From NCBI GenBank assembly GCA_965153285.1, contig OZ229115.1: a stretch of DNA of 64,000 nt, one strand, 5' to 3'. How positions within the stretch are numbered: position 1 is the first letter of the stretch; every line of letters starts with the position of its first letter. The position numbers and the translations under genes are program-made. A model generated the notes under the pieces. The model was not told where the DNA came from and ran no database searches. It was given only the letters and a program-made list of their open reading frames with translations. Below are positions 1 to 64,000 of this stretch, in pieces. The DNA is from Podarcis tiliguerta. Lineage: Eukaryota.

Positions 1-261
1 CAGTGTAGTACATGTCTAGTCTTTACTCTCTGAACTTTGGCTCACAGAATCCAAATAGTAAAAGCTTGGGCAGCTTTTCAACTAGCATTTAGCCACAGCT
101 ATATCTAGAAAAAACCTCTACCTTATAAGTATAGTTTTACTTATGAAGACAATACATACATGCTATACTCTCTGTAAAATTATACTTTCTCCTACAAATG
201 TTGTGTATCTATCCAATTAGAAGATTCTGTAGTGCTCTCAGGGAATGTTAATTTATCTTAC

Positions 262-314
262 CTTTGCAAGCACCACACCAGGATTTGTGAATGATTATCA
301 TGAGAGGCAACCCA
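262..314 (-). CDS. TXNDC12: TXNDC12 (ERp18) coding exon 3 with thioredoxin-like active site WCGAC; gene continues beyond the left edge
   Basis: Minus strand ttttttttag|T GGG TTG CCT CTC ATG ATA ATC ATT CAC AAA TCC TGG TGT GGT GCT TGC AAA G|gtaag = (S)[17 protein letters not shown]; 53 nt, phase fits exon 2. Confidence 0.97.
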
Positions 315-914
315 CTAAAAAAAAAGAAAGACATTGAAATGCACCATTAATGTACTCCAGTACTCTTAAGACTTACTTCTGAGTAAACATGCACAAGATT
401 GTTCTATAAGGTGCAACTGCAGGATGAAATTTATAAAAGGAAGGGGGTTCCATTGTAGCTTCATTAAGATTAAAGATTTATTAAGAACAAGGTTAATATG
501 TCCTACTCTTTTATACCTAATAAAAGATCAGCCAACTGTCCACCTTACAGGAAAAGGAGATCTAGTTTACTCAAGTGATTTCACCTTCAGATATGCAAAT
601 GATTTATAGGATTAAATCTGGAATTCACAATGTGAAAAGCTTTCTTAGGCACTACTATGTTTGTCAGAGGTGCGGTAAAAAAAAAAAAATCTAAGCAAAC
701 CTAAAAGGGAGATCACAAGCAATATTTGTAGGTCTAAGAGATGCACACTAAACTCTACGGACAATGACCAAGAAGTGCAAGACTTTCATGTGTTGCCTTA
801 ACTGCCCAGCCCTCACTCATATTGCCCATTTATCTAATGTTACATTTTTGAACATCACCTGCTTTGCCCACAACCCATATATGCTTGCTATTATTATTTT
901 GTTGTGCCTTATGG

Positions 915-1030
915 GAGGACTGGGGAACCTGTAGTCCTCAATACAATGTTGGACTCCAACTCCCATCATCCCTGACTATTAGCCATGGTGGCCGGGGCTG
1001 ATGGGAGTTGGGGTTCATCAACACCTGCCT
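915..1030. mobile_element. Degraded hAT-type MITE
   Basis: Internal inverted repeat CAACTCCCATCA...TGATGGGAGTTG after a GGGGAACCTGT end, a common squamate non-autonomous element. Confidence 0.6.
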
Positions 1031-2906
1031 TATGAAGATCACTGTACTCAGCTGGGAAAGAATCCCTTTTTATATATTACCTTATTAAAACACTAGAAGA
1101 AAACATTTATGTCTTACTCCCAAGTAAGTGTGCAGAGGATTATAGCTCTAGCGTAGGGGTGGCAAACCTCTGGCTTGTGGGCCAAATTTGCCCCACCATT
1201 CCTCCCCATTTGACCCATGAGACTGCTTCCCCCCAAGCCACGTCCAGCTGTCCCACACTTGACATCCCATGTCCTGGATAGATCCTGCATCAACTGCTTA
1301 CACAGCTGATCCCTGCAGAAAGCAAGACTGAGCAGCAGCTGATGTGCAAGGAGTTCAGTGTTGTAATAAAGAAGCTAATTTTCTAAAGGTCTCTACATTT
1401 GTGAGCTAGTTGGGTTTTTCATTATCCAAAGTTCTTGTCCACAGCACAACTGTAACGGAAGAATGTCAGCTCCTGTTAATGGTGCAATAAGATAGGTCAC
1501 AGCTGGATCCCTCTCCAAAGCATGCCAGAGCTCTGGCAGAGGTCACCTTGACAGTTGGCCAAGGAAAGTGTCATTAGTCCCAGAGCCTTTGAAGTTGAAG
1601 GCTTCTAACTCCTCACTGGAAGATGCAGGCTAGGTATAGTAGCTGCCCACAGTAGCAGCCTGTGTGCAGTGGTGGAGCCATCATCCAAACATTAGTGCTA
1701 CTGAAGCTGGGGGCTGTACAGATTCACTGGCAGGAGGACAAGATTGACTCCACTGGTGCATCCACCCCAATCTTGCTACCCCATCACCCCAGCCCCGTCC
1801 AGGTAAGCTGCGGTGACACCAGTGTAAGGAGGGCGGCTCCGCACAACCACACAGGTCGCAACTGGCTACCCAGCTAGGGCAGTTTCTTTTCTTCTTTTCC
1901 CAAATGCACCATGGCATAGCTGAAAAACCGCTGTGGAAGCTGCTATTAGTTCCAAGCACAAAATAAGCGTACTCTCCCCCAAATCTCAAACTCCTGACAT
2001 TCACCTGTGAAAATCTATCCTCAAAATATGTCACACTAAAAGCTGGAAACAACAGAAGTTGAAAGGCGCCATGTAGCATTCACAATGTGCCACCCAAGTG
2101 TTGTAAATATGACTACAGCCCTAATCTCTATTTCGTTTCAAGCAAAACTCTACTCAGGTATACCTGAGATCATCACTAAAACATTTTCATATCAAAGCAC
2201 AGATTGTTCCTTTAAAGCATGTTATTTCCATGTGCTAACTTAAAAAACAATTAAAGAAAAGTATCAAATTAATTGCAGCAGCAGCATGAAATCCCAGCTG
2301 TATGGCTGAACTCGAGGTGATCAGTTTGTCAGTCTCTGAATAATTTCACGTCTTCTTGTGTAAGGCTGGAGATCAAGTTCTTACAAAAGGCTATTACCGG
2401 TACTAATCTGCACCTTCAGGTTTTTAGGTTGTGACTGCAATTCTTTTGCTTAAGTAATCCAGTTCCAAACACGTTTAGACAGGCCTAATTCTGCATGGGA
2501 GTCAACTGAGAGTTTTCCAGAATATTTTTTCCCTGTTGGTTTTAATTTTATTAGAATTTTTTGAACAATACTAACAGAGAGGGAAAAGTTCAATTGAATT
2601 TCCTAGGACTTACTACAAAACACACTTGGTTTAGGTTTGGACTATCTCTTTCATCAGAAGGGGAAAAGCAGCATATACAGCTCACAACCTAAAGCAAATT
2701 CACTTTGGTATGGCAGAGGTGGTTTTTATGTATAAACTCTGCATCTTTGAGTGTAGCGATAAGCCAGGACGTTGTTTAATAGTAAGGCTAACCTTATGAA
2801 ATTTACACCTCAGTTCACTTATTTGGAAGCAATTATTATGGATAACAGGAAAATTAACTTCCAAATAAGCCAATTTTAAGGTTGTAGATCCGTTTGCACA
2901 AGATAC

Positions 2907-2967
2907 CTGGCTGCTGCTTCCTTTTTCCCATCTTCCAGTGTCCTCCAGTGAATATGATCTCCAAAAC
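2907..2967 (-). CDS. TXNDC12: TXNDC12 coding exon 2
   Basis: Minus strand ctttcaag|GT TTT GGA GAT CAT ATT CAC TGG AGG ACA CTG GAA GAT GGG AAA AAG GAA GCA GCA GCC AG|gtatct = [21 protein letters not shown]; 61 nt. Confidence 0.97.
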
Positions 2968-3435
2968 CTTGAAAGAAAAGGGGGAATATATGTTGCATAA
3001 TTTAAAGCATCAGTTACAGAAGATAAAAACAATTTTCTATATATCACCACATACAAAGAAATAAATGCTTTTAGAATGGCAATCTAAGATACCATTCCTA
3101 GGAACATCATTGAAGTTTGAAGTTATTCCAAAGCAAGCAATTCTCTTTCCTAAAGGATTTATACATATCTTTTTATTTGAACTGAACTCTGAAAACAAAA
3201 AGGGCCCTGGAAACCGCCACACTGAGCAACTCATGGCCTAGACTAGAGAAACTACAGTACTCTCTTGAAATCAACTATTTTCCCAATGGTAGATGCAAAC
3301 TATAAGAATCGTATTTGTTATCACAGATAGCTTAGGGATGATCACACCCTAAACCTTTTTGCTTATTTTTTGCAAAGCACGGGCATTTGAAAACATCAGT
3401 AAAAACAAAAGAGGAAATAAGAATTGGTATCTAAC

Positions 3436-3520
3436 CTTTTCCTAATGCTTCCCCAGCAGAAACTGCGACAAGCAATTGGCAAAGTAGGAAAGTCGACAGC
3501 GATGCTAATTGAACCTTCAT
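3436..3520 (-). CDS. TXNDC12: TXNDC12 coding exon 1 (start codon, signal peptide)
   Basis: ATG at 3520-3518; MKVQLASLSTFLLCQLLVAVSAGEALGK+G|gttag; hydrophobic signal peptide; joins exon 2 to give [11 protein letters not shown]. Confidence 0.93.
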
Positions 3521-4238
3521 GCTGTCTGCCAAGATCTTCACCAGGACAATTACTCCAGCTCCGCACAGCGATTCTCTTAAGCAATAGTATCTGATTAAAC
3601 CAAGTCAGCTTCTTTGTTTAAGAGGAAGTGATGTTATCGGAAGGATATAGGAGGCGCTTCAGAGATTTGGGTCCGGGGTATTATTATATACGCACATGTA
3701 TAGTTCTCACGCTGTGCAGAAGAGTGTCTTTCTTTCTTTCTCCGCTCGGAATCTACGTAGGAATTTCTAAGTGTCTACGGAGTTGTTCCTTTCTCGTGTA
3801 TTTCTAAAAGGCGAACTATCCTAACTCTGGTCCGACGGTTCATGAAAGGCAAATGTAACATCAGCTCCCCAGTTCGAAGCACAGTCCTGCAGCAGGCTTG
3901 CTCTGATGCAAGTCCCTCTGCGTTCAGCGAAGCCTGTTCCCCAGGAAGAGCCCACGTAGGATTGGGGCCGTAGGCAAACTCAGTGGCACTTTGAAGGGAA
4001 AGTCAGAAGCGGTGGGGAACTGATTCTTGAAAGGCCGGTTAAGTCAATTTTCAGCTTCATTCTGATCGACGAAAGGAGGAGGTTGCCGGGGGGGGGGTAG
4101 TAATCCCAAAACGCAAATAAGCTCTTTCCTATCATGCGCTACTAAAACATTAATATTCTTCCACCCCAAGCTAAAGAACAGCTTGTGCGCATTGCAAAAA
4201 AAGCACCACTCCATTCCTGCTAGCTGCTCCTAAGGATG

Positions 4239-4257
4239 ACTACAACTCCCAGCATAC
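4239..4257 (+). promoter_or_regulatory. ZNF143/THAP11-type motif
   Basis: ACTACAACTCCCAGCATAC matches ACTACAnnTCCCA plus the extended SBS, typical of bidirectional housekeeping promoters. Confidence 0.75.
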
Positions 4258-4535
4258 ATTGCTTCAGAGGCATTTTTCTCTATGTCCCTCTTCCCCACCC
4301 CCGGGCACGTCTATCCTGCTGCGCTCACTGCATTGCATTGAGGGCTGCCGTTTTATTGTCTAGATAGGGAAAAACAGAAAGGAAGGACCAGGCTATCCTC
4401 CTCCGCCGCCGCCCGTGTTATGCAAACGAGCCTCGCTTTCTTCCAATCGGGTGAGGAGGGCGGGGCCATGGTCCCGTGGTCCGAGGCCTCCTTTCTCTGG
4501 GCCCCTTTCTACCCCCACCCCACCCCCACACCTAA

Positions 4536-4588
4536 GCCGCCATCTTGTTCTTGCCGCGTGTTGCCTTCGGAGGGTTCTTCGGACTGAG
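4536..4588 (+). other. BTF3L4: BTF3L4 non-coding exon 1 (5' end approximate) with YY1 motif
   Basis: GCCGCCATCTTG (YY1 consensus) at 4536-4547 inside the CpG island; donor CTGAG|gtgaaa at 4588/4589; TSS not determinable. Confidence 0.65.
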
Positions 4589-6367
4589 GTGAAAACTTCC
4601 TGCTTGACCCCCTCCGCGCCCCGTTGCCCTTGCGCCCCTCACGGTCCCCACAGGTCGAGATTGCGGTTCCTCCGCCCCACACTCCGCTGTGCGCGCGCGG
4701 AGCGCCATGGGCGGTGGGAGGGGCTGCTGGTGGGCCGGAGAGAGTGGGCCTGGCAACTGGGCGCCTGCGGGGAGCCCTGGCTCCGCTGGGGAACGCCTTC
4801 CCCGAGGTCCGGCCCTTGGAAGCAGAGCCCCCCCCCCCGTCCGCCACAGCTCCCGTTCAAGTCCACCCCCGGTCAGGGTGGGTGCGCGCGGACCCTCCAT
4901 CGCGGAAACCTTCCCGCAACAGAAGCGGGCTTGCTGAGGACTCGCTCCACCTCCTCGCCCAAAGCACTTTAGGATCCTGCGCTGGCCTAGGTCGCACTGC
5001 ACCCAAAATGTGGGTTACGCCTTGGACGGGGTTCCCATCCCTGGGCGTAGGACATTGAGGGGGGCTTCCCTACTGCTCCTTAGTGTACTGGGAGTGTTTC
5101 TTTTTGGAGAATAAATGCCCTTTATTCCCCTAGGGAAGCCCGCACCTCTCCTCCAACAGGAACTGGCAATCTGGAGCTCTTTCACCTTCCTGTGTAGATT
5201 TTACTGCTCGCTTAATACATTTCTGTGTTGCATCAGTTGCCATGTTTTCATTTTGGAGACCTTGGGTTTTTTTTGTTTTGTTCATTGCTTGCAACTGAAA
5301 GTTCATTTGTATCAAAGCCTGTATATGATCAGATTTGGTTCCTCTGCTGTGCGGAGTTAGTTCCTGTTCACACCATTTTCTTTTTAAGGGCATGGAAACC
5401 TACACTTTGGATATAATAATAGAATAAGCGTCTGTGAAGCTGCAAAATTCTGAAATAAGGAACATGCCTGCTGCTTTCAAAACTAAATGATGTAAATCTC
5501 CCCTTCCACAACTCCTTGATTTTAACATTCTCAGTATCAATAGTTTAATTTTTCTCTAATTCCAGTGAGGAAAATGGAGATGAGGCTCCTCTGCAAGAAT
5601 GTTTTCATCCATGCTGTGGTGGATGTTCTTGTTACCCAGTTCTAGCCATTAGTTTTTCTTCTTCCTGGTAGTACTTTTGCTGATTCCACCTCTTTTATAG
5701 ATGTACTAAAGGTTCTTTAGTTCAAGGTTGAAATAAAGACCATTCCTGTTGTGTCTTTCTCTGCTTCTACTAATCTGACCTTCTTTGTACTCTCAGGGTT
5801 GAATCCATCATGTGGCTCTTTTATCACATTCCTTGATAAAACAAATTGTGGCTTGTTTCTGAGAACATATTTCTCTTTCTTCAACCCATCAAAGGGATAG
5901 AGCTAATAGCCTTGAGAAAGGAAAGCCTTTCCATTTTCTTCATTGCCAAATGCTCAGCTACTTGTTATTTTCAACCTGCAGGAATTCTGGTTTGCACAGT
6001 ATAAGCTGTTGATTAACTTAGTTCAGTTGCAACATGACAACTGGTTATGGGTTAGAGAGTAAAATGGCACATCGCAGCTTTAACATTTCCTGAAGCATGC
6101 ACATGCCACTTGATATGGAATGTCATATTTTAAAATGAAATGAAAATGAATCTGACCCATATCCCAAAGTAAACACTTTGCAGACCAAAGTGCTAGGTTT
6201 TTAATAGTTATTTGACTTACGTGTTGCTGCTGGTTGTTAACTCTCTCTCTCCTGGTCCTAGACATAGTTGCATCTTTGGGACTTAATAGTGAGCAAAAGC
6301 ATAGATCTAAGCAAATGTTTCCATAAATCTCATTTAAGCAGATAAGACATGGGGTTGATTGATTTGT

Positions 6368-6928
6368 ACCTTTGAAAGTGACCCGGAAACTACAACATCG
6401 AATCAAGTTTATTACGGCCATGGGCCCATACAGGAAACTACAACTAATCCAGAATGCAGCAGCTAGACTGGTGACTGGGGGCAGCCACTGAGACCACATA
6501 ACACCTACACTGGCTCCCAATACGTTTCTGAGCACAATTCAGAGTGTTAGTGCTGACCTTTATAGCCCTAAACGGCCTTGGTCCAGTATACCTGAAGGAG
6601 CGTCTCCACCCCGTCATTGTGTCCGGACACAGGTCCAGTGCAGAGGGCCTTCTGGTGGTTCCCTTGCTGCGAGAAGCCACGTTACAGGGAACCAGGCAAA
6701 GGGCCTTCTCAATAGTGGCACCTGCCCTGTGGAACGCCCTCCCACCAGATGTCAAAGAGAAGAACAACTACCAGACTTTTAGAAGACATCTGAAGGCAGC
6801 TCTGTTTAGGGAAGCTTTTCATGTTTAATAGACTATTGTATTTTAATATTCTGTTGGAAGCCGCCCAGAGTGGCTGGGAAAACCCATCCAGACAGGTGGG
6901 GTATAAATAAATTATTATTATTATTAAT
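6368..6928 (+). mobile_element. L2 (CR1-clade) LINE 3' fragment
   Basis: Degenerate ORF2 C-terminus PLKVTRKLQLIQNAAARLVTG...HWLP...VLVLTFIALNGLGPVYLKERL...RAFSIVAPALWNALP; ends GGGTATAAATAAA(TTA)n. Confidence 0.9.
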
Positions 6929-8316
6929 ATTAAGGGTGTGGTATGTAACATAGGAAAGGCTCTGTGACTGTATATTTTCATGATTTGATTGATTGCTTCC
7001 TCATTTGTGTACTAGGACATAATGCTCAAGTTGGCATTTCTATAATACAGTAAATGCATATTAGTAGTTTGTATTCCGAGTACAAAATCATAATGGGTCA
7101 ATTTTGCTTTCATGTATATTCGTTTTGGATTAGGGCTGTGTTTTTAGGACCGCAAATTATCTTATGCACACTTTTTGGACCCCATGGCTGATATTCAACA
7201 TTGTGCTGTTATGAACATTCTCTCTGTGCAAGCATGTCAGCTTGCCAGATGGAACAATTCTCCCCTCGCCTTGCCCTGCCCACTACTTTGGGGTTCTCCT
7301 GACCTTTCCCAAACTAATTTTAGGGAGTTCTAAGAAGGAGGAGTGGGGGGGGGGGAACCTTGTGCAAATGGAAGTCCTTGACAGGGCTTCCACTGATGGA
7401 ACATGTTAGGTGAATCCCTTCCTTCATAAATATTTTCAGAAAAAGTGAGCTTGCCTTGTAGCTTGATAATTCTAGAGTCATATCTCCTCTCAGCTATAAA
7501 GGTCACCAGGTAGCCTTGGACAAGCAAGTCACTGTCTCTTAGAGTCATTTACACCACAGGATGGTTTATGAGCCACAAAATATTGCTCTGAACTCCTAAG
7601 TGAAAGGGTAGAATATAGATGTAACCAGCATGGGTGTAATAGGCAGTTTCCAAGATTCATTCTTTGTCACATGCTCCCAACTTCCTGATGTTGTGTATGA
7701 CTAACAGTGTATGACTAACAAATGTTATGTAGATGGAATTGCACAAACCAAGATGTTGCACCATGCAGATAGAGGCAGGCTCAGTTCTCAATAGCTTCTG
7801 TAGTTTTGTGTGAAAAAATAAACAGTTCAGTTTGGGACGTGGAGGGCAAACATTCCAGATATAGGGATTGTCCTGTCAGATGTCAGATTTAGCATGTGTG
7901 CGTGTAGATGCACACTGGTATTCCTAAGTGCATGCCTGTACTTTCTCTCATGAGCAAATGGCAGCTGCTCATTCCTGTGTGAGGAAGTAAGTGCTGGGAA
8001 CCATGATACGGTGACTGCGAAACCAGTTACCAGCTGCAGGGATAGGGGTAGTGTGGAAAGCGATGTCTTCTCTCCTTGAAGGCAGTCCAGGGGCACGAAG
8101 GGGAAGAGCCAACATGATTTCAGTGCTTTTACACCCCCACCCCCAAGATAATTTGAGGAATTGGAAGAGAGGTAACGTATCTTTTATTGATAGGTTGTTT
8201 GTGTGTATTCAGATACAGATGCTTGGTATTTTGAAAGACAGTGAAGTAAAAATTATTAAATAAATCTGAATATGTTATAAGCATTTATGTTGTTTGTATT
8301 TTTCAGATAAAGCACG

Positions 8317-8370
8317 ATGAATCAAGAAAAGCTGGCTAAACTTCAGGCACAGGTCCGAATAGGTGGAAAG
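8317..8370 (+). CDS. BTF3L4: BTF3L4 first coding exon (exon starts at 8307)
   Basis: tttcag|ataaagcacg ATG...; MNQEKLAKLQAQVRIGGK|gtatg. Confidence 0.98.
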
Positions 8371-9091
8371 GTATGAATGCACCAATATAACTTCCCCCAC
8401 TCCATTTATAATTATTGTATTTGTGTAAATAGAAACATAGATATATATATATAATATAAAAGTAAAACATATGTAAGTATTTCCCATAGTTTAGGGGTTT
8501 ATAGGGAATGTCTTTTCCTCAGGCTATTGCCCATTCTGATGTGCTTAGGCTGTTTCTGAGTATATAGCCCTAGTACTGGTGGCTACATTCTTTCGAGAAG
8601 AAAAAGGTTCATGTTATATTCTTGAACTGTTTTCTTAAAAGATGAACATTTTTTTCTACAAAGGCATATTATGTAATTTTGAATCAGTATAGCTTAGGTG
8701 CCGAAGGGGTCGTTACTGGTATTTGGACACACAAGGCTGAAAAGAGGAAGGGCAGCAGAAATGGAAGTGGTCCTTGCAGCAGGAGATGCATTGTGGTCTG
8801 AGGACCACCACCTCCTTTAGCCTACTATTTTGCACCCTCACATTGCCTCCTTAATGATAATCCCCCATGAAAACTGTCACTGAATCAAGCCTCCCTTCCT
8901 TGGTGGCAATAAGTGAGAAAATTTGGAGTGGAAAGTTAGAGTAGGATTATACAAACTATACAGTAGTGAAATAGGTTCTTGCCTAAACCCCCCCCCCTCC
9001 TACTGCACTACATGTATTACATTTTAAGGTACTTTGAGATTATTATGTTCCTCTAGGAGCAATGATTTATTTTCTCCTTTCTGTTTTTCAG

Positions 9092-9205
9092 GGTACAGCT
9101 CGTAGAAAGAAGAAGGTAGTCCACAGAACAGCCACAGCTGATGATAAAAAGCTTCAGAGTTCACTCAAAAAATTGGCAGTAAACAATATTGCTGGGATTG
9201 AAGAG
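9092..9205 (+). CDS. BTF3L4: BTF3L4 coding exon 2
   Basis: [38 protein letters not shown]; NAC-beta ribosome-binding RRKKK motif; ag/gt boundaries; 114 nt. Confidence 0.98.
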
Positions 9206-9624
9206 GTACATCAGTATAAAAATTTTCAGTCATATATACGTAATCTCCCAACTGATCATTGGAATAATGTGAAACCTTTCTGATTTAAAATGGGATTATC
9301 AGGGGGGGAACCTTGGGGCCTGTGGGCCCAGTCAGACCCCTTAAAAAGAGAAGCGCCTGACCTCTGGCAGCCTTACCTCATTTTAAATGAGGTGTGGCTC
9401 AGAGTTTGTTGTGATTTCAGTGTGTGTGTGCGCGCATTGTGTGAGAGATCCTTTAATAAGACGTCTTTTGGGGTTTCATGCATGATTTCCCTTGTATAAC
9501 TGAGGACATTTGTTCCATAGCTTTGTGTGGGATGGTGCAGATTTTACAGAGTCCCATGGAAGGGGCAGTTTGTGAGACAAAATAGTCCACTTCTATCTTT
9601 CCTACCTTGCTCTCTCAAGATTCA

Positions 9625-9715
9625 ACTTGGCATCTGATGAAGTAGGCTGTTGGCTATGAAAGCTCATGCCAATTTGCAATAAAAAGCTTATAAGAAGTAA
9701 TCTCAAGGTGCTGTC
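9625..9715 (+). mobile_element. Penelope-like element terminal fragment
   Basis: CTGATGAAGTAGGCTGTTGGCTATGAAAGCTCATGC...TCTCAAGGTGCT resembles reptile Penelope termini as recalled. Confidence 0.5.
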
Positions 9716-10421
9716 AAATATGTTAATAATAATAATAATAAACTAGCACAACTTCCATATTATGTAAATGAGGGTATTTTTATTATGAGAATGAGCAGTA
9801 GAAAGTATTGGGCTCACATGCAGCCTCCTTTGCTCCTCCGCTCCCCATCCCCTTGTTCTTATATGAGGGAAGAGTAGAAGTGTCCTGTTCTGGCTTGCAG
9901 CAAATTGTGGTTTGTCCTCAAAACAAGGATACACACAAACCATGGTTTAGCTTCACCTCCTGCTGTGCTTTTGGGATCTTCACTTGACAGCTGCAAACTA
10001 GAACTACGGGTTGCTGCAAACTAGAAGCAGAAGCTTTACTCTCACTTCATGTATGAAATAAGAGAGAAGGCATCTGCAAGCCTGACGATTGGCACTGCTC
10101 ATTCTCTAAAGGACAAACTGTGTTTTGACAACATGTCTGAATTAAGATACATACAAGATGCAAAGTTTTAACTGGAAAACACAAATCAGATTGTTGCTTG
10201 ACTGTGTTCCTGGGCACATTTACTTGGAAACAAGTTCCTTTGAAACAAAAGGTTTTATTCTAAGTAACTTTACGTCCCTTTTCTAAAGGCATTTTGTATG
10301 AAAGTAACTGCGAGTCTTCTAGATGAGTAAGTAGAACCTTTTTGCCCCACTATCTACATGTGGAAATAGTATTATGTGGAATGGTATTATATTTGTTTAC
10401 TATATTACATTTTTCCCTAAA

Positions 10422-10500
10422 GCAGCATGCATAGAGTTTCCAGGCAGTCTTCCATCTAGAAACTGGCTGGATCCAGACCTGCTTAGCTTCAGCAGGGTCC
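10422..10500 (-). mobile_element. Degraded 5S rRNA-derived SINE head or 5S pseudogene
   Basis: TTCCAGGCAGTCTTCCATCTAGAAACT...CCTGCTTAGCTTC aligns by eye to the reverse complement of the 5S internal control region (TCCCAGGCGGTCTCCCATCCAAGTACT...CCTGCTTAGCTTC). Confidence 0.65.
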
Positions 10501-10962
10501 AGCCTATGATAGGGAGCCATTCCTTCCACTCGGCAAGTTGCTTTAAGCAGACGTTTGAGAGAGCAGGAAAACAGCTGCTATCCTGCTGTAACAAGTCTTG
10601 TTATTGTGTTGAGTGTTTTGGCCCACTTCCAGAGGACAGCCCTGTTCTGCAGTGGTCACAGTGTTCTGAAGAGGACATGATGGGCCTCAATATGGACTGG
10701 AGAAAGAGTAGGGGTGGCACTTGGACATGTGTTTATATAGGAGCAATAAATAGGAGCATTAAACAAAGGGCAGAGTGGAGTGCTATCCAGGGGACACCCA
10801 TCATTTAAACGAATTTGAAAGTCATGGTTTCTCCAGGATTGTAGTTTTGTAGATCCTCAGAGCTCTTTGTTATTTTTGTGAGAAAGCTGAGGATATATCA
10901 GTGCAGTGGCATACCTCAGTCTTTCACAATGATCATGCGCTTTTTCAGGAAAACACCAAATA

Positions 10963-11317
10963 CAGTGGTGCCCCGCAAGACGAATGCCTCGCAAGACGGA
11001 AAACCCGCTAGACGAAAGGGTTTTCCGTTTTTCAATGCGCTTCGCAGGACGAATTTCCCTATGGGCTTGTTTCGCAAGAAGAAATGTCTTGCGATTCTTG
11101 AGATTTTTTTCCCGCTCCCCAACGCCTTTTTCTAAGCCGCTAAACCGCTAATAGCCTTTTAGCAGCTAATCCGCTAATCCCTTAAGCCAATAGCCGCTAA
11201 TAGCCACTAAACCGCTAATAGCGCCAAGCCGCTAATAGGGTTGCTTCGCAAGACGAAGAAAACGCTAGACGAAGAGACTTGCGGAACGAATTAATTTCGT
11301 CTTGCGAGGCACCACTG
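10963..11317. mobile_element. Tc1/mariner (Tigger-like) MITE
   Basis: TIRs CAGTGGTGCC(C/T)CGCAAGACGAA at both ends, TA duplications, internal AGCCGCTAAT repeats. Confidence 0.92.
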
Positions 11318-12062
11318 TATACAACATTTCTGGACTAATATATAGTGCTCATTTTCAGACATTGGTGTGCACATGCATATCTGATTGAGCATGGCATAAC
11401 ACCCCCATAGTATAATTGTGCGCTTTTAAGAAAAATAGCACTAAGTTTACACCATCTGTGGACTAATAAATAATGATCAGAAACTTGACTATTCCACTGT
11501 ATTATATTAGTTTCCAGACTTCTTTGCAATGGAGGGAAAGCAAGCGCAGTTAAAACATGTTTGAAATAAGTTTATTTTTGTATTGTAAAGATGCCTTATG
11601 CTTATATGCCTTAAGTTTCTTAGCTTTGAAGTGTAATAGTTTATTTTAGGTGTACAAAAGTGCAATATTTACATCAAAATTCCCGAGTATGAAAGCTGTG
11701 CCTCTCATTTCTTTTTTTATCTTGAGAAATGTTACTTTCCTTTCATATTGTTTTTGGAACTGGCATGACTTAGTTAAATGCTTAGGACGCTGATACTTCA
11801 GTTATGTGTTAATCTGAATTCTTATTGCTTTACAAAATCTTACACTTCCAACTGATGTAATTTTAAATTATATACATTGATGATAGTGTTTATAAATCTC
11901 TTTTACAGTTAGTCAGGCCTAAAATTGGGTGTGCAACTCCTTAGAGTGGATGCTAACTATTACAAAATAAAAAAAACTGGGTGGTTCTTTTCTTCCTTTA
12001 TAGCACTTTTTTTGATTATTAATTAAGATGAATGAATTTTAATAGATCTATGTTTAAAACAG

Positions 12063-12264
12063 GTGAATATGATAAAAGATGATGGAACAGTTATTCATTT
12101 CAACAATCCCAAGGTCCAGGCTTCGCTTTCTGCAAATACATTTGCAATTACTGGTCATGCTGAAGCTAAACCAATTACGGAAATGCTGCCTGGCATCTTA
12201 AGCCAGCTGGGTGCTGACAGCTTAACAAGTCTCAGAAAGTTAGCTGAACAGTTCCCAAGGCAAG
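12063..12264 (+). CDS. BTF3L4: BTF3L4 coding exon 3 (NAC domain)
   Basis: [67 protein letters not shown]; 202 nt. Confidence 0.98.
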
Positions 12265-12457
12265 GTAGGTATCCCTGTCTGAGACATGGAGCTGGTTTTT
12301 TCCAGCCTTGTTTGTTAGCATAAAATTCCTGATCAATCGTAAGGGTCAGCTTTTCTTACTCTGAGTAGCTTTTCTTGTGCACGGGAAGTTTCTGCTTTTT
12401 ATTCCACCCTCCCCCCCACACTCCTAACTTCACTAGATCATTTCTAATAGTATAGAA

Positions 12458-12560
12458 CAGGGACATCCAACTCCTAAGAGACTGCAATCTACTCACAGAA
12501 TAAAAAACTGGCAGTGATCTACCCGGGGGGGGGGGGCAGGTGCTCTTGCCACCACAAAGG
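12458..12560. mobile_element. hAT MITE fragment, same family as 31734-31915
   Basis: Shares AGACTGCAATCTACT...AAACTGGCAGTGATCTACCC with the 31734 element. Confidence 0.7.
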
Positions 12561-12641
12561 GAGCCCGAATTGCTGAATTTGTTTTTTAAATGGATAGAAT
12601 TTTGTTAATTACTATATCAATAATTGTATTTTCTTTTCTAG

Positions 12642-12701
12642 TGTTGGATAGCAAAGTACCAAAATCAGAAGATATTGATGAAGAAGATGATGACGTTCCT
12701 G
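12642..12701 (+). CDS. BTF3L4: BTF3L4 coding exon 4
   Basis: (V)LDSKVPKSEDIDEEDDDVP; ttctag|...G|gtaag; 60 nt. Confidence 0.97.
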
Positions 12702-13539
12702 GTAAGATTATTCTACTTAAACTTTAAATTATTTAGCCTGTATCTGCTTGACTGAGCACGTGACAATGTTTTTGTAAATTTGAGAATCTACATGGTGGGT
12801 TAATCACAGATACAAAGGAAAAGTGCTTCATAAGAATTGTATGCTGTACATCCTGGAGCACATAATTGTCACGGGACCAACCCCAGGAAACCACAAGCTT
12901 TTCCAGAAGGATTTGTATCTGCTGCTATGCCTTTGGTTCCTAGAGACTTAGGCACCTCTCAGATGGGGTGAGAAACTTAACTAGTGGATTCTGTGAGGGA
13001 ATAATATTTTAAGAACAAGCAGAAAAAGAGGTTTACTGTAATGAATAGGAGGGCTGTTAATGGTTGTATCTGTGTTGTATAATCTGTCTTTCAAAATCCT
13101 TTTAAATATTGCTTGCTACATAAATTAAACGTTGAGTTGAGTTTGAGTCATTTAGCCCCTCAATTTTTTAGAAGGGTCTCATACAAGACTGCAATAATTT
13201 TCAAATAGGTCTAGATTTCATGAAGCGTAGCCATCATTGGTGAACATTTGAGAAATTAATATAAGGCAAAATACAGGTTGCATGTGTTGATTGCAGCTCA
13301 GAGGTCAATTGTCTATAAGCCATAGTTGTTATCATCCCAATTTGATTAGGGGTTGCAGTCCCATGCATCCTGACATGGGAGTGAGCTCTGTTGTACGCCG
13401 GGGGGGGGGGGGGAGCTTACTTCCTTGTAAGCAAGCATAGGATTGTACTATAGATCATTTTTGTTTAATGCCTACATGTTTGCTGGCATAACAACAGATG
13501 CCAGTCTAGGAGCTGCCATGTTGCCTGAGAGCAGGCATA

Positions 13540-13898
13540 AAAAGTAAAGGTACCCCTGCCCGTACGGGCCAGTCTTGACAGACTCTAGGGTTGTGCGCCC
13601 ATCTCACTCAAAGAGGCCAAGGGCCAGCGCTGTCCGAAGACACTTCCGGGTCACGTGGCCAGCGTGACATCGCTGCTCTGGCGAGCCAGAGCCGCACACG
13701 GAAACGCCGTTTACCTTCCCGCTAGTAAGCGGTCCCTATTTATCTACTTGCACCCGGGAGTGCTTTCGAACTGCTAGGTTGGCAGGCGCTGGGACCGAAC
13801 AGCGGGAGCGCACCCCGCCGCGGGGATTCGAACCGCCGACCTTTCGATCGGCAAGCCCTAGGCACTGAGGCTTTAACCCACAGCGCCACCCGCGTCCC
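13540..13898 (-). mobile_element. Full-length Sauria SINE
   Basis: Minus-strand head GGGACGCGGGTGGCGCTGTGGGTTAAA, B box GGTTCGAATCC (13834-13824), tail ACCTTTACTTTT; 14-bp TSD TGAGAGCAGGCATA at 13526-13539 and 13899-13912. Confidence 0.95.
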
Positions 13899-14169
13899 TG
13901 AGAGCAGGCATAGGGAGAGACTAACAGAATTATTTTTCCAGTGCTGACCAGATGTAATTGTAAGTCACCCCATAGAAATACTAGGGCCTAGTCACCGTTA
14001 AACAAAAGAGAACGTCTTGTAATTGCTTTGAGGTTTTGAGATATAAATGATGTAGGAATAATGTTCATTATACCATAGACTTTTAGCTAAAACATACATT
14101 TTAATAAAAAACATTTCTCTTTTGCTCTCCTATTGAATGTTACTGTATTATACTTTCCATGTTTTTCAG

Positions 14170-14216
14170 ATCTTGTAGAAAACTTCGATGAAGCATCAAA
14201 AAATGAAGCTAATTAA
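14170..14216 (+). CDS. BTF3L4: BTF3L4 last coding exon
   Basis: (D)LVENFDEASKNEAN*; total CDS 54+114+202+60+47 = 477 nt = 158 aa. Confidence 0.98.
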
Positions 14217-14568
14217 TTCAGTAATAGTTCTGGAAGTTGACATGGACTAGATTTAAGAAATCAGCTGTGTGGTTCCAAAGTTTTACAGAAACAGTGAACA
14301 TTACCCGTTTAATAGTTCAATAATATAAAATATTTTGTATTTTAATTATGCTGCTTGTTCAGCAATTCCTGTTGGTTGATTTTTGCATTTTGCACTTACT
14401 CCCAGGATCTACCTTTTCAGTTAAAAAGGAAAAAAACAAATAATACATTTTCAGTGCAGATTAAGGGGTGTGTGCATGTGTGTGTATGTGTGAATGTGGC
14501 TTTGCGTACAGTGGAGAGGAAATCGGTGAACAGATCTATTCAACGTTCCCCTCCCCCTTGAAAGTAGA

Positions 14569-14574
14569 AATAAA
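14569..14574 (+). terminator. Candidate proximal polyadenylation signal of BTF3L4
   Basis: AATAAA ~350 nt after the stop; further candidates near 16051 (AATAAA) and 16966 (ATTAAA). Confidence 0.4.
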
Positions 14575-17500
14575 ATGAGTCTTTAACTTGGTTAAAGGAA
14601 CCTTTATTGTTGCAACCAAACAGTTCACATAAAATAGTGATAACTTAAGTCTTGCTTGTCTACATTTCATGAACTCCAGAAACCATTTACTAATTAACGT
14701 TTGAGTTTAATTTTCTTCATTAACTGTTGTATTTACATTTGTATTTCTCTTCCATATTCACAGTGTATATGTGCAGTTTCCCACCAGCCTCCTTTTGATT
14801 CTAAATTGTACCAAAGACAGGGTATTAATTAACAAACATGTTTGTTGCAACATTTTAAAAATATATATATACTTAAGAGCTTGGTTTTCCCCATCCCTTT
14901 TAAAACCCTTCGCTCATTCACCTTAATATTTAACTTGGGTTGCATTCACATGTTATGGAGTAATCTACTTTGCCTTGGATAAACAGTCTATCCTGTGAAG
15001 TCCTGCGTGTTTATACCGAGCAAGTGTCAACCCTGCTCTTCGGCATAATTTTTGTAAAAATCTGTAAGAAGCCTGATTATATTCTTGCTCTGGGTTTCTG
15101 GGAGAAGATAAGAATGTCCTAGACTTTGATAAAGGTTGGAGGCTACAGTCTACTCAAGTGCTGAATCAGATGCCTTGATAGCTTCTCTTTGGTACAATTA
15201 GCTGTTTTTTCAAACACACCTCTCTTCAAAGCACTGAATGCTGTTTGACCCTTTTCATCTCAGATAAGCAGTGCCTCTGGGCATATTTTCCAGTGGTGTT
15301 GCTTACTTTTAGAGGAGTCTGTCTCATATCCTGTGTTTTTCAGTGGGAGATAGTGCATCATGGTGCACTGTAAAATAATTTTATTGGAAGAGCTAAAACT
15401 GTTGCGGATGTTACCAGACAGCTCCCAAGAGCATGTGAGCCACTGTCATATTTCAGGACACTAGAATCTGGAAGTGTAGTTTGGATTATACAGATCGGAC
15501 AAGGAAAGTGCCATTGCTTGTATTGTGTTGTGTTTTGCATAAATTGTCCAGCAACAGGCTTAAAACATTAATTTTGAGGTTTGGAACCTGTTATCTGCAA
15601 CCTACTTTGGGTGGATTCAATGGTTACAGTCACTTTTGAAAACAAAAGCGCTCCTCTGGTGGCGCAGAGGATAGTGGCTATATCACAGGTACAGTGCAGT
15701 ATTTTCTGAACCTTCCTTCAAACTGCTCAATGTGAAGCTCTTCCTAGCGGTTCTTCAAAGGTGATTGGTGTAATGCAGTTGAGCATCATTTTAACCTTTG
15801 TCAAGGGCAGCTGCGGCGCGGGAAAGCCATCTTTCTTACCTTTCTTTGGTGTACTTTTGAGACATATCTGCTTTCTGTGTATATACACCCAGCGACTATA
15901 AAGTTTGAGGCTATCAGTATGTCAGCATTCTAGTGACATCAAGCTGAACCACGAAAGCAGAGCTTTTAGTGGTTTGTCACCTGGACTGCTCACTTGATTT
16001 TATAGATTTGTTTGGTTTTCTTGTTCTATTTTATATAAAACGTGGATCTTAATAAAATAATTCAAAAGAGGCAATGTTCCCTCTTGTGTGTTATCTCCTC
16101 CTAACAACAACACTGATAGAGGGACAAAACGTGGATACAGGTGATGCTTTAACCAGCAGTACACTTGCCATGCTATATTTTTGAATATTTCTTTCTGCAC
16201 ATGTGCAAATAATAGGCATAGTTCCTTTAAGCATATTTGCTGTCCCATGAGACAGCAAATGAACATGTAGAAATGTTTTTGCAGAGAGTTTTTAACTGAT
16301 CAGTATGGCTGAAGCTCACATAATTTCACAGTTATTCTGTCCTTATAACTAACATTTTTAGCTCAGCTGTTAATAATTTACTTAATGAAGATCGGAAACA
16401 TAAATTAAATTTCTTGTCCAGAATTAGGAAATACTTCAGAACAGTAAAGGGCAGGCATTTGGAATAAGTTTCAATTCCTTTTACCATCAAAGCGCACACC
16501 CACAAATCTCCAGCTTTAAACTTTCCTTTTGCCAATTTATTTGTAATCCTTATTCGTGTTTGGAAATCAGCAATTATCTTGCATAGTGATTACTTTCTAC
16601 TGTATGCCAAGAACTGTTGACCACTTGTTTTTTTTGCTGACGTTCTATAGCTTATTGAAAACCATTAAACTGATCATAACTGAAGACGTGAACTATTAAG
16701 ACTGTTCTGATACCACCTAGTCTCCTTTTGGCACTTGAGACTAACAGCCTACTGGAGCTGACCATCAAGGCAAACCTTCCATTTCCAGTGCTATGAGATG
16801 CATTGATTAGACACAGCAACACAGTTGTAGAGGGTTTGTTTGCTTTTTTGTTCATGTCAAATATTTGAGTAAATAATAGAATTTGTAACCCCCATAAAGT
16901 TTTCATTAATTTAGCAATGTACTGGCACCTATGATACTATGTAGTGTCTTGAAGGTTAAACAATTATTAAAGCAATTCATTGAAATATAAAATATGTGTT
17001 GCTGGCACCCTGATCTTAGACTTCTAAATGTTGAAGTAAGTCCTATTGATGTGAATGGAGCTTACTTCTGAGTGTGTTTTATTTGAATCAATAGTCTAAT
17101 AAGCGGAATCAGTTTAAATAGGTTTTCCTATGACTCTTAGAACCAGGGGGCAGGATGCTGCCATAGGATGCTAAGAACCTCTATGAGTATAGGGCTCCCT
17201 GGAGTGGCAGTGTCCTGAGGCCAGTTCAACCAGAAATGGGGAGTTTGGGGGAGGCCTCGGATCTTCCAGTTCCAAACCCTCCTTGTTCCCCTTGCACTGA
17301 GTGTACTTCTTTTCCTTACCATTAATGAAAATAGGAAAGAGGTTGACGGGAAAGGGAAACCTTGTAGGTCTACACCTGCCACATTCTCGCCTGGTCACAG
17401 CAAGCAGGCAGGGCTATGGTTGTAGCAGATATTCCACCACAGATCTCCTCCTCATGGGAACATAGGATTGCTCCGTTTGTTAGCATAGTTTAACCTCAGT

Positions 17501-17944
17501 GCAGAGAGCCATAATATATTTTAAGCCCTCTGCAGAAGCACTTTTGTAGTCCCACTTATACTTGAAACAAAGTTTTAGATCATAGTACAGTCGACTCTCA
17601 GCTTACGCAGGGGTTACCCCAATATAAAGCCACAATTTCCTCTACAGTAGTCAAAACACACTCCTTACAGCTCCAAACATGCTCAAGGCCACTGAACGAA
17701 CTCCCTGCATCTCCCAGTGCTGTTCCAAGGTGAGTGCAATGGTGGGTGGGACTGCCAATGCTCCCCCCTCCTGATACCCCCTTCTTATTTTTATGTGGTC
17801 AAATACATAAAGCTGAATTTGCACAAGTTAAATGCTTGTGAGTTGCAAGGCAACTAGTTAACTAGCCTGTTGGCAACTTGTTTCCCAGCATCTCAGTAGA
17901 ATCAATATGTTATTTCTAAAAGAATACATTATTTAGAACACGAA

Positions 17945-18130
17945 ATTATATTGCAGTCAGGCCATTGGTCCATCTACGTCAGTATTGATGAAACTGATTT
18001 GGTGGGGGGGGGGGGGCTTCCAATGTTTCAGACAGGATTCTTTCCCAACCCTAACTGAAGGTGCCAGGAATTGAACCTGGGATGTTTTGTATGCAAGGGG
18101 TGGGCTGTTTCACTGAGATACCTAGCCCGT
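17945..18130 (-). mobile_element. tRNA-derived squamate SINE, degraded (related copies ~26770-26890 and ~48385-48570)
   Basis: GTCAGGCCATTGGTCCATCTA...GGAATTGAACCTGGGA (reverse B box)...CACTGAGATA; motifs shared among the three copies. Confidence 0.65.
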
Positions 18131-18689
18131 CTCTGTAACCTGTGGAAACTCAAAAGAGCCAGAGCGCACATCTGGATGCTAAACATCTTACTGCTGAAAT
18201 CTAGTTGCTGTGCATTTTTCATGAAATGTGGTTTTAGGACAATATGGTCTGAAGAATTCTGATTATGCCCTGTGTTTATGGTATCACATTCTGCTAGCAT
18301 AACACTGTTATCTGTGCTGTAGTGACTGCAGAAGAACTTATTTTCCCTTCCTGTCAGCAGATTAACTTTATTTTGCCCTTGTCCTTTTGTTTTATCTTGT
18401 CTTCCTGTTCCTTCACAGATATTAATTTGAGGGAAAGTGGGTTTAGGGATAGAAAGACAATATAACCACTACACATTTTGAAAAGGGAGCAGAAGGAAAG
18501 AATAATCATGTTTGTTGCACATAAGAGCTGATACAGGTTACCGGTATATATTGTACGGTTGTTAAGATCCTTGGATAGCTGTACATGTGCAAATAAGACA
18601 CAAAGCTACTACAAATAAAAGTGCAAAATTAAAATTACTAATTGTGTGTGTGTTCTTGCAGATTTTTTTTCTGATTGTAGGAGAAGCAA

Positions 18690-19135
18690 CAGGAAATTAT
18701 AGGGACAGAACCACTTAAACCGTATAGAAACTATTCATGTATGCTACTACAGCAGCAAGAATATTACCCCAAAATGGAAAAAAGTAGAAGCAAAGGAAGA
18801 ATGGATACAAAAACTTATTGAATATGTAGAAATGGCAAAATTTACCAGAAGAATAAGAACTCGATATAACACACTTTTTATAAAAGAATGGAAATGGAGT
18901 ATTGAATATTTACAGATAAATTGTAAACATATAAGAACATTGGCAGGATTATAGTAATAACCTGCAGTTTCATCAGAGTATATATTTAAAGTAGATGAAT
19001 AAATTAACATGTTAATTAGGATATGCAGAAGACATTAAAAATAAATTTAAGGAACCGCAGAAAAGAGGGAAGGAAGTCAAGTTTTGAAATGTTAAAATTA
19101 TTAAATTAGTGAAATGTATAAACCTGAAAATCATA
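18690..19135 (+). mobile_element. L1/Tx1-type LINE 3' fragment
   Basis: Degenerate LFMYATTAARIL...KEEWIQKLIEYVEMAKFTRRIR...FIKEWKWSIEYLQ, typical L1 ORF2 C-terminus, followed by an A-rich 3' UTR. Confidence 0.8.
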
Positions 19136-19799
19136 GGGGTTTTTTTGTTAAAAGAGGCAATGGGAAGCATGGTGTAGATACACACACCACCAGTGCCTGT
19201 ACAGACTTGCAAGTATTTTCCAAGCTACATACCAGAAAAAGAAGGGGTAAAATAACGCTGATCCTGAATGGACACTTGGTGGTTGGTGACATAAATTAGC
19301 CATCTGGAAAACATCCATGGAGAAAACATAGCTTCCTAATTTACCACTGAAATATATTTTCATTTAAAATGATGACAGTATATTCTGGATAAGCATTATG
19401 TGTTGTGCATTATATTTGTATAATGTGGTAACATCTGAGGCAGATATGGTTGATTTTGGACTGCTTGGAGCACAATATGACAGCTGAGATCAGCTCAGCA
19501 ATTTTCTTTACTGTTAAGCCTTCTGTAGGGTTACATTAGTTCAATACATTATCCAAACACCCAGGAATTTCTGCAGTAATATTAATGAATTACCTAGCCA
19601 CCAGATTAAAGATTCTCAACATAAGAAGCACCTCTTGCAGCAAGTACAGCATCATTCCCTTAGCAGAACTGCACTGGAGGCTGTGTTTGTTGACCTTGAA
19701 TCATCAGTGCCACAAGTTCATGCAGCAACAGCCTTTTTCCTGGCTTCACACTTCCCCAGGGTTCTTGCACTGCATCTTTTGGATCCATACGATGTGGCT

Positions 19800-20045
19800 T
19801 GGTTGGCTGGCATCTGTCTTGGGAACCTGGGGGAGTGTGCCTTTGTGGATGAGGTCAAGCTGTTGGAAGGTTGCAGCACCTGCCATGGCTGTAGAGACCA
19901 ATGTGGGAAAGACATGTTTTGTTGCAGCTGGGGCAGATGAAGGTGTCCGGTTGTGCTGCTGCACATGCACCATGGTGTTTCTTCTCTCTGCACTCCTCCC
20001 AGCGGTCATTTCTCCTCTGGTCACTGCTATGGATGCATGACTGCT
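19800..20045 (-). mobile_element. RTE-clade LINE 3' fragment
   Basis: Minus frame SCIHSSDQRRNDRWEECREKKHHGACAAAQPDTFICPSCNKTCLSHIGLYSHGRCC: C-terminal C2H2-like finger of RTE ORFs, then a short 3' UTR. Confidence 0.85.
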
Positions 20046-22989
20046 TTGATCTGTTTCCTCTGGTGTTGAGATGTTCACCAAAAGCAAAGAGAGTTCACTT
20101 TGTTGGTAAGCTTCCATCATACTGCTTCTGCTTTGGGCCTTGAGGCATAAGTGTTTCAATGTTGTAATCTGCCCCCTGGGACCAGAGGAGAAGTGGCAGT
20201 GGCAAAAGTCCCAGCTTGATAACAAGCTATAGATTGTTGTGCATGTAAGCCTCCGGGGATGGTTTTTGTAAAGGAAAAAAGCAAATAACAGGCAAAAACC
20301 TTCATAGTTCCCTCCTCTCTTTAAATTAAGGGTTAAATCGGATGTATGAAGGTTGCAACACAACATAGTGAGACTTGCTTCCATCTGGAGTACCATTTGG
20401 AAGCTGACGAAATCAGAATCTCAAACAATTGTCTTAATAAAACTGAGCAAACAAAATCCTAATGCTAAAAATAAGCAAAAGATCAATGTGTATTTTTTTC
20501 TGTATTCAGATTTTTTTTACCCCTCATTATAGTAATTCTAAAAACAGCCACCTTTCAGGGATATATTCCCAAGGGAGAAAGCTAATCACCATGTTTCATT
20601 GTATGTTCCCTGCCATGTTTGTATATTTACCATGGTGCAATCAAAGAACTGTGTTTCACAGTCACATCACACACAAAACCAGCCAACAAGCTGATGCAGT
20701 AATAGCAGATACTTATAAACTTGTTTCCTTGAACGTAGCCTTTGACAGATGCCACCTACATTTTGTTTTCAAATTTCATTCAGAATTGCCCAATACAAGC
20801 TTTACAACAGTCACAGAGTTTCAGTGGGCATGATTTAGCTGCTGTATCTGTAGATGCCGGAAACAGCTGTTCACTATATTATGTAGGGAATTCTATACTG
20901 TACTGTATGTTTCCTAGATTCTATTGAGAAGCAAACTAAGGTTCACATAACATCCCAGTTCTAAATACAGTTATTTGGAAGCAAGTCACAATATGGTCAT
21001 ACTGTTATTAAGACAACTGAAATGCCACAAAGTGATGAGTAAGCTTTTGAATTTGCAAAATTTATTCAGGCTGAAGGATATTGGCCCCCTGCAATCCATC
21101 TTAACAATGTTACAAACTATAGGTTTTCAGGTTTTTACATCATGCCCCACTTTCCTTCCTCCTCTTACATACCTAGCTGCTTCTTCCACCCCACTTCTTT
21201 GTCTCTTTGCACTATGTTTTCCCCAACCCCTCACATTCAAAGTTGTCAGATAACTATTTTTCACTCCTCAACATGACCTAATGCAGGGGTGAGGAGTCTC
21301 TTGTGGATTTCAGTGGGACATATGTCTTAGGAATAGGACTTTCAAGGCTGAAATCCTAAACAAATTTGCTAGTTTGGGGACTGTTTATTGGACTGGGAGA
21401 GCTTGTTGTCAAACTTTGGCATGGTGGTGGTGGACATGCCAGTGGTGGGTAGGGCCAGAAGCAAACATGGGCAGAGCAACAAATATGAAGTAGCTTTGTA
21501 CAGTAAGCTAGTTCTTCTGTCTTCCATCCAGGCAAGCAAGATGCATTATTGGAGTTCAAAAACACATTCTAGTCAAGCAAAAGCATTAAGCTGTCATGGA
21601 AAGAGTTGGTGGTGGCCTGAGGAAAGGGCATGTGTCTGGGAAAGGGGTGTGGCATGGGGAGAGCCCCAGAGGGCAGACAGGCTTGGAGGGTTCCCCACCC
21701 TGTTCTAAAGACTGCTGCAATACTTGTCCATGCTCAAGGAACTACCTCCTTACTCAATTTCCTCCCTGGCACTTCCTATAATTACAGGATACTTCAGAAA
21801 TAAACTTTTCCTCTTGCTGCTATGATTGTACCACTCCTCTATTGAATTCCATTATATGTCTTCCTGTAATTATCTAAAATGAACCTTAACATGCCATTCC
21901 ACTCAAAATTACTCAACACTGATGACATATCCTTGAAGATCCTTTATCTGTCTTGGGTGAAAACCAGTGTGAGGTTGCCATGCAATACATTTCTGTGTTT
22001 GGACCTAGCTAAAAGGGCTGATACGTTCAAACATTTACACACACACAGTATCATTTGATGACTGCAACATTGTGTGATGTGTATGCAATTGCACCATCTC
22101 AGAGTCGGATCGCCCACCGTGTCACATATCGTTGCAATACTTTTAAACAGAGTCAGTTTATTGTGAGCATCACAAGTGTGCTCAAATCAAATACAATACA
22201 AGGATATTTTATTGTACCACAAAATACTGCCTTGCAATACATTGCAGACAACCAACCCGATCCACAAGGATAGTATGTAATAATTTGATATGCATTATTT
22301 ATTTACAACATTTATACAGCGCTTTTCATAATGACTTCAAGGCAGTTTACCAAAATGTCAGCATATAAGCTAAACTTAAGTCATACGCAGCATGACTCAC
22401 CTTTACAGCTCATCCATTAATTGCTTAGAATTTGCAGACAAATCTTATCTGTGTCCACTCCAGACAAGCTTACTTTAAGAATTAGATAGCAGACATCGAA
22501 TTGAAACTTTGCAGGATAACCTGATTATTTTGACCAGATATGCACCAAAAGGGGCCAAGGGATGATAAAGCACACACTGGCCGATCTCTTAGGAACAAAG
22601 GGACGCAACGCAAAAATAAAAAAGGGGTTTGGGAAAAGCAAAGGGGTGCTTGCATGAGAGTTTGATCTGCATCAAGCAACAGGGATCCTGCATGAACTAA
22701 CGTGCAGCACATTCTTCCGAACGTGAGCACACAGCTGCGCGCGCGCGCAGGTTACACGCGCAGTGATTTCCAGCTGCGTCCTTGCTTGCGGCGGGAGGTT
22801 GACGCCTCCCCCTCCGTTTCTTTGCAATGCTTGAGTCCTCCCCTCTTAGGCGGCTGGCAAGCCAGTTGTTTGTCCTCCTCGCGCGCCGAGAGGGGTTTCC
22901 CCACAGCATCCAAATTGCCCTCTGGCGACTCCGCCTCCCAGAGGCTCGCGCGGCTGCTTGCTCCCTAAGCGGACCGGTGCCTACCTAGC

Positions 22990-23386
22990 AAGCCTCGCCT
23001 GGGCTTCCGCTTGGAAACGGAGAAATAAACGAGGAGCGGCAGCGGCGGCTCCCTCCCCGCGGCGCCGCTCTACCACGCAGCCGCGCCTGAGGAGGCCGGC
23101 CAGGCTTCCCCGCTTGTGCCGCAGTGCCGTGCGCTGCCTCTGAGGCCAGCCAGGGGGCGCTGGTTGCCGGCAGCTGAGGCGGCCTCGGAGCGGGCGAGGG
23201 AGCCCAGCCAGCCAGGAGAGGAGGCAGCCCTCGCCGTCGGGAACAGGCGGGCAAGCGGGAGGCCGGGCAGGCGCAGCGCTGGCCTTCCTTGAGCTCGGGA
23301 AGAGGCCTGCCCGGGAGCCGAGCGAGGGGAGCCTCTCCGACATGCAGGCCCGGCGGCGCTCGCTGCTGCTGCCGCCGCCTCCCGAG
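22990..23386 (+). other. ZFYVE9: ZFYVE9 leader exon 1 (5' end approximate)
   Basis: Within the CpG island; consensus donor CCCGAG|gtgagt at 23386/23387. Confidence 0.75.
23342..23386 (+). CDS. Candidate uORF/microprotein in ZFYVE9 leader, part 1 (MQARRRSLLLPPPPE)
   Basis: First ATG after position 22830, context gacATGc (purine at -3); exactly 15 codons to the exon 1 donor. Confidence 0.6.
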
Positions 23387-26300
23387 GTGAGTAAGCTGCT
23401 GGCCGCCTCCCGATTTAGCCGGTCTCCGTCGGGCCGCTAAGGCCGGGCATACTCTCCCAGGCCCCTGTGGGGCGGCGTGAGAAGGGAGCCTCTCTTGGTA
23501 GGGGGCCGCCCCACGGCTCCTGAGGAGAGGAAGCTGAGGGAACCTTCCGCCCAAAAAGGGCTAGAGGCGACATAACTGAGGGTCGGAGCGCGTTCGCCCA
23601 CAGCACACCTTGGGTCAGTTCCGCCGCCCCCCAACCTTAGGGGCGCGAGTTTCCCTCCTTCCTACTAGGGATCATGAAAGCCTCGGGACCTTGAGAATAG
23701 AGGCAGGCGAGGAGCTTCTCGTCCCGGCTTATCCCTCGCCTTGTTTGTCTGGCTTGTCCTGATGGAGCGGGTTGGGGGGGGAAGAGAGCCCTGCTCCCTT
23801 CATGGCAACCGGGAAGCCTTCCGCGAGGAGTTCCTGGCTTCTCGTTTATAGCGCTTCCCACCCCTCTTAATAGCTCAGGGGGTGAGCGAGAAGACGTGGC
23901 AGCCCCCCGCGCCGCCGCCCCAAACAAACAAGCCAGCAAGCCTTTTCATACCGCTTCTGTTAATTAGTAGATTCCCCTCCCCCATACATCCAGCCCCCCC
24001 CCGCTCCGTAGAGCATATGCATCGCCTTTTCACAGTCCTTGCTTGTTTTTGCAGTTGTGCATTCTTGCAGCCCCTTTCTTTCCTGTCCTGCTGCTTTACA
24101 GGCAGCTCCCATTTGTTCGCAGCCCAAGTTTCTCATACTGGATCTGATGGGAATATTGCTGTCAAGGTGTCCCATTTTGTGCCCGAAGTACCTTCCCTTG
24201 CTCTGGCGTCGTTTGTTGCAGCCTGTTCACTATTTAAATAATTTGAAACGTGCCATAACTGCCGAAATAGAGCGCTTACCAGGAGGCAAGGTTACTTTTA
24301 ATTGTGTGTGTTGTTGCACTCACTTGAGTGATACTCACCTTGGTGATAAAATTCAGGTATTTTTTAGTTCTGTGGATGTGGGTAAGTAGGTCCAGATGAC
24401 TGGTTGCAATGGAGGGACTGCATATCTTGTAACATGAATAACTGATGGGAATTACCTTGATAAGTTTGAATGTTTAGGTATTTTGCATATATGTAAACAA
24501 ATAGTATTTGCATGTACCGAAATAGAAGTATATATAACAGATTATATTTATTAATATATTTAAACAAGGTGAAGTTCCACATGTAAAATGTCCACAAAAC
24601 TTGAATGGTATTGTGGTGTTAGTGCAGATTTTCATATCTGAACCTGCTGCTATTTATTTGTGACTTAAGATGGATGCAAAATTTCAAAGAGCCTGGTAGA
24701 GTGAGTAAGGGAAACATGGAGGTCACACTAAAGGTTATAAGGACAGCAGGTTGATTATTTTTAGCACATAGACATCTAGAAGGATAATATATTTATTATG
24801 TAAAATATCAAAATCTGAATATAGGTGCATGAAAGTGGAGTGCTTATTTGGATTGTACTGAAAACTGTTAGGTTGTCTGAGCTTGGTCCACCATAGATAA
24901 AACTGCTTTTATTGATCAGCAACACATAGATGCACACATGTGGTAGTGAATTAGTGTTTGTTTCTCTGGTGTGGATTTAATATCACATGCCTTATATCAG
25001 TATAATTTAATGGCCAGGATTTACTAAACTAAAAATGTATTTACACTTGATTAAACTTAGTACAGTAGACAAAAAACTTTAGATCTTGATATCTGGTAAA
25101 TGCTGGCACAATTAAGAGGGCTCTTCAATGGCCCAGAGGTCCTTTAAATGTTGCTCAGCTGCACAGAAGCATTTCATTAAAAAAGCAGCTCTCACTTGAC
25201 CAAAATTTAAAGGGCCCCATAGAGATCTGGTTTTTCAAAAGGAACTTTACTTCACTGATAATTGCAGCATGTCTCATGGCATCAAATCTAGGCTTTGGTT
25301 TAGTCTCATGCTTGAAATCTTACTGAAATTTATTTAAAGATTGTGAATGTCTATGCTGTTTCTTTTTTAAAATGCAAAATATTTAATCCTTCCATAATCC
25401 ATGAAGCTCTAAATCTAAGCAAATATAATTTAACATATAACTTATGCAGGCTTTACATTATTTTAATAAATTAATTCTTAGTGCATAAGTAAAGGATGAA
25501 CTATTCAGAGCAGATGCTTTTCAGCATGTATTTTAGCATTTATGTTCTCATTGTTCTTTTACATTTGAAAATGAAAGTGTATAACTAGACCACTGGGTTC
25601 CTTAGATGAAAAATGTAAATGGATGCAGAAATATATGCTGAAGTCAACAGGCAAATTATATGGCTTACTAGAGCAGGATTGCTAACAGCTAAGAATTTTT
25701 ATGCCAACATCTAACTGTTTGGATAAAGTATAACTAACAATATTTATTTTAGAATAATATTTCAAAACAGGCTTACAGGTAAATATTTAGGATTGGAATA
25801 GCAGAAACAGTGATAAAGTATGTATGTATCCCTGTAGTTGTGAATGGTCCTGTGCGAAGGGTTATGGAAGAACTTTAATCTACTTAAGCTGCGGTCTTAA
25901 CACACACCTACAAGGAAATAAACCTAATTAAACATAGTGGGATTTACTTTTAGGTAAATATGCATAGAATTCCTTTGTTAGAGCTGGAAGGTTATAACTT
26001 GACCAATCTGCCTCATTTTAATAAGAGCATAAGAGCCTGCTGGATGTAGTCTAGCACCCTGTCTCATAGTGGTCAACCAGCTGCTCTAATGGAAGCCCAT
26101 AAGCCATGTTAAAATTATCAGTTTATACCACCTTTGTATAAGCAAAGTTATGGATATTAGGGCGCTATACTATACTTTTTTCATGGTGCTGGTATTAAGG
26201 CAGTTTTTAACCCACCAGCCCAAGCCCAAGTTAGTAGTTTGTGGTTTAAAATAAAAATAAACACAGTTTATTTGTTGTAAATATCCTTATCAAGTGGCTT

Positions 26301-29300
26301 GAAGGCAATTTTTACTCACACAGGAGACCAAGCAGCTATTTACAAACCGTATACAAAGGTGTTGAAACAAGTCTCTAGTAATTTTGACTTCGTTTTGCTA
26401 AATGAAACCTGGGAGTAGATGCAAAAGTTTTTGGAGCGTGTGGCCACGAGTGAAATTTTGGAAACTGTTTGAAATGCTCAGTGAACAGTAGTTGCCTAAA
26501 CCTTTTAATTTATGTAAGAAGATGTGAAAGATCGAAGCAAACAGTGTTTCTCTGCCGATGGAAGGCATTTTTTATAGAAGTAGAGGGCCAGCAATTCTTC
26601 CTCCCTGCCTGCTCCCCAAAATTTGCTGAGGTTTTGGGGAACCCCTTGGAGCAAATTTCTGGGGGTTTGCAGGAGGGAATTTATTTCCTTCACCAATGAA
26701 GGAACACCAATTGAATTCTATTCAAAGTAATACAGTATTTAATTTTCTCCATCATTGTGTGTTTAGAAGGACTATAGGTAGCTGTCTTATACAAGTCAGA
26801 CCATTGGTCCACCAAGCTTAGTATTGCTCCTAATGGTGTCTCCAGGTAGGGCTGGAAAAGACTCCTGACTGAAACACTGGAGAGCCAGTTCCTAAAAGCC
26901 AAGCTCTAGCAGCTATGTAGCTTAGGATGCATGTTTAGCTGCTACTGAAGTAGAGTCATAGGGTGTGATTGATTATGATTACATGTATGTTTATTTTAAT
27001 TCACAGTAAGTCTCTCTTCAAGATGACCAATCACAATAAGCATATGAGGAAAATAGTTGAGTCATAAGTACTGTGACCTATTTATTTGTTTAAAGTATTT
27101 ATTTCCTGCCCCTTCATTGTAAAAGCAGTGCTCAGGATATGAAAGAAACAAAACAAAATTGCATATTTTTAAACAAGCAAGATTGGGGAATATCACAGCA
27201 GGGTTGTGGGGTCAGTACAATAAAAGTGTGTGGAGTCAGTACAATAAACACATCTGTCCAACAGGCCAGACTTGCCCCAGAACACAAGTGTCTTCACTAT
27301 GTACTAGACAATTATTTGGGTGAAACAAACCTCCTTTGAGTAAGAACTTTCACAGCTTAGATGTGATCCCAAGAAGGTTGTCTTCCACATTTCAACCAGG
27401 AACCTCTCTTCCACTGGTAGAACATAGAGAAGAATCTCTCCTGGAGATGTTAATGAGGAGAACTGCTCTGATTGGAGGAGGCAGTCCTTTAGATTAAATA
27501 ATAAATCTTTAGATAAAGGTAATTAACAGTAGCTGGAATTGTAAAGAAGTTTGCGCAAGTACGCTTTCCCAACGGAATATATATTGTATGTTTTTGATTA
27601 AACAAAAATAGCTTTTAAGAGCAAGACCCTAATTATATACAGACTTTGCAAGTTCCTGTCAATGGGACTTGCTTACCAGTACTTCAAAGATTCAGTACTG
27701 GTAGGTTAAGCCTATTTTGAATAATGGGAAAATAATGGACTTTTGTAGAAAAAAAGAATGCTTTGCTCTCAAACTCCTTAAAGGCATCTGGCCTCAGAAG
27801 GTCTGGCCTTTGTATTCTGTTTGTAGACATCTTTTTAGTAATAGCTGTGGAAATTGAGCTTCATTAAATGACCCATTTAATTTTTTTAAAACAAAACCTT
27901 CACTGCCTCCATCTAATTAACTAAGAAGTTGAGTGGAAGGTTTGTTTTAGTTCAGTCTGTCAGCTCCTACGGTGAGATTGTACTGCTACTTTACAAATTA
28001 TTTAAAAAAAAAACAGATTAGTTTATGTGCTGTGGAAAACAAAGCATGTATCCAGAAATGTAATAAAAAGCAGTGTGTGTTTTTGTCTTGGTGCAAATGT
28101 TAAGAAAGCTGGTCCATATGTCAGCTTCTTAGTGAGTGTACCTGAGGCAAGTACTCATGCTGCAAATTTTGCATAGTGTGTATGTGGGGGGAGGATAATT
28201 CCTGTCTGGTTCACCTCATACAGTTATCTGTCACATTTGTTTCAGTTGAGAGGAACAGCTGGCCTAGAGGTGCTGTTTTTACTGCAACTGGTACTTATAA
28301 ACTAAAATAGGAGGTCCTATATATTTTTTGTGTTTGCATACTGTTGTGACTTCTTGGATAAGCATTGTTTACTTTTTGTGGTCCATTACTTTCAATTGCT
28401 TTAGTGCAGATCTAGGCCAGTACAAAAGAAGAAGGGTTAAATGCATGTCTCAAGCACAATAGCTTTTGTTTTGTCACTGGAGTGGCAGATGGGAAACCAG
28501 AATCTCTTACATTCCCGCATACATTGACTATGGGGGAGAGGCATTTACCATCAGCTGATGATCTTAAAATTAGACTTCATTTGAGCCTGTGCTTCTTGAG
28601 TGTTCTGTAATAAAAAGCATGTTTATTGTATCAATGCACTTAAAATTTTATACAGATGATTACATTTTGAGCTAATGTATGCTGTAGAATCATCTTCTAA
28701 ATTGACTGAAATTCATATAAAGATATGAAGTAAACCTATGAATTGGTTGTATTTTGCTTTATTGCACAGTATTCAAATACATCAATTTTCTAGATATGTT
28801 AAATGTCTCTTCTGGTATACAGCCTTTTTTTGTTAGAACATCTGTAACTGTCAGAAACCTCTGTGCTGATTCCCCCCCCCCCCATAATATAGCAAACATA
28901 GAAATCCGTAATGTTCCCTGTAAAAGGCAGATCAAAGTGCTGTACAAATCTCCTAATAGCTGTGCCTAGCTATGAATGACACTTCCTCGTTATAAACACT
29001 TTCATATTTTCTGATTTCACTTTGCTGTGTCAAAATTTTGCTTTGAACTCACTCGTAGCTGTGTTCACCTAGCTGGCTGTACGCTGTTTGGTATACAATT
29101 ACTATGTAGGATCAGTAGGATGAAAGCTTGTTTAGATGTTTAGTTGTCTTATGTTTGCAGTACTGTTCGCACCAACATTCTAAAATTCATAAGACTGAAG
29201 TTAATTATTCTGCATCTCCCAGTCCTTACATCACTCCCTGTCCTCCTATTCATTCTGCTATTAAATTGAGAGTGAATATGGCATAATGATTCTTTTGTGT

Positions 29301-29649
29301 TGTTTATCTCTTCACCTTGTTGTCATGGTGCCATCCCCTTTTGCTGGATATTCTGCATCCTTGGTGTACCTTGGCTCATGGGACTATTGGGTCATGAATA
29401 ATCTTCATGAGAAGAAATGTTTTATGTATATGCCTGCTGCACATTGAAACGCCAAAATAAGCCTTTTCCCAGATAGCCTTTTAGTAAAATGTCTACTCAA
29501 CACAAAATATGCATAGTACTCAACTTATCACCACTTTGGCATAACATCCATCACTCATTTTCACTATATAATTGCACTTTGCTCTACTCATGCTTAACTC
29601 TGATCTAATTTCTCTCCACCTCTCCACATTTGGACTCCGTAATTATTGA

Positions 29650-29775
29650 TCATAGAATTGTAGAGTTGGAAGGGATCACGAGGATCATCTAGTCCAACCC
29701 CCTGCAATGCAGGAATGTTGCCCAACATGGGGCTGAAACCCATGACCCTAAGAGTTTCATGCTCTACTTACTGAG
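29650..29775 (-). mobile_element. tRNA/CR1-tail SINE fragment
   Basis: CATAGAATTGTAGAGTTGGAAGGGA...CATCTAGTCCAACCCCCTGC is a reverse CR1-like 3' end, followed by a reverse tRNA-like head. Confidence 0.7.
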
Positions 29776-30094
29776 GAAGAGAGAACAATGTTGCAAGTCT
29801 CTATTGATGATGGAACCAGGAATAGGAAAAAGCAGCACAAAACATGTTGACCAGGGACTGCGTCATAGCATAGGAAAGGTAGAGAGTAGGGCTGGGTTAT
29901 AAATCAGTATATCATCCCAAACTGTTTTTGAATTCACATTGTGATAACTGTTTTGACCTGGCAATATATCACGAGGGAAATTTGGACAAAACAATTGGAA
30001 ACTGATGACTTCCCCATGGGGTGGCTCGGCTGAACCAAGACTTTTCTCTGCAGGAAGGGTAGAATCTCTACTGCTGGGATTAAAATATGTAGAG

Positions 30095-30280
30095 CAGGGG
30101 TAGTCAACCTTTTTATACCTACTGCCCACTAATGCATCTTTCTTGATGGTAAAATTTCCTTGCCGCCCACCAGTGCTCGATGGAAGGAGGATTCAGCTTG
30201 TGCCGTAGAACCCCCTACCACCCACCTAGAATCCTGAAACGCCCACTAGTGGGCGGTAGGGACCAGGTTGACAACCCCTG
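30095..30280. mobile_element. hAT MITE (nested)
   Basis: TIRs CAGGGGTAGTCAACCT...AGGTTGACAACCCCTG. Confidence 0.85.
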
Positions 30281-30281
30281 A

Positions 30282-30337
<56 letters not shown>
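30282..30337. repeat. (AAT)n microsatellite, tail of a minus-strand L2/CR1-type 3' end extending to ~30480
   Basis: About 18 perfect AAT units followed by TTTATTTATATCCTGCCCTCCCC...GGCTCAGAGCGGCTAAC. Confidence 0.85.
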
Positions 30338-30339
<2 letters not shown>

Positions 30340-31269
30340 TTATTTATATCCTGCCCTCCCCAGCCGAAGCCGGGCTCAGAGCGGCTAACATCAAATGTAT
30401 AACATTAACATAAAATCAGACAATCAATTAAAATACATCCTCATATCAGATCAGGATCAGAATAAAATCCAATCAGATGGCAACCAGATCAGATGGAAGG
30501 GGACTTCCCTCTCCCAAATTGCACACACACAAGTTTGGAGAGGGGAAGGCCAAACAGCACACCACCATCTCCCTGCTTTGCTTGCTTGCTTGCTCGCCTC
30601 CCTCCCCAGCGCCACAGTCCCTTCTCCTTGCACTGAGGGAGGCGGCAGACGTGCATCTTTGCCTCAGAGCTGCTCCCCCACTACCACCCCTGACGCTCCC
30701 ATCCCTGCTACCACCTCTTCTCCCATGCCCTCAGTTCTGTGGTCAGCTTTCCCACAATGTGGGAAAAACCGTGAAGCTAGTCAATGCTTCTCAATTCCTG
30801 TTACTCGTCTTCTGCATGTGCGTGTGTGTGCACGCATTCATGTGTTTGTCTGTCTCCCTGTGCTAAGAATCTGAATATAGGGGTGGGAGTTCCCCCTCCA
30901 GGGTCTGTCTCTTCTGCTTTCCTTCTCTATTCCACCCCATCCAGAAACTGACACGAGGTTTGCCTAGTTCTTCCTCCCCACCTCTCTCTGTCTGGGTAGC
31001 AGTTGCCAGGACATTACCCCATTTGCTTCTACATGGTTCCATCCTTATTTCAGGCATCGTTATATATCTGTATATCACAGTATGTAGCTGGTATATCACA
31101 ATGTTCAAAACCAGATATCGTCCAGCCCTAGGGAAAGAACAGTGTGTAGGAATGAAGTGATTAGGACCCATTCCCATTGGCATAATTTTGAGGATTATTG
31201 TAGTCAGTGAATACACACAATGGTTCTGTGGTGTTGAAAATGTATTTTAATGTAGTGTGATGGGCACAT

Positions 31270-31520
31270 ACCCACAGCCTTGTGGTACATCTTCAGGAGA
31301 AGAAAAGACTAAGGAGTAAACCCTACACCTATCTGGAATGGAGTCTGTAAGATGACTGAATAATGTTTTGTATACCTCCTTCTGGCAACTCCTGCAGCCA
31401 AGCTGGTACCAAACATATTGCTCTGCTTTCCTTAGCAAGGCTGAGAGGGGGTCTTGTTGTCTGGGCAGCCTAGGACCTGCCCAGACTTTTGCCCCGGAGA
31501 AGTCACTTGGGTCTGCCATT
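31270..31520 (+). mobile_element. RTE-related non-autonomous element fragment
   Basis: GGTACATCTTCAGGAGAAGAAAAG...CTGGCAACTCCTGCAGCCAAGCTGG...TCTGGGCAGCC resembles a common lizard repeat; family assignment from memory. Confidence 0.5.
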
Positions 31521-31733
31521 TTTAAAATTTCTGCAGGCATCAAAGTATGCCAGTCAAATTGATAGTCCTGTTCTGTATGATTATTTTCCATTACACATTT
31601 GTATTTATTTGGTTTTGGTATTTAATTTCTCATGTCACTCTATTAATTTGAGTCAGAGAGGAGGGAAGGTACACTAACCAGAGGGACAGTTACCCGGTGG
31701 CTTAGTTGAATGCTTCTGTGGAAAGATGTACAC

Positions 31734-31915
31734 CAGGGGTGTCCAAAAGACTGCAATCTACTTCCACTATAAAGAAACTGGCAGTGATCTACCCATTGGA
31801 TTTGACCAGAGCTGTTGAGCTTTTTTGCGGGGGAGAGATCAGAGTAGTTGAGCTTTTTTTAGGGAGAGAGGTCAGATCGACCGGTAGATCGCGATCAACC
31901 AGTTGGACAGGCCTG
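31734..31915. mobile_element. hAT MITE with intact TSD
   Basis: TIRs CAGGGGTGTCCAA...TTGGACAGGCCTG; 8-bp TSD ATGTACAC at 31726-31733 and 31916-31923. Confidence 0.92.
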
Positions 31916-32763
31916 ATGTACACAATCTAGGAACAAGGATACATTGAAGAGCTCAAGTTGCAGCCCTCATGTTTTGCCATCTTCTGCGTACTTTTGGCAA
32001 AAACTTATTCCTGGTTATTTCCTTAAGACTATTTCGTCCATACTTTGGTGTTAGTCTCCAGCCAATCTGGTAAAAAGTTAATCCTATCACAGAAAACTTG
32101 GTTTATTATAATAAGAAAGTCATGTTTCCTAATGAAAGTGAGAACCACTATAGATTAGGTGCCCAAATCTTTTATTACCTGAGATGAATAAGTACAAATT
32201 TCTGTTGTAGGCATAAGCAAGTGTTACCAGTTAAGCTAGTGAGAAAATGGCAAGTCTTTTCAAGTTTGTATCTAGCAACTTATTGTGATGCCTTTGTAGT
32301 CTTAGGGCTTGTTTACTCTTCTAAAGTTGCTTTTGACTGTGTTTCGGGACGCACATTTACACAAGGATGCATGGCCTCATAAAGAGACTAGATGCAGTTC
32401 AGGATAATAAACTAGTTTAAGCCCATCTTACCTCCTGCCTCTTCATGAGATCAGATGTGTGCTGTCTACACCTTATTTGGGAAAGGAAAGTTGATAGTTC
32501 ATCTGTGTAACTGCTGTGGAGATTTGGGAGCATGTGTTGGAGACAAGGAATAATTGGTATCTTTTTGGTGGGGGGCTTTCTTTGGTGGCCACTTAAATGT
32601 AGTGGAGCGAAGGTTATGTTATCAAATTGTTTTTAATAGGTTTCAGAGGGGGGAAATCTTACCCTAACTTGGCTTTCAAGATGAGGCAGGCTGAAAATAG
32701 CTAAACTACATACAACTAATAGCAGCTTTAGGAATTCTAATGTGGTGTTTGTTTCATTTTTAG

Positions 32764-32859
32764 GATCAAGCAGAATATACAGATTCAATTCAACTAGCTG
32801 ATTGGGCAGTGTATATCATGGATAGACATTGGTTCATTCGTTTCTTTATGCATGTGTAG
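32764..32859 (+). CDS. Candidate uORF/microprotein in ZFYVE9 leader, part 2 (DQAEYTDSIQLADWAVYIMDRHWFIRFFMHV*)
   Basis: Open for 31 codons in the frame entering from exon 1; TAG at 32857-32859; internal in-frame ATG at 32818 in strong context atcATGG. Confidence 0.6.
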   Translation, partial: DQAEYTDSIQLADWAVYIMDRHWFIRFFMHV

Positions 32860-32868
32860 GAGAAAAAG
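32764..32868 (+). other. ZFYVE9: ZFYVE9 leader exon 2 (105 nt)
   Basis: ttcatttttag|GATCAAGCAG...GAAAAAG|gtaaga; resembles the human ZFYVE9 5' UTR exon as recalled. Confidence 0.8.
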
Positions 32869-34686
32869 GTAAGAGGATGGCAAATGACAGTATACATCTG
32901 GAATATTTGAATTAAGAGAGCGCCTTTAAATTTGCATCCTTGGTATGCTTCTTATATTGCAGTCCTAAACAGATCAGAAATTTATTTATTTATTGAGCTT
33001 CTGGCCTGCTGTTCCTTCTAGGGCAACAAACAACCAAGCAGGAAAACATATTTTCAGCCCAGAGCCTTCCACAATAAGAGTTATGAATCAGTCTAATTTC
33101 TAGTAATGTTTCTAGGGTGTTTTGTTTAAAGCAAGGACAAGGAAGCTGTGGCCCTCAATATATTATTACTTTTATAATTGCTGGCCACAATAGTGTTCTG
33201 CAATAGAATCATGCATTTTTAAATTTAAAGTTTAGAGTTTCCTGTTTGTAAGAAAATTATTATGGGTGGCGACCGTTTTGGGCGTGATTGCTGATGTGCT
33301 GGTCCTTATGAACACAGAAGAAGGTGGAGGGGTGGTGCACTTATATGTGCTATGCCGACATACACAGGTTAGAAGTGGATCACCCACATGAAATGGTTGC
33401 CATCTGTACTGTAAATTTAACAACTTTTAGCTGTGCTTTTGCAGTAAATGGGTGCTGTGAATATTACATACTTACTAATTGGATTGTGAACTGAAGTGTA
33501 TTTAAGGCCATGTTTGCCTGCTTTTTCTTTAGACTTCTGGTTTTTTCCTTGAAACCTAGCTGTGGAATCAGGCACTGTCACTAAGTTCTTGATTTAATGT
33601 ATTTTGGTTGCCTTCTCCAGCACAAATGTTTGCAGGATAGATTTGGGAGAAAGTTTTAGAAAGGTGCACATAACAAGCTAGCTTTTTTGTTTCACTTATG
33701 AGGTTACATACGATATATTGAATGACTGGGTTGTCTGGTTCATTGTCTGCACGCAAGGCCTCCTATTTTGCATACCAGCACAGACTTCTTCAATGTTTAT
33801 TTGGAAGGGGGCATTAAAAATTGCAGGCTTTGCTTCTGGTTAAAGAATTGGTTGATCCCTTGACTGTGTGGAGGAACAGGTCAGTTGTGTGTACTACACT
33901 TTATCGTTACAGTGTTAATTTTAAAATTCTGTGTTCAGATTTCCTTCCCTATATAATAAACACTGTTGTAAGATATTCAAATCTCTCTTTTAATTTCTGT
34001 AAGGTCCTAGATCTTGAATAAGTCATATCAGTCACATTGCATTTAAGACTTTAGTGTGAAATAGTATTACTTCCTTGACTAATATGTTGGCTTGTTTTGA
34101 GTTGTTGTTGTTCCAGTCCACCAGGATTATGTGGTTGGCAAAGCTTAGGCTAAATGCTGTATCCTGTCATGCATTAATCTAGGTTAGATATTGTAGATGC
34201 TGCAGATTCAAGAATGCAAAGCACAATAGACAAAATATTATTGAATTAACAGGAGTCATCTTTTAAAATGTCCATTATATAATTTATTTGACTGAAATGG
34301 TCAAGAGCCCATACTACAGTAAAGCTCACTAGATAGCTTTGGACAAGTCAGTGATTTTTCAGTATAGCTTTGTTTCCTGTGGGGTTGTTAAATGTTCTAT
34401 GGAAAAGAAAGGAATATATATTTGTATAAAGTGAAGATTTCTGAACTGTCACATCTACTCCTCTTTGCAATTATTGTTTCACCTCATCCATTCAAAACTT
34501 TTTTATGTAGAGATGGTTTATAAAGTTACTTGGCCATTGAGGAGTTACCAAGATGATATTTTTATTAGGTAACATCTCCCAATGCGTCCTTGTAGTTCAA
34601 ATCTGTTATACGGATGAGAAATTTCTGGTAGCATTCTTGGGTCAAGCATTGATAATGAGTTGTGTGTATGGTCGGAAGACTGATTA

Positions 34687-34855
34687 CCATATTTTTCCGT
34701 TTATAAGATGCCCCCATGTATAAGACGCCCCTATTTTTGGGGACTCCAAATTAAGAAAACACCCCTCAGCATTACCCATGTATAAGACGAGCCCCAATTT
34801 TAAACCTAATTTTTTGGTTTAAAAACCCCTAGTCTTATACATGGAAAAAATATGA
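34687..34855. mobile_element. Mariner-type MITE
   Basis: Imperfect TIRs CCATATTTTTCCGTTTATAAGA...TCTTATACATGGAAAAAATATGA, TA flanks, internal TATAAGAC repeats. Confidence 0.75.
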
Positions 34856-35034
34856 TAATTTTTCCTGATTTGATACTTTAGTCACTACTTATTGAAATCC
34901 TGCTGATTTCTGTCTGAGTTAGTAACTGGATGCAACCCTGAGCCTGAGTGCCCAGGTTTCTGCAGTGGCCAGGAGTGCATCTGCATAGCTAAAGCCAGTG
35001 TGCTAGCTGTGCCTATTCCTGGAGATGTCTGATC

Positions 35035-35460
35035 TGCCCACAGTGACACACACCTTAGTTACATCCCATTTGAATTACTGTAACTTGCTTTACATGGGTC
35101 TGCCTTTGAAAAGTGCTAGAAAACTTTTAAAGGGCCCAAGGAGCTCCACTGGCTACTGGTCTGTATCCGGTCACAATTCAAAGTGCTGGTTGTGACCTAT
35201 AAAAACTTAAACTGCTTAGGCCTAGGCTATCTGAAGGCCCAGGGTATTTTCCCATACAAACCTGTTTGGGCTCTTGAGATGTTCAAGGTGGCCCTTCTCT
35301 CATTCCTGCCACGCTCACAGGCACCTTTTGTGGGAACGCGGGAGAGGCTGCTCCCAGACTTCCTGGTGAACCTAGACTGAACTCTGTCCTTGTGGTCCTT
35401 CCTCTGGCAGGTGAAGATTGTTTTATTCCAGCAGGCCTTTGGGAGCTGATTGCTTTTAAG
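35035..35460 (+). mobile_element. Old L2 LINE fragment
   Basis: Degenerate VTHTLVTSHLNYCNLLYMGLPLKSARKL...LHWL...QFKVLVVTYKNLNCLGLGYLK. Confidence 0.8.
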
Positions 35461-36133
35461 GAAAGGGTTTTTAATAGTGTTATGCTGTTTTTACCGTCTG
35501 TATTTTAATAGATTTATTTTTTACATTGTTTTAATTCCATTGTTGTTTAATTACTTTTCAACTATTATTGATTATAACTTTTTAGCTTTCTGTGTTTTAG
35601 CTGTGTTTCTCCAATCTGGACAAATCTAGTTTTTATTCTTTTGTTTATTTATTCCCCACATTTCCCCCAGAACCGGGGCTCAAGGCAGCTTACAAAAATT
35701 AAAACAACGCTAGGCGATGCAGAAGGTGGGGTCTAGATTAGGACTGATGCCATCATGTGATGGCACTGGGGCTCACTGAAGATCCAGTAGTCCTGAGCCC
35801 GCTTAGTGCCCTTCCCCCTCTCCTACTAGAGCACACACACCTGGTCTGGTGGGTAGAATGGGGGAGCTCTGCTTTGGTAGAAGGAGTAGATACTAATGGA
35901 GGCTGGCAGTGTTAGGCAGTAAATTGGTTTCAGTAGTTGATACATATTAATTTTGTTTCAAAGTTATTAATAATTGCCATTGTGAAGCTCACTGAATGTG
36001 TTCATTTAGGAAGTCCTGCAATGTTTCATATTTTACATAGGATCTTAGTTTTAGTGGATACATAAAAGAATAGATTGGTACATTTTCTATCATCATGCCA
36101 GTCATCCTGCTGTCATTTAACCAAATTTATATA

Positions 36134-36374
36134 CAGTGGTACCTCGGTTTACAAACTTAATCCATTCTGGAAGTCTGTTCTTAAACCGAAACCGTTCTTA
36201 AACCAAGGTGCGCTTTCCCTAATGAGGCCTCACACTGCCGTTGCCCTTCCACCGTTCAGATTCCATTCTTAGACAGAGGTAAAGTTTGCAAACCGGGACA
36301 CTATTTCTGGTTTTGCAGAGTTTGTAAACTGAATCGTTCTTAAACCAGACTGTTCTTAATCCAAGGCACCACTG
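36134..36374. mobile_element. Tc1/mariner (Tigger-like) MITE
   Basis: TIRs CAGTGGTACCTCGG...CCAAGGCACCACTG, TA duplications. Confidence 0.88.
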
Positions 36375-37266
36375 TACTACTTAACTCAAACAAAAACTCT
36401 CTAAGTTGCTTACAAAAGACTTTTATTTCCAAAAGTTAGCTAAGAGTGTGATTCCAAGTGAGTTGTAGGTTGGGGTGTGAAGTGACAGATTGTATTCTAT
36501 TTTTAATCCTATGTTGGCTAGCACTGGCAAGGTTGGAGGTGTAAGGACAGACTTGTCTTCTTCTTGGCTCCCAGGGAGCCTTTTCTTTTTTAAAAGAAAT
36601 GGCTTCTAATGGAGAGGGAAATTAGATATACCAGTTCCAGAGTGGCATGGATACAGACCTGATCCTGTCTCGGCCAGTCATACTCTGCCCTTGGAGTGCC
36701 TTGTTTCAGGGCCTAACATTGATTACTGCTAGTGAAAATAGAACTGTGCCTATGGATCTTTCCCACATAACGTCCCCCCTCTCCAATGGAGACATCTTCA
36801 CTGCCATCAGAGGGGCTCCTCCATGCAACCCTAACCCCTTCCATCCATTAGATCTGTGAGTTAGGATTCCCCTTCCCCTTCCTGTCTTTAGAAAGAAAAG
36901 GAACAATATGATTTTATTAGGGTTTTTAAAAATATTAATAATAATAATAATACTTGCAGCAAATAACTGATAAAACCAAAATAAATCCTTAAGTCCCTTC
37001 TTAGTTTAGAAGGCTTCTAATTTATTTGTATATCTGGCTGATATGGATGAGGCATTAGGAATTAGAGGATCAATACAGTTTCATCGTCACAGTTTTGTAA
37101 TACTGGGAAATGCTTTTGATTTTATAGGAAATAGTCAAACTAGCTTAAATTTTAAGCTTGGTAATCTCTAAATCTTGTGATGGGACATTGGAATATTGCT
37201 AGAAGTTCATAACTGGCTGTCTGCTTGACAGGTTCAGACAAGGAGCTGGGTGGCATTTCCTGACAA

Positions 37267-37336
37267 ATGGAGAACTATTTCCAGGCAGAGGCTTTTAACC
37301 TTGATAAGGTTTTAGATGAATTTGAACAAAATGAAG
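37267..37336 (+). CDS. ZFYVE9: ZFYVE9 (SARA) first coding exon (exon 3 starts at 37232)
   Basis: ATG GAG AAC TAT TTC... = MENYFQAEAFNLDKVLDEFEQNE(D), the SARA N-terminus; G|gtgagt. Confidence 0.97.
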
Positions 37337-37853
37337 GTGAGTAACTTTTGTTAGGGCTGGAGATGCAAACTAATATCTGGATCTGTGACTCTGGTTGTAT
37401 TTCTTTGTATTTCCTGTTCCATTGTAACTAACATCTGTTATGCATTTGCTGGGAATAAAAGTCTGAAAAGGATACTGAGAAATCTACAATTTCTTTCTAG
37501 GTAGAAACAGTTAAAATAATTGTCTTTAAAATTTCAGTGATTACCTGAATGATATCCCTGTATTAATTGGGTGTCAAACATTGGCACAATTGCATAGATA
37601 TATAATTCACAGGTGAGAATTGCTTGCAGCTAGAGCTAGTACAGATAAGATTAGCTGTCTGTGCATAAGAAGTAATCAGCTTCCATCCGCTCTTTTGCCA
37701 CCCAGAATGCACATACTTCCAGATCAATCCCCCATTTTACACTAAGTTCAGTGTTACATTTCATTGTGCTCCTAGTTATCACAAGTCTTAACTAGCGTTT
37801 GCAACACTGATTAATTGTCTGTTTCCTATACCTATGACTCTGCTAACTGAAGG

Positions 37854-37911
37854 CTAAAATTTGCACATAATACTAACATAAACTAAAATTTGCACATAAT
37901 ACTAACATAAA
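37854..37911. repeat. Perfect 29-bp tandem duplication
   Basis: CTAAAATTTGCACATAATACTAACATAAA twice. Confidence 0.9.
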
Positions 37912-40900
37912 CTGTGGCTTAGCACAAATGAGCAAATGTGTGGGTCCAGGGGATTGTGACCACTGCCGTTTTTCCCTGCTCCTGCTGCCACTGCGCTACC
38001 CAGGACTAAGCCATAGTTCGGCTTAGCCTTGCATTTGAACCCAGGCTCATGGTCTCTCTCTCCTCCAGATGAACCAGGAGTGGTAAACCAAGAACAAATA
38101 TTGGTTACAGCTTGTTGTTTGTGTTAGCATTTGGATTACATCACAAAGTAATAATAGTAAACTCCCTGAGTAATCACAAATAACTAGGGGGGAATTCAGC
38201 TTCACGCTGTTACAAATGTTCCATCTGTACAAGCGTATCAGTTTCCCAGATGGAATGATCCCTTGCTCTTGTGTGCATGTTTTGGGGATTCTCCCAACCC
38301 CTTGAGCAACCCCTTATAGATATTGCATGTGTTGGAGGGGAAAGCCCTGTTGTGGAAGCCTTCCTCTAATGGGGTTTGGTAGGTGTATTCCTCCCTAGGT
38401 TCTGTGGCTTGTTGTAGGAATACAAGATCTTATTAACTTACTAACTACATTACTAAATGTGTACATTGAGGAGGGAGAAGAAAAAATGGCATTCACACAA
38501 TACCGAAACATCAAACATGTTTTGTAAAATTAAATTCCCAAGTGCTTTGTTTGTCTGTGATTGCTGTATTCCCTGTTACGTGATTTGTATGTAGCTAAGT
38601 CACTTTCCCCCTTATGCTATGCTAGTTCACTGTTCTGTTGTGAATGCCTGCTAAAACATGGATAGGATTTATCATTGTATAATTTGTACAAGTAGGGCAT
38701 TCTCTGGCATGAAAAGTGTAACAATGGAAACAGGGAAACCCAAAAAGAGCTTGGCTGGATTAGATGAAAGGTCTGTCAAGTTCAGCATCCTGTTTCTCAC
38801 ATAAACCAAAGAGGTGCCTTTGGGGAGATTATAAGTAGGCTATTTCCACTCCCACTTTTTCTCCCCAAGACCTAGTAATGTGGTATACTGCTTCCAGACA
38901 TGGAGGCTTCATATAGTCATCATAACTAATAGGCATTGTTAGACTAATTGATGGAAGGTCTAATCCCATTTTTAAAGCCATCACAGCTAATGGTCATCTT
39001 GTGGCACCACATGCCATTAATAAATAAATAGCTTTTCTAAGGAAAAACACAACCTTTGGTGTTTAATGACTCCAACTACAGAAGCAATCAAAGTGCTATT
39101 TGAGAGTTAATGTGATTTGGTTACCTTTTTTGGCCAACATTTATTCGCTAGTTGGGCTGATAGAAATTGCTTTCTTAGGGCTTGTCCACGCTGTAGTGTT
39201 CTTCTGAGAAACGAAAATAGTTTTAGTCTGTGGGTATAACTCATAGACTAATTGCTTTCCTGAGTGGTTTCCCTTTTTATGGTGCTAAATGATGTATTTG
39301 CAAAAAGCAGATATGATTCCTGGATTGCTGTTTGAGAAAGCACTGCAGCAGCCTGAAGGGCGGATGCTGGAGGAAGGACGGTTGGAGAGGCAAAAAGCAG
39401 CACCTTTTGGGGAGTGTGAGAACTAAATTTTGAGAGGGTTTTTGCTTTTGCTGTTGCTGGCATTGAGCATTGTGTGCCAAGAAGATATCATCGTCAGCCA
39501 CATGTGGCTGAATTGGGTGAATCTGTCTCTTTATCCAGCCGTTCTTCAGTGGGTGGAGAAGTTGCAGTTCTTCATTTATTATTATTTTTTATATTTACTA
39601 AATTGCATACTGCCCTTCATCCACCGATCTCAGGGTAGTTCACCTGAATGCTGTAGTGACAGATTTTGCTCCCCAGAAAGGGTCTCTGCTTCCTCCCCAG
39701 TCACTACTGCAGCTGAAGAGTTCTTAAAACACTCACCACCTTAAACTGGTATAGCACTGCAAATTTGTTACCATATGAATACCAAAATAGTTTTGATTGG
39801 TTTATGTTTGTGTGCATTGTGTGCATACTTTGATGAAGTATTTATATTTTGGCCATGGTTTAGATTGCAAACTGGCAGCCAAGCTAGATGATATTAGAAA
39901 TGCATGTTCTCCTTTAATGTGGCCTGCTTTAAAAAAATTAATTGGGGGGGGGGGTGGAGGGTGTGTGAACCCTCCACTGCTATTTGCCCTGAGGGAGAAG
40001 CTGCCATTGGTGACAGTGGCAACTTTCCTTTCTGGTAAATAGCAGCATCTGTATCGTGTGTATAAAAAGAACCATGGTGCGGGGGAAAGGGTCAAACTCC
40101 AGTTTTTAAGCATTGTAGCTCCAGTCCTGATGAGCTTCTTAATGTTTGCTATTCCTCCCTCCCAAAAAAAGACATGTGAAATGCGACCATGCATTTCTCA
40201 TTTTGTCTAGTTTTAGCCAGAACAGCATATACAGTTGGCAGCAGTATATTAACTAATGGACTTTCTGTGCTTGGGCCCTATTACCTCTACAGAGATTTTC
40301 AGTATAGTATGTGATTTTTTTTTTATTATATGTGGAACAAACATGCATTTATTTAATTTTACATGATCTCTGTTTTGATTTTGGCAAGTGGAGAATGTAT
40401 AAAGCAGTTTATTCTAGTGTTTCCGCAGTGTTCCTAAGCTATATAGTTATGTAAAACACTTAAGAATTGCTATACAGTTAACAATGCCATCTACAAAGGG
40501 AACAGTAAATAGAAATGCTTTTGCTTCCACAATATTTTTCAGTATAAGAAGCGATTTGCAATTATTTTAATCTCATTTATTCTTACGATAATTCTGTGAA
40601 GTTAGCTAAAGCTGCAAGATGATGTCTTGCCCAAGGTCACCCAATTAGCTTTAAGATTAAACAGGAATTTCAATGTGCTTTTGAGTCTCCAAAATTGACA
40701 TTCAGTTCAGTTTGCTGTGCTATATTGTCCCCAGCGTCTTTGAATAACTTATATGATGTCAATTCTTGTTTGGGTTTTACATGTTTGTCTTAATTAATGC
40801 TGTTGTTTTCTACTTCCTCTGGTTTGCAGCTAAATATATCAATCAAGATGTTAAGATTACGTATTCCCATAAAATGTGTATTATAAAGAAATATTTCTGT

Positions 40901-41444
40901 TCCAGGCCTTAGAGACTAATCAAAACCAGAAATCTAACTTGGGAGCCAAACTGATAATCTAGAGAAATGTATGACTGCATTTTCATCTTTTTGAATTTGA
41001 TTTAAAAAAGTAGCAGTTGTGGGAGTACCTAATCTGCATTGGGTCTCCAGCACAGGGTAAGGAATATTTTAATACTTTGTCTCTGTGCTTTTTTCCTCAC
41101 AAAATTTCTCCCTTAAGCTACTATTCACTCTGGAATGAAAAACATATGACACCCATTTGTGTGTTCTTCTAGGGCAAATAGCAACTTATGGGTGGTTTTC
41201 ATTGGGAAACTTCAAGAGGTAAAGTGTTAAACCAACCTACACTGTGGTTCTGATTTAGACTGAAACCTTTGTGACTGTAGAACTGCATACATTTCAAAAG
41301 ATGGAAATACAGTAATTTTCATGCAAACTGGGATCTTGTCTGATCCTGGGTTTAAGCTAGTTTAACTATAATTGCTTCTTGCAAAATAAGATAATAATTA
41401 TTGTTACGCAATACACTTGTAATGTAGTACCCACACAGGAGTGA

Positions 41445-41515
41445 AGGATTGCTGCACTTCAGGGGGTTGGACTAGATGGCTCTCGTGGTTCCTTCCAACT
41501 CTGTAATTCTGTGGT
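41445..41515 (+). mobile_element. CR1-type 3' end fragment
   Basis: GGGGGTTGGACTAGATG...CCTTCCAACTCTGTAATTCTGTG. Confidence 0.75.
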
Positions 41516-41535
41516 CTACAGTTCTTGGAATAGTA

Positions 41536-41802
41536 GCGTATTGACCCGAATATAAGCCACACCCGAATAAAAGCCGCATCTTTAAAATTCATGGGGGGGG
41601 GGGAGAAAAGATAATACCTGAATATAAGCTGCTCCCTTAAAATTCTGCAGGCATTCACACCCATTCCATTTTACCATATGTCTGTTTCAGTAGCAATATC
41701 ATAAAAGCCAATTTTTGTAAGGTTGCAAATTTAAGCCACACTTTAAACTTTTCACGGACAGAATTTGGAAAAAAAGTGAGGCTTATATTCAGGCCAATAC
41801 AG
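41536..41802. mobile_element. Mariner-type MITE
   Basis: TIRs CGTATTGACCCGAATATAAGCC...GGCTTATATTCAGGCCAATACAG, TA flanks. Confidence 0.85.
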
Positions 41803-41909
41803 TATTATGTATTTTCCTTTGATATACAAACATTTGAACTTCTTGTGCAAAGTACAAGTTACATATGCTGAATTTATTGCATATTGATTTAAGTTACTTA
41901 TCTTTTCAG

Positions 41910-43984
41910 ATGAAGCCATTTCACCTACTTTGTTGGATGCAAAGTGGAATAAGATCCTAGATCCTCCTTCCCATCGGCTGTCTTTTAACCCAGCTCTGGC
42001 CAACGTGAATGAATCCACAATTCCTAATGAGTGTCCACAAAAGTTGAAGTCATTCTCCCTGTCTCAGTTAGCCACTGCATCAACAGGAGGAGATTGCTGT
42101 TCTAATGGAAAGAATCTTAATATAAGACAAGAAAGCCCAAACATGTGGATTGATGATCAGGCAGCAACAGATGATCATCAGCTAGTTAAGAGAAATAGCA
42201 ATCGAAATGCCCTGTACAATTTGATGGATGAAGAAGGAAGGAAAAAGAAACCAGAGGAAAAAAACGTTCTTGTAGTAGCAGTCATGCATAACTGTGACAA
42301 AAAAGGACTGCAAAGTGATTTGTTAGATTGTAGAAATTACAGCAATTCCCCCAGAATGGATACTGTTAGCTTTACACTGGATAACGAAACCCAACAAACT
42401 GATCACATTGATGTTACTGTAAACGGGTCCATTGAAAAAGATTCAGATACTGAAAAAGATGCAGTACAAGCAAACAGGCTACCTGCAGAAGAAGATTTTT
42501 TCAACCATTGTAGTGTTGCTGCTTCTGCCTGCTTATCCAGTGGATATTCTTCTCGGTTAAAGGAGAATGATAATTCAAATAAAGACCTTCATTTCTCAGA
42601 AACTGCAGCAGCAGGGATGAATGTAATTACATTGCAGAGGCCACTTGGCCCTAGTGTTAAAATACAGCAAAGCTGTGCATCAGGTGAGGGTTTTGATACT
42701 GATGCTGTTGCTCAGCTGGAAACTAGAAACTGTTTACCTAGTTCACGTAATGGTGGTTTCTCCACAGAGGTTTCTGTTGCAGAACCAGCAGCCCAGCCAT
42801 TTCAGTCAGGGATATGTGAGGTCTCTGCAACTTGCCAGCCAAATACGCTTGAAAGTGGTAATCACGGTGAAAGTTCTGACAGACATTTGGCCTCTATGGA
42901 TGTTGGTGCTGCTGACAATGAAGCTGAAAAATATGAAAAAATACTCAGCTCAACTGAATTGCTCAGCACGGCAGTTTGTTTATCAGAATCTCAGGAGATG
43001 GCAAATGGGGAACTGACTAAAGAAAATCAGATCAGTAATGAGCAAACACCTGGGGAGGATGAAACACTGTTGCATGCAGCAAAGCGGGAGGAAGCATGTA
43101 GTAGTAATGGAGATAGCAGCGATGGCATGACAGTAGCAAGTCAGGACTTAAAGGGAGCATATATGGATGAGTTTGAAGATTCCAGCCCCACTGATGTCAT
43201 GAGTACATCGGCATCAAGTGCTCTGCTCAATTGTTGTGATTCCTATGGAATACAGAACCCAATTCTTGCTCATATTCCAAAGACTTTACCCTCCAAGGAA
43301 GACTCAGTGACTGAGGAAAAGGAGATAGAGGAGAGCAAATCAGAATGTTACAATAATGTTTATGAACAAAGAGGAAATGAGGCCACAGAGAGAAGTGGGC
43401 TCATTTTGAACTGCACTGGTGACCAAATTAAAAAAAAACATTTACATAATCTCTGCAGTCAGGTACCATCCGAAACAAGTCAAGCATCACCAAAACAAGC
43501 AGGTAGTCTGCAACCTCTCAGTGTTCCTTTTGGTGGTGCCCGACCCAAACAGCCTACAAATCTTAAACTACAAATTCCAAAGCCATTATCGGACCATTTA
43601 CAAAATGATCTGGTTCCCCCAAACTGTGGAGGAAACAGTAAAAACAAAAATGATGTATCTGGAAAAGTAAAAGTAGGTGAAAACATAGCAAATGTATTTT
43701 CTGATGAAACATCACTGAGTGCATCAGTCACAGATATTGGCGGGGAACATTCTGATGATTATAAGTCTGGGGTTTCTAGTAGTTCGTGCCTTGCAGCAGC
43801 TTCAGATAGTCCGGACAACGACCTTGGAGCTGGCCAGTTTGGAGTTCCTACAAGAAAGCCATTTACTACTTTGGGCGAAGTGGCTCCGGTCTGGGTTCCA
43901 GATTCTCAAGCACCAAACTGCATGAAATGTGAGGCCAGATTTACATTCACTAAAAGGCGACACCATTGCAGAGCCTGTGGGAAG
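41910..43984 (+). CDS. ZFYVE9: ZFYVE9 large exon 4 (disordered N-terminal region and first half of FYVE domain)
   Basis: 2075-nt open exon; ends with [31 protein letters not shown] (WxxD and RRHHCR FYVE motifs); ttttcag| and |gtatgt. Confidence 0.98.
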
Positions 43985-46900
43985 GTATGTTTATATTTAA
44001 TGAAATATTTTCACAAATGATTGAAGCCACAGAATTGAGGGGATATTTTTAGTAAGCATTTTGTATTTTTTAGCAAATCAAGGTTAGATATCTATTTATT
44101 TTAATGGCTATTGAAAATAACATGAGTGTTAAAGGTATTATTAATTGTTATTTTTGCGTCAAGCTAGAAAACAATTGTACACCCCAAATAAATAACTTTT
44201 TGAATCTTATGGGGTCCCCCCCAGCACACTTTGTGATTAAGTACAGGCAGAAGCAGAGCTGCAGCACTAGGTTTCTGGCAGAGGTGTTGTTGCTGCAGCT
44301 TACTGGGAGGTAGTGGAGCAAGGTGACAGAGAGGTCAGTGTGGCTCAACTGGCGGGAATGCCGGATTGGCTTTGCCAGTGTGGACGCACCACACCAACTT
44401 CTGTGATGCCTCGTACCTTGGCTTCCTCCTCCTGATAAGTAGCAGCATCAGCAGCCCAGCTGATGGGAATCTAGGGTGCTGCTCTGCCCCACTGGGTAAA
44501 CCACTTTTCACTATAGGCTGCTTGTCGTGGTGAGTGTGGCATCACATTCTGGCAAGAGTAATAAACAGCCAACCTTCACCCAAGCTTTCAAGCAGTGGGG
44601 TGGTCCATGATGAGAGGTTGGGAGGTGGTTTGGCAGCTGGTGAGCCTGACCATGGAGACCAAATTGGCAACCCTTCTGCTGGCCTTTCCTACTCCGGATC
44701 AGAAAGGGTGAAAGCAGAGGGAGAGGGAAAGAGGTGTCTTCAGGCAGCGGCTGTTCCCTGACTTGCCTTTTCCTTTTTAAGTAGAGAGTTGTATGTAGTT
44801 CTCTAAAGGCGCTTGCCATGCTTTCAAGCCATTGCTGCAAGCAGTAAGCAATCTCTGCCCTGAATGTTTGATCAGCCAAAAATTAACTGATTTGCTTGTT
44901 ATTTCATACATTTGTGGTATCACTATTAGAAGACTCTAGGGTGGAGAGGGAATGTTGTGATAGCTAAAAATACATGATGTTGGTAATGGGTAAAGCACTT
45001 CTCTGTACAAGTGCTTCTTATACAGGTTGGACCATTTTACAAGTGTTTTTGGCACACATCAGTAGAAATAAGTCCACAAACAATATGTTCCCACAAAATC
45101 TTTATATCCCACCTGCCTTCATGTAACTAACTCATTAGCAGATTTAGAGATGATGAAAAATATTTTCTGTTTGGTTGCCTGAAAGGAATGCTGACTTAGC
45201 ATAAGTGACCAAACAAAAAGTCATTCGTAAGCCTGGTTTTGTATCATGTTCTCCGGTTTTCAGCTGAAAAAATACCAATATTTTGTTTTTTAAATATTCC
45301 TGAGAAATAAGTAAATGTGTGGCATTTAGGATTTCTGTGCTTTCATTTTAAATTGGATGTAAAATAAGCCTGATATCTTGGGGCCTTATAAAAATACAGA
45401 CTTGAATATTGTTCTCAGCTAAGACAAGGTAAAGTAGAATTAAGTGAATAAAAGATCTGTAATCACCACAGCTGTGCATGGTGCTGTAGAAATGGAAGTG
45501 TTTTCTTTAGCAATTATCCATTTTATTTATCAAAGAAAGCACAGGGGCTTTTCTTTCAGTGGGATTCCTGCTTGTAGTAAAACGTTAGGCCTTTTTAAAC
45601 CATTTAACTGTAATAGACACCTCTTTCTTCCCATTTGAAACTTGTTTTCCACTGAGAGCCCCTTCAGGCTGGTGTTTTATCACAGGTTTATTCTGCAACG
45701 CATCCTTGGCACAATAAGAGTGCAAAAGTGGTGGATTTATTTTGCTTAAATTTGTTCTGTGATGCTGCCCCAGTGCTGCCTCATTATTGTTGTAACAACA
45801 ATTGTGCAACAAAACCAGAACGTTTGCGGTATAAAAAGTAATAGGGTTTTAGCAGACAGTTACAGGATATACACTGGTTGAAAATGAAGAAATGTGGCTG
45901 CCCCAAAACCTTTGCAGGTACAAACAGTATTGAAAGTGGGATTGCATGTCACTGCCCTGATAGCACCACTGTAGTTTATTGCTGTATAAGAACCTCTCTC
46001 TCCCTTAATATTTCATGCTGATGCACAAATTGGTATAGGTAATAATCACCATAATACCCAACACTATGCTGATGTTTTCCTTTACATGAAGCATTTTGGC
46101 ATTGCTTTATTTACAGTTCATTTCCTCTGGGCAGCAGATTTTTCATTGACCTTGACTTTGTTTGAATAAGCATTACTGTATCCAGTGTAATACTCTTTTT
46201 CTCCAGTGAATAAGTTACATAAGAACTTGCACCTCACTGAATTCAACTTTAGCAAAGATTGTCCTGAACATGGGTTAAAAAAAGATATAACAATTGATTT
46301 GGGGAGATCCTCTGTAGAGATTAGGCCAGTTTGTATTTTTCTTTCTCAGTGAGATAATGAGGGAAGAGACATCTTCTATACATGTTACAAGAATTTTCAA
46401 CAATTAATCTAAAGTTTTCATTTCTGTGAAAGGATTATTGTTAAATATTTGGTTTGTTTAATGTAGTTGGGATGTTTGGAATAGTAAATTATGAATGAAA
46501 AGTTAATATTTCATTTCCCAGCTTAGGGCACTGATTTTTTTCATAAATTTAAATTTCCATCCTAGTCTACTGTTGAGCTGAATTTTCCAGCAACAACCCC
46601 TCCATGAGTGTAGAAATATAAAATATTGTATGTTTTTTTGGAGTGTGGAAAATTTCATTCAAAGTTGAGCGGCTGTTTAATTTTTCATTAAATATATATT
46701 GTTAGATCACAGGAAGGAAAGAGTACAAGAACCTCATTAGAAACTGAAATGCTACTGTCTATGCAATATAAGGCAATAACTAATAGGACAAAACCAGCCT
46801 TACTTCCTGAATTAAAACCAGGAGCTATTTTTGGTGCATTTTGACTATGCTTGAGTATATTTGCTGTTTGATAAAGGTGAAGTAAAGCTTGGCCACTATG

Positions 46901-47413
46901 AAACTAAATGTTGATTGGCTAACTGTTTCAGTGTAGGTGCCTTGAGACCTCAACACAGAGTTGAGGGCAAGTGTGTTCAGACCTCTAATGACTTTATTTT
47001 ATGAAGTGGGAAAGTGGCCAAGGTTATAAAGACTGTAATATTTTGATATTCTGCATAGGATGATCACCTGCATACCACAATATTAACTCAGACATTTCCT
47101 GTTTTCAGCATAATCAAATAATGTGAATAATGGGTGCCTCTAGTTTTATTATATCCCATTATGTTATATTCTGTCTTCTCAATATAAATCCCGTAACTCA
47201 TCACAAGACAGGAATATTGTACTAAGGTTGTTTTGGTTTGTTGTTGTTGTTGGGGTTTTTTTTGGGGGGGGGTCATTCTAGCACTTTTCCTGTAGGATGA
47301 GGATAAAGCAGCACTGGTGAGTGTTAGCTATATAGGTACAGAATTCAATCTGAAAACTTGTAGTTATAAAAGAGTGCTAAGTGACTGAATATATTTTTCC
47401 TATTTTACTTAAG

Positions 47414-47513
47414 GTCTTCTGTGCAGCCTGCTGCAGTCTAAAATGCAAACTGCTATATATGGACAGAAAGGAAGCCAGAGTGTGTGTAATTTGCCATTCG
47501 GTCCTAATGAATG
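47414..47513 (+). CDS. ZFYVE9: ZFYVE9 exon 5 (second half of FYVE domain)
   Basis: VFCAACCSLKCKLLYMDRKEARVCVICHSVLMN with RVC motif; 100 nt. Confidence 0.98.
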
Positions 47514-49872
47514 GTAAGTAACAGGATAGGAACCAAATGTAAGTTCCACTAACATTGTGCTGTACAGAACCAACCATGTATATGAGAAGGATAAATAATG
47601 TGGCCTAGTGCATTTTGTTTCCCTACTGGAAATGATTTCAATATGGATAATTATTTTCTAAAGTGATGTCCCAATCTAAAGCCTATCTGTACTCATGAGC
47701 TATTTCAAAACTAACCTGTTTCCACAATGCCTGATTAATAGAAGAAACTAGGCAGGCTCAATGTTTGTGCATGGAGTTTGATTGATCTGGATCCCATCAG
47801 AGCTTTAAATAGTGTCAGATGACTTGAACTCACTTTTCCAGGTAGAAATCCGTGCACCTCCTATACAAGTAGAGGTAGGTGTACGGTTTGTTGCGATTTA
47901 ATCTTCTATCCCAAAACAGTGTTCCTGGTTGTGGAAACTCCTTTTGAGCACACAAAAACACAGTAAATCTTGCTTTCATGACTTAGAAGATGAGAGAGAA
48001 TAAACGCTTGCAAGTGATTTATGTAAGGCAGTGATCTTGACAGTAGCTCCAGACATTTTGTGCCTCGTACATTACATTTTTGGTGCCTGAAAAGATGTCT
48101 GGCCTAAAAAGCTGAGTATATAAGCTCAGAAATGTCACTTCTTATCTGTCTCAAAAGGATTCTAAGAATTATGTTGTTAAAATTTGTACTGCGTTTTGAC
48201 AATGAGCTACCGCAGTTTAAGTGCAGTGCTATTTAAAGCATTAAATATTAACATCTCTCCCTATAGGCTGATAGAAATGTGACAGGAAATGGTGGGTTTA
48301 TTGCAACTATGAATTAAAAAGTAGTGACTAAAGTGACATTGATTTTTGAGGACAAGAAATATTATTCTCTGAGAAGAGGGGGGAGTTGCATAGGAAGCTG
48401 CATTATTTCAAGTCAGACAAGTGGTCTATCACACACAGTGTCATCTGATTGAGGAGCAGCAGCTCTGCAGGCCTTCAGGCAGGTGACATTTCCAGTCCTT
48501 CTTGGAGATGGCAGTGATCGAACCTGGAACCTTCTGCTTACAGGGCAGATGCTTTACCACTGAGCTAAGCCCTTCTTAAGGATGCCCTGAGTGTATGTCG
48601 TGAAACACCCTTGCTTTTGTAACAAAGGTAGCTGACTCCAATCAGTTAATGCATAATACTTTTGGGTTGTACTTGTGCAAGGTTGGAACCTGATATAGGT
48701 TCATTTGTATCTGAACGTCTTTTCTTAACAAAGTCTAATAAAATTAATTGAGCTGTAATTTCCCTTCAGAAGCCTTTCCTTTCCATTACTCATTAGTGAT
48801 GGGAAAGAAAAAGTATTTATAAGAGGGTCCACATTGCCTGTAGGTGCATGTATTTCTGTGCCTGGAACCAAGCTGCATCTGTGTTCTATGAAGTTGCAGT
48901 GGTAGGTGATGCTGCTGTTTTCCTGTTGTTTGTCAGTTAGTTACTTTGGTGTATCTGGGTACAGTACAACAAGTACTTCATCGTTCTTTGCTTCAGGAGG
49001 CTGAAGTAGTGATTGTTCAATTGGTGGCTGACTTGTGGGAATGTTGAAGTGGATGGGGTGGAATAGAGAAGTGTGGTGTTTGTGTTTTGGTGCTCATCTA
49101 CTTAACAGATCTACTTAACAGTCCCAGACATGTTCCTATTTTAAAAAAAAAAATCATTTCCAGACAATTCATAAAGATTGTAAAGGAAAGTTGGATGGGA
49201 ATCCCTTTTACAGTGGTTATATTTTTTTCATACCACAGAGGCCCAAGAGGAGATAAGATCAGACTCTTGAATATGCCACCACCTTTTAGGTATCCTTTGA
49301 AGCTCTAGGCTGAGTCGGTATTTTGTAGTAAAAATATTTTTCCAGTATTAATAATTTCAATAATCATATTTCTCAGTTACACAACATTTGATGCTAAAGG
49401 TGCCAACTATTCAGTGGAATTCGTCTAATATTTTGAGATTCGTCTTTATTTTTGCTTTTTGACTTTGTTAAAGTTATAATCTAGTTCTGTGCTTTCCTGA
49501 GCATGGAGTACTGAGCTATTGGCATAAGTGGACAGCTCCACGATCTCTGCCAATCACCCAGAGGGCATCCAAGGAGCAGCCCTGTCCCAGTAGTGCTGAT
49601 GAAAAAAACCCAGTATGGATGTGAGCATGAAATATTTTAGAAAAGGCAGAGCTGTCTACATTGCCTCCTTCAGATTGCTACTTCATCTTAGGGAGCAGAG
49701 GCAGATGTTTAGACCACACCTGGACAGGTTCAGGACTTATAATTGCATAAATATATTTTCTGATGAAGGAAAAGAGTCATTAATCTGATATATCGCAAAG
49801 CTTAGGATTGCAGTGGTTGCATGATTTTTCTGGTGTACTGATTGCCTTTTTGTGTGTTTTGTGTTTCCTTAG

Positions 49873-50049
49873 CACAAGCCTGGGAGAACATGATGAGTGC
49901 CTCAAGCCAGAGCCCTAATCCTAACAATCCTGCTGAGTACTGTTCTACCATTCCTCCCTTACAGCAAGCACAGGCTTCTGGAGCTCTGAACTCTCCACCA
50001 CCTACTGTTATGGTACCTGTGGGAGTCCTAAAGCATCCAGGTGCAGAAG
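49873..50049 (+). CDS. ZFYVE9: ZFYVE9 exon 6 (Smad-binding domain)
   Basis: AQAWENMMSASSQSPNPNNPAEYCSTIPPLQQAQASGALNSPPPTVMVPVGVLKHPGAE; 177 nt, phase 1-1. Confidence 0.98.
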
Positions 50050-50104
50050 GTAGGGATCTTCTTTTCTTCTGCTTAGATTCCATCTCCCTACTCCCCCTCT
50101 TTAT

Positions 50105-50367
50105 GAGAGTGGGTGGTCCCTGCCTGTTTGAAGGAGGCAGTGGTGAAACCACTCCTTAAAAAGCCTTCATTGGATTTGAAAAACCTAGCTAACTACCAGC
50201 CAGTTGCTAATCTCCCTTTCTTGAGCAAGGTTCTGGAGCAAGTGGTTGCAGACCAGATCCAGGCACTTTTGGAATGAATTGATTTTCTGAATCCATTTCA
50301 GTCAAGGTTTAAGCCCAGTTTTGGCACAGAAACTGCTTTGGTCACCCTGTATGATGACCTCTGCCAT
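50105..50367 (+). mobile_element. L2 LINE reverse-transcriptase fragment
   Basis: PACLKEAVVKPLLKKPSLDLKNLANYQPVANLPFLSKVLEQVVA...FLNPFQSRFKPSFGTETALVTLYDDL. Confidence 0.9.
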
Positions 50368-51352
50368 CATACAGAGTACTTCTGAATTCTAAGTGTGTTA
50401 TCAAAATGCTGATTAGTGTTAATGCTGATTAGTATTATTTACTTGGGCTGCGATCCAAAGAAGTGACATGCACACATAAGGAAAAACTATTTGCAGAGCC
50501 TGAGCTTCATTTGTTGTTTCTGCTGTAGCAATTTTTCCTACCCAAGTGACTTGAATAAAAGACATGTATGTCAGTAGTTTATGTCAAGTTTCCCTTTGAT
50601 ACTACTTCATATAATTCCTAAACAGTGGTGCAAATCTGACCACTCAACCATCTCTGTTTCACTGTATACATTTTACAACCTTACCTTACCCATAAAGAGA
50701 TTGTTGGCATATAGGGTCTTTCAGATGACCAGCACCTGTGATAGTTTGTGTAAATAACAGTAGAATCCCAATTCAATGGGATTAACTCAAAGGCAAGTGG
50801 GTATATGAAACACCCATGGCTGATGAGAAGAAGTATGGTCTGATAGTTACTCAGCACTCTAAAGCAGTTTATTTTCATCAAGTGAAAATCAAATGCCTAT
50901 ATCTACCTCTGTAAATGTCAATGTTTGAGAACTGCTCAAACTGGTTCTTTATTTGCATAGGAAAGCCTCCTTAACTCAATGTATCTGGTGGAGGTATTTA
51001 TTCAGTTTAGAGATTAACTATAGGATCAAGATGCTTAGATCTAAATGATTGAATATTAATCTGGTTATCACTAAAGATAAAATTACTATTTACAATGTTC
51101 TTTTTAAAAAATATCTTCAACTGCTGATGAAAAGACAAGCTGCCTTAAAAAACAACCACTATGGGAACTGTTGAACCAAAATCTGATTCTTCTTCTTTTG
51201 GTTGTGGCCTTGGATATATTCAAAATCCCTACCGCTGCTGTTTTTTAGTTTGTGTTTCAGTGTATTTCTGTATCTCAGTTAAAGCCAGCTAGCTTCACTT
51301 CTCTTTTCATGCATGCATTTCTTTTGATGAGTTGTTCCCATCTCTTTCTTAG

Positions 51353-51522
51353 TGGCTCAGCCCAGAGAACAAAGACGAGTTTGGTTTGCTGATGGCATCT
51401 TACCCAATGGGGAAGTTGCTGATGCAGCCAAATTGGCAGTGGCTGGAACAACCTCCCCTGGAGCGCTAGCAGTGTCACATGATCCAAGCAAACCCATGAG
51501 CAACACTACTTCACCCGTAGAG
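51353..51522 (+). CDS. ZFYVE9: ZFYVE9 exon 7 (PP1-binding RVWF motif)
   Basis: VAQPREQRRVWFADGILPNGEVADAAKL...SPVE; 170 nt. Confidence 0.96.
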
Positions 51523-51729
51523 GTGAGGAAAAGCTCTGATTTTTGTTGTAATATGTTGGACATGTCTCTTGGTCAGAGGGTACAGGCAGATGTAGCTTCC
51601 CTATCAATGTATTTTTACATGAGAGCCTATAGTACATATTGTTTTTTGTATCTTGTATTTTACAAAATGAAGAGTAAAATATGTCTAGTTATGCATTTAC
51701 AGAGTGTTGTTGTTTACTGCTTCTTGTAG

Positions 51730-51853
51730 ACTGAAAACACACTTGCATTTTCAAGAAGCATTACTCAGGTTGGAAGTCCAGTTGGCAGTGCGATGAATCT
51801 TATTCCAGAAGATGGGCTTCCTCCAATTCTTATTTCTACTGGGGTGAAAGGAG
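51730..51853 (+). CDS. ZFYVE9: ZFYVE9 exon 8
   Basis: TENTLAFSRSITQVGSPVGSAMNLIPEDGLPPILISTGVKG; 124 nt. Confidence 0.96.
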
Positions 51854-52466
51854 GTGAGAATTAAACTGTGGTGTGTCTGTTTTTGGGTTTAATGAGTAAC
51901 ATCCTAGAGCAGTCCATATTGAAACCAAAGTCTTCTGGATCAAGGTCAAATAGTCTTGACTGTCAGTGGGCTGAATATTAACAGGCAAGGTCAGGCTTAA
52001 TAAAATATCTGTTATCTCTAACACAAATGGGGATTATGTGTACATATAATCTTTCAGGTGTACTGAATAGTGATGGGAGTTCAAAAGGTTGACTTGGATG
52101 CATGTGAAATTGGAAGAAGGGATTGCATTTCTAGGAAAGTACTAATTTCTGGGGTAGTCCTTCTCTGAGCTGGGCTAGAGGTTATCAGCACTATGGTGTG
52201 TGGTCACACCCACAGCAAGTACCTAATATCCGATCTCTTGGCATACTGCCATTTTTTCTTGGTCACATCTTTCATATCAATGTCATGAAGCTTCTGCAAT
52301 TTGAAGCAGTGGAGAATAATATCTATGTGTAGCTACTTGTTTGCAATAGATAAAACTAAATGATTTCCTGTGAAATAAGACTCTTCATAAAATACTACCC
52401 CGAGTTGCAAGTACTATTTGTTTAATTATTTAAACAACTAAAACTGATCAGTTGATAAACTTAATA

Positions 52467-52729
52467 CAGTGGTGCCTCGCAAGACAAAATTAATTCGTTC
52501 TGCAAGTTTTTTCGTCTTGTGAATTTTTTTGTCTTGCGAAGCACCACTGTGCATTGACGGTTTCGCATAGGAATGCATTGCCGGTTTTTTAAAAAGGCGC
52601 AAGACGTTTTCGTCTTGCAAAGCAAGCCCATAGGGAAATTCGTCTTGCGCAGCAACTCAAAAAACGAAAAACTATTTTGACCTGCGAGTTTTTCGTCTTG
52701 CGAGGCGTTCGTCTTGCGAGGTACCACTG
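52467..52729. mobile_element. Tc1/mariner MITE, same family as 10963-11317, opposite orientation
   Basis: TIRs CAGTGGTGCCTCGCAAGAC...GTCTTGCGAGGTACCACTG, TA duplications; shared internal GACGAATTTCCCTATGGGCTTG on the minus strand. Confidence 0.92.
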
Positions 52730-53897
52730 TAATTAAGAACCATTGACTATGGAAATATTCCAAGATTATGGATATAGTCCAAGTTATTTTTTTGCAGTAA
52801 ATCTTATATCTGACAAACACTTCATTCTGTCAAAAGTCCTGATGTTCAAATAAAGTTTTTTTAAAAAGGAAAACTAGAAGGGATTCATGAATTTGCGTTT
52901 ATGGGAATTTTTCAAAATATAGCCTTTAGATATGATTTCATTAATGGATATTGTGTTGGGACACAACAACATATTGTAATATATTATGGCACTGTAAACA
53001 TAAGCAAATAAAAGCCACTTCCCAATATTCCATCATACTCTAGCATGGGCATGAAACAGAAGAAAGGCCAGGGCTATGCAGATAGAAGAAGGCTTGGTGA
53101 TCGGTGGCTAGGGTCCGCAGTTATAGGGAGAAAAATTATATCTTACCCAGTGGTACCCCTGTGTGCATACCTTTAATGTCTCCCATGGCAGTAAAGGATT
53201 CCCATTTGCTCCTTTCGGGGAAAATTAAGGACTTTGATTGAGGAGTGAGAACCTGCATTCTACCGCTCATACTTAGTGGCTGAACTTCTATTGACAGGAT
53301 CACACAGGAATGTATGTCCACATGCAAAGCACATAGTTATATTGCACCCCTGGCTTCCTTAGCATATATAAGCTGGTCTTCCCCATGGAAACCCCACCAA
53401 TCCTTTTGATCATTTTGAGGGTCAGCCTGCATATATTTGCAATACATGACTGAGATGCCAAAACTGGTTTATAACGGTTGTGTTTAATGCCATATACTGT
53501 GCTTGACATAGAGGTGTGTTTTGTAGAAGCTCCAGGGTAGAAATCTTTTTTTTTTTTTTTTGTTCCACTATCAAATAAATATTTACAAAGGTATTTATTA
53601 TGGATCTGTTAAACAAATGCTATTTTATTTTTTAAGAACAGGCAATAGTATTCAGTAATTGATTTCACAGTAATACTTTCACTGTTGTTGTAGGTATTAC
53701 TGATAGCATGCATTTTTCAGATGTTACCTAAACCCAATGAAATGTTGGGGGGAAATCTCATTTTTTAAAAATCCTCCACCCATCCATTTGAATAAAATGA
53801 CAGACCACACAGTACTTAAATATGAGAGGTATGCTATTGCCAAATTGCATAAGACACTTGACAACCATCATTTGACAGCTACCTTTTTTGCTTTCAG

Positions 53898-54020
53898 ATT
53901 ATGCTGTAGAAGAAAAACCATCTCATATATCAGTGATGCAGCAGTTGGAAGATGGTGGCCCTGACCCCCTTGTGTTTGTTTTAAATGCAAATTTGCTGTC
54001 CATGGTTAAAATTGTGAACT
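53898..54020 (+). CDS. ZFYVE9: ZFYVE9 exon 9
   Basis: DYAVEEKPSHISVMQQLEDGGPDPLVFVLNANLLSMVKIVN; 123 nt. Confidence 0.97.
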
Positions 54021-55175
54021 GTAAGTCCAGTTTATTTGGATGATGATAAAACGATCTTGCAATGAATCAGTTTTCTTTGCTTTATAAAACATTTCCTTGT
54101 GAAAAACGTCTTGCATTGCAGAAAATCACCTTCAAGTAACAGTAGTGAATTGTCTTTTTGGTCTGTGTCTTGGAAGTGATTGTGTGCCAAAGTCCGGGAT
54201 TTTTTTTTCTGAGACCCAATATATGAATTCACACATTTAAAAGATGTGCTGGTCTTGCTATTGATGATTTCTTGATTTAATAGCAGCATGATATTACAGC
54301 AGAACTTCAGTACTCTGAATGATGGGGTTTAAAATCATACTTCCTATGAGTGTAACAAGATGCAGTTCAGAATATCCAGGATTTAAGATTATCTATGGGT
54401 GTAATTCAGCGTAACTCTAAGAGGGGTACACCTACAGGGAACAAGGTCTACTCATGCAGTGGGACTTCCCTTGCTCTTCTCTCCCCATTTGTCCCCTAAA
54501 CCTGTTCTGAGGGTTCCTCGAAACGCTCCATAGCTGATTTTGGAAGTGCAGGTGGGAGAGGGGGAGAGAAGTCCTGTTGCGCAAGGTACCTCATTTCACG
54601 CATGCTAGCAGCTTAGATGAATGCCTAGTTTAACCTATGTGGTTAAACTAGAGGTGGCTAACCTTATTTGGTCTAAGGGCTTCATGTCAGTGGAGGGTGT
54701 TGTCAAAATGAACTTTGGTGTCCTCTAGCTTTGTGCCTCTCCCCGACCAAGCCTGTGTACACACAGGCAGGCACACAGATGCACACTGGCAGACACAAGC
54801 CATAACCCTGCCAATTTGAGGGATTCCTCCCCATTGCAGTGCTGTGCTGAGAGGAGAGACTTAAAATGTAAAGACTAGCAAATGCAGAGGTTGCCATATT
54901 GGGTTAGAAACACAACCTTATAGTAACCAAGACTTTTAACCTGCAGGTTGAATACCTTGGGAAGGATTTTAATTGAGGAAAGTGATATTGCAAGAAGGGT
55001 CAAACCCTGAATCACCCAGTACTGTTGTCTAAAATCTACACACATCCCATACACAAAAACCATACATGGTTTTTATATATATAAATGAGATCCTGAGTCA
55101 GAGACCTCTGTTGTGTTTAGTTTGGCCTAGGCAAATAAGCAGCCTACAGTAATGTCTGCATTAATTTTGCATTTA

Positions 55176-55435
55176 CCGTGGTACCTCGTGTTATGGATGG
55201 GATCCATTCCGGAGGCACGTCCGCAACGTGAAATTACCGCAACTGGAAGCGCTGTGTCTGTGCAAGCGCGCGGCACAATTTGGCGCTTCTGCACATGTGC
55301 GAAACACGATTTAGCGCTTCTGCGCAGGCGCGAGCGGCGAAACCCAGAAGTAACATGTTCTGGTACTTCCGCGTTGCCGCAGGACGTAACGCGAAAAGAC
55401 GCAACATGAAGCGTATGCAATACCAGGTATGACTG
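55176..55435. mobile_element. Tc1/mariner-type MITE
   Basis: Ends CCGTGGTACCTCG...CCAGGTATGACTG; CpG-rich interior with GCGCA/TGCGC repeats. Confidence 0.75.
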
Positions 55436-55486
55436 TGCTCCATATGTTTATTTTTACAAACCCTCATTGTGCTTTCTCTTCTACAG

Positions 55487-55642
55487 ATGTGAACAGGAAG
55501 TGCTGGTGCTTCACTACAAAAGGAATGCATGCTGTAGGCCAGTCAGAAATAGTAATTCTTCTCCAGTGCTTACCTGATGAGAAGTGTTTGCCGAAGGATA
55601 TTTTCAACCACTTTGTGCAGCTTTATAGAGATGCCTTGGCAG
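55487..55642 (+). CDS. ZFYVE9: ZFYVE9 exon 10
   Basis: YVNRKCWCFTTKGMHAVGQSEIVILLQCLPDEKCLPKDIFNHFVQLYRDALA; 156 nt. Confidence 0.97.
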
Positions 55643-57659
55643 GTGAGAGAACTGCCTATTTGAAAATTGTGATGACTTCTGACAGCTAAATTACTTGAAT
55701 TATTAAGTCATCACAGTTGTGTAGCTGTGCCTTCTAGATTCTTTTATAAAATAGTCCATATTTGTACACTATTAAATAATATTTAAGTAACCAAAGGGCT
55801 CTCTGCCTTTTCTTCAGATGCTGATTGAACTTTGATCCAGCATACTACAGTTATTACTATGTGCAATTTCACTACAGTGTTGCATAATTTATGACCTCTA
55901 CATAATGTGTATTTGAATTCTATTTTTGGTATTCTTTGATATACTACCCTTCAATGCTGTGAAGGAAGCAGGGTTTCGGGGCTTTGTTATTTTTAATCAA
56001 AAGCCAAAATTTAATACCAGTACTGCTGACTTTTATGATTCTTTTTGGGGAGGGGGCATTTTCTATTTCTGTAGTTCAGAAATGTAAGGCAATCAAATTA
56101 AATCATGAGTTACTGTGCTGGATACAAAAAGGATTCTTGTTTTGTGAGCAGATGATCTTCATGACTCATAGCACTCTAAATCAATTTCTGCAGTGGTCCA
56201 TAATACACTCTTAGTATGTGGCTTGCTTATGTTCTGACATTGTAAGTAGTTGAGAGAGAGTTGTGGGGGGATGCAGTACAGTACACTAAATTAACACTGC
56301 TAGGGGGTTATCAGAAACAGCTTGCTGTAAAGTTATTTACTATAAGTGCAATGAATAAGACAACTGTGTCTTAACCATTCTGCTATATATTTTGGAAAGT
56401 TGTTCATTTGTTTGCTACGCTTTGGAACACCTCTTAACACAGCATTTTAAAAAATTGCTGGTTCCCGAGATCAGGGAGCAGGTTTTTCAAATCAAGATAG
56501 CAGACTGAACCTTTCAAAATGGTGCTGATTTTGAGATTTCTTAAAATTTCTGAGTAACGCCAGGTAGAAGGCTCCTGGTTTCTTATAATGCAAAACATGC
56601 CTGTAATAAATAGAGGGTACACTGTGTGTAATTATTTCTGAAAAGCTGAGGGGATTGGGAAATTTGTAAAGGATTTCTGCTTTATAACAGTGGAGAAATT
56701 TTCAGCAGGGCTTAGAGCTTTAAGAGTTGTATGTGCTTGGGCTGCATATCTAGTACCTGCAGGTCATAGCTTCATGGCTGAGTAGAAATTTGTACCTGAG
56801 TGTCCTTAATCTTAGGTCCAACATTTTCAACATCGCATATTATTAACTTTTAAGCATTCTCTGTTTCATTAACATCCTTTGTTGTTAAAATGCAACAGTA
56901 TAAAACATGGTATTGGTACTAGTTTAAAACCTGTGACATATAGTTTCACTATTGAAACAAAGATTTTCTCTGTATATAATAGTAATAAATAATCTACCAG
57001 GTTAAGCCCAGAGACAAAGTTTTCTCAGGAAGTTGGGAGTGAATTAAGTGTGCTGCTCATGGTATGTATATACTCATCACACCTTCACATCTGATAAAAT
57101 TGCTTGGCAGGATTTGGTGTCATTTCTAAGACCTGCAAATCCTGTTTGACAAGAGGTCAAACATTTGGATGAAAGTATTTTGTGCTAATCATGAGAAGTG
57201 CAACATATATTTCAAAGCACTTTCTTAAAATTACCGTATATTCCATCTCTAACCTACGACTCAGCATATGGCTGCTTCAGAATGCTCCAATGTTTGTGGA
57301 GTTGCTTTTTTCGGATCCCTTTTGGGATCAGGGTTGTTGGGTTTTTTTGTGGCAGGGAATCTACACTGTAGAGATTTCAGTTGCAAATACCCAGAAATGA
57401 CATAAATAAGTGTGTGCAGAACTTTTCTAATTAAACTGGAAAAATAAAGCATTATATACTATTGAATAAAATTCCTTTTGCTTTTATTTGGTATATCTGC
57501 TGCAAATGGGTAATTTAAGCTAGTATACCTTAACATTTCTTTAAAAAGTTTTTCTTCTGTGTAACAAGTAGCACAAGAAGAAGTAGGATCTCTATGCAAT
57601 TTTATCTTGCCTTTTTGATATATAGCCATTAATAATAACTATTTCTCTTGTTTTCATAG

Positions 57660-57884
57660 GCAGTGTTGTGGGTAATTTAGGACATTCATTTTTCAGTCAG
57701 AGTTTTCTCGGCAGTAAGGAGCATGGCGGCTTCTTGTATGTTACACCTGTGTATCAGTCGCTGCAGGACTTGGTGCTCCCCACTCCACCATATTTATTTG
57801 GAATCCTTATCCAGAAATGGGAGACTCCTTGGGCCAAAGTATTTCCCATCCGACTGATGTTGAGACTTGGAGCTGAATACAGGT
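57660..57884 (+). CDS. ZFYVE9: ZFYVE9 exon 11
   Basis: [28 protein letters not shown]...[18 protein letters not shown]; 225 nt; donor T|gtaagt. Confidence 0.97.
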
Positions 57885-58989
57885 GTAAGTCCTATTACTC
57901 TTCAGTGTCCCGTTAGATCCCAGCCTTGGTTTCAGAGTGTCATATATACGTATTTTACCGTTTTGTTGCTGGTAATCACGTTGCCTTGGATTCAAACTTT
58001 TTGCTTTGTGAGCAAAGGGAGTCTTCTGTTCATGGAGCAGAAAGTTAGGGTCCAAGCTACCATTGTAAGGACATTACTAAATGTGATTCTGTTGGCCAAA
58101 TTAACCTACATTAAAGTAGTTGCTTGTGCACTTAATGCACAGTAGGGTATGTTATATGGGAACAGTGTCTGAAGTGGGTTTAAAATGGCTTTCTGTGTGA
58201 TGCAGGGCAATGTGGCTCCCTATCAGACATGGGAGCTTGGAGTAACTGGTGCAGCCATGGTTTTCAGAGTTGTATTCAGTGGTTCTTTTGTGTGTGCACC
58301 ACTTTCATAAGTAACTGAAACCTAGGCAAACGTGAAAATTAAAATGGTTACAAATACCTAGTACTGAATATAAGCTGTTAAGATCTCCACAACAATCATT
58401 TGTTTAAGTCAGTTGGGGTTAGTGTTAGATCACACACAGTGACTTCTTGTGCTCCCATTTTCGCTCTGTAGTGTACAAATAAAAACATGGAAAGTGTTGC
58501 TAGAAAGGCAGAGCATCTTTCCTCGGCACACATCTGTGCTCCAAGTAGAAATCTGAAGGCCCATCCTATTATTCTATTCTTACAATTGTCCTTGATCAGA
58601 CAGGCACCAACATAGGTGGAATGATTCCTTCCTTGTATGTGACTCTATGTGGACCACTGGCAAAGAGCCACAATGAGGGAGAACTCTGGGTTGGAGCAAG
58701 ACTTGCTGCTTTGCAAAAAAGGACTCATTCTATTTGCAGAGGGAATCAGAATCCAGTGGGGGTTCTCCACTTGCGAAAGGACCGTGGTTTTTGTTGTGCA
58801 AATGGAACTTCTTCCTGTGCAAGTGGAACTTCTCTGAGCATGTCTGGATACAAGCCATGGTGTTATTTTGATCTTCCTACTGTTGATATTTTTCTAAATT
58901 TGATTTTCTAGCTAACAAATGCAAGGTTTTTGGAGTAAACTTCCCCATAGATATGTCTGACTCTGAGATCTTTTTTCCTACTTTCTTAG

Positions 58990-59072
58990 TGTACCCATGC
59001 CCACTTTTCAGTGTCAGATTCCGTAAGCCATTGTTTGGAGAGACTGGACACACAATTATGAATCTTCTTGCA
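58990..59072 (+). CDS. ZFYVE9: ZFYVE9 exon 12
   Basis: [28 protein letters not shown]; 83 nt. Confidence 0.97.
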
Positions 59073-60196
59073 GTAAGTGATGGTTACAAGATTATTTTGC
59101 AAATAGAAAAATGTATGTGTCCTGTTCACTCACCTAATTTATATGCACTGTTATTCTGAAAATATAATAATACGTAGATTTCTTAAATCTAGATATGATG
59201 GAGTAGAATTTATTTATTTATTTATTTATTTAACAAATTTATATACAGTTTTCAAGCAAAAAATTATTCCAAAAGTGTTTTACAAACTACATACAAAAAC
59301 GTAAACAAAAAATATAATTTAAAACTGACTAAAACATCCATATGATTTCGAAAGATAATTTAAAAGACATCACAAAAACAAGTATTTCTGAGCATAACAA
59401 AAATACCATAGAACACCACAATACCAATTTTACAGCTCAGATTATAATTAGTCCCTAAAGACTATTAGCCCCTATCCCTAAAAGGATAAGTCTTTAAAGG
59501 AGGTGGGGATGAGGTTTGCTCTCAATATCATGCAGAATCTAATTCACAGTTTTATGCAACAAATATCTATTTTAAATCGAGAGAACACTAAAGATCCTTT
59601 TTTTAAAACATCTCTGAACTGGACCATCATATAGCTGTAGGCACACTACTGTTAAAAAAAAACCACCTAAGCATTTCATCTGTACCTTTATACCAAGGAA
59701 CCGCAGTTTAGTGTCCTGTAATTTTTTTGGTATGCTAGAGAAAGAGCACAGCTGCGCTCTAGGACAGAAAGAATACCTTGGAGTGATGCTGATGCCCTAT
59801 AGCATTTAAGGAGCTTAAAGAGGCACCTGTTCTAAATGTGAAATGTGTTCCAGGAAGGAATATAGCAGAAGTGGGTGAGTGGGTGGGAATGGGAGATTAT
59901 CAGGTACTCCTTTCCTGTTCTTGTTCACCCAAAGGCAATTTCTATTTTCTCACAGCTTAACGTCCCCAGCTTACTCTGATACACATTATGTCTCATGAAA
60001 CTCATTGGTACAATATCAGTTCTTTTCAATTGTATTTTTCAATATTTTAAACAAAATAATGAGTAAAGAATACTGCTTATTGCGAATGGATTTAGTATTT
60101 TTATTGTAATTTTTCAAAGTTGACCCATAGTTCTTGCGTTGCTGAAACTCAAATGCCAGCAGCAATTGTGATTTTCATTGTTCTGTGCACTGACAG

Positions 60197-60301
60197 GACT
60201 TCAGAAATTACCAGTATACATTGCCAGTTGTCCAAGGCTTAGTGGTTGATATGGAAGTGAGGAAAACCAGCATCAAAATTCCCAGCAACAGATACAATGA
60301 G
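60197..60301 (+). CDS. ZFYVE9: ZFYVE9 exon 13
   Basis: DFRNYQYTLPVVQGLVVDMEVRKTSIKIPSNRYNE; 105 nt. Confidence 0.97.
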
Positions 60302-60822
60302 GTATGTAGTGTGAATAAATATATAACACACATGTCCTAGAAGCATCACAGTGATTCTTCTATTGATGAACTATTGCATGAACTAGGAGTTACTTGAGGG
60401 GTGAATAAAACTGGATCGGTGAGACTGGGTTTCAAATTCTTGCTCAGCAAGCAACTGAGGGAGCAGCTTTGGTTAAGCCATGATAGCTCTTTACCTTGTC
60501 TCCCATCTGAAAAATTATGAATAATGACATACCTTAATATCTCATGTTGATATGGCAGATCAGGTGTAAACTGTCTTGCATGTTCTTCTCCTCCAAAATA
60601 TTGTATGCCATAAATCATATATTTCTTTTGGAGGACTAAAATTTTAATTCAGTGATTGTTAAATGTGTTTTTTTCCCCAAAGAGCCAAGAAACAGCATTG
60701 CAAATAGTTTAATTTTGCCCTATTCCTGGGGTGGGCACTCTACAGCCATTGGCCTGATTTTATGTGATCGTTGGCAAGCATCACCTCAGACCCTTGGCAA
60801 GAGTGAAGTACCCCCTATGAAA

Positions 60823-60867
60823 AGAGAGAGAGAGAGACAGACAGACAGATAGACAGACAGACAGAGA
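60823..60867. repeat. (GA)n/(GACA)n compound microsatellite
   Basis: AGAGAGAGAGAGAGACAGACAGACAGATAGACAGACAGACAGAGA. Confidence 0.85.
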
Positions 60868-61083
60868 CTACCTTTGGCTCTGGCCTTGGCCACTGCTGAC
60901 TTTAGCCCCCCCCCCCCCCAGTTATCCCTGAAAGGAGTTCTTTGACAGAAAAAAAAAAGTTTGCTTCCATCTGCCCTGTACAGATGTCATTTTTCTTCAG
61001 GGTTTGCACCTGTGGAGACAGTTCTCACGTTTCCTGGGTGGTGGTCTCATATTATGTGGTAATGGTGAATGTTTTGGTTGCAG

Positions 61084-61234
61084 ATGATGAAAGCCATGAA
61101 CAAGTCCAATGAGCATGTTCTAGCAGGTGGGGCATGCTTCAATGACAGGGCAGACTCTCATCTCGTGTGTGTGCAGAATGATGATGGGAACTATCAGACA
61201 CAGGCCATCAGTATTCATAATCAACCGCGGAAGG
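61084..61234 (+). CDS. ZFYVE9: ZFYVE9 exon 14
   Basis: [50 protein letters not shown]; 151 nt. Confidence 0.97.
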
Positions 61235-61760
61235 GTGAGAGTTGCTGACAATGTATTCACCCCCCCCCCCATAAACAGTCTGCTGTTTGCATTGTTTTCT
61301 TGTTTGTTGTTTTTTGCTTGTAAGCCCTTTTAATTTTGTAAGTGCATGATGAGCAAAGAGCCCTAGTGCCTGATGGCAGTTATGGCCTGAATGAGAGCCA
61401 CTAAACTGAGACTGAATCTTGATAAAACAAAGGCACTGTTGGTGGTAGATTCTATACCAGCTTCCAAACAGCCTTTGAAGGCAGCTCCATGTAAACATCC
61501 TTGCAATAGTTCAATTTATGAAGCTTGAAAGATCGTGCCAAAGCTTTTGTTCCAGCTGCTTAAACCAGATGCAGCCGATACCGAGCATGGGGGTCCACTG
61601 TGGCTGCTTAAGATTCTACTTTGCTTCTGAAGTCCTAAGAATACCCACAGATCTCCTTTTTGAAGGAGAGCAAATAACCATTTAAGCTTTTTGACTGGCC
61701 AGTTGTATGAAATACGTTTTCTGGAGGGAATTCTATATAAGACTGTGAGTAATCTTGAAC

Positions 61761-62046
61761 ACTGCAACGGGGTGAGCTCTCGTTGTTCGGTCCCAGCTTC
61801 TGCCCACCTAGCAGTTCGAAAGCATGTCAAAGTGCAAGTAGATAAATGGGTACCACTCTGGCGGGAAGGTAAATGGCATTTCCGTGTGCTGCTCTGGTTC
61901 ACCAGAAGCGGCTTAGTCATGCTGGCCACATGACCCGGAAGCTGTCTGTGGACAAATGCCGGCTCCCTCGGCCTATAGAGCGAGATGAGCATACAACCCC
62001 AGAGGAATCCGCAACTGGACCTAATGGTCAGGGATACCTTTACCTT
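61761..62046 (+). mobile_element. 5'-truncated Sauria SINE
   Basis: Core CCTAGCAGTTCGAAAGCA...GTGCAAGTAGATAAAT...CCGGAAG, tail ACCTTTACCTT; 11-bp TSD TAATCTTGAAC at 61750-61760 and 62047-62057. Confidence 0.92.
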
Positions 62047-62805
62047 TAATCTTGAACTGGCTGAAAGATGCTGGAAGTAAAATCGCCTTTCACCCACAGC
62101 TAGTTGGATTCTGGGCATTGCACTGATTCTGCCTCTGGTTGATTTTTTTAAAAAAAGTTCTATGAATTGCTCACATTATAAAATATCAGAGTGGTGCACA
62201 GGGAACTTGTATACTATTTTTTTGCCATTATCTAATGCTTAAATTTTAGTAAGTAAAGAGGTTTTCATGAAGACAGCACACACCTCTTGATTCTTCAAGG
62301 AAAGTCCCCTTGCAGAATCTGTTTGGAACTACAGAATCTGTAGTAATTTTCCCAGGACGTCAAATTTTACAGTTCTAGGATTACTTTTAGTGATCAGGTG
62401 GAAAATGTGGGTCTCTTTTTAATACTTGGACTTACCAAAGTGTTTTACTTGGCTTAGAAAACACTATTGAAAGGCGCTTTCCTCCATCATTCAATATTGG
62501 TAGTTGCATACATTTGTTTTACATGGGCTTTGTTTGGATTATTGGCTGCTTTGTTGCTGATCTAATTCTGAAACATGGCTCTTATATACAGTGTCTTAAT
62601 TTTAGAATTACTAACACATTACCTTGGGGTTTTTTACATTTTAATATAATTATATTTCTCATGTTTTTATCTTACATAGTTTTTAACTCTACATGTAATA
62701 TCTATTTTATTGTGTTTTATGTGTTTTCTTTTTATCTTCTCTACTGGTCATTGACTTAAACAAACAAACTATATGAATCTTATTCATATCTCCCATTTGT
62801 TGCAG

Positions 62806-62886
62806 TGACTGGAGCTAGCTTCTTTGTGTTCAGTGGAGCTCTAAAGTCTTCTTCAGGCTATCTGGCAAAGTCCAGCATTGTAGAAG
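62806..62886 (+). CDS. ZFYVE9: ZFYVE9 exon 15
   Basis: [27 protein letters not shown]; 81 nt. Confidence 0.97.
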
Positions 62887-63761
62887 GTAAATTTTGAGTC
62901 ACCTTTCACCATGTACACCAGTTTCTTGTTGGTTAAATGTAGCAGTGCTTTGGTGGTAGTTAGAACTTAACCTTGTTTACAAAACGTATTGCTATTTTTA
63001 AACTAAGTACTGTGTTCTTAGAATCTTAGAGCAAGAGACAAGCTTAAATAAACAAAAAAGAGGATGTACTTACTCCTGTGCTTATAGTACCAGGCGGTGG
63101 TGGAAAACTGAATGTGGATAATGTGCTTTTTTTTTAAGGAGTGACAATTTCTGTCTGTGAAGATTTTAACACTAGAACAGGAATATAGATGATAGATAAG
63201 TAGTAGTTACGAAAAAGGCTCTTTAAAATTAATTTGTACTCTTGCTGTCAATACCAGTTATATTGTGTATATATAATTTCTGTAAACTGCTTTTGATTTT
63301 TTTTAATGAAATGGCAATATAGAAGTATTTTAAAACAAATAAATAATGAAATAAACACCTGATGTTTCAGTTTAGGCTAATTTTGTATAATGTGCTGCGG
63401 AATGTAGCACACAGAGTACATCCTGGAATGTTTTCTTCTGGAGGGTGTGTGTGTTGGAGATTGGGATTGTGCTGTCCTATCCATTTTTTGATTCCATTTT
63501 TATACCAAGGCCTAATCCATATAATTTTATGCCTTGATTTTTGTAGTGTGTGAATTGTGTGGGCTGCACTGTCTACATATAGACCCCTAGGCAAATCTGA
63601 AATCCAGGGCTCAGGATTCCACCCACCTCCTATTAGCAAGTGTATGTTCAAAAGTTTGGTTTAGGACTTTGATATTTGCAGCATGAATCCACTGTACATT
63701 TGTTCTCTGGTTAAGAATACAGCTGTGGGCTGTTGTCCTGATTGTGTCTTGTCCTACCTAG

Positions 63762-63924
63762 ATGGAGTCATGGTCCAGATAACGGCTGAAAATATGGACT
63801 CCCTGAGGCAGGCTCTGAGGGAGATGAAAGACTTCACTATTGCCTGTGGTAAAGTGGATGCTGAAGAGCCTCAAGAACATGTGCACATTCAGTGGGTGGA
63901 TGATGACAAAAACTTCAACAAGGG
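63762..63924 (+). CDS. ZFYVE9: ZFYVE9 exon 16; gene continues past the right edge
   Basis: [55 protein letters not shown]; 163 nt. Confidence 0.97.
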
Positions 63925-64000
63925 GTAAATATAGGAGTATTTTCTTGATATTAAATGAGCTTGTTTGGTTTTATATGCTTTCTTGGTAAGGAAAAGATGG

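What the first reader, a model, noticed from the sequence alone, without database searches (positions are those of the whole stretch)
23342..32859. Spliced 46-aa upstream ORF (candidate conserved microprotein) in the ZFYVE9/SARA 5' leader
Seen: there is no ATG between ~22830 and 23342, so 23342 (gacATGc) is probably the first AUG scanned. Exactly 15 codons reach the exon 1 donor, and splicing over a 9.4-kb intron to exon 2 keeps the frame open for 31 more codons to TAG 32857-32859: MQARRRSLLLPPPPE|DQAEYTDSIQLADWAVYIMDRHWFIRFFMHV*. The stop is 44 nt (9+35) upstream of the main AUG at 37267, in another frame. The ORF fills nearly all of the supposedly non-coding exon 2 and a six-frame scan cannot see it. 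From memory (unverified), human exon 2 reads in the same frame roughly DQxEHTESAGLAGGAADIMSKHREVCSLSRV*, with the same length, the IM..H motif and the terminal V-stop. Inference: an amniote-conserved uORF that throttles translation of a TGF-beta/Smad scaffold and/or encodes a microprotein from a bicistronic mRNA.
Basis: partly seen in the sequence, partly recalled or inferred. Interest (0 to 1): 0.85.

Follow-up and report, generated by a model that had tools for sequence, protein, structure and literature searches.

The report
Lizard copy of catalogued ZFYVE9 uORF
The small two-exon reading frame ahead of the lizard ZFYVE9 (SARA) start codon is real in the sequence and is the counterpart of a human upstream ORF already listed as translated and conserved, so it extends a known feature to reptiles and is not a discovery.

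Summary
ATG 23342 is followed by 15 codons to a consensus donor (GAG|GTGAGT, 23386/7). An acceptor lies at 32763/4, then 31 codons run to TAG 32857-59, which is 44 nt of spliced leader before the ZFYVE9 start at 37267 and in another frame.

Spliced contigs from three runs of a related lizard show exon 2 (32764-32868) as a sharp 105-nt exon joined to exon 3. One contig continues 224 nt upstream of the acceptor, in an exon that ends in AG, as exon 1 does. The exon 1-exon 2 joint itself was not seen.

Within the window alone the open frame is near chance (P 0.13-0.20). Its meaning comes from comparison. [quoted passage not shown]
- it was found in 4 of 7 Ribo-seq studies;
- one mass-spectrometry peptide crosses its exon junction;
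- Sandmann et al. 2023 class it as "conserved".

By eye, lizard and human share 12 of 31 residues in exon 2, without gaps and with the same stop position, and 7 of 10 in exon 1. The last nine residues are almost wholly different.

Best reading: a conserved, translated, mainly cis-acting uORF. A functional microprotein is not excluded but is unlikely. Already known; modest interest.

The parts
22830..23341 (+). G+C-rich (71%) ATG-free stretch upstream of the uAUG; probable promoter CpG island and exon 1 leader. Transcription start not mapped.
   Evidence: no ATG in 512 nt, which is not beyond chance (P=0.29). The X1 contig carries 224 nt upstream of exon 2; if these are exon 1, it reaches back to about 23163.
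23342..23386 (+). Exon-1 part of the uORF: AUG plus 14 codons, ending at a consensus donor (GAG|GTGAGT).
   Evidence: The donor is the best of 591 GT sites in 22001-32700 and the only island donor whose exon ends in AG. By eye it shares 7 of the 10 human exon-1 residues (M..RRR.LL..E), with 5 extra in-frame codons in the lizard.
23387..32763 (+). Intron 1, 9377 nt, GT..AG.
   Evidence: The acceptor is used in RNA contigs. The joint to 23386 is inferred, not seen.
32764..32868 (+). Leader exon 2, 105 nt.
   Evidence: contigs of X1, X2 and X3 cover exactly this exon with 0 differences and join it to 37232. Their alignment runs 2 nt (AG) into the intron, so the upstream exon ends in AG.
32764..32859 (+). 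Exon-2 part of the uORF: 31 codons plus TAG.
   Evidence: By eye 12/31 residues are identical to the exon-2 part of human c1riboseqorf100, ungapped and with the same stop position.
32818..32859 (+). Nested in-frame 13-codon ORF from an AUG in strong context (atcATGg), using the same stop.
   Evidence: It is the counterpart of the human 13-aa ZFYVE9 uORF in Sandmann et al. Table S4 (540 P-sites, 78% in frame, age 'vertebrata').
32852..32868 (+). Start of a third upstream ORF (AUG in poor context, tgcATGt). Read exon by exon, it continues into exon 3, overlaps the main AUG out of frame and stops at TAA 37296-37298 (27 codons).
   Evidence: frames worked out exon by exon from the printed sequence.
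37232..37336 (+). Exon 3: 35 nt of leader, then the main ZFYVE9 start at 37267 (context acaaATGg) and 23 codons.
   Evidence: joint with exon 2; tblastn with gecko ZFYVE9, 95% over residues 1-22.

Best explanation
This is the wall-lizard orthologue of the human ZFYVE9 upstream ORF listed as GENCODE Ribo-seq ORF c1riboseqorf100. Scanning ribosomes meet the AUG at 23342 in an adequate context (G at -3), translate 46 codons across the exon 1/exon 2 junction and stop at UAG, 44 nt before the main AUG. Ribosomes that leak past this AUG meet an in-frame AUG at 32818 in a strong context and stop at the same UAG.

The conserved features are the architecture: the start near the exon 1 donor, the phase-0 junction, 31 codons in exon 2 and the stop position. 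The peptide is much less conserved. The element therefore most likely acts in cis. It captures ribosomes, makes main-ORF translation depend on leaky scanning or on inefficient reinitiation over a short spacer, and carries ribosomes past the out-of-frame AUG at 32852 that overlaps the main start.

Shown: the ORF; exon 2 and its joint to exon 3; similarity to the human ORF; translation of the human ORF (from the literature).
Inferred: the exon 1-exon 2 joint; translation in the lizard; the repressive effect.
For: - The sequence is as described.
- Exon 2 is a real exon spliced to exon 3 in contigs of three runs. The upstream exon ends in AG and at least 224 nt lie upstream of exon 2 in one contig.
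- Donor 23387 is the best candidate by far.
- Human c1riboseqorf100 has the same two-exon layout (10 + 31 codons). It is a Phase I ORF found by Ji 2015, van Heesch 2019, Martinez 2020 and Gaertner 2020, with one MS peptide across the junction (column legend).
- Sandmann et al. 2023 class it as 'conserved', meaning conservation score >= 8 over non-primate mammals at FDR < 0.01.
- The nested 13-aa ORF has 540 P-sites, 78% in frame, age 'vertebrata', and footprints in rat heart and liver.
- By eye, lizard and human share 12/31 residues in exon 2 without gaps and 7/10 in exon 1. My hand-summed ungapped BLOSUM62 score is 46, roughly E 6e-5 for 31 x 31.
- The indel in exon 1 is in frame (5 codons).
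- From established knowledge (Kozak's work on reinitiation), long uORFs and short spacers make reinitiation poor.
Against: - The exon 1-exon 2 joint and the transcription start were not seen.
- No lizard footprints or reporter data exist.
- Within the window the ORF is not beyond chance.
- Conservation could be at the nucleotide level. I had no orthologous nucleotide sequences, so no dN/dS or PhyloCSF of my own.
- The 3' third of the ORF, next to the stop, is the least conserved part, which is odd if termination context were the selected feature.
- In mouse and rat the nested ORF is shorter (9 and 8 against the human 13, as listed), so the stop position is not fixed in all amniotes.
Confidence: 0.6

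Rival explanations
1. The 46-aa product is itself a functional, amniote-conserved microprotein acting in trans, and the mRNA is truly bicistronic.
For: - A human MS peptide spans the exon junction.
- Sandmann et al. class the ORF as 'conserved'.
- PhyloCSF in primates is +9.58.
- The first 22 exon-2 residues are 50% identical between lizard and human, and the exon-1 part keeps the pattern M..RRR.LL..E.
- There are no indels in exon 2, and the exon 1 indel is in frame.
Against: - Overall identity is 12/31 in exon 2, with radical changes.
- The C-terminal nine residues are hydrophobic and aromatic in the lizard and hydrophilic in human, with 1/9 identical.
- PhyloCSF across mammals is -443.81, in the range of the 'young' ORFs listed beside it. 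Other 'conserved' uORFs in that table are also negative, so the measure discriminates poorly.
- Rodents have a shorter ORF.
- No related small protein was found among 1.84 billion representatives, apart from an artefact gene call on a short contig that matches the window exactly.
- ZFYVE9 does not occur in the held (partly truncated) supplementary files of the conserved-sORF study of Mackowiak et al. 2015.
Confidence: 0.12
2. Exon 2 is conserved for a nucleotide-level reason, such as splicing control of a cassette leader exon or protein or RNA binding. The open frame is then a by-product whose translation has no selected role.
For: - An open frame of this length arises in 13-20% of comparable sequences.
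- The exon-2 contigs of X2 and X3 are 162-nt pieces bounded by branches on both sides, as expected for a cassette exon.
- Peptide similarity of about 40% is what about 70% nucleotide identity would give in any frame.
Against: - The AUG lies in another exon and is conserved together with its neighbouring codons.
- The start, the frame across an in-frame indel, and the stop position are all kept in two lineages about 320 million years apart.
- Human footprints are in frame (78%) and were found in four studies.
- Exon 2 has no stable fold (z = +0.45) and there is no Rfam match.
Confidence: 0.2
3. It is a chance ORF in the lizard, with exon 1 not joined to exon 2 or the AUG not in the mRNA, and no relation to the human ORF.
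For: The joint and the transcription start were not observed. The window statistics are unremarkable.
Against: - The upstream exon ends in AG and is at least 224 nt long.
- The consensus donor is unique.
- The exon-1 codons resemble the human ones, and the exon-2 similarity has E of about 6e-5 by hand calculation.
Confidence: 0.05

Closest known systems
Human ZFYVE9 uORF c1riboseqorf100 (GENCODE Ribo-seq ORF catalogue, Mudge et al., preprint 10.1101/2021.06.10.447896; evolutionary classification in Sandmann et al. 2023, PMC10032668)
   Same: Same gene. Same two-exon layout, with the AUG shortly before the exon 1 donor, a phase-0 junction and 31 codons plus stop in exon 2. The in-frame internal AUG is at the same codon (19 of exon 2). 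By eye 12/31 and 7/10 residues are identical, and both end in V followed by the stop.
   Different: The lizard has 15 codons in exon 1 instead of 10 (46 aa against 41). The C-terminal third is unrelated in character. The human leader has a further, young uORF starting upstream (c1riboseqorf99), and the lizard has no ATG in the 512 nt upstream. There are no translation data for the lizard.
Human 13-aa ZFYVE9 uORF (ENST00000371591_44_83) in Sandmann et al. 2023, Table S4
   Same: Counterpart of the nested ORF 32818-32859: same length (13 codons), same stop, start at the conserved Met.
   Different: Only M, H and V are shared between the two 13-mers. In mouse and rat the ORF is listed as shorter.
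Conserved-peptide uORFs that stall ribosomes (for example AMD1/SAMDC MAGDIS, CHOP/DDIT3, plant CPuORFs; Takahashi et al. 2020, PMC7530721)
   Same: An upstream ORF kept over long evolutionary distance in a regulatory gene.
   Different: In those uORFs the C-terminal residues next to the stop are the conserved and active part. Here that part is the least conserved (1/9). No stalling data exist.
Bicistronic uORF microproteins (MIEF1-MP, MKKS uORFs, ASNSD1-uORF)
   Same: A translated uORF with some MS evidence in human.
   Different: Those have strong protein-level conservation and have been promoted to annotated CDS. This one remains an unannotated Ribo-seq ORF with weak peptide conservation.

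Membership tests
Orthologue of human ZFYVE9 uORF c1riboseqorf100 | Lies in the 5' leader of the ZFYVE9 orthologue, upstream of the MENYF start | tested here: met
   Exons 3 and 4 match ZFYVE9 of gecko, birds and mammals. BTF3L4-type exons lie upstream (8314-12263); two rodent or unnamed gene models that fuse BTF3-type and ZFYVE9 sequence fit the same neighbour order.
Orthologue of human ZFYVE9 uORF c1riboseqorf100 | Two-exon ORF: AUG near the exon 1 donor, phase-0 junction, 31 codons plus stop in exon 2 | tested here: inconclusive
   The genomic sequence fits exactly. The exon 2 acceptor and the exon 2-3 joint are seen in contigs, and the upstream exon ends in AG. The best donor is 23387. The joint 23386/32764 itself was not displayed.
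Orthologue of human ZFYVE9 uORF c1riboseqorf100 | Peptide similarity to the human ORF | tested here: met
   Comparison by eye of the window translation with the published peptide: 12/31 ungapped in exon 2 and 7/10 in exon 1. The hand-summed BLOSUM62 score is 46.
Translated uORF (Ribo-seq ORF) | In-frame ribosome footprints over the ORF | not testable with these tools
   Known only for human (4 of 7 studies) and, for the nested ORF, rat heart and liver. No lizard Ribo-seq is available here.
Conserved-peptide uORF (peptide-dependent stalling) | Conserved residues at the C-terminal end next to the stop; peptide-dependent repression | tested here: not met
   The last nine residues share only the final V between lizard and human. 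Repression was not tested.
Functional microprotein | Protein-coding type of constraint (dN/dS well below 1, positive PhyloCSF over a deep alignment) | not tested
Published values are PhyloCSF +9.58 in primates and -443.81 in mammals.
Functional microprotein | Stable peptide detected | not testable with these tools
   One human MS study (van Heesch 2019) with a junction-spanning peptide, as listed. Nothing is available for the lizard.

The most novel reading that the evidence does not exclude
The ORF encodes a functional microprotein kept since the common ancestor of mammals and reptiles. Its conserved part would be the basic N-terminus and the acidic middle (M..RRR.LL..E-DQ.E.T.S..LA..A..IM..H), with a freely evolving tail. 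ZFYVE9 mRNA would then be bicistronic across amniotes.
Probability: 0.12. Interest if true: 0.55.

Novelty: already known. Interest (0 to 1): 0.27.

Why it matters
ZFYVE9 (SARA) is the endosomal anchor that presents Smad2/3 to the TGF-beta receptor, so control of its dosage is of interest. The lizard sequence adds one useful fact to a catalogue entry that nobody seems to have studied on its own. The full two-exon architecture (start, frame, 31 codons in exon 2, stop position) is present in a squamate, about 320 million years from human, while the peptide has changed at 60% of the exon-2 positions. That pattern points to selection on the act of translating this uORF more than on its product. 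It makes ZFYVE9 a reasonable, but not exceptional, candidate for a reporter study of uORF control. It opens no new question.

Tried and rejected

3. phmmer of the exon-2 peptide against 1.84 billion representatives gave one true hit, P0001. It is a 56-aa gene call on a 943-nt Logan contig that reads from the intron through exon 2 into intron 2 with both TAG codons translated as Q. That is an artefact, not a transcript. The other two hits are repeat proteins.

4. The search for homologous proteins with P0001 found only P0001 itself, so no called small ORF in the collection shares 5-residue words with it. This blank says little, because such short ORFs are rarely called.

No orthologous leader DNA could be fetched and no dN/dS or PhyloCSF was computed. 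Some unnamed Logan proteins may come from primates. I fetched no contig for any of them, and no contig taken for human was saved or compared.

6. The human peptide letters were read only in published tables and compared by eye.

7. Read laying did not print the loose end at 32764, so the letters upstream of exon 2 remain unseen.

8. Differences of the DNA run X8 inside exon 2 cannot be judged. None is listed between 32674 and 33049, but 117 rows were hidden.

9. ZFYVE9 does not occur in the held (partly truncated) supplements of Mackowiak et al. 2015. No supplements are held for Takahashi et al. 2020 or for the neurodevelopmental-disorder 5' UTR reporter-assay paper. van Heesch 2019 is not held.

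10. An RNA-structure explanation got no support: fold z = +0.45 and no Rfam match in 22000-38000.

11. Calibrating the published mammalian PhyloCSF score against other conserved uORFs failed, because those are negative too.
Full report
**What is in the sequence.** The window comes from a wall lizard (Podarcis) according to earlier notes of this scan; I did not verify the species.

- ATG at 23342 (context gacATGc), then 15 codons to 23386, followed by GTGAGT.
- An acceptor tttttAG ending at 32763.
- A 105-nt exon 2 (32764-32868) whose frame 0 is open for 31 codons to TAG 32857-59.
- Nine more bases to a GTAAGA donor.
- Exon 3 from 37232, with 35 nt before the main ATG at 37267.

The main ORF starts MENYFQAEAF.., the ZFYVE9 N-terminus. 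The 2-kb exon 4 (about 41909-43987) finds ZFYVE9 of lizards, gecko, birds, mammals, frogs and fish. BTF3L4-type exons lie upstream at 8314-12263.

The uORF stop is 44 nt of spliced leader before the main AUG, in another frame. No ATG occurs between 22830 and 23341.

**Is it more than chance?** Not within the window alone. The ATG-free 512 nt have P=0.29 at 71% G+C. A frame open for 31 or more codons arises in 13% of dinucleotide shuffles of exon 2 and in 20% of AG-anchored 105-mers from the flanking introns. Exon 2 has no unusual fold (z=+0.45) and there is no Rfam match in 22000-38000.

**Transcript evidence.** No run is on record as RNA. Three small runs of one related organism (X1-X3) nevertheless carry contigs with a GT..AG joint from 32868 to 37232, and a DNA run (X8) does not. 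Those three runs are therefore cDNA.

- Exon 2 appears with sharp ends and no differences from the window. The orthologous intron pieces differ by about 2.6%. Exon 3 is equally unchanged: the one listed mismatch sits in the four bases past its donor and probably belongs to exon 4.
- The 3365-nt X1 contig continues 224 nt beyond the 5' end of exon 2, with letters that are not in 32400-32763. The acceptor is therefore used and a substantial upstream exon exists.
- In all three runs the alignment runs two bases (AG) into the intron, so the upstream exon ends in AG, as the proposed exon 1 (..GAG) does.
- The donor at 23387 is the best of 591 GT sites in the 10.7 kb upstream of exon 2 by an approximate consensus matrix. 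It is also the only one in the CpG island whose exon ends in AG.
I put it at about 90%, mostly because of the similarity of exon 1 to human described below.
- In X2 and X3 the exon-2 contig is a 162-nt piece with about 30 nt of each neighbouring exon. That is what a graph assembler leaves at a cassette exon, but unspliced pre-mRNA would give the same picture. Whether exon 2 is sometimes skipped stays open.

**What is known.** Full-text search finds no paper on a ZFYVE9 uORF as such, but the catalogues have it.

- Table S2 of the GENCODE Ribo-seq ORF roadmap (preprint 10.1101/2021.06.10.447896) lists c1riboseqorf100. It is a Phase I uORF of ZFYVE9 on NM_004799, made of 30 nt at the end of exon 1 and 96 nt at the start of exon 2 (41 aa).
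- It was found in four of seven Ribo-seq studies (Ji 2015, van Heesch 2019, Martinez 2020, Gaertner 2020).
- One mass-spectrometry peptide crosses the exon junction.
- Sandmann et al. 2023 (PMC10032668) class it as 'conserved'. Their conservation score is at least 8 over non-primate mammals, a class that holds only 4-5% of uORFs. PhyloCSF is +9.58 in primates and -443.81 in mammals.
- Their Table S4 lists the nested 13-aa ORF from the internal Met: 540 P-sites, 78% in frame, age 'vertebrata', footprints in rat heart and liver, but a shorter ORF in mouse and rat.
- A second human uORF that starts further upstream (c1riboseqorf99) is classed as young. The lizard has no counterpart of its AUG.

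**Comparison.** I compared the published human peptide with the window translation by eye only.

- In exon 2 the two align without gaps over all 31 positions, with 12 identities (D1, Q2, E4, T6, S8, L11, A12, A15, I18, M19, H22, V31) and the stop at the same place.
- The hand-summed BLOSUM62 score is 46, roughly E 6e-5 for a 31 x 31 comparison.
- Eleven of the identities lie in the first 22 residues. The last nine share only the final V and differ in character: aromatic and hydrophobic in the lizard, hydrophilic in human.
- At least 25 nucleotide changes in 93 are needed to explain the 19 replacements.
- In exon 1 the human ten residues match the lizard in seven (M, RRR, LL, E), and the lizard carries five extra codons, an in-frame indel.

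So the ORF architecture is shared by two lineages that split about 320 million years ago, while the peptide is only loosely kept.

**Mechanism.** The most likely reading is a translated, mainly cis-acting uORF.

- The first AUG has a purine at -3.
- The nested AUG at 32818 has the full strong context (A at -3, G at +4) and ends at the same stop.
- A third AUG at 32852, in poor context, opens a 27-codon frame that overlaps the main start out of frame (TAA 37296-98).
- The main AUG has C at -3 and G at +4.
- From established work on reinitiation, a 46-codon uORF followed by a 44-nt spacer should allow little reinitiation. Ribosomes that start at 23342 are therefore largely lost to the main ORF. 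The 13-codon ORF would be more permissive.
- Termination well upstream of later exon junctions could also expose the mRNA to nonsense-mediated decay.

All of this is inference; nothing was measured in the lizard.

**Rivals.**
- A functional microprotein (12%) has the human MS peptide and the better-conserved first two thirds in its favour. Against it are the divergent tail, the rodent truncation and the negative mammalian PhyloCSF.
- Nucleotide-level conservation with an incidental ORF (20%) fits the chance statistics. It does not fit the conserved AUG in another exon or the in-frame human footprints.
- A pure chance ORF unrelated to the human one is unlikely (5%).

**Limits.**
- Short-ORF searches returned only an artefact gene call, and their blanks mean little.

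**Verdict.** The feature is already catalogued in human and flagged there as conserved. The lizard copy extends the full architecture to squamates and suggests selection on translation of the ORF more than on its peptide. Interest is modest.

Noticed in passing
window 32818-32859: Nested in-frame 13-codon ORF whose AUG has the strongest Kozak context in the leader (atcATGg). It is the counterpart of a separately catalogued human 13-aa uORF with high in-frame footprint counts. It may be the main translated form on transcripts or ribosomes that miss the exon 1 AUG.
   Followed up: partly
window 32852-32868 and 37232-37298: A third upstream AUG (poor context) opens a 27-codon frame that crosses the exon 2/3 junction, overlaps the main AUG out of frame and stops at TAA 37296-98. 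Ribosomes translating the 46-codon uORF would pass over it.
   Followed up: partly
window 32764-32868 (records 8 and 16): In two runs exon 2 sits on 162-nt contigs that end about 30 nt into each neighbouring exon, and the exon 3 contigs break at the exon boundary. This is the assembly signature of a cassette exon, or of pre-mRNA branches. It bears on the companion note s1-830671 about exon 2 skipping; if exon 2 is skipped, the exon 1 frame runs into exon 3 and stops at TAG 37313-37315, past the main AUG.
   Followed up: partly
window 34600-34930, 35100-35270 and 36120-36450: Depth in these bins of intron 2 is hundreds to thousands of times that of the neighbouring bins in all four runs, with many loose ends. 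These are interspersed repeats, and they are also present in the cDNA runs.
   Followed up: no
window 8314-12263, + strand: Exons that match the BTF3/BTF3L4-type N-terminal part of a fused vole gene model at 73-96% identity. This fits the BTF3L4-then-ZFYVE9 neighbour order suggested by the fused models.
   Followed up: partly
P0001 (943-nt Logan contig; equals window about 32740-32910): A public gene call of 56 aa reads from intron 1 through exon 2 into intron 2 with both TAG codons translated as Q. It is a product of a gene caller using an alternative genetic code on lizard DNA, not evidence for a protein.
   Followed up: yes
window 37337-37340 and about 41909: The exon 3 contig pieces extend 4 nt past the donor with one mismatch. 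This fits an exon 4 that begins ATGA.. (codons for D-E, as in other species) at about 41907-41909.
   Followed up: no
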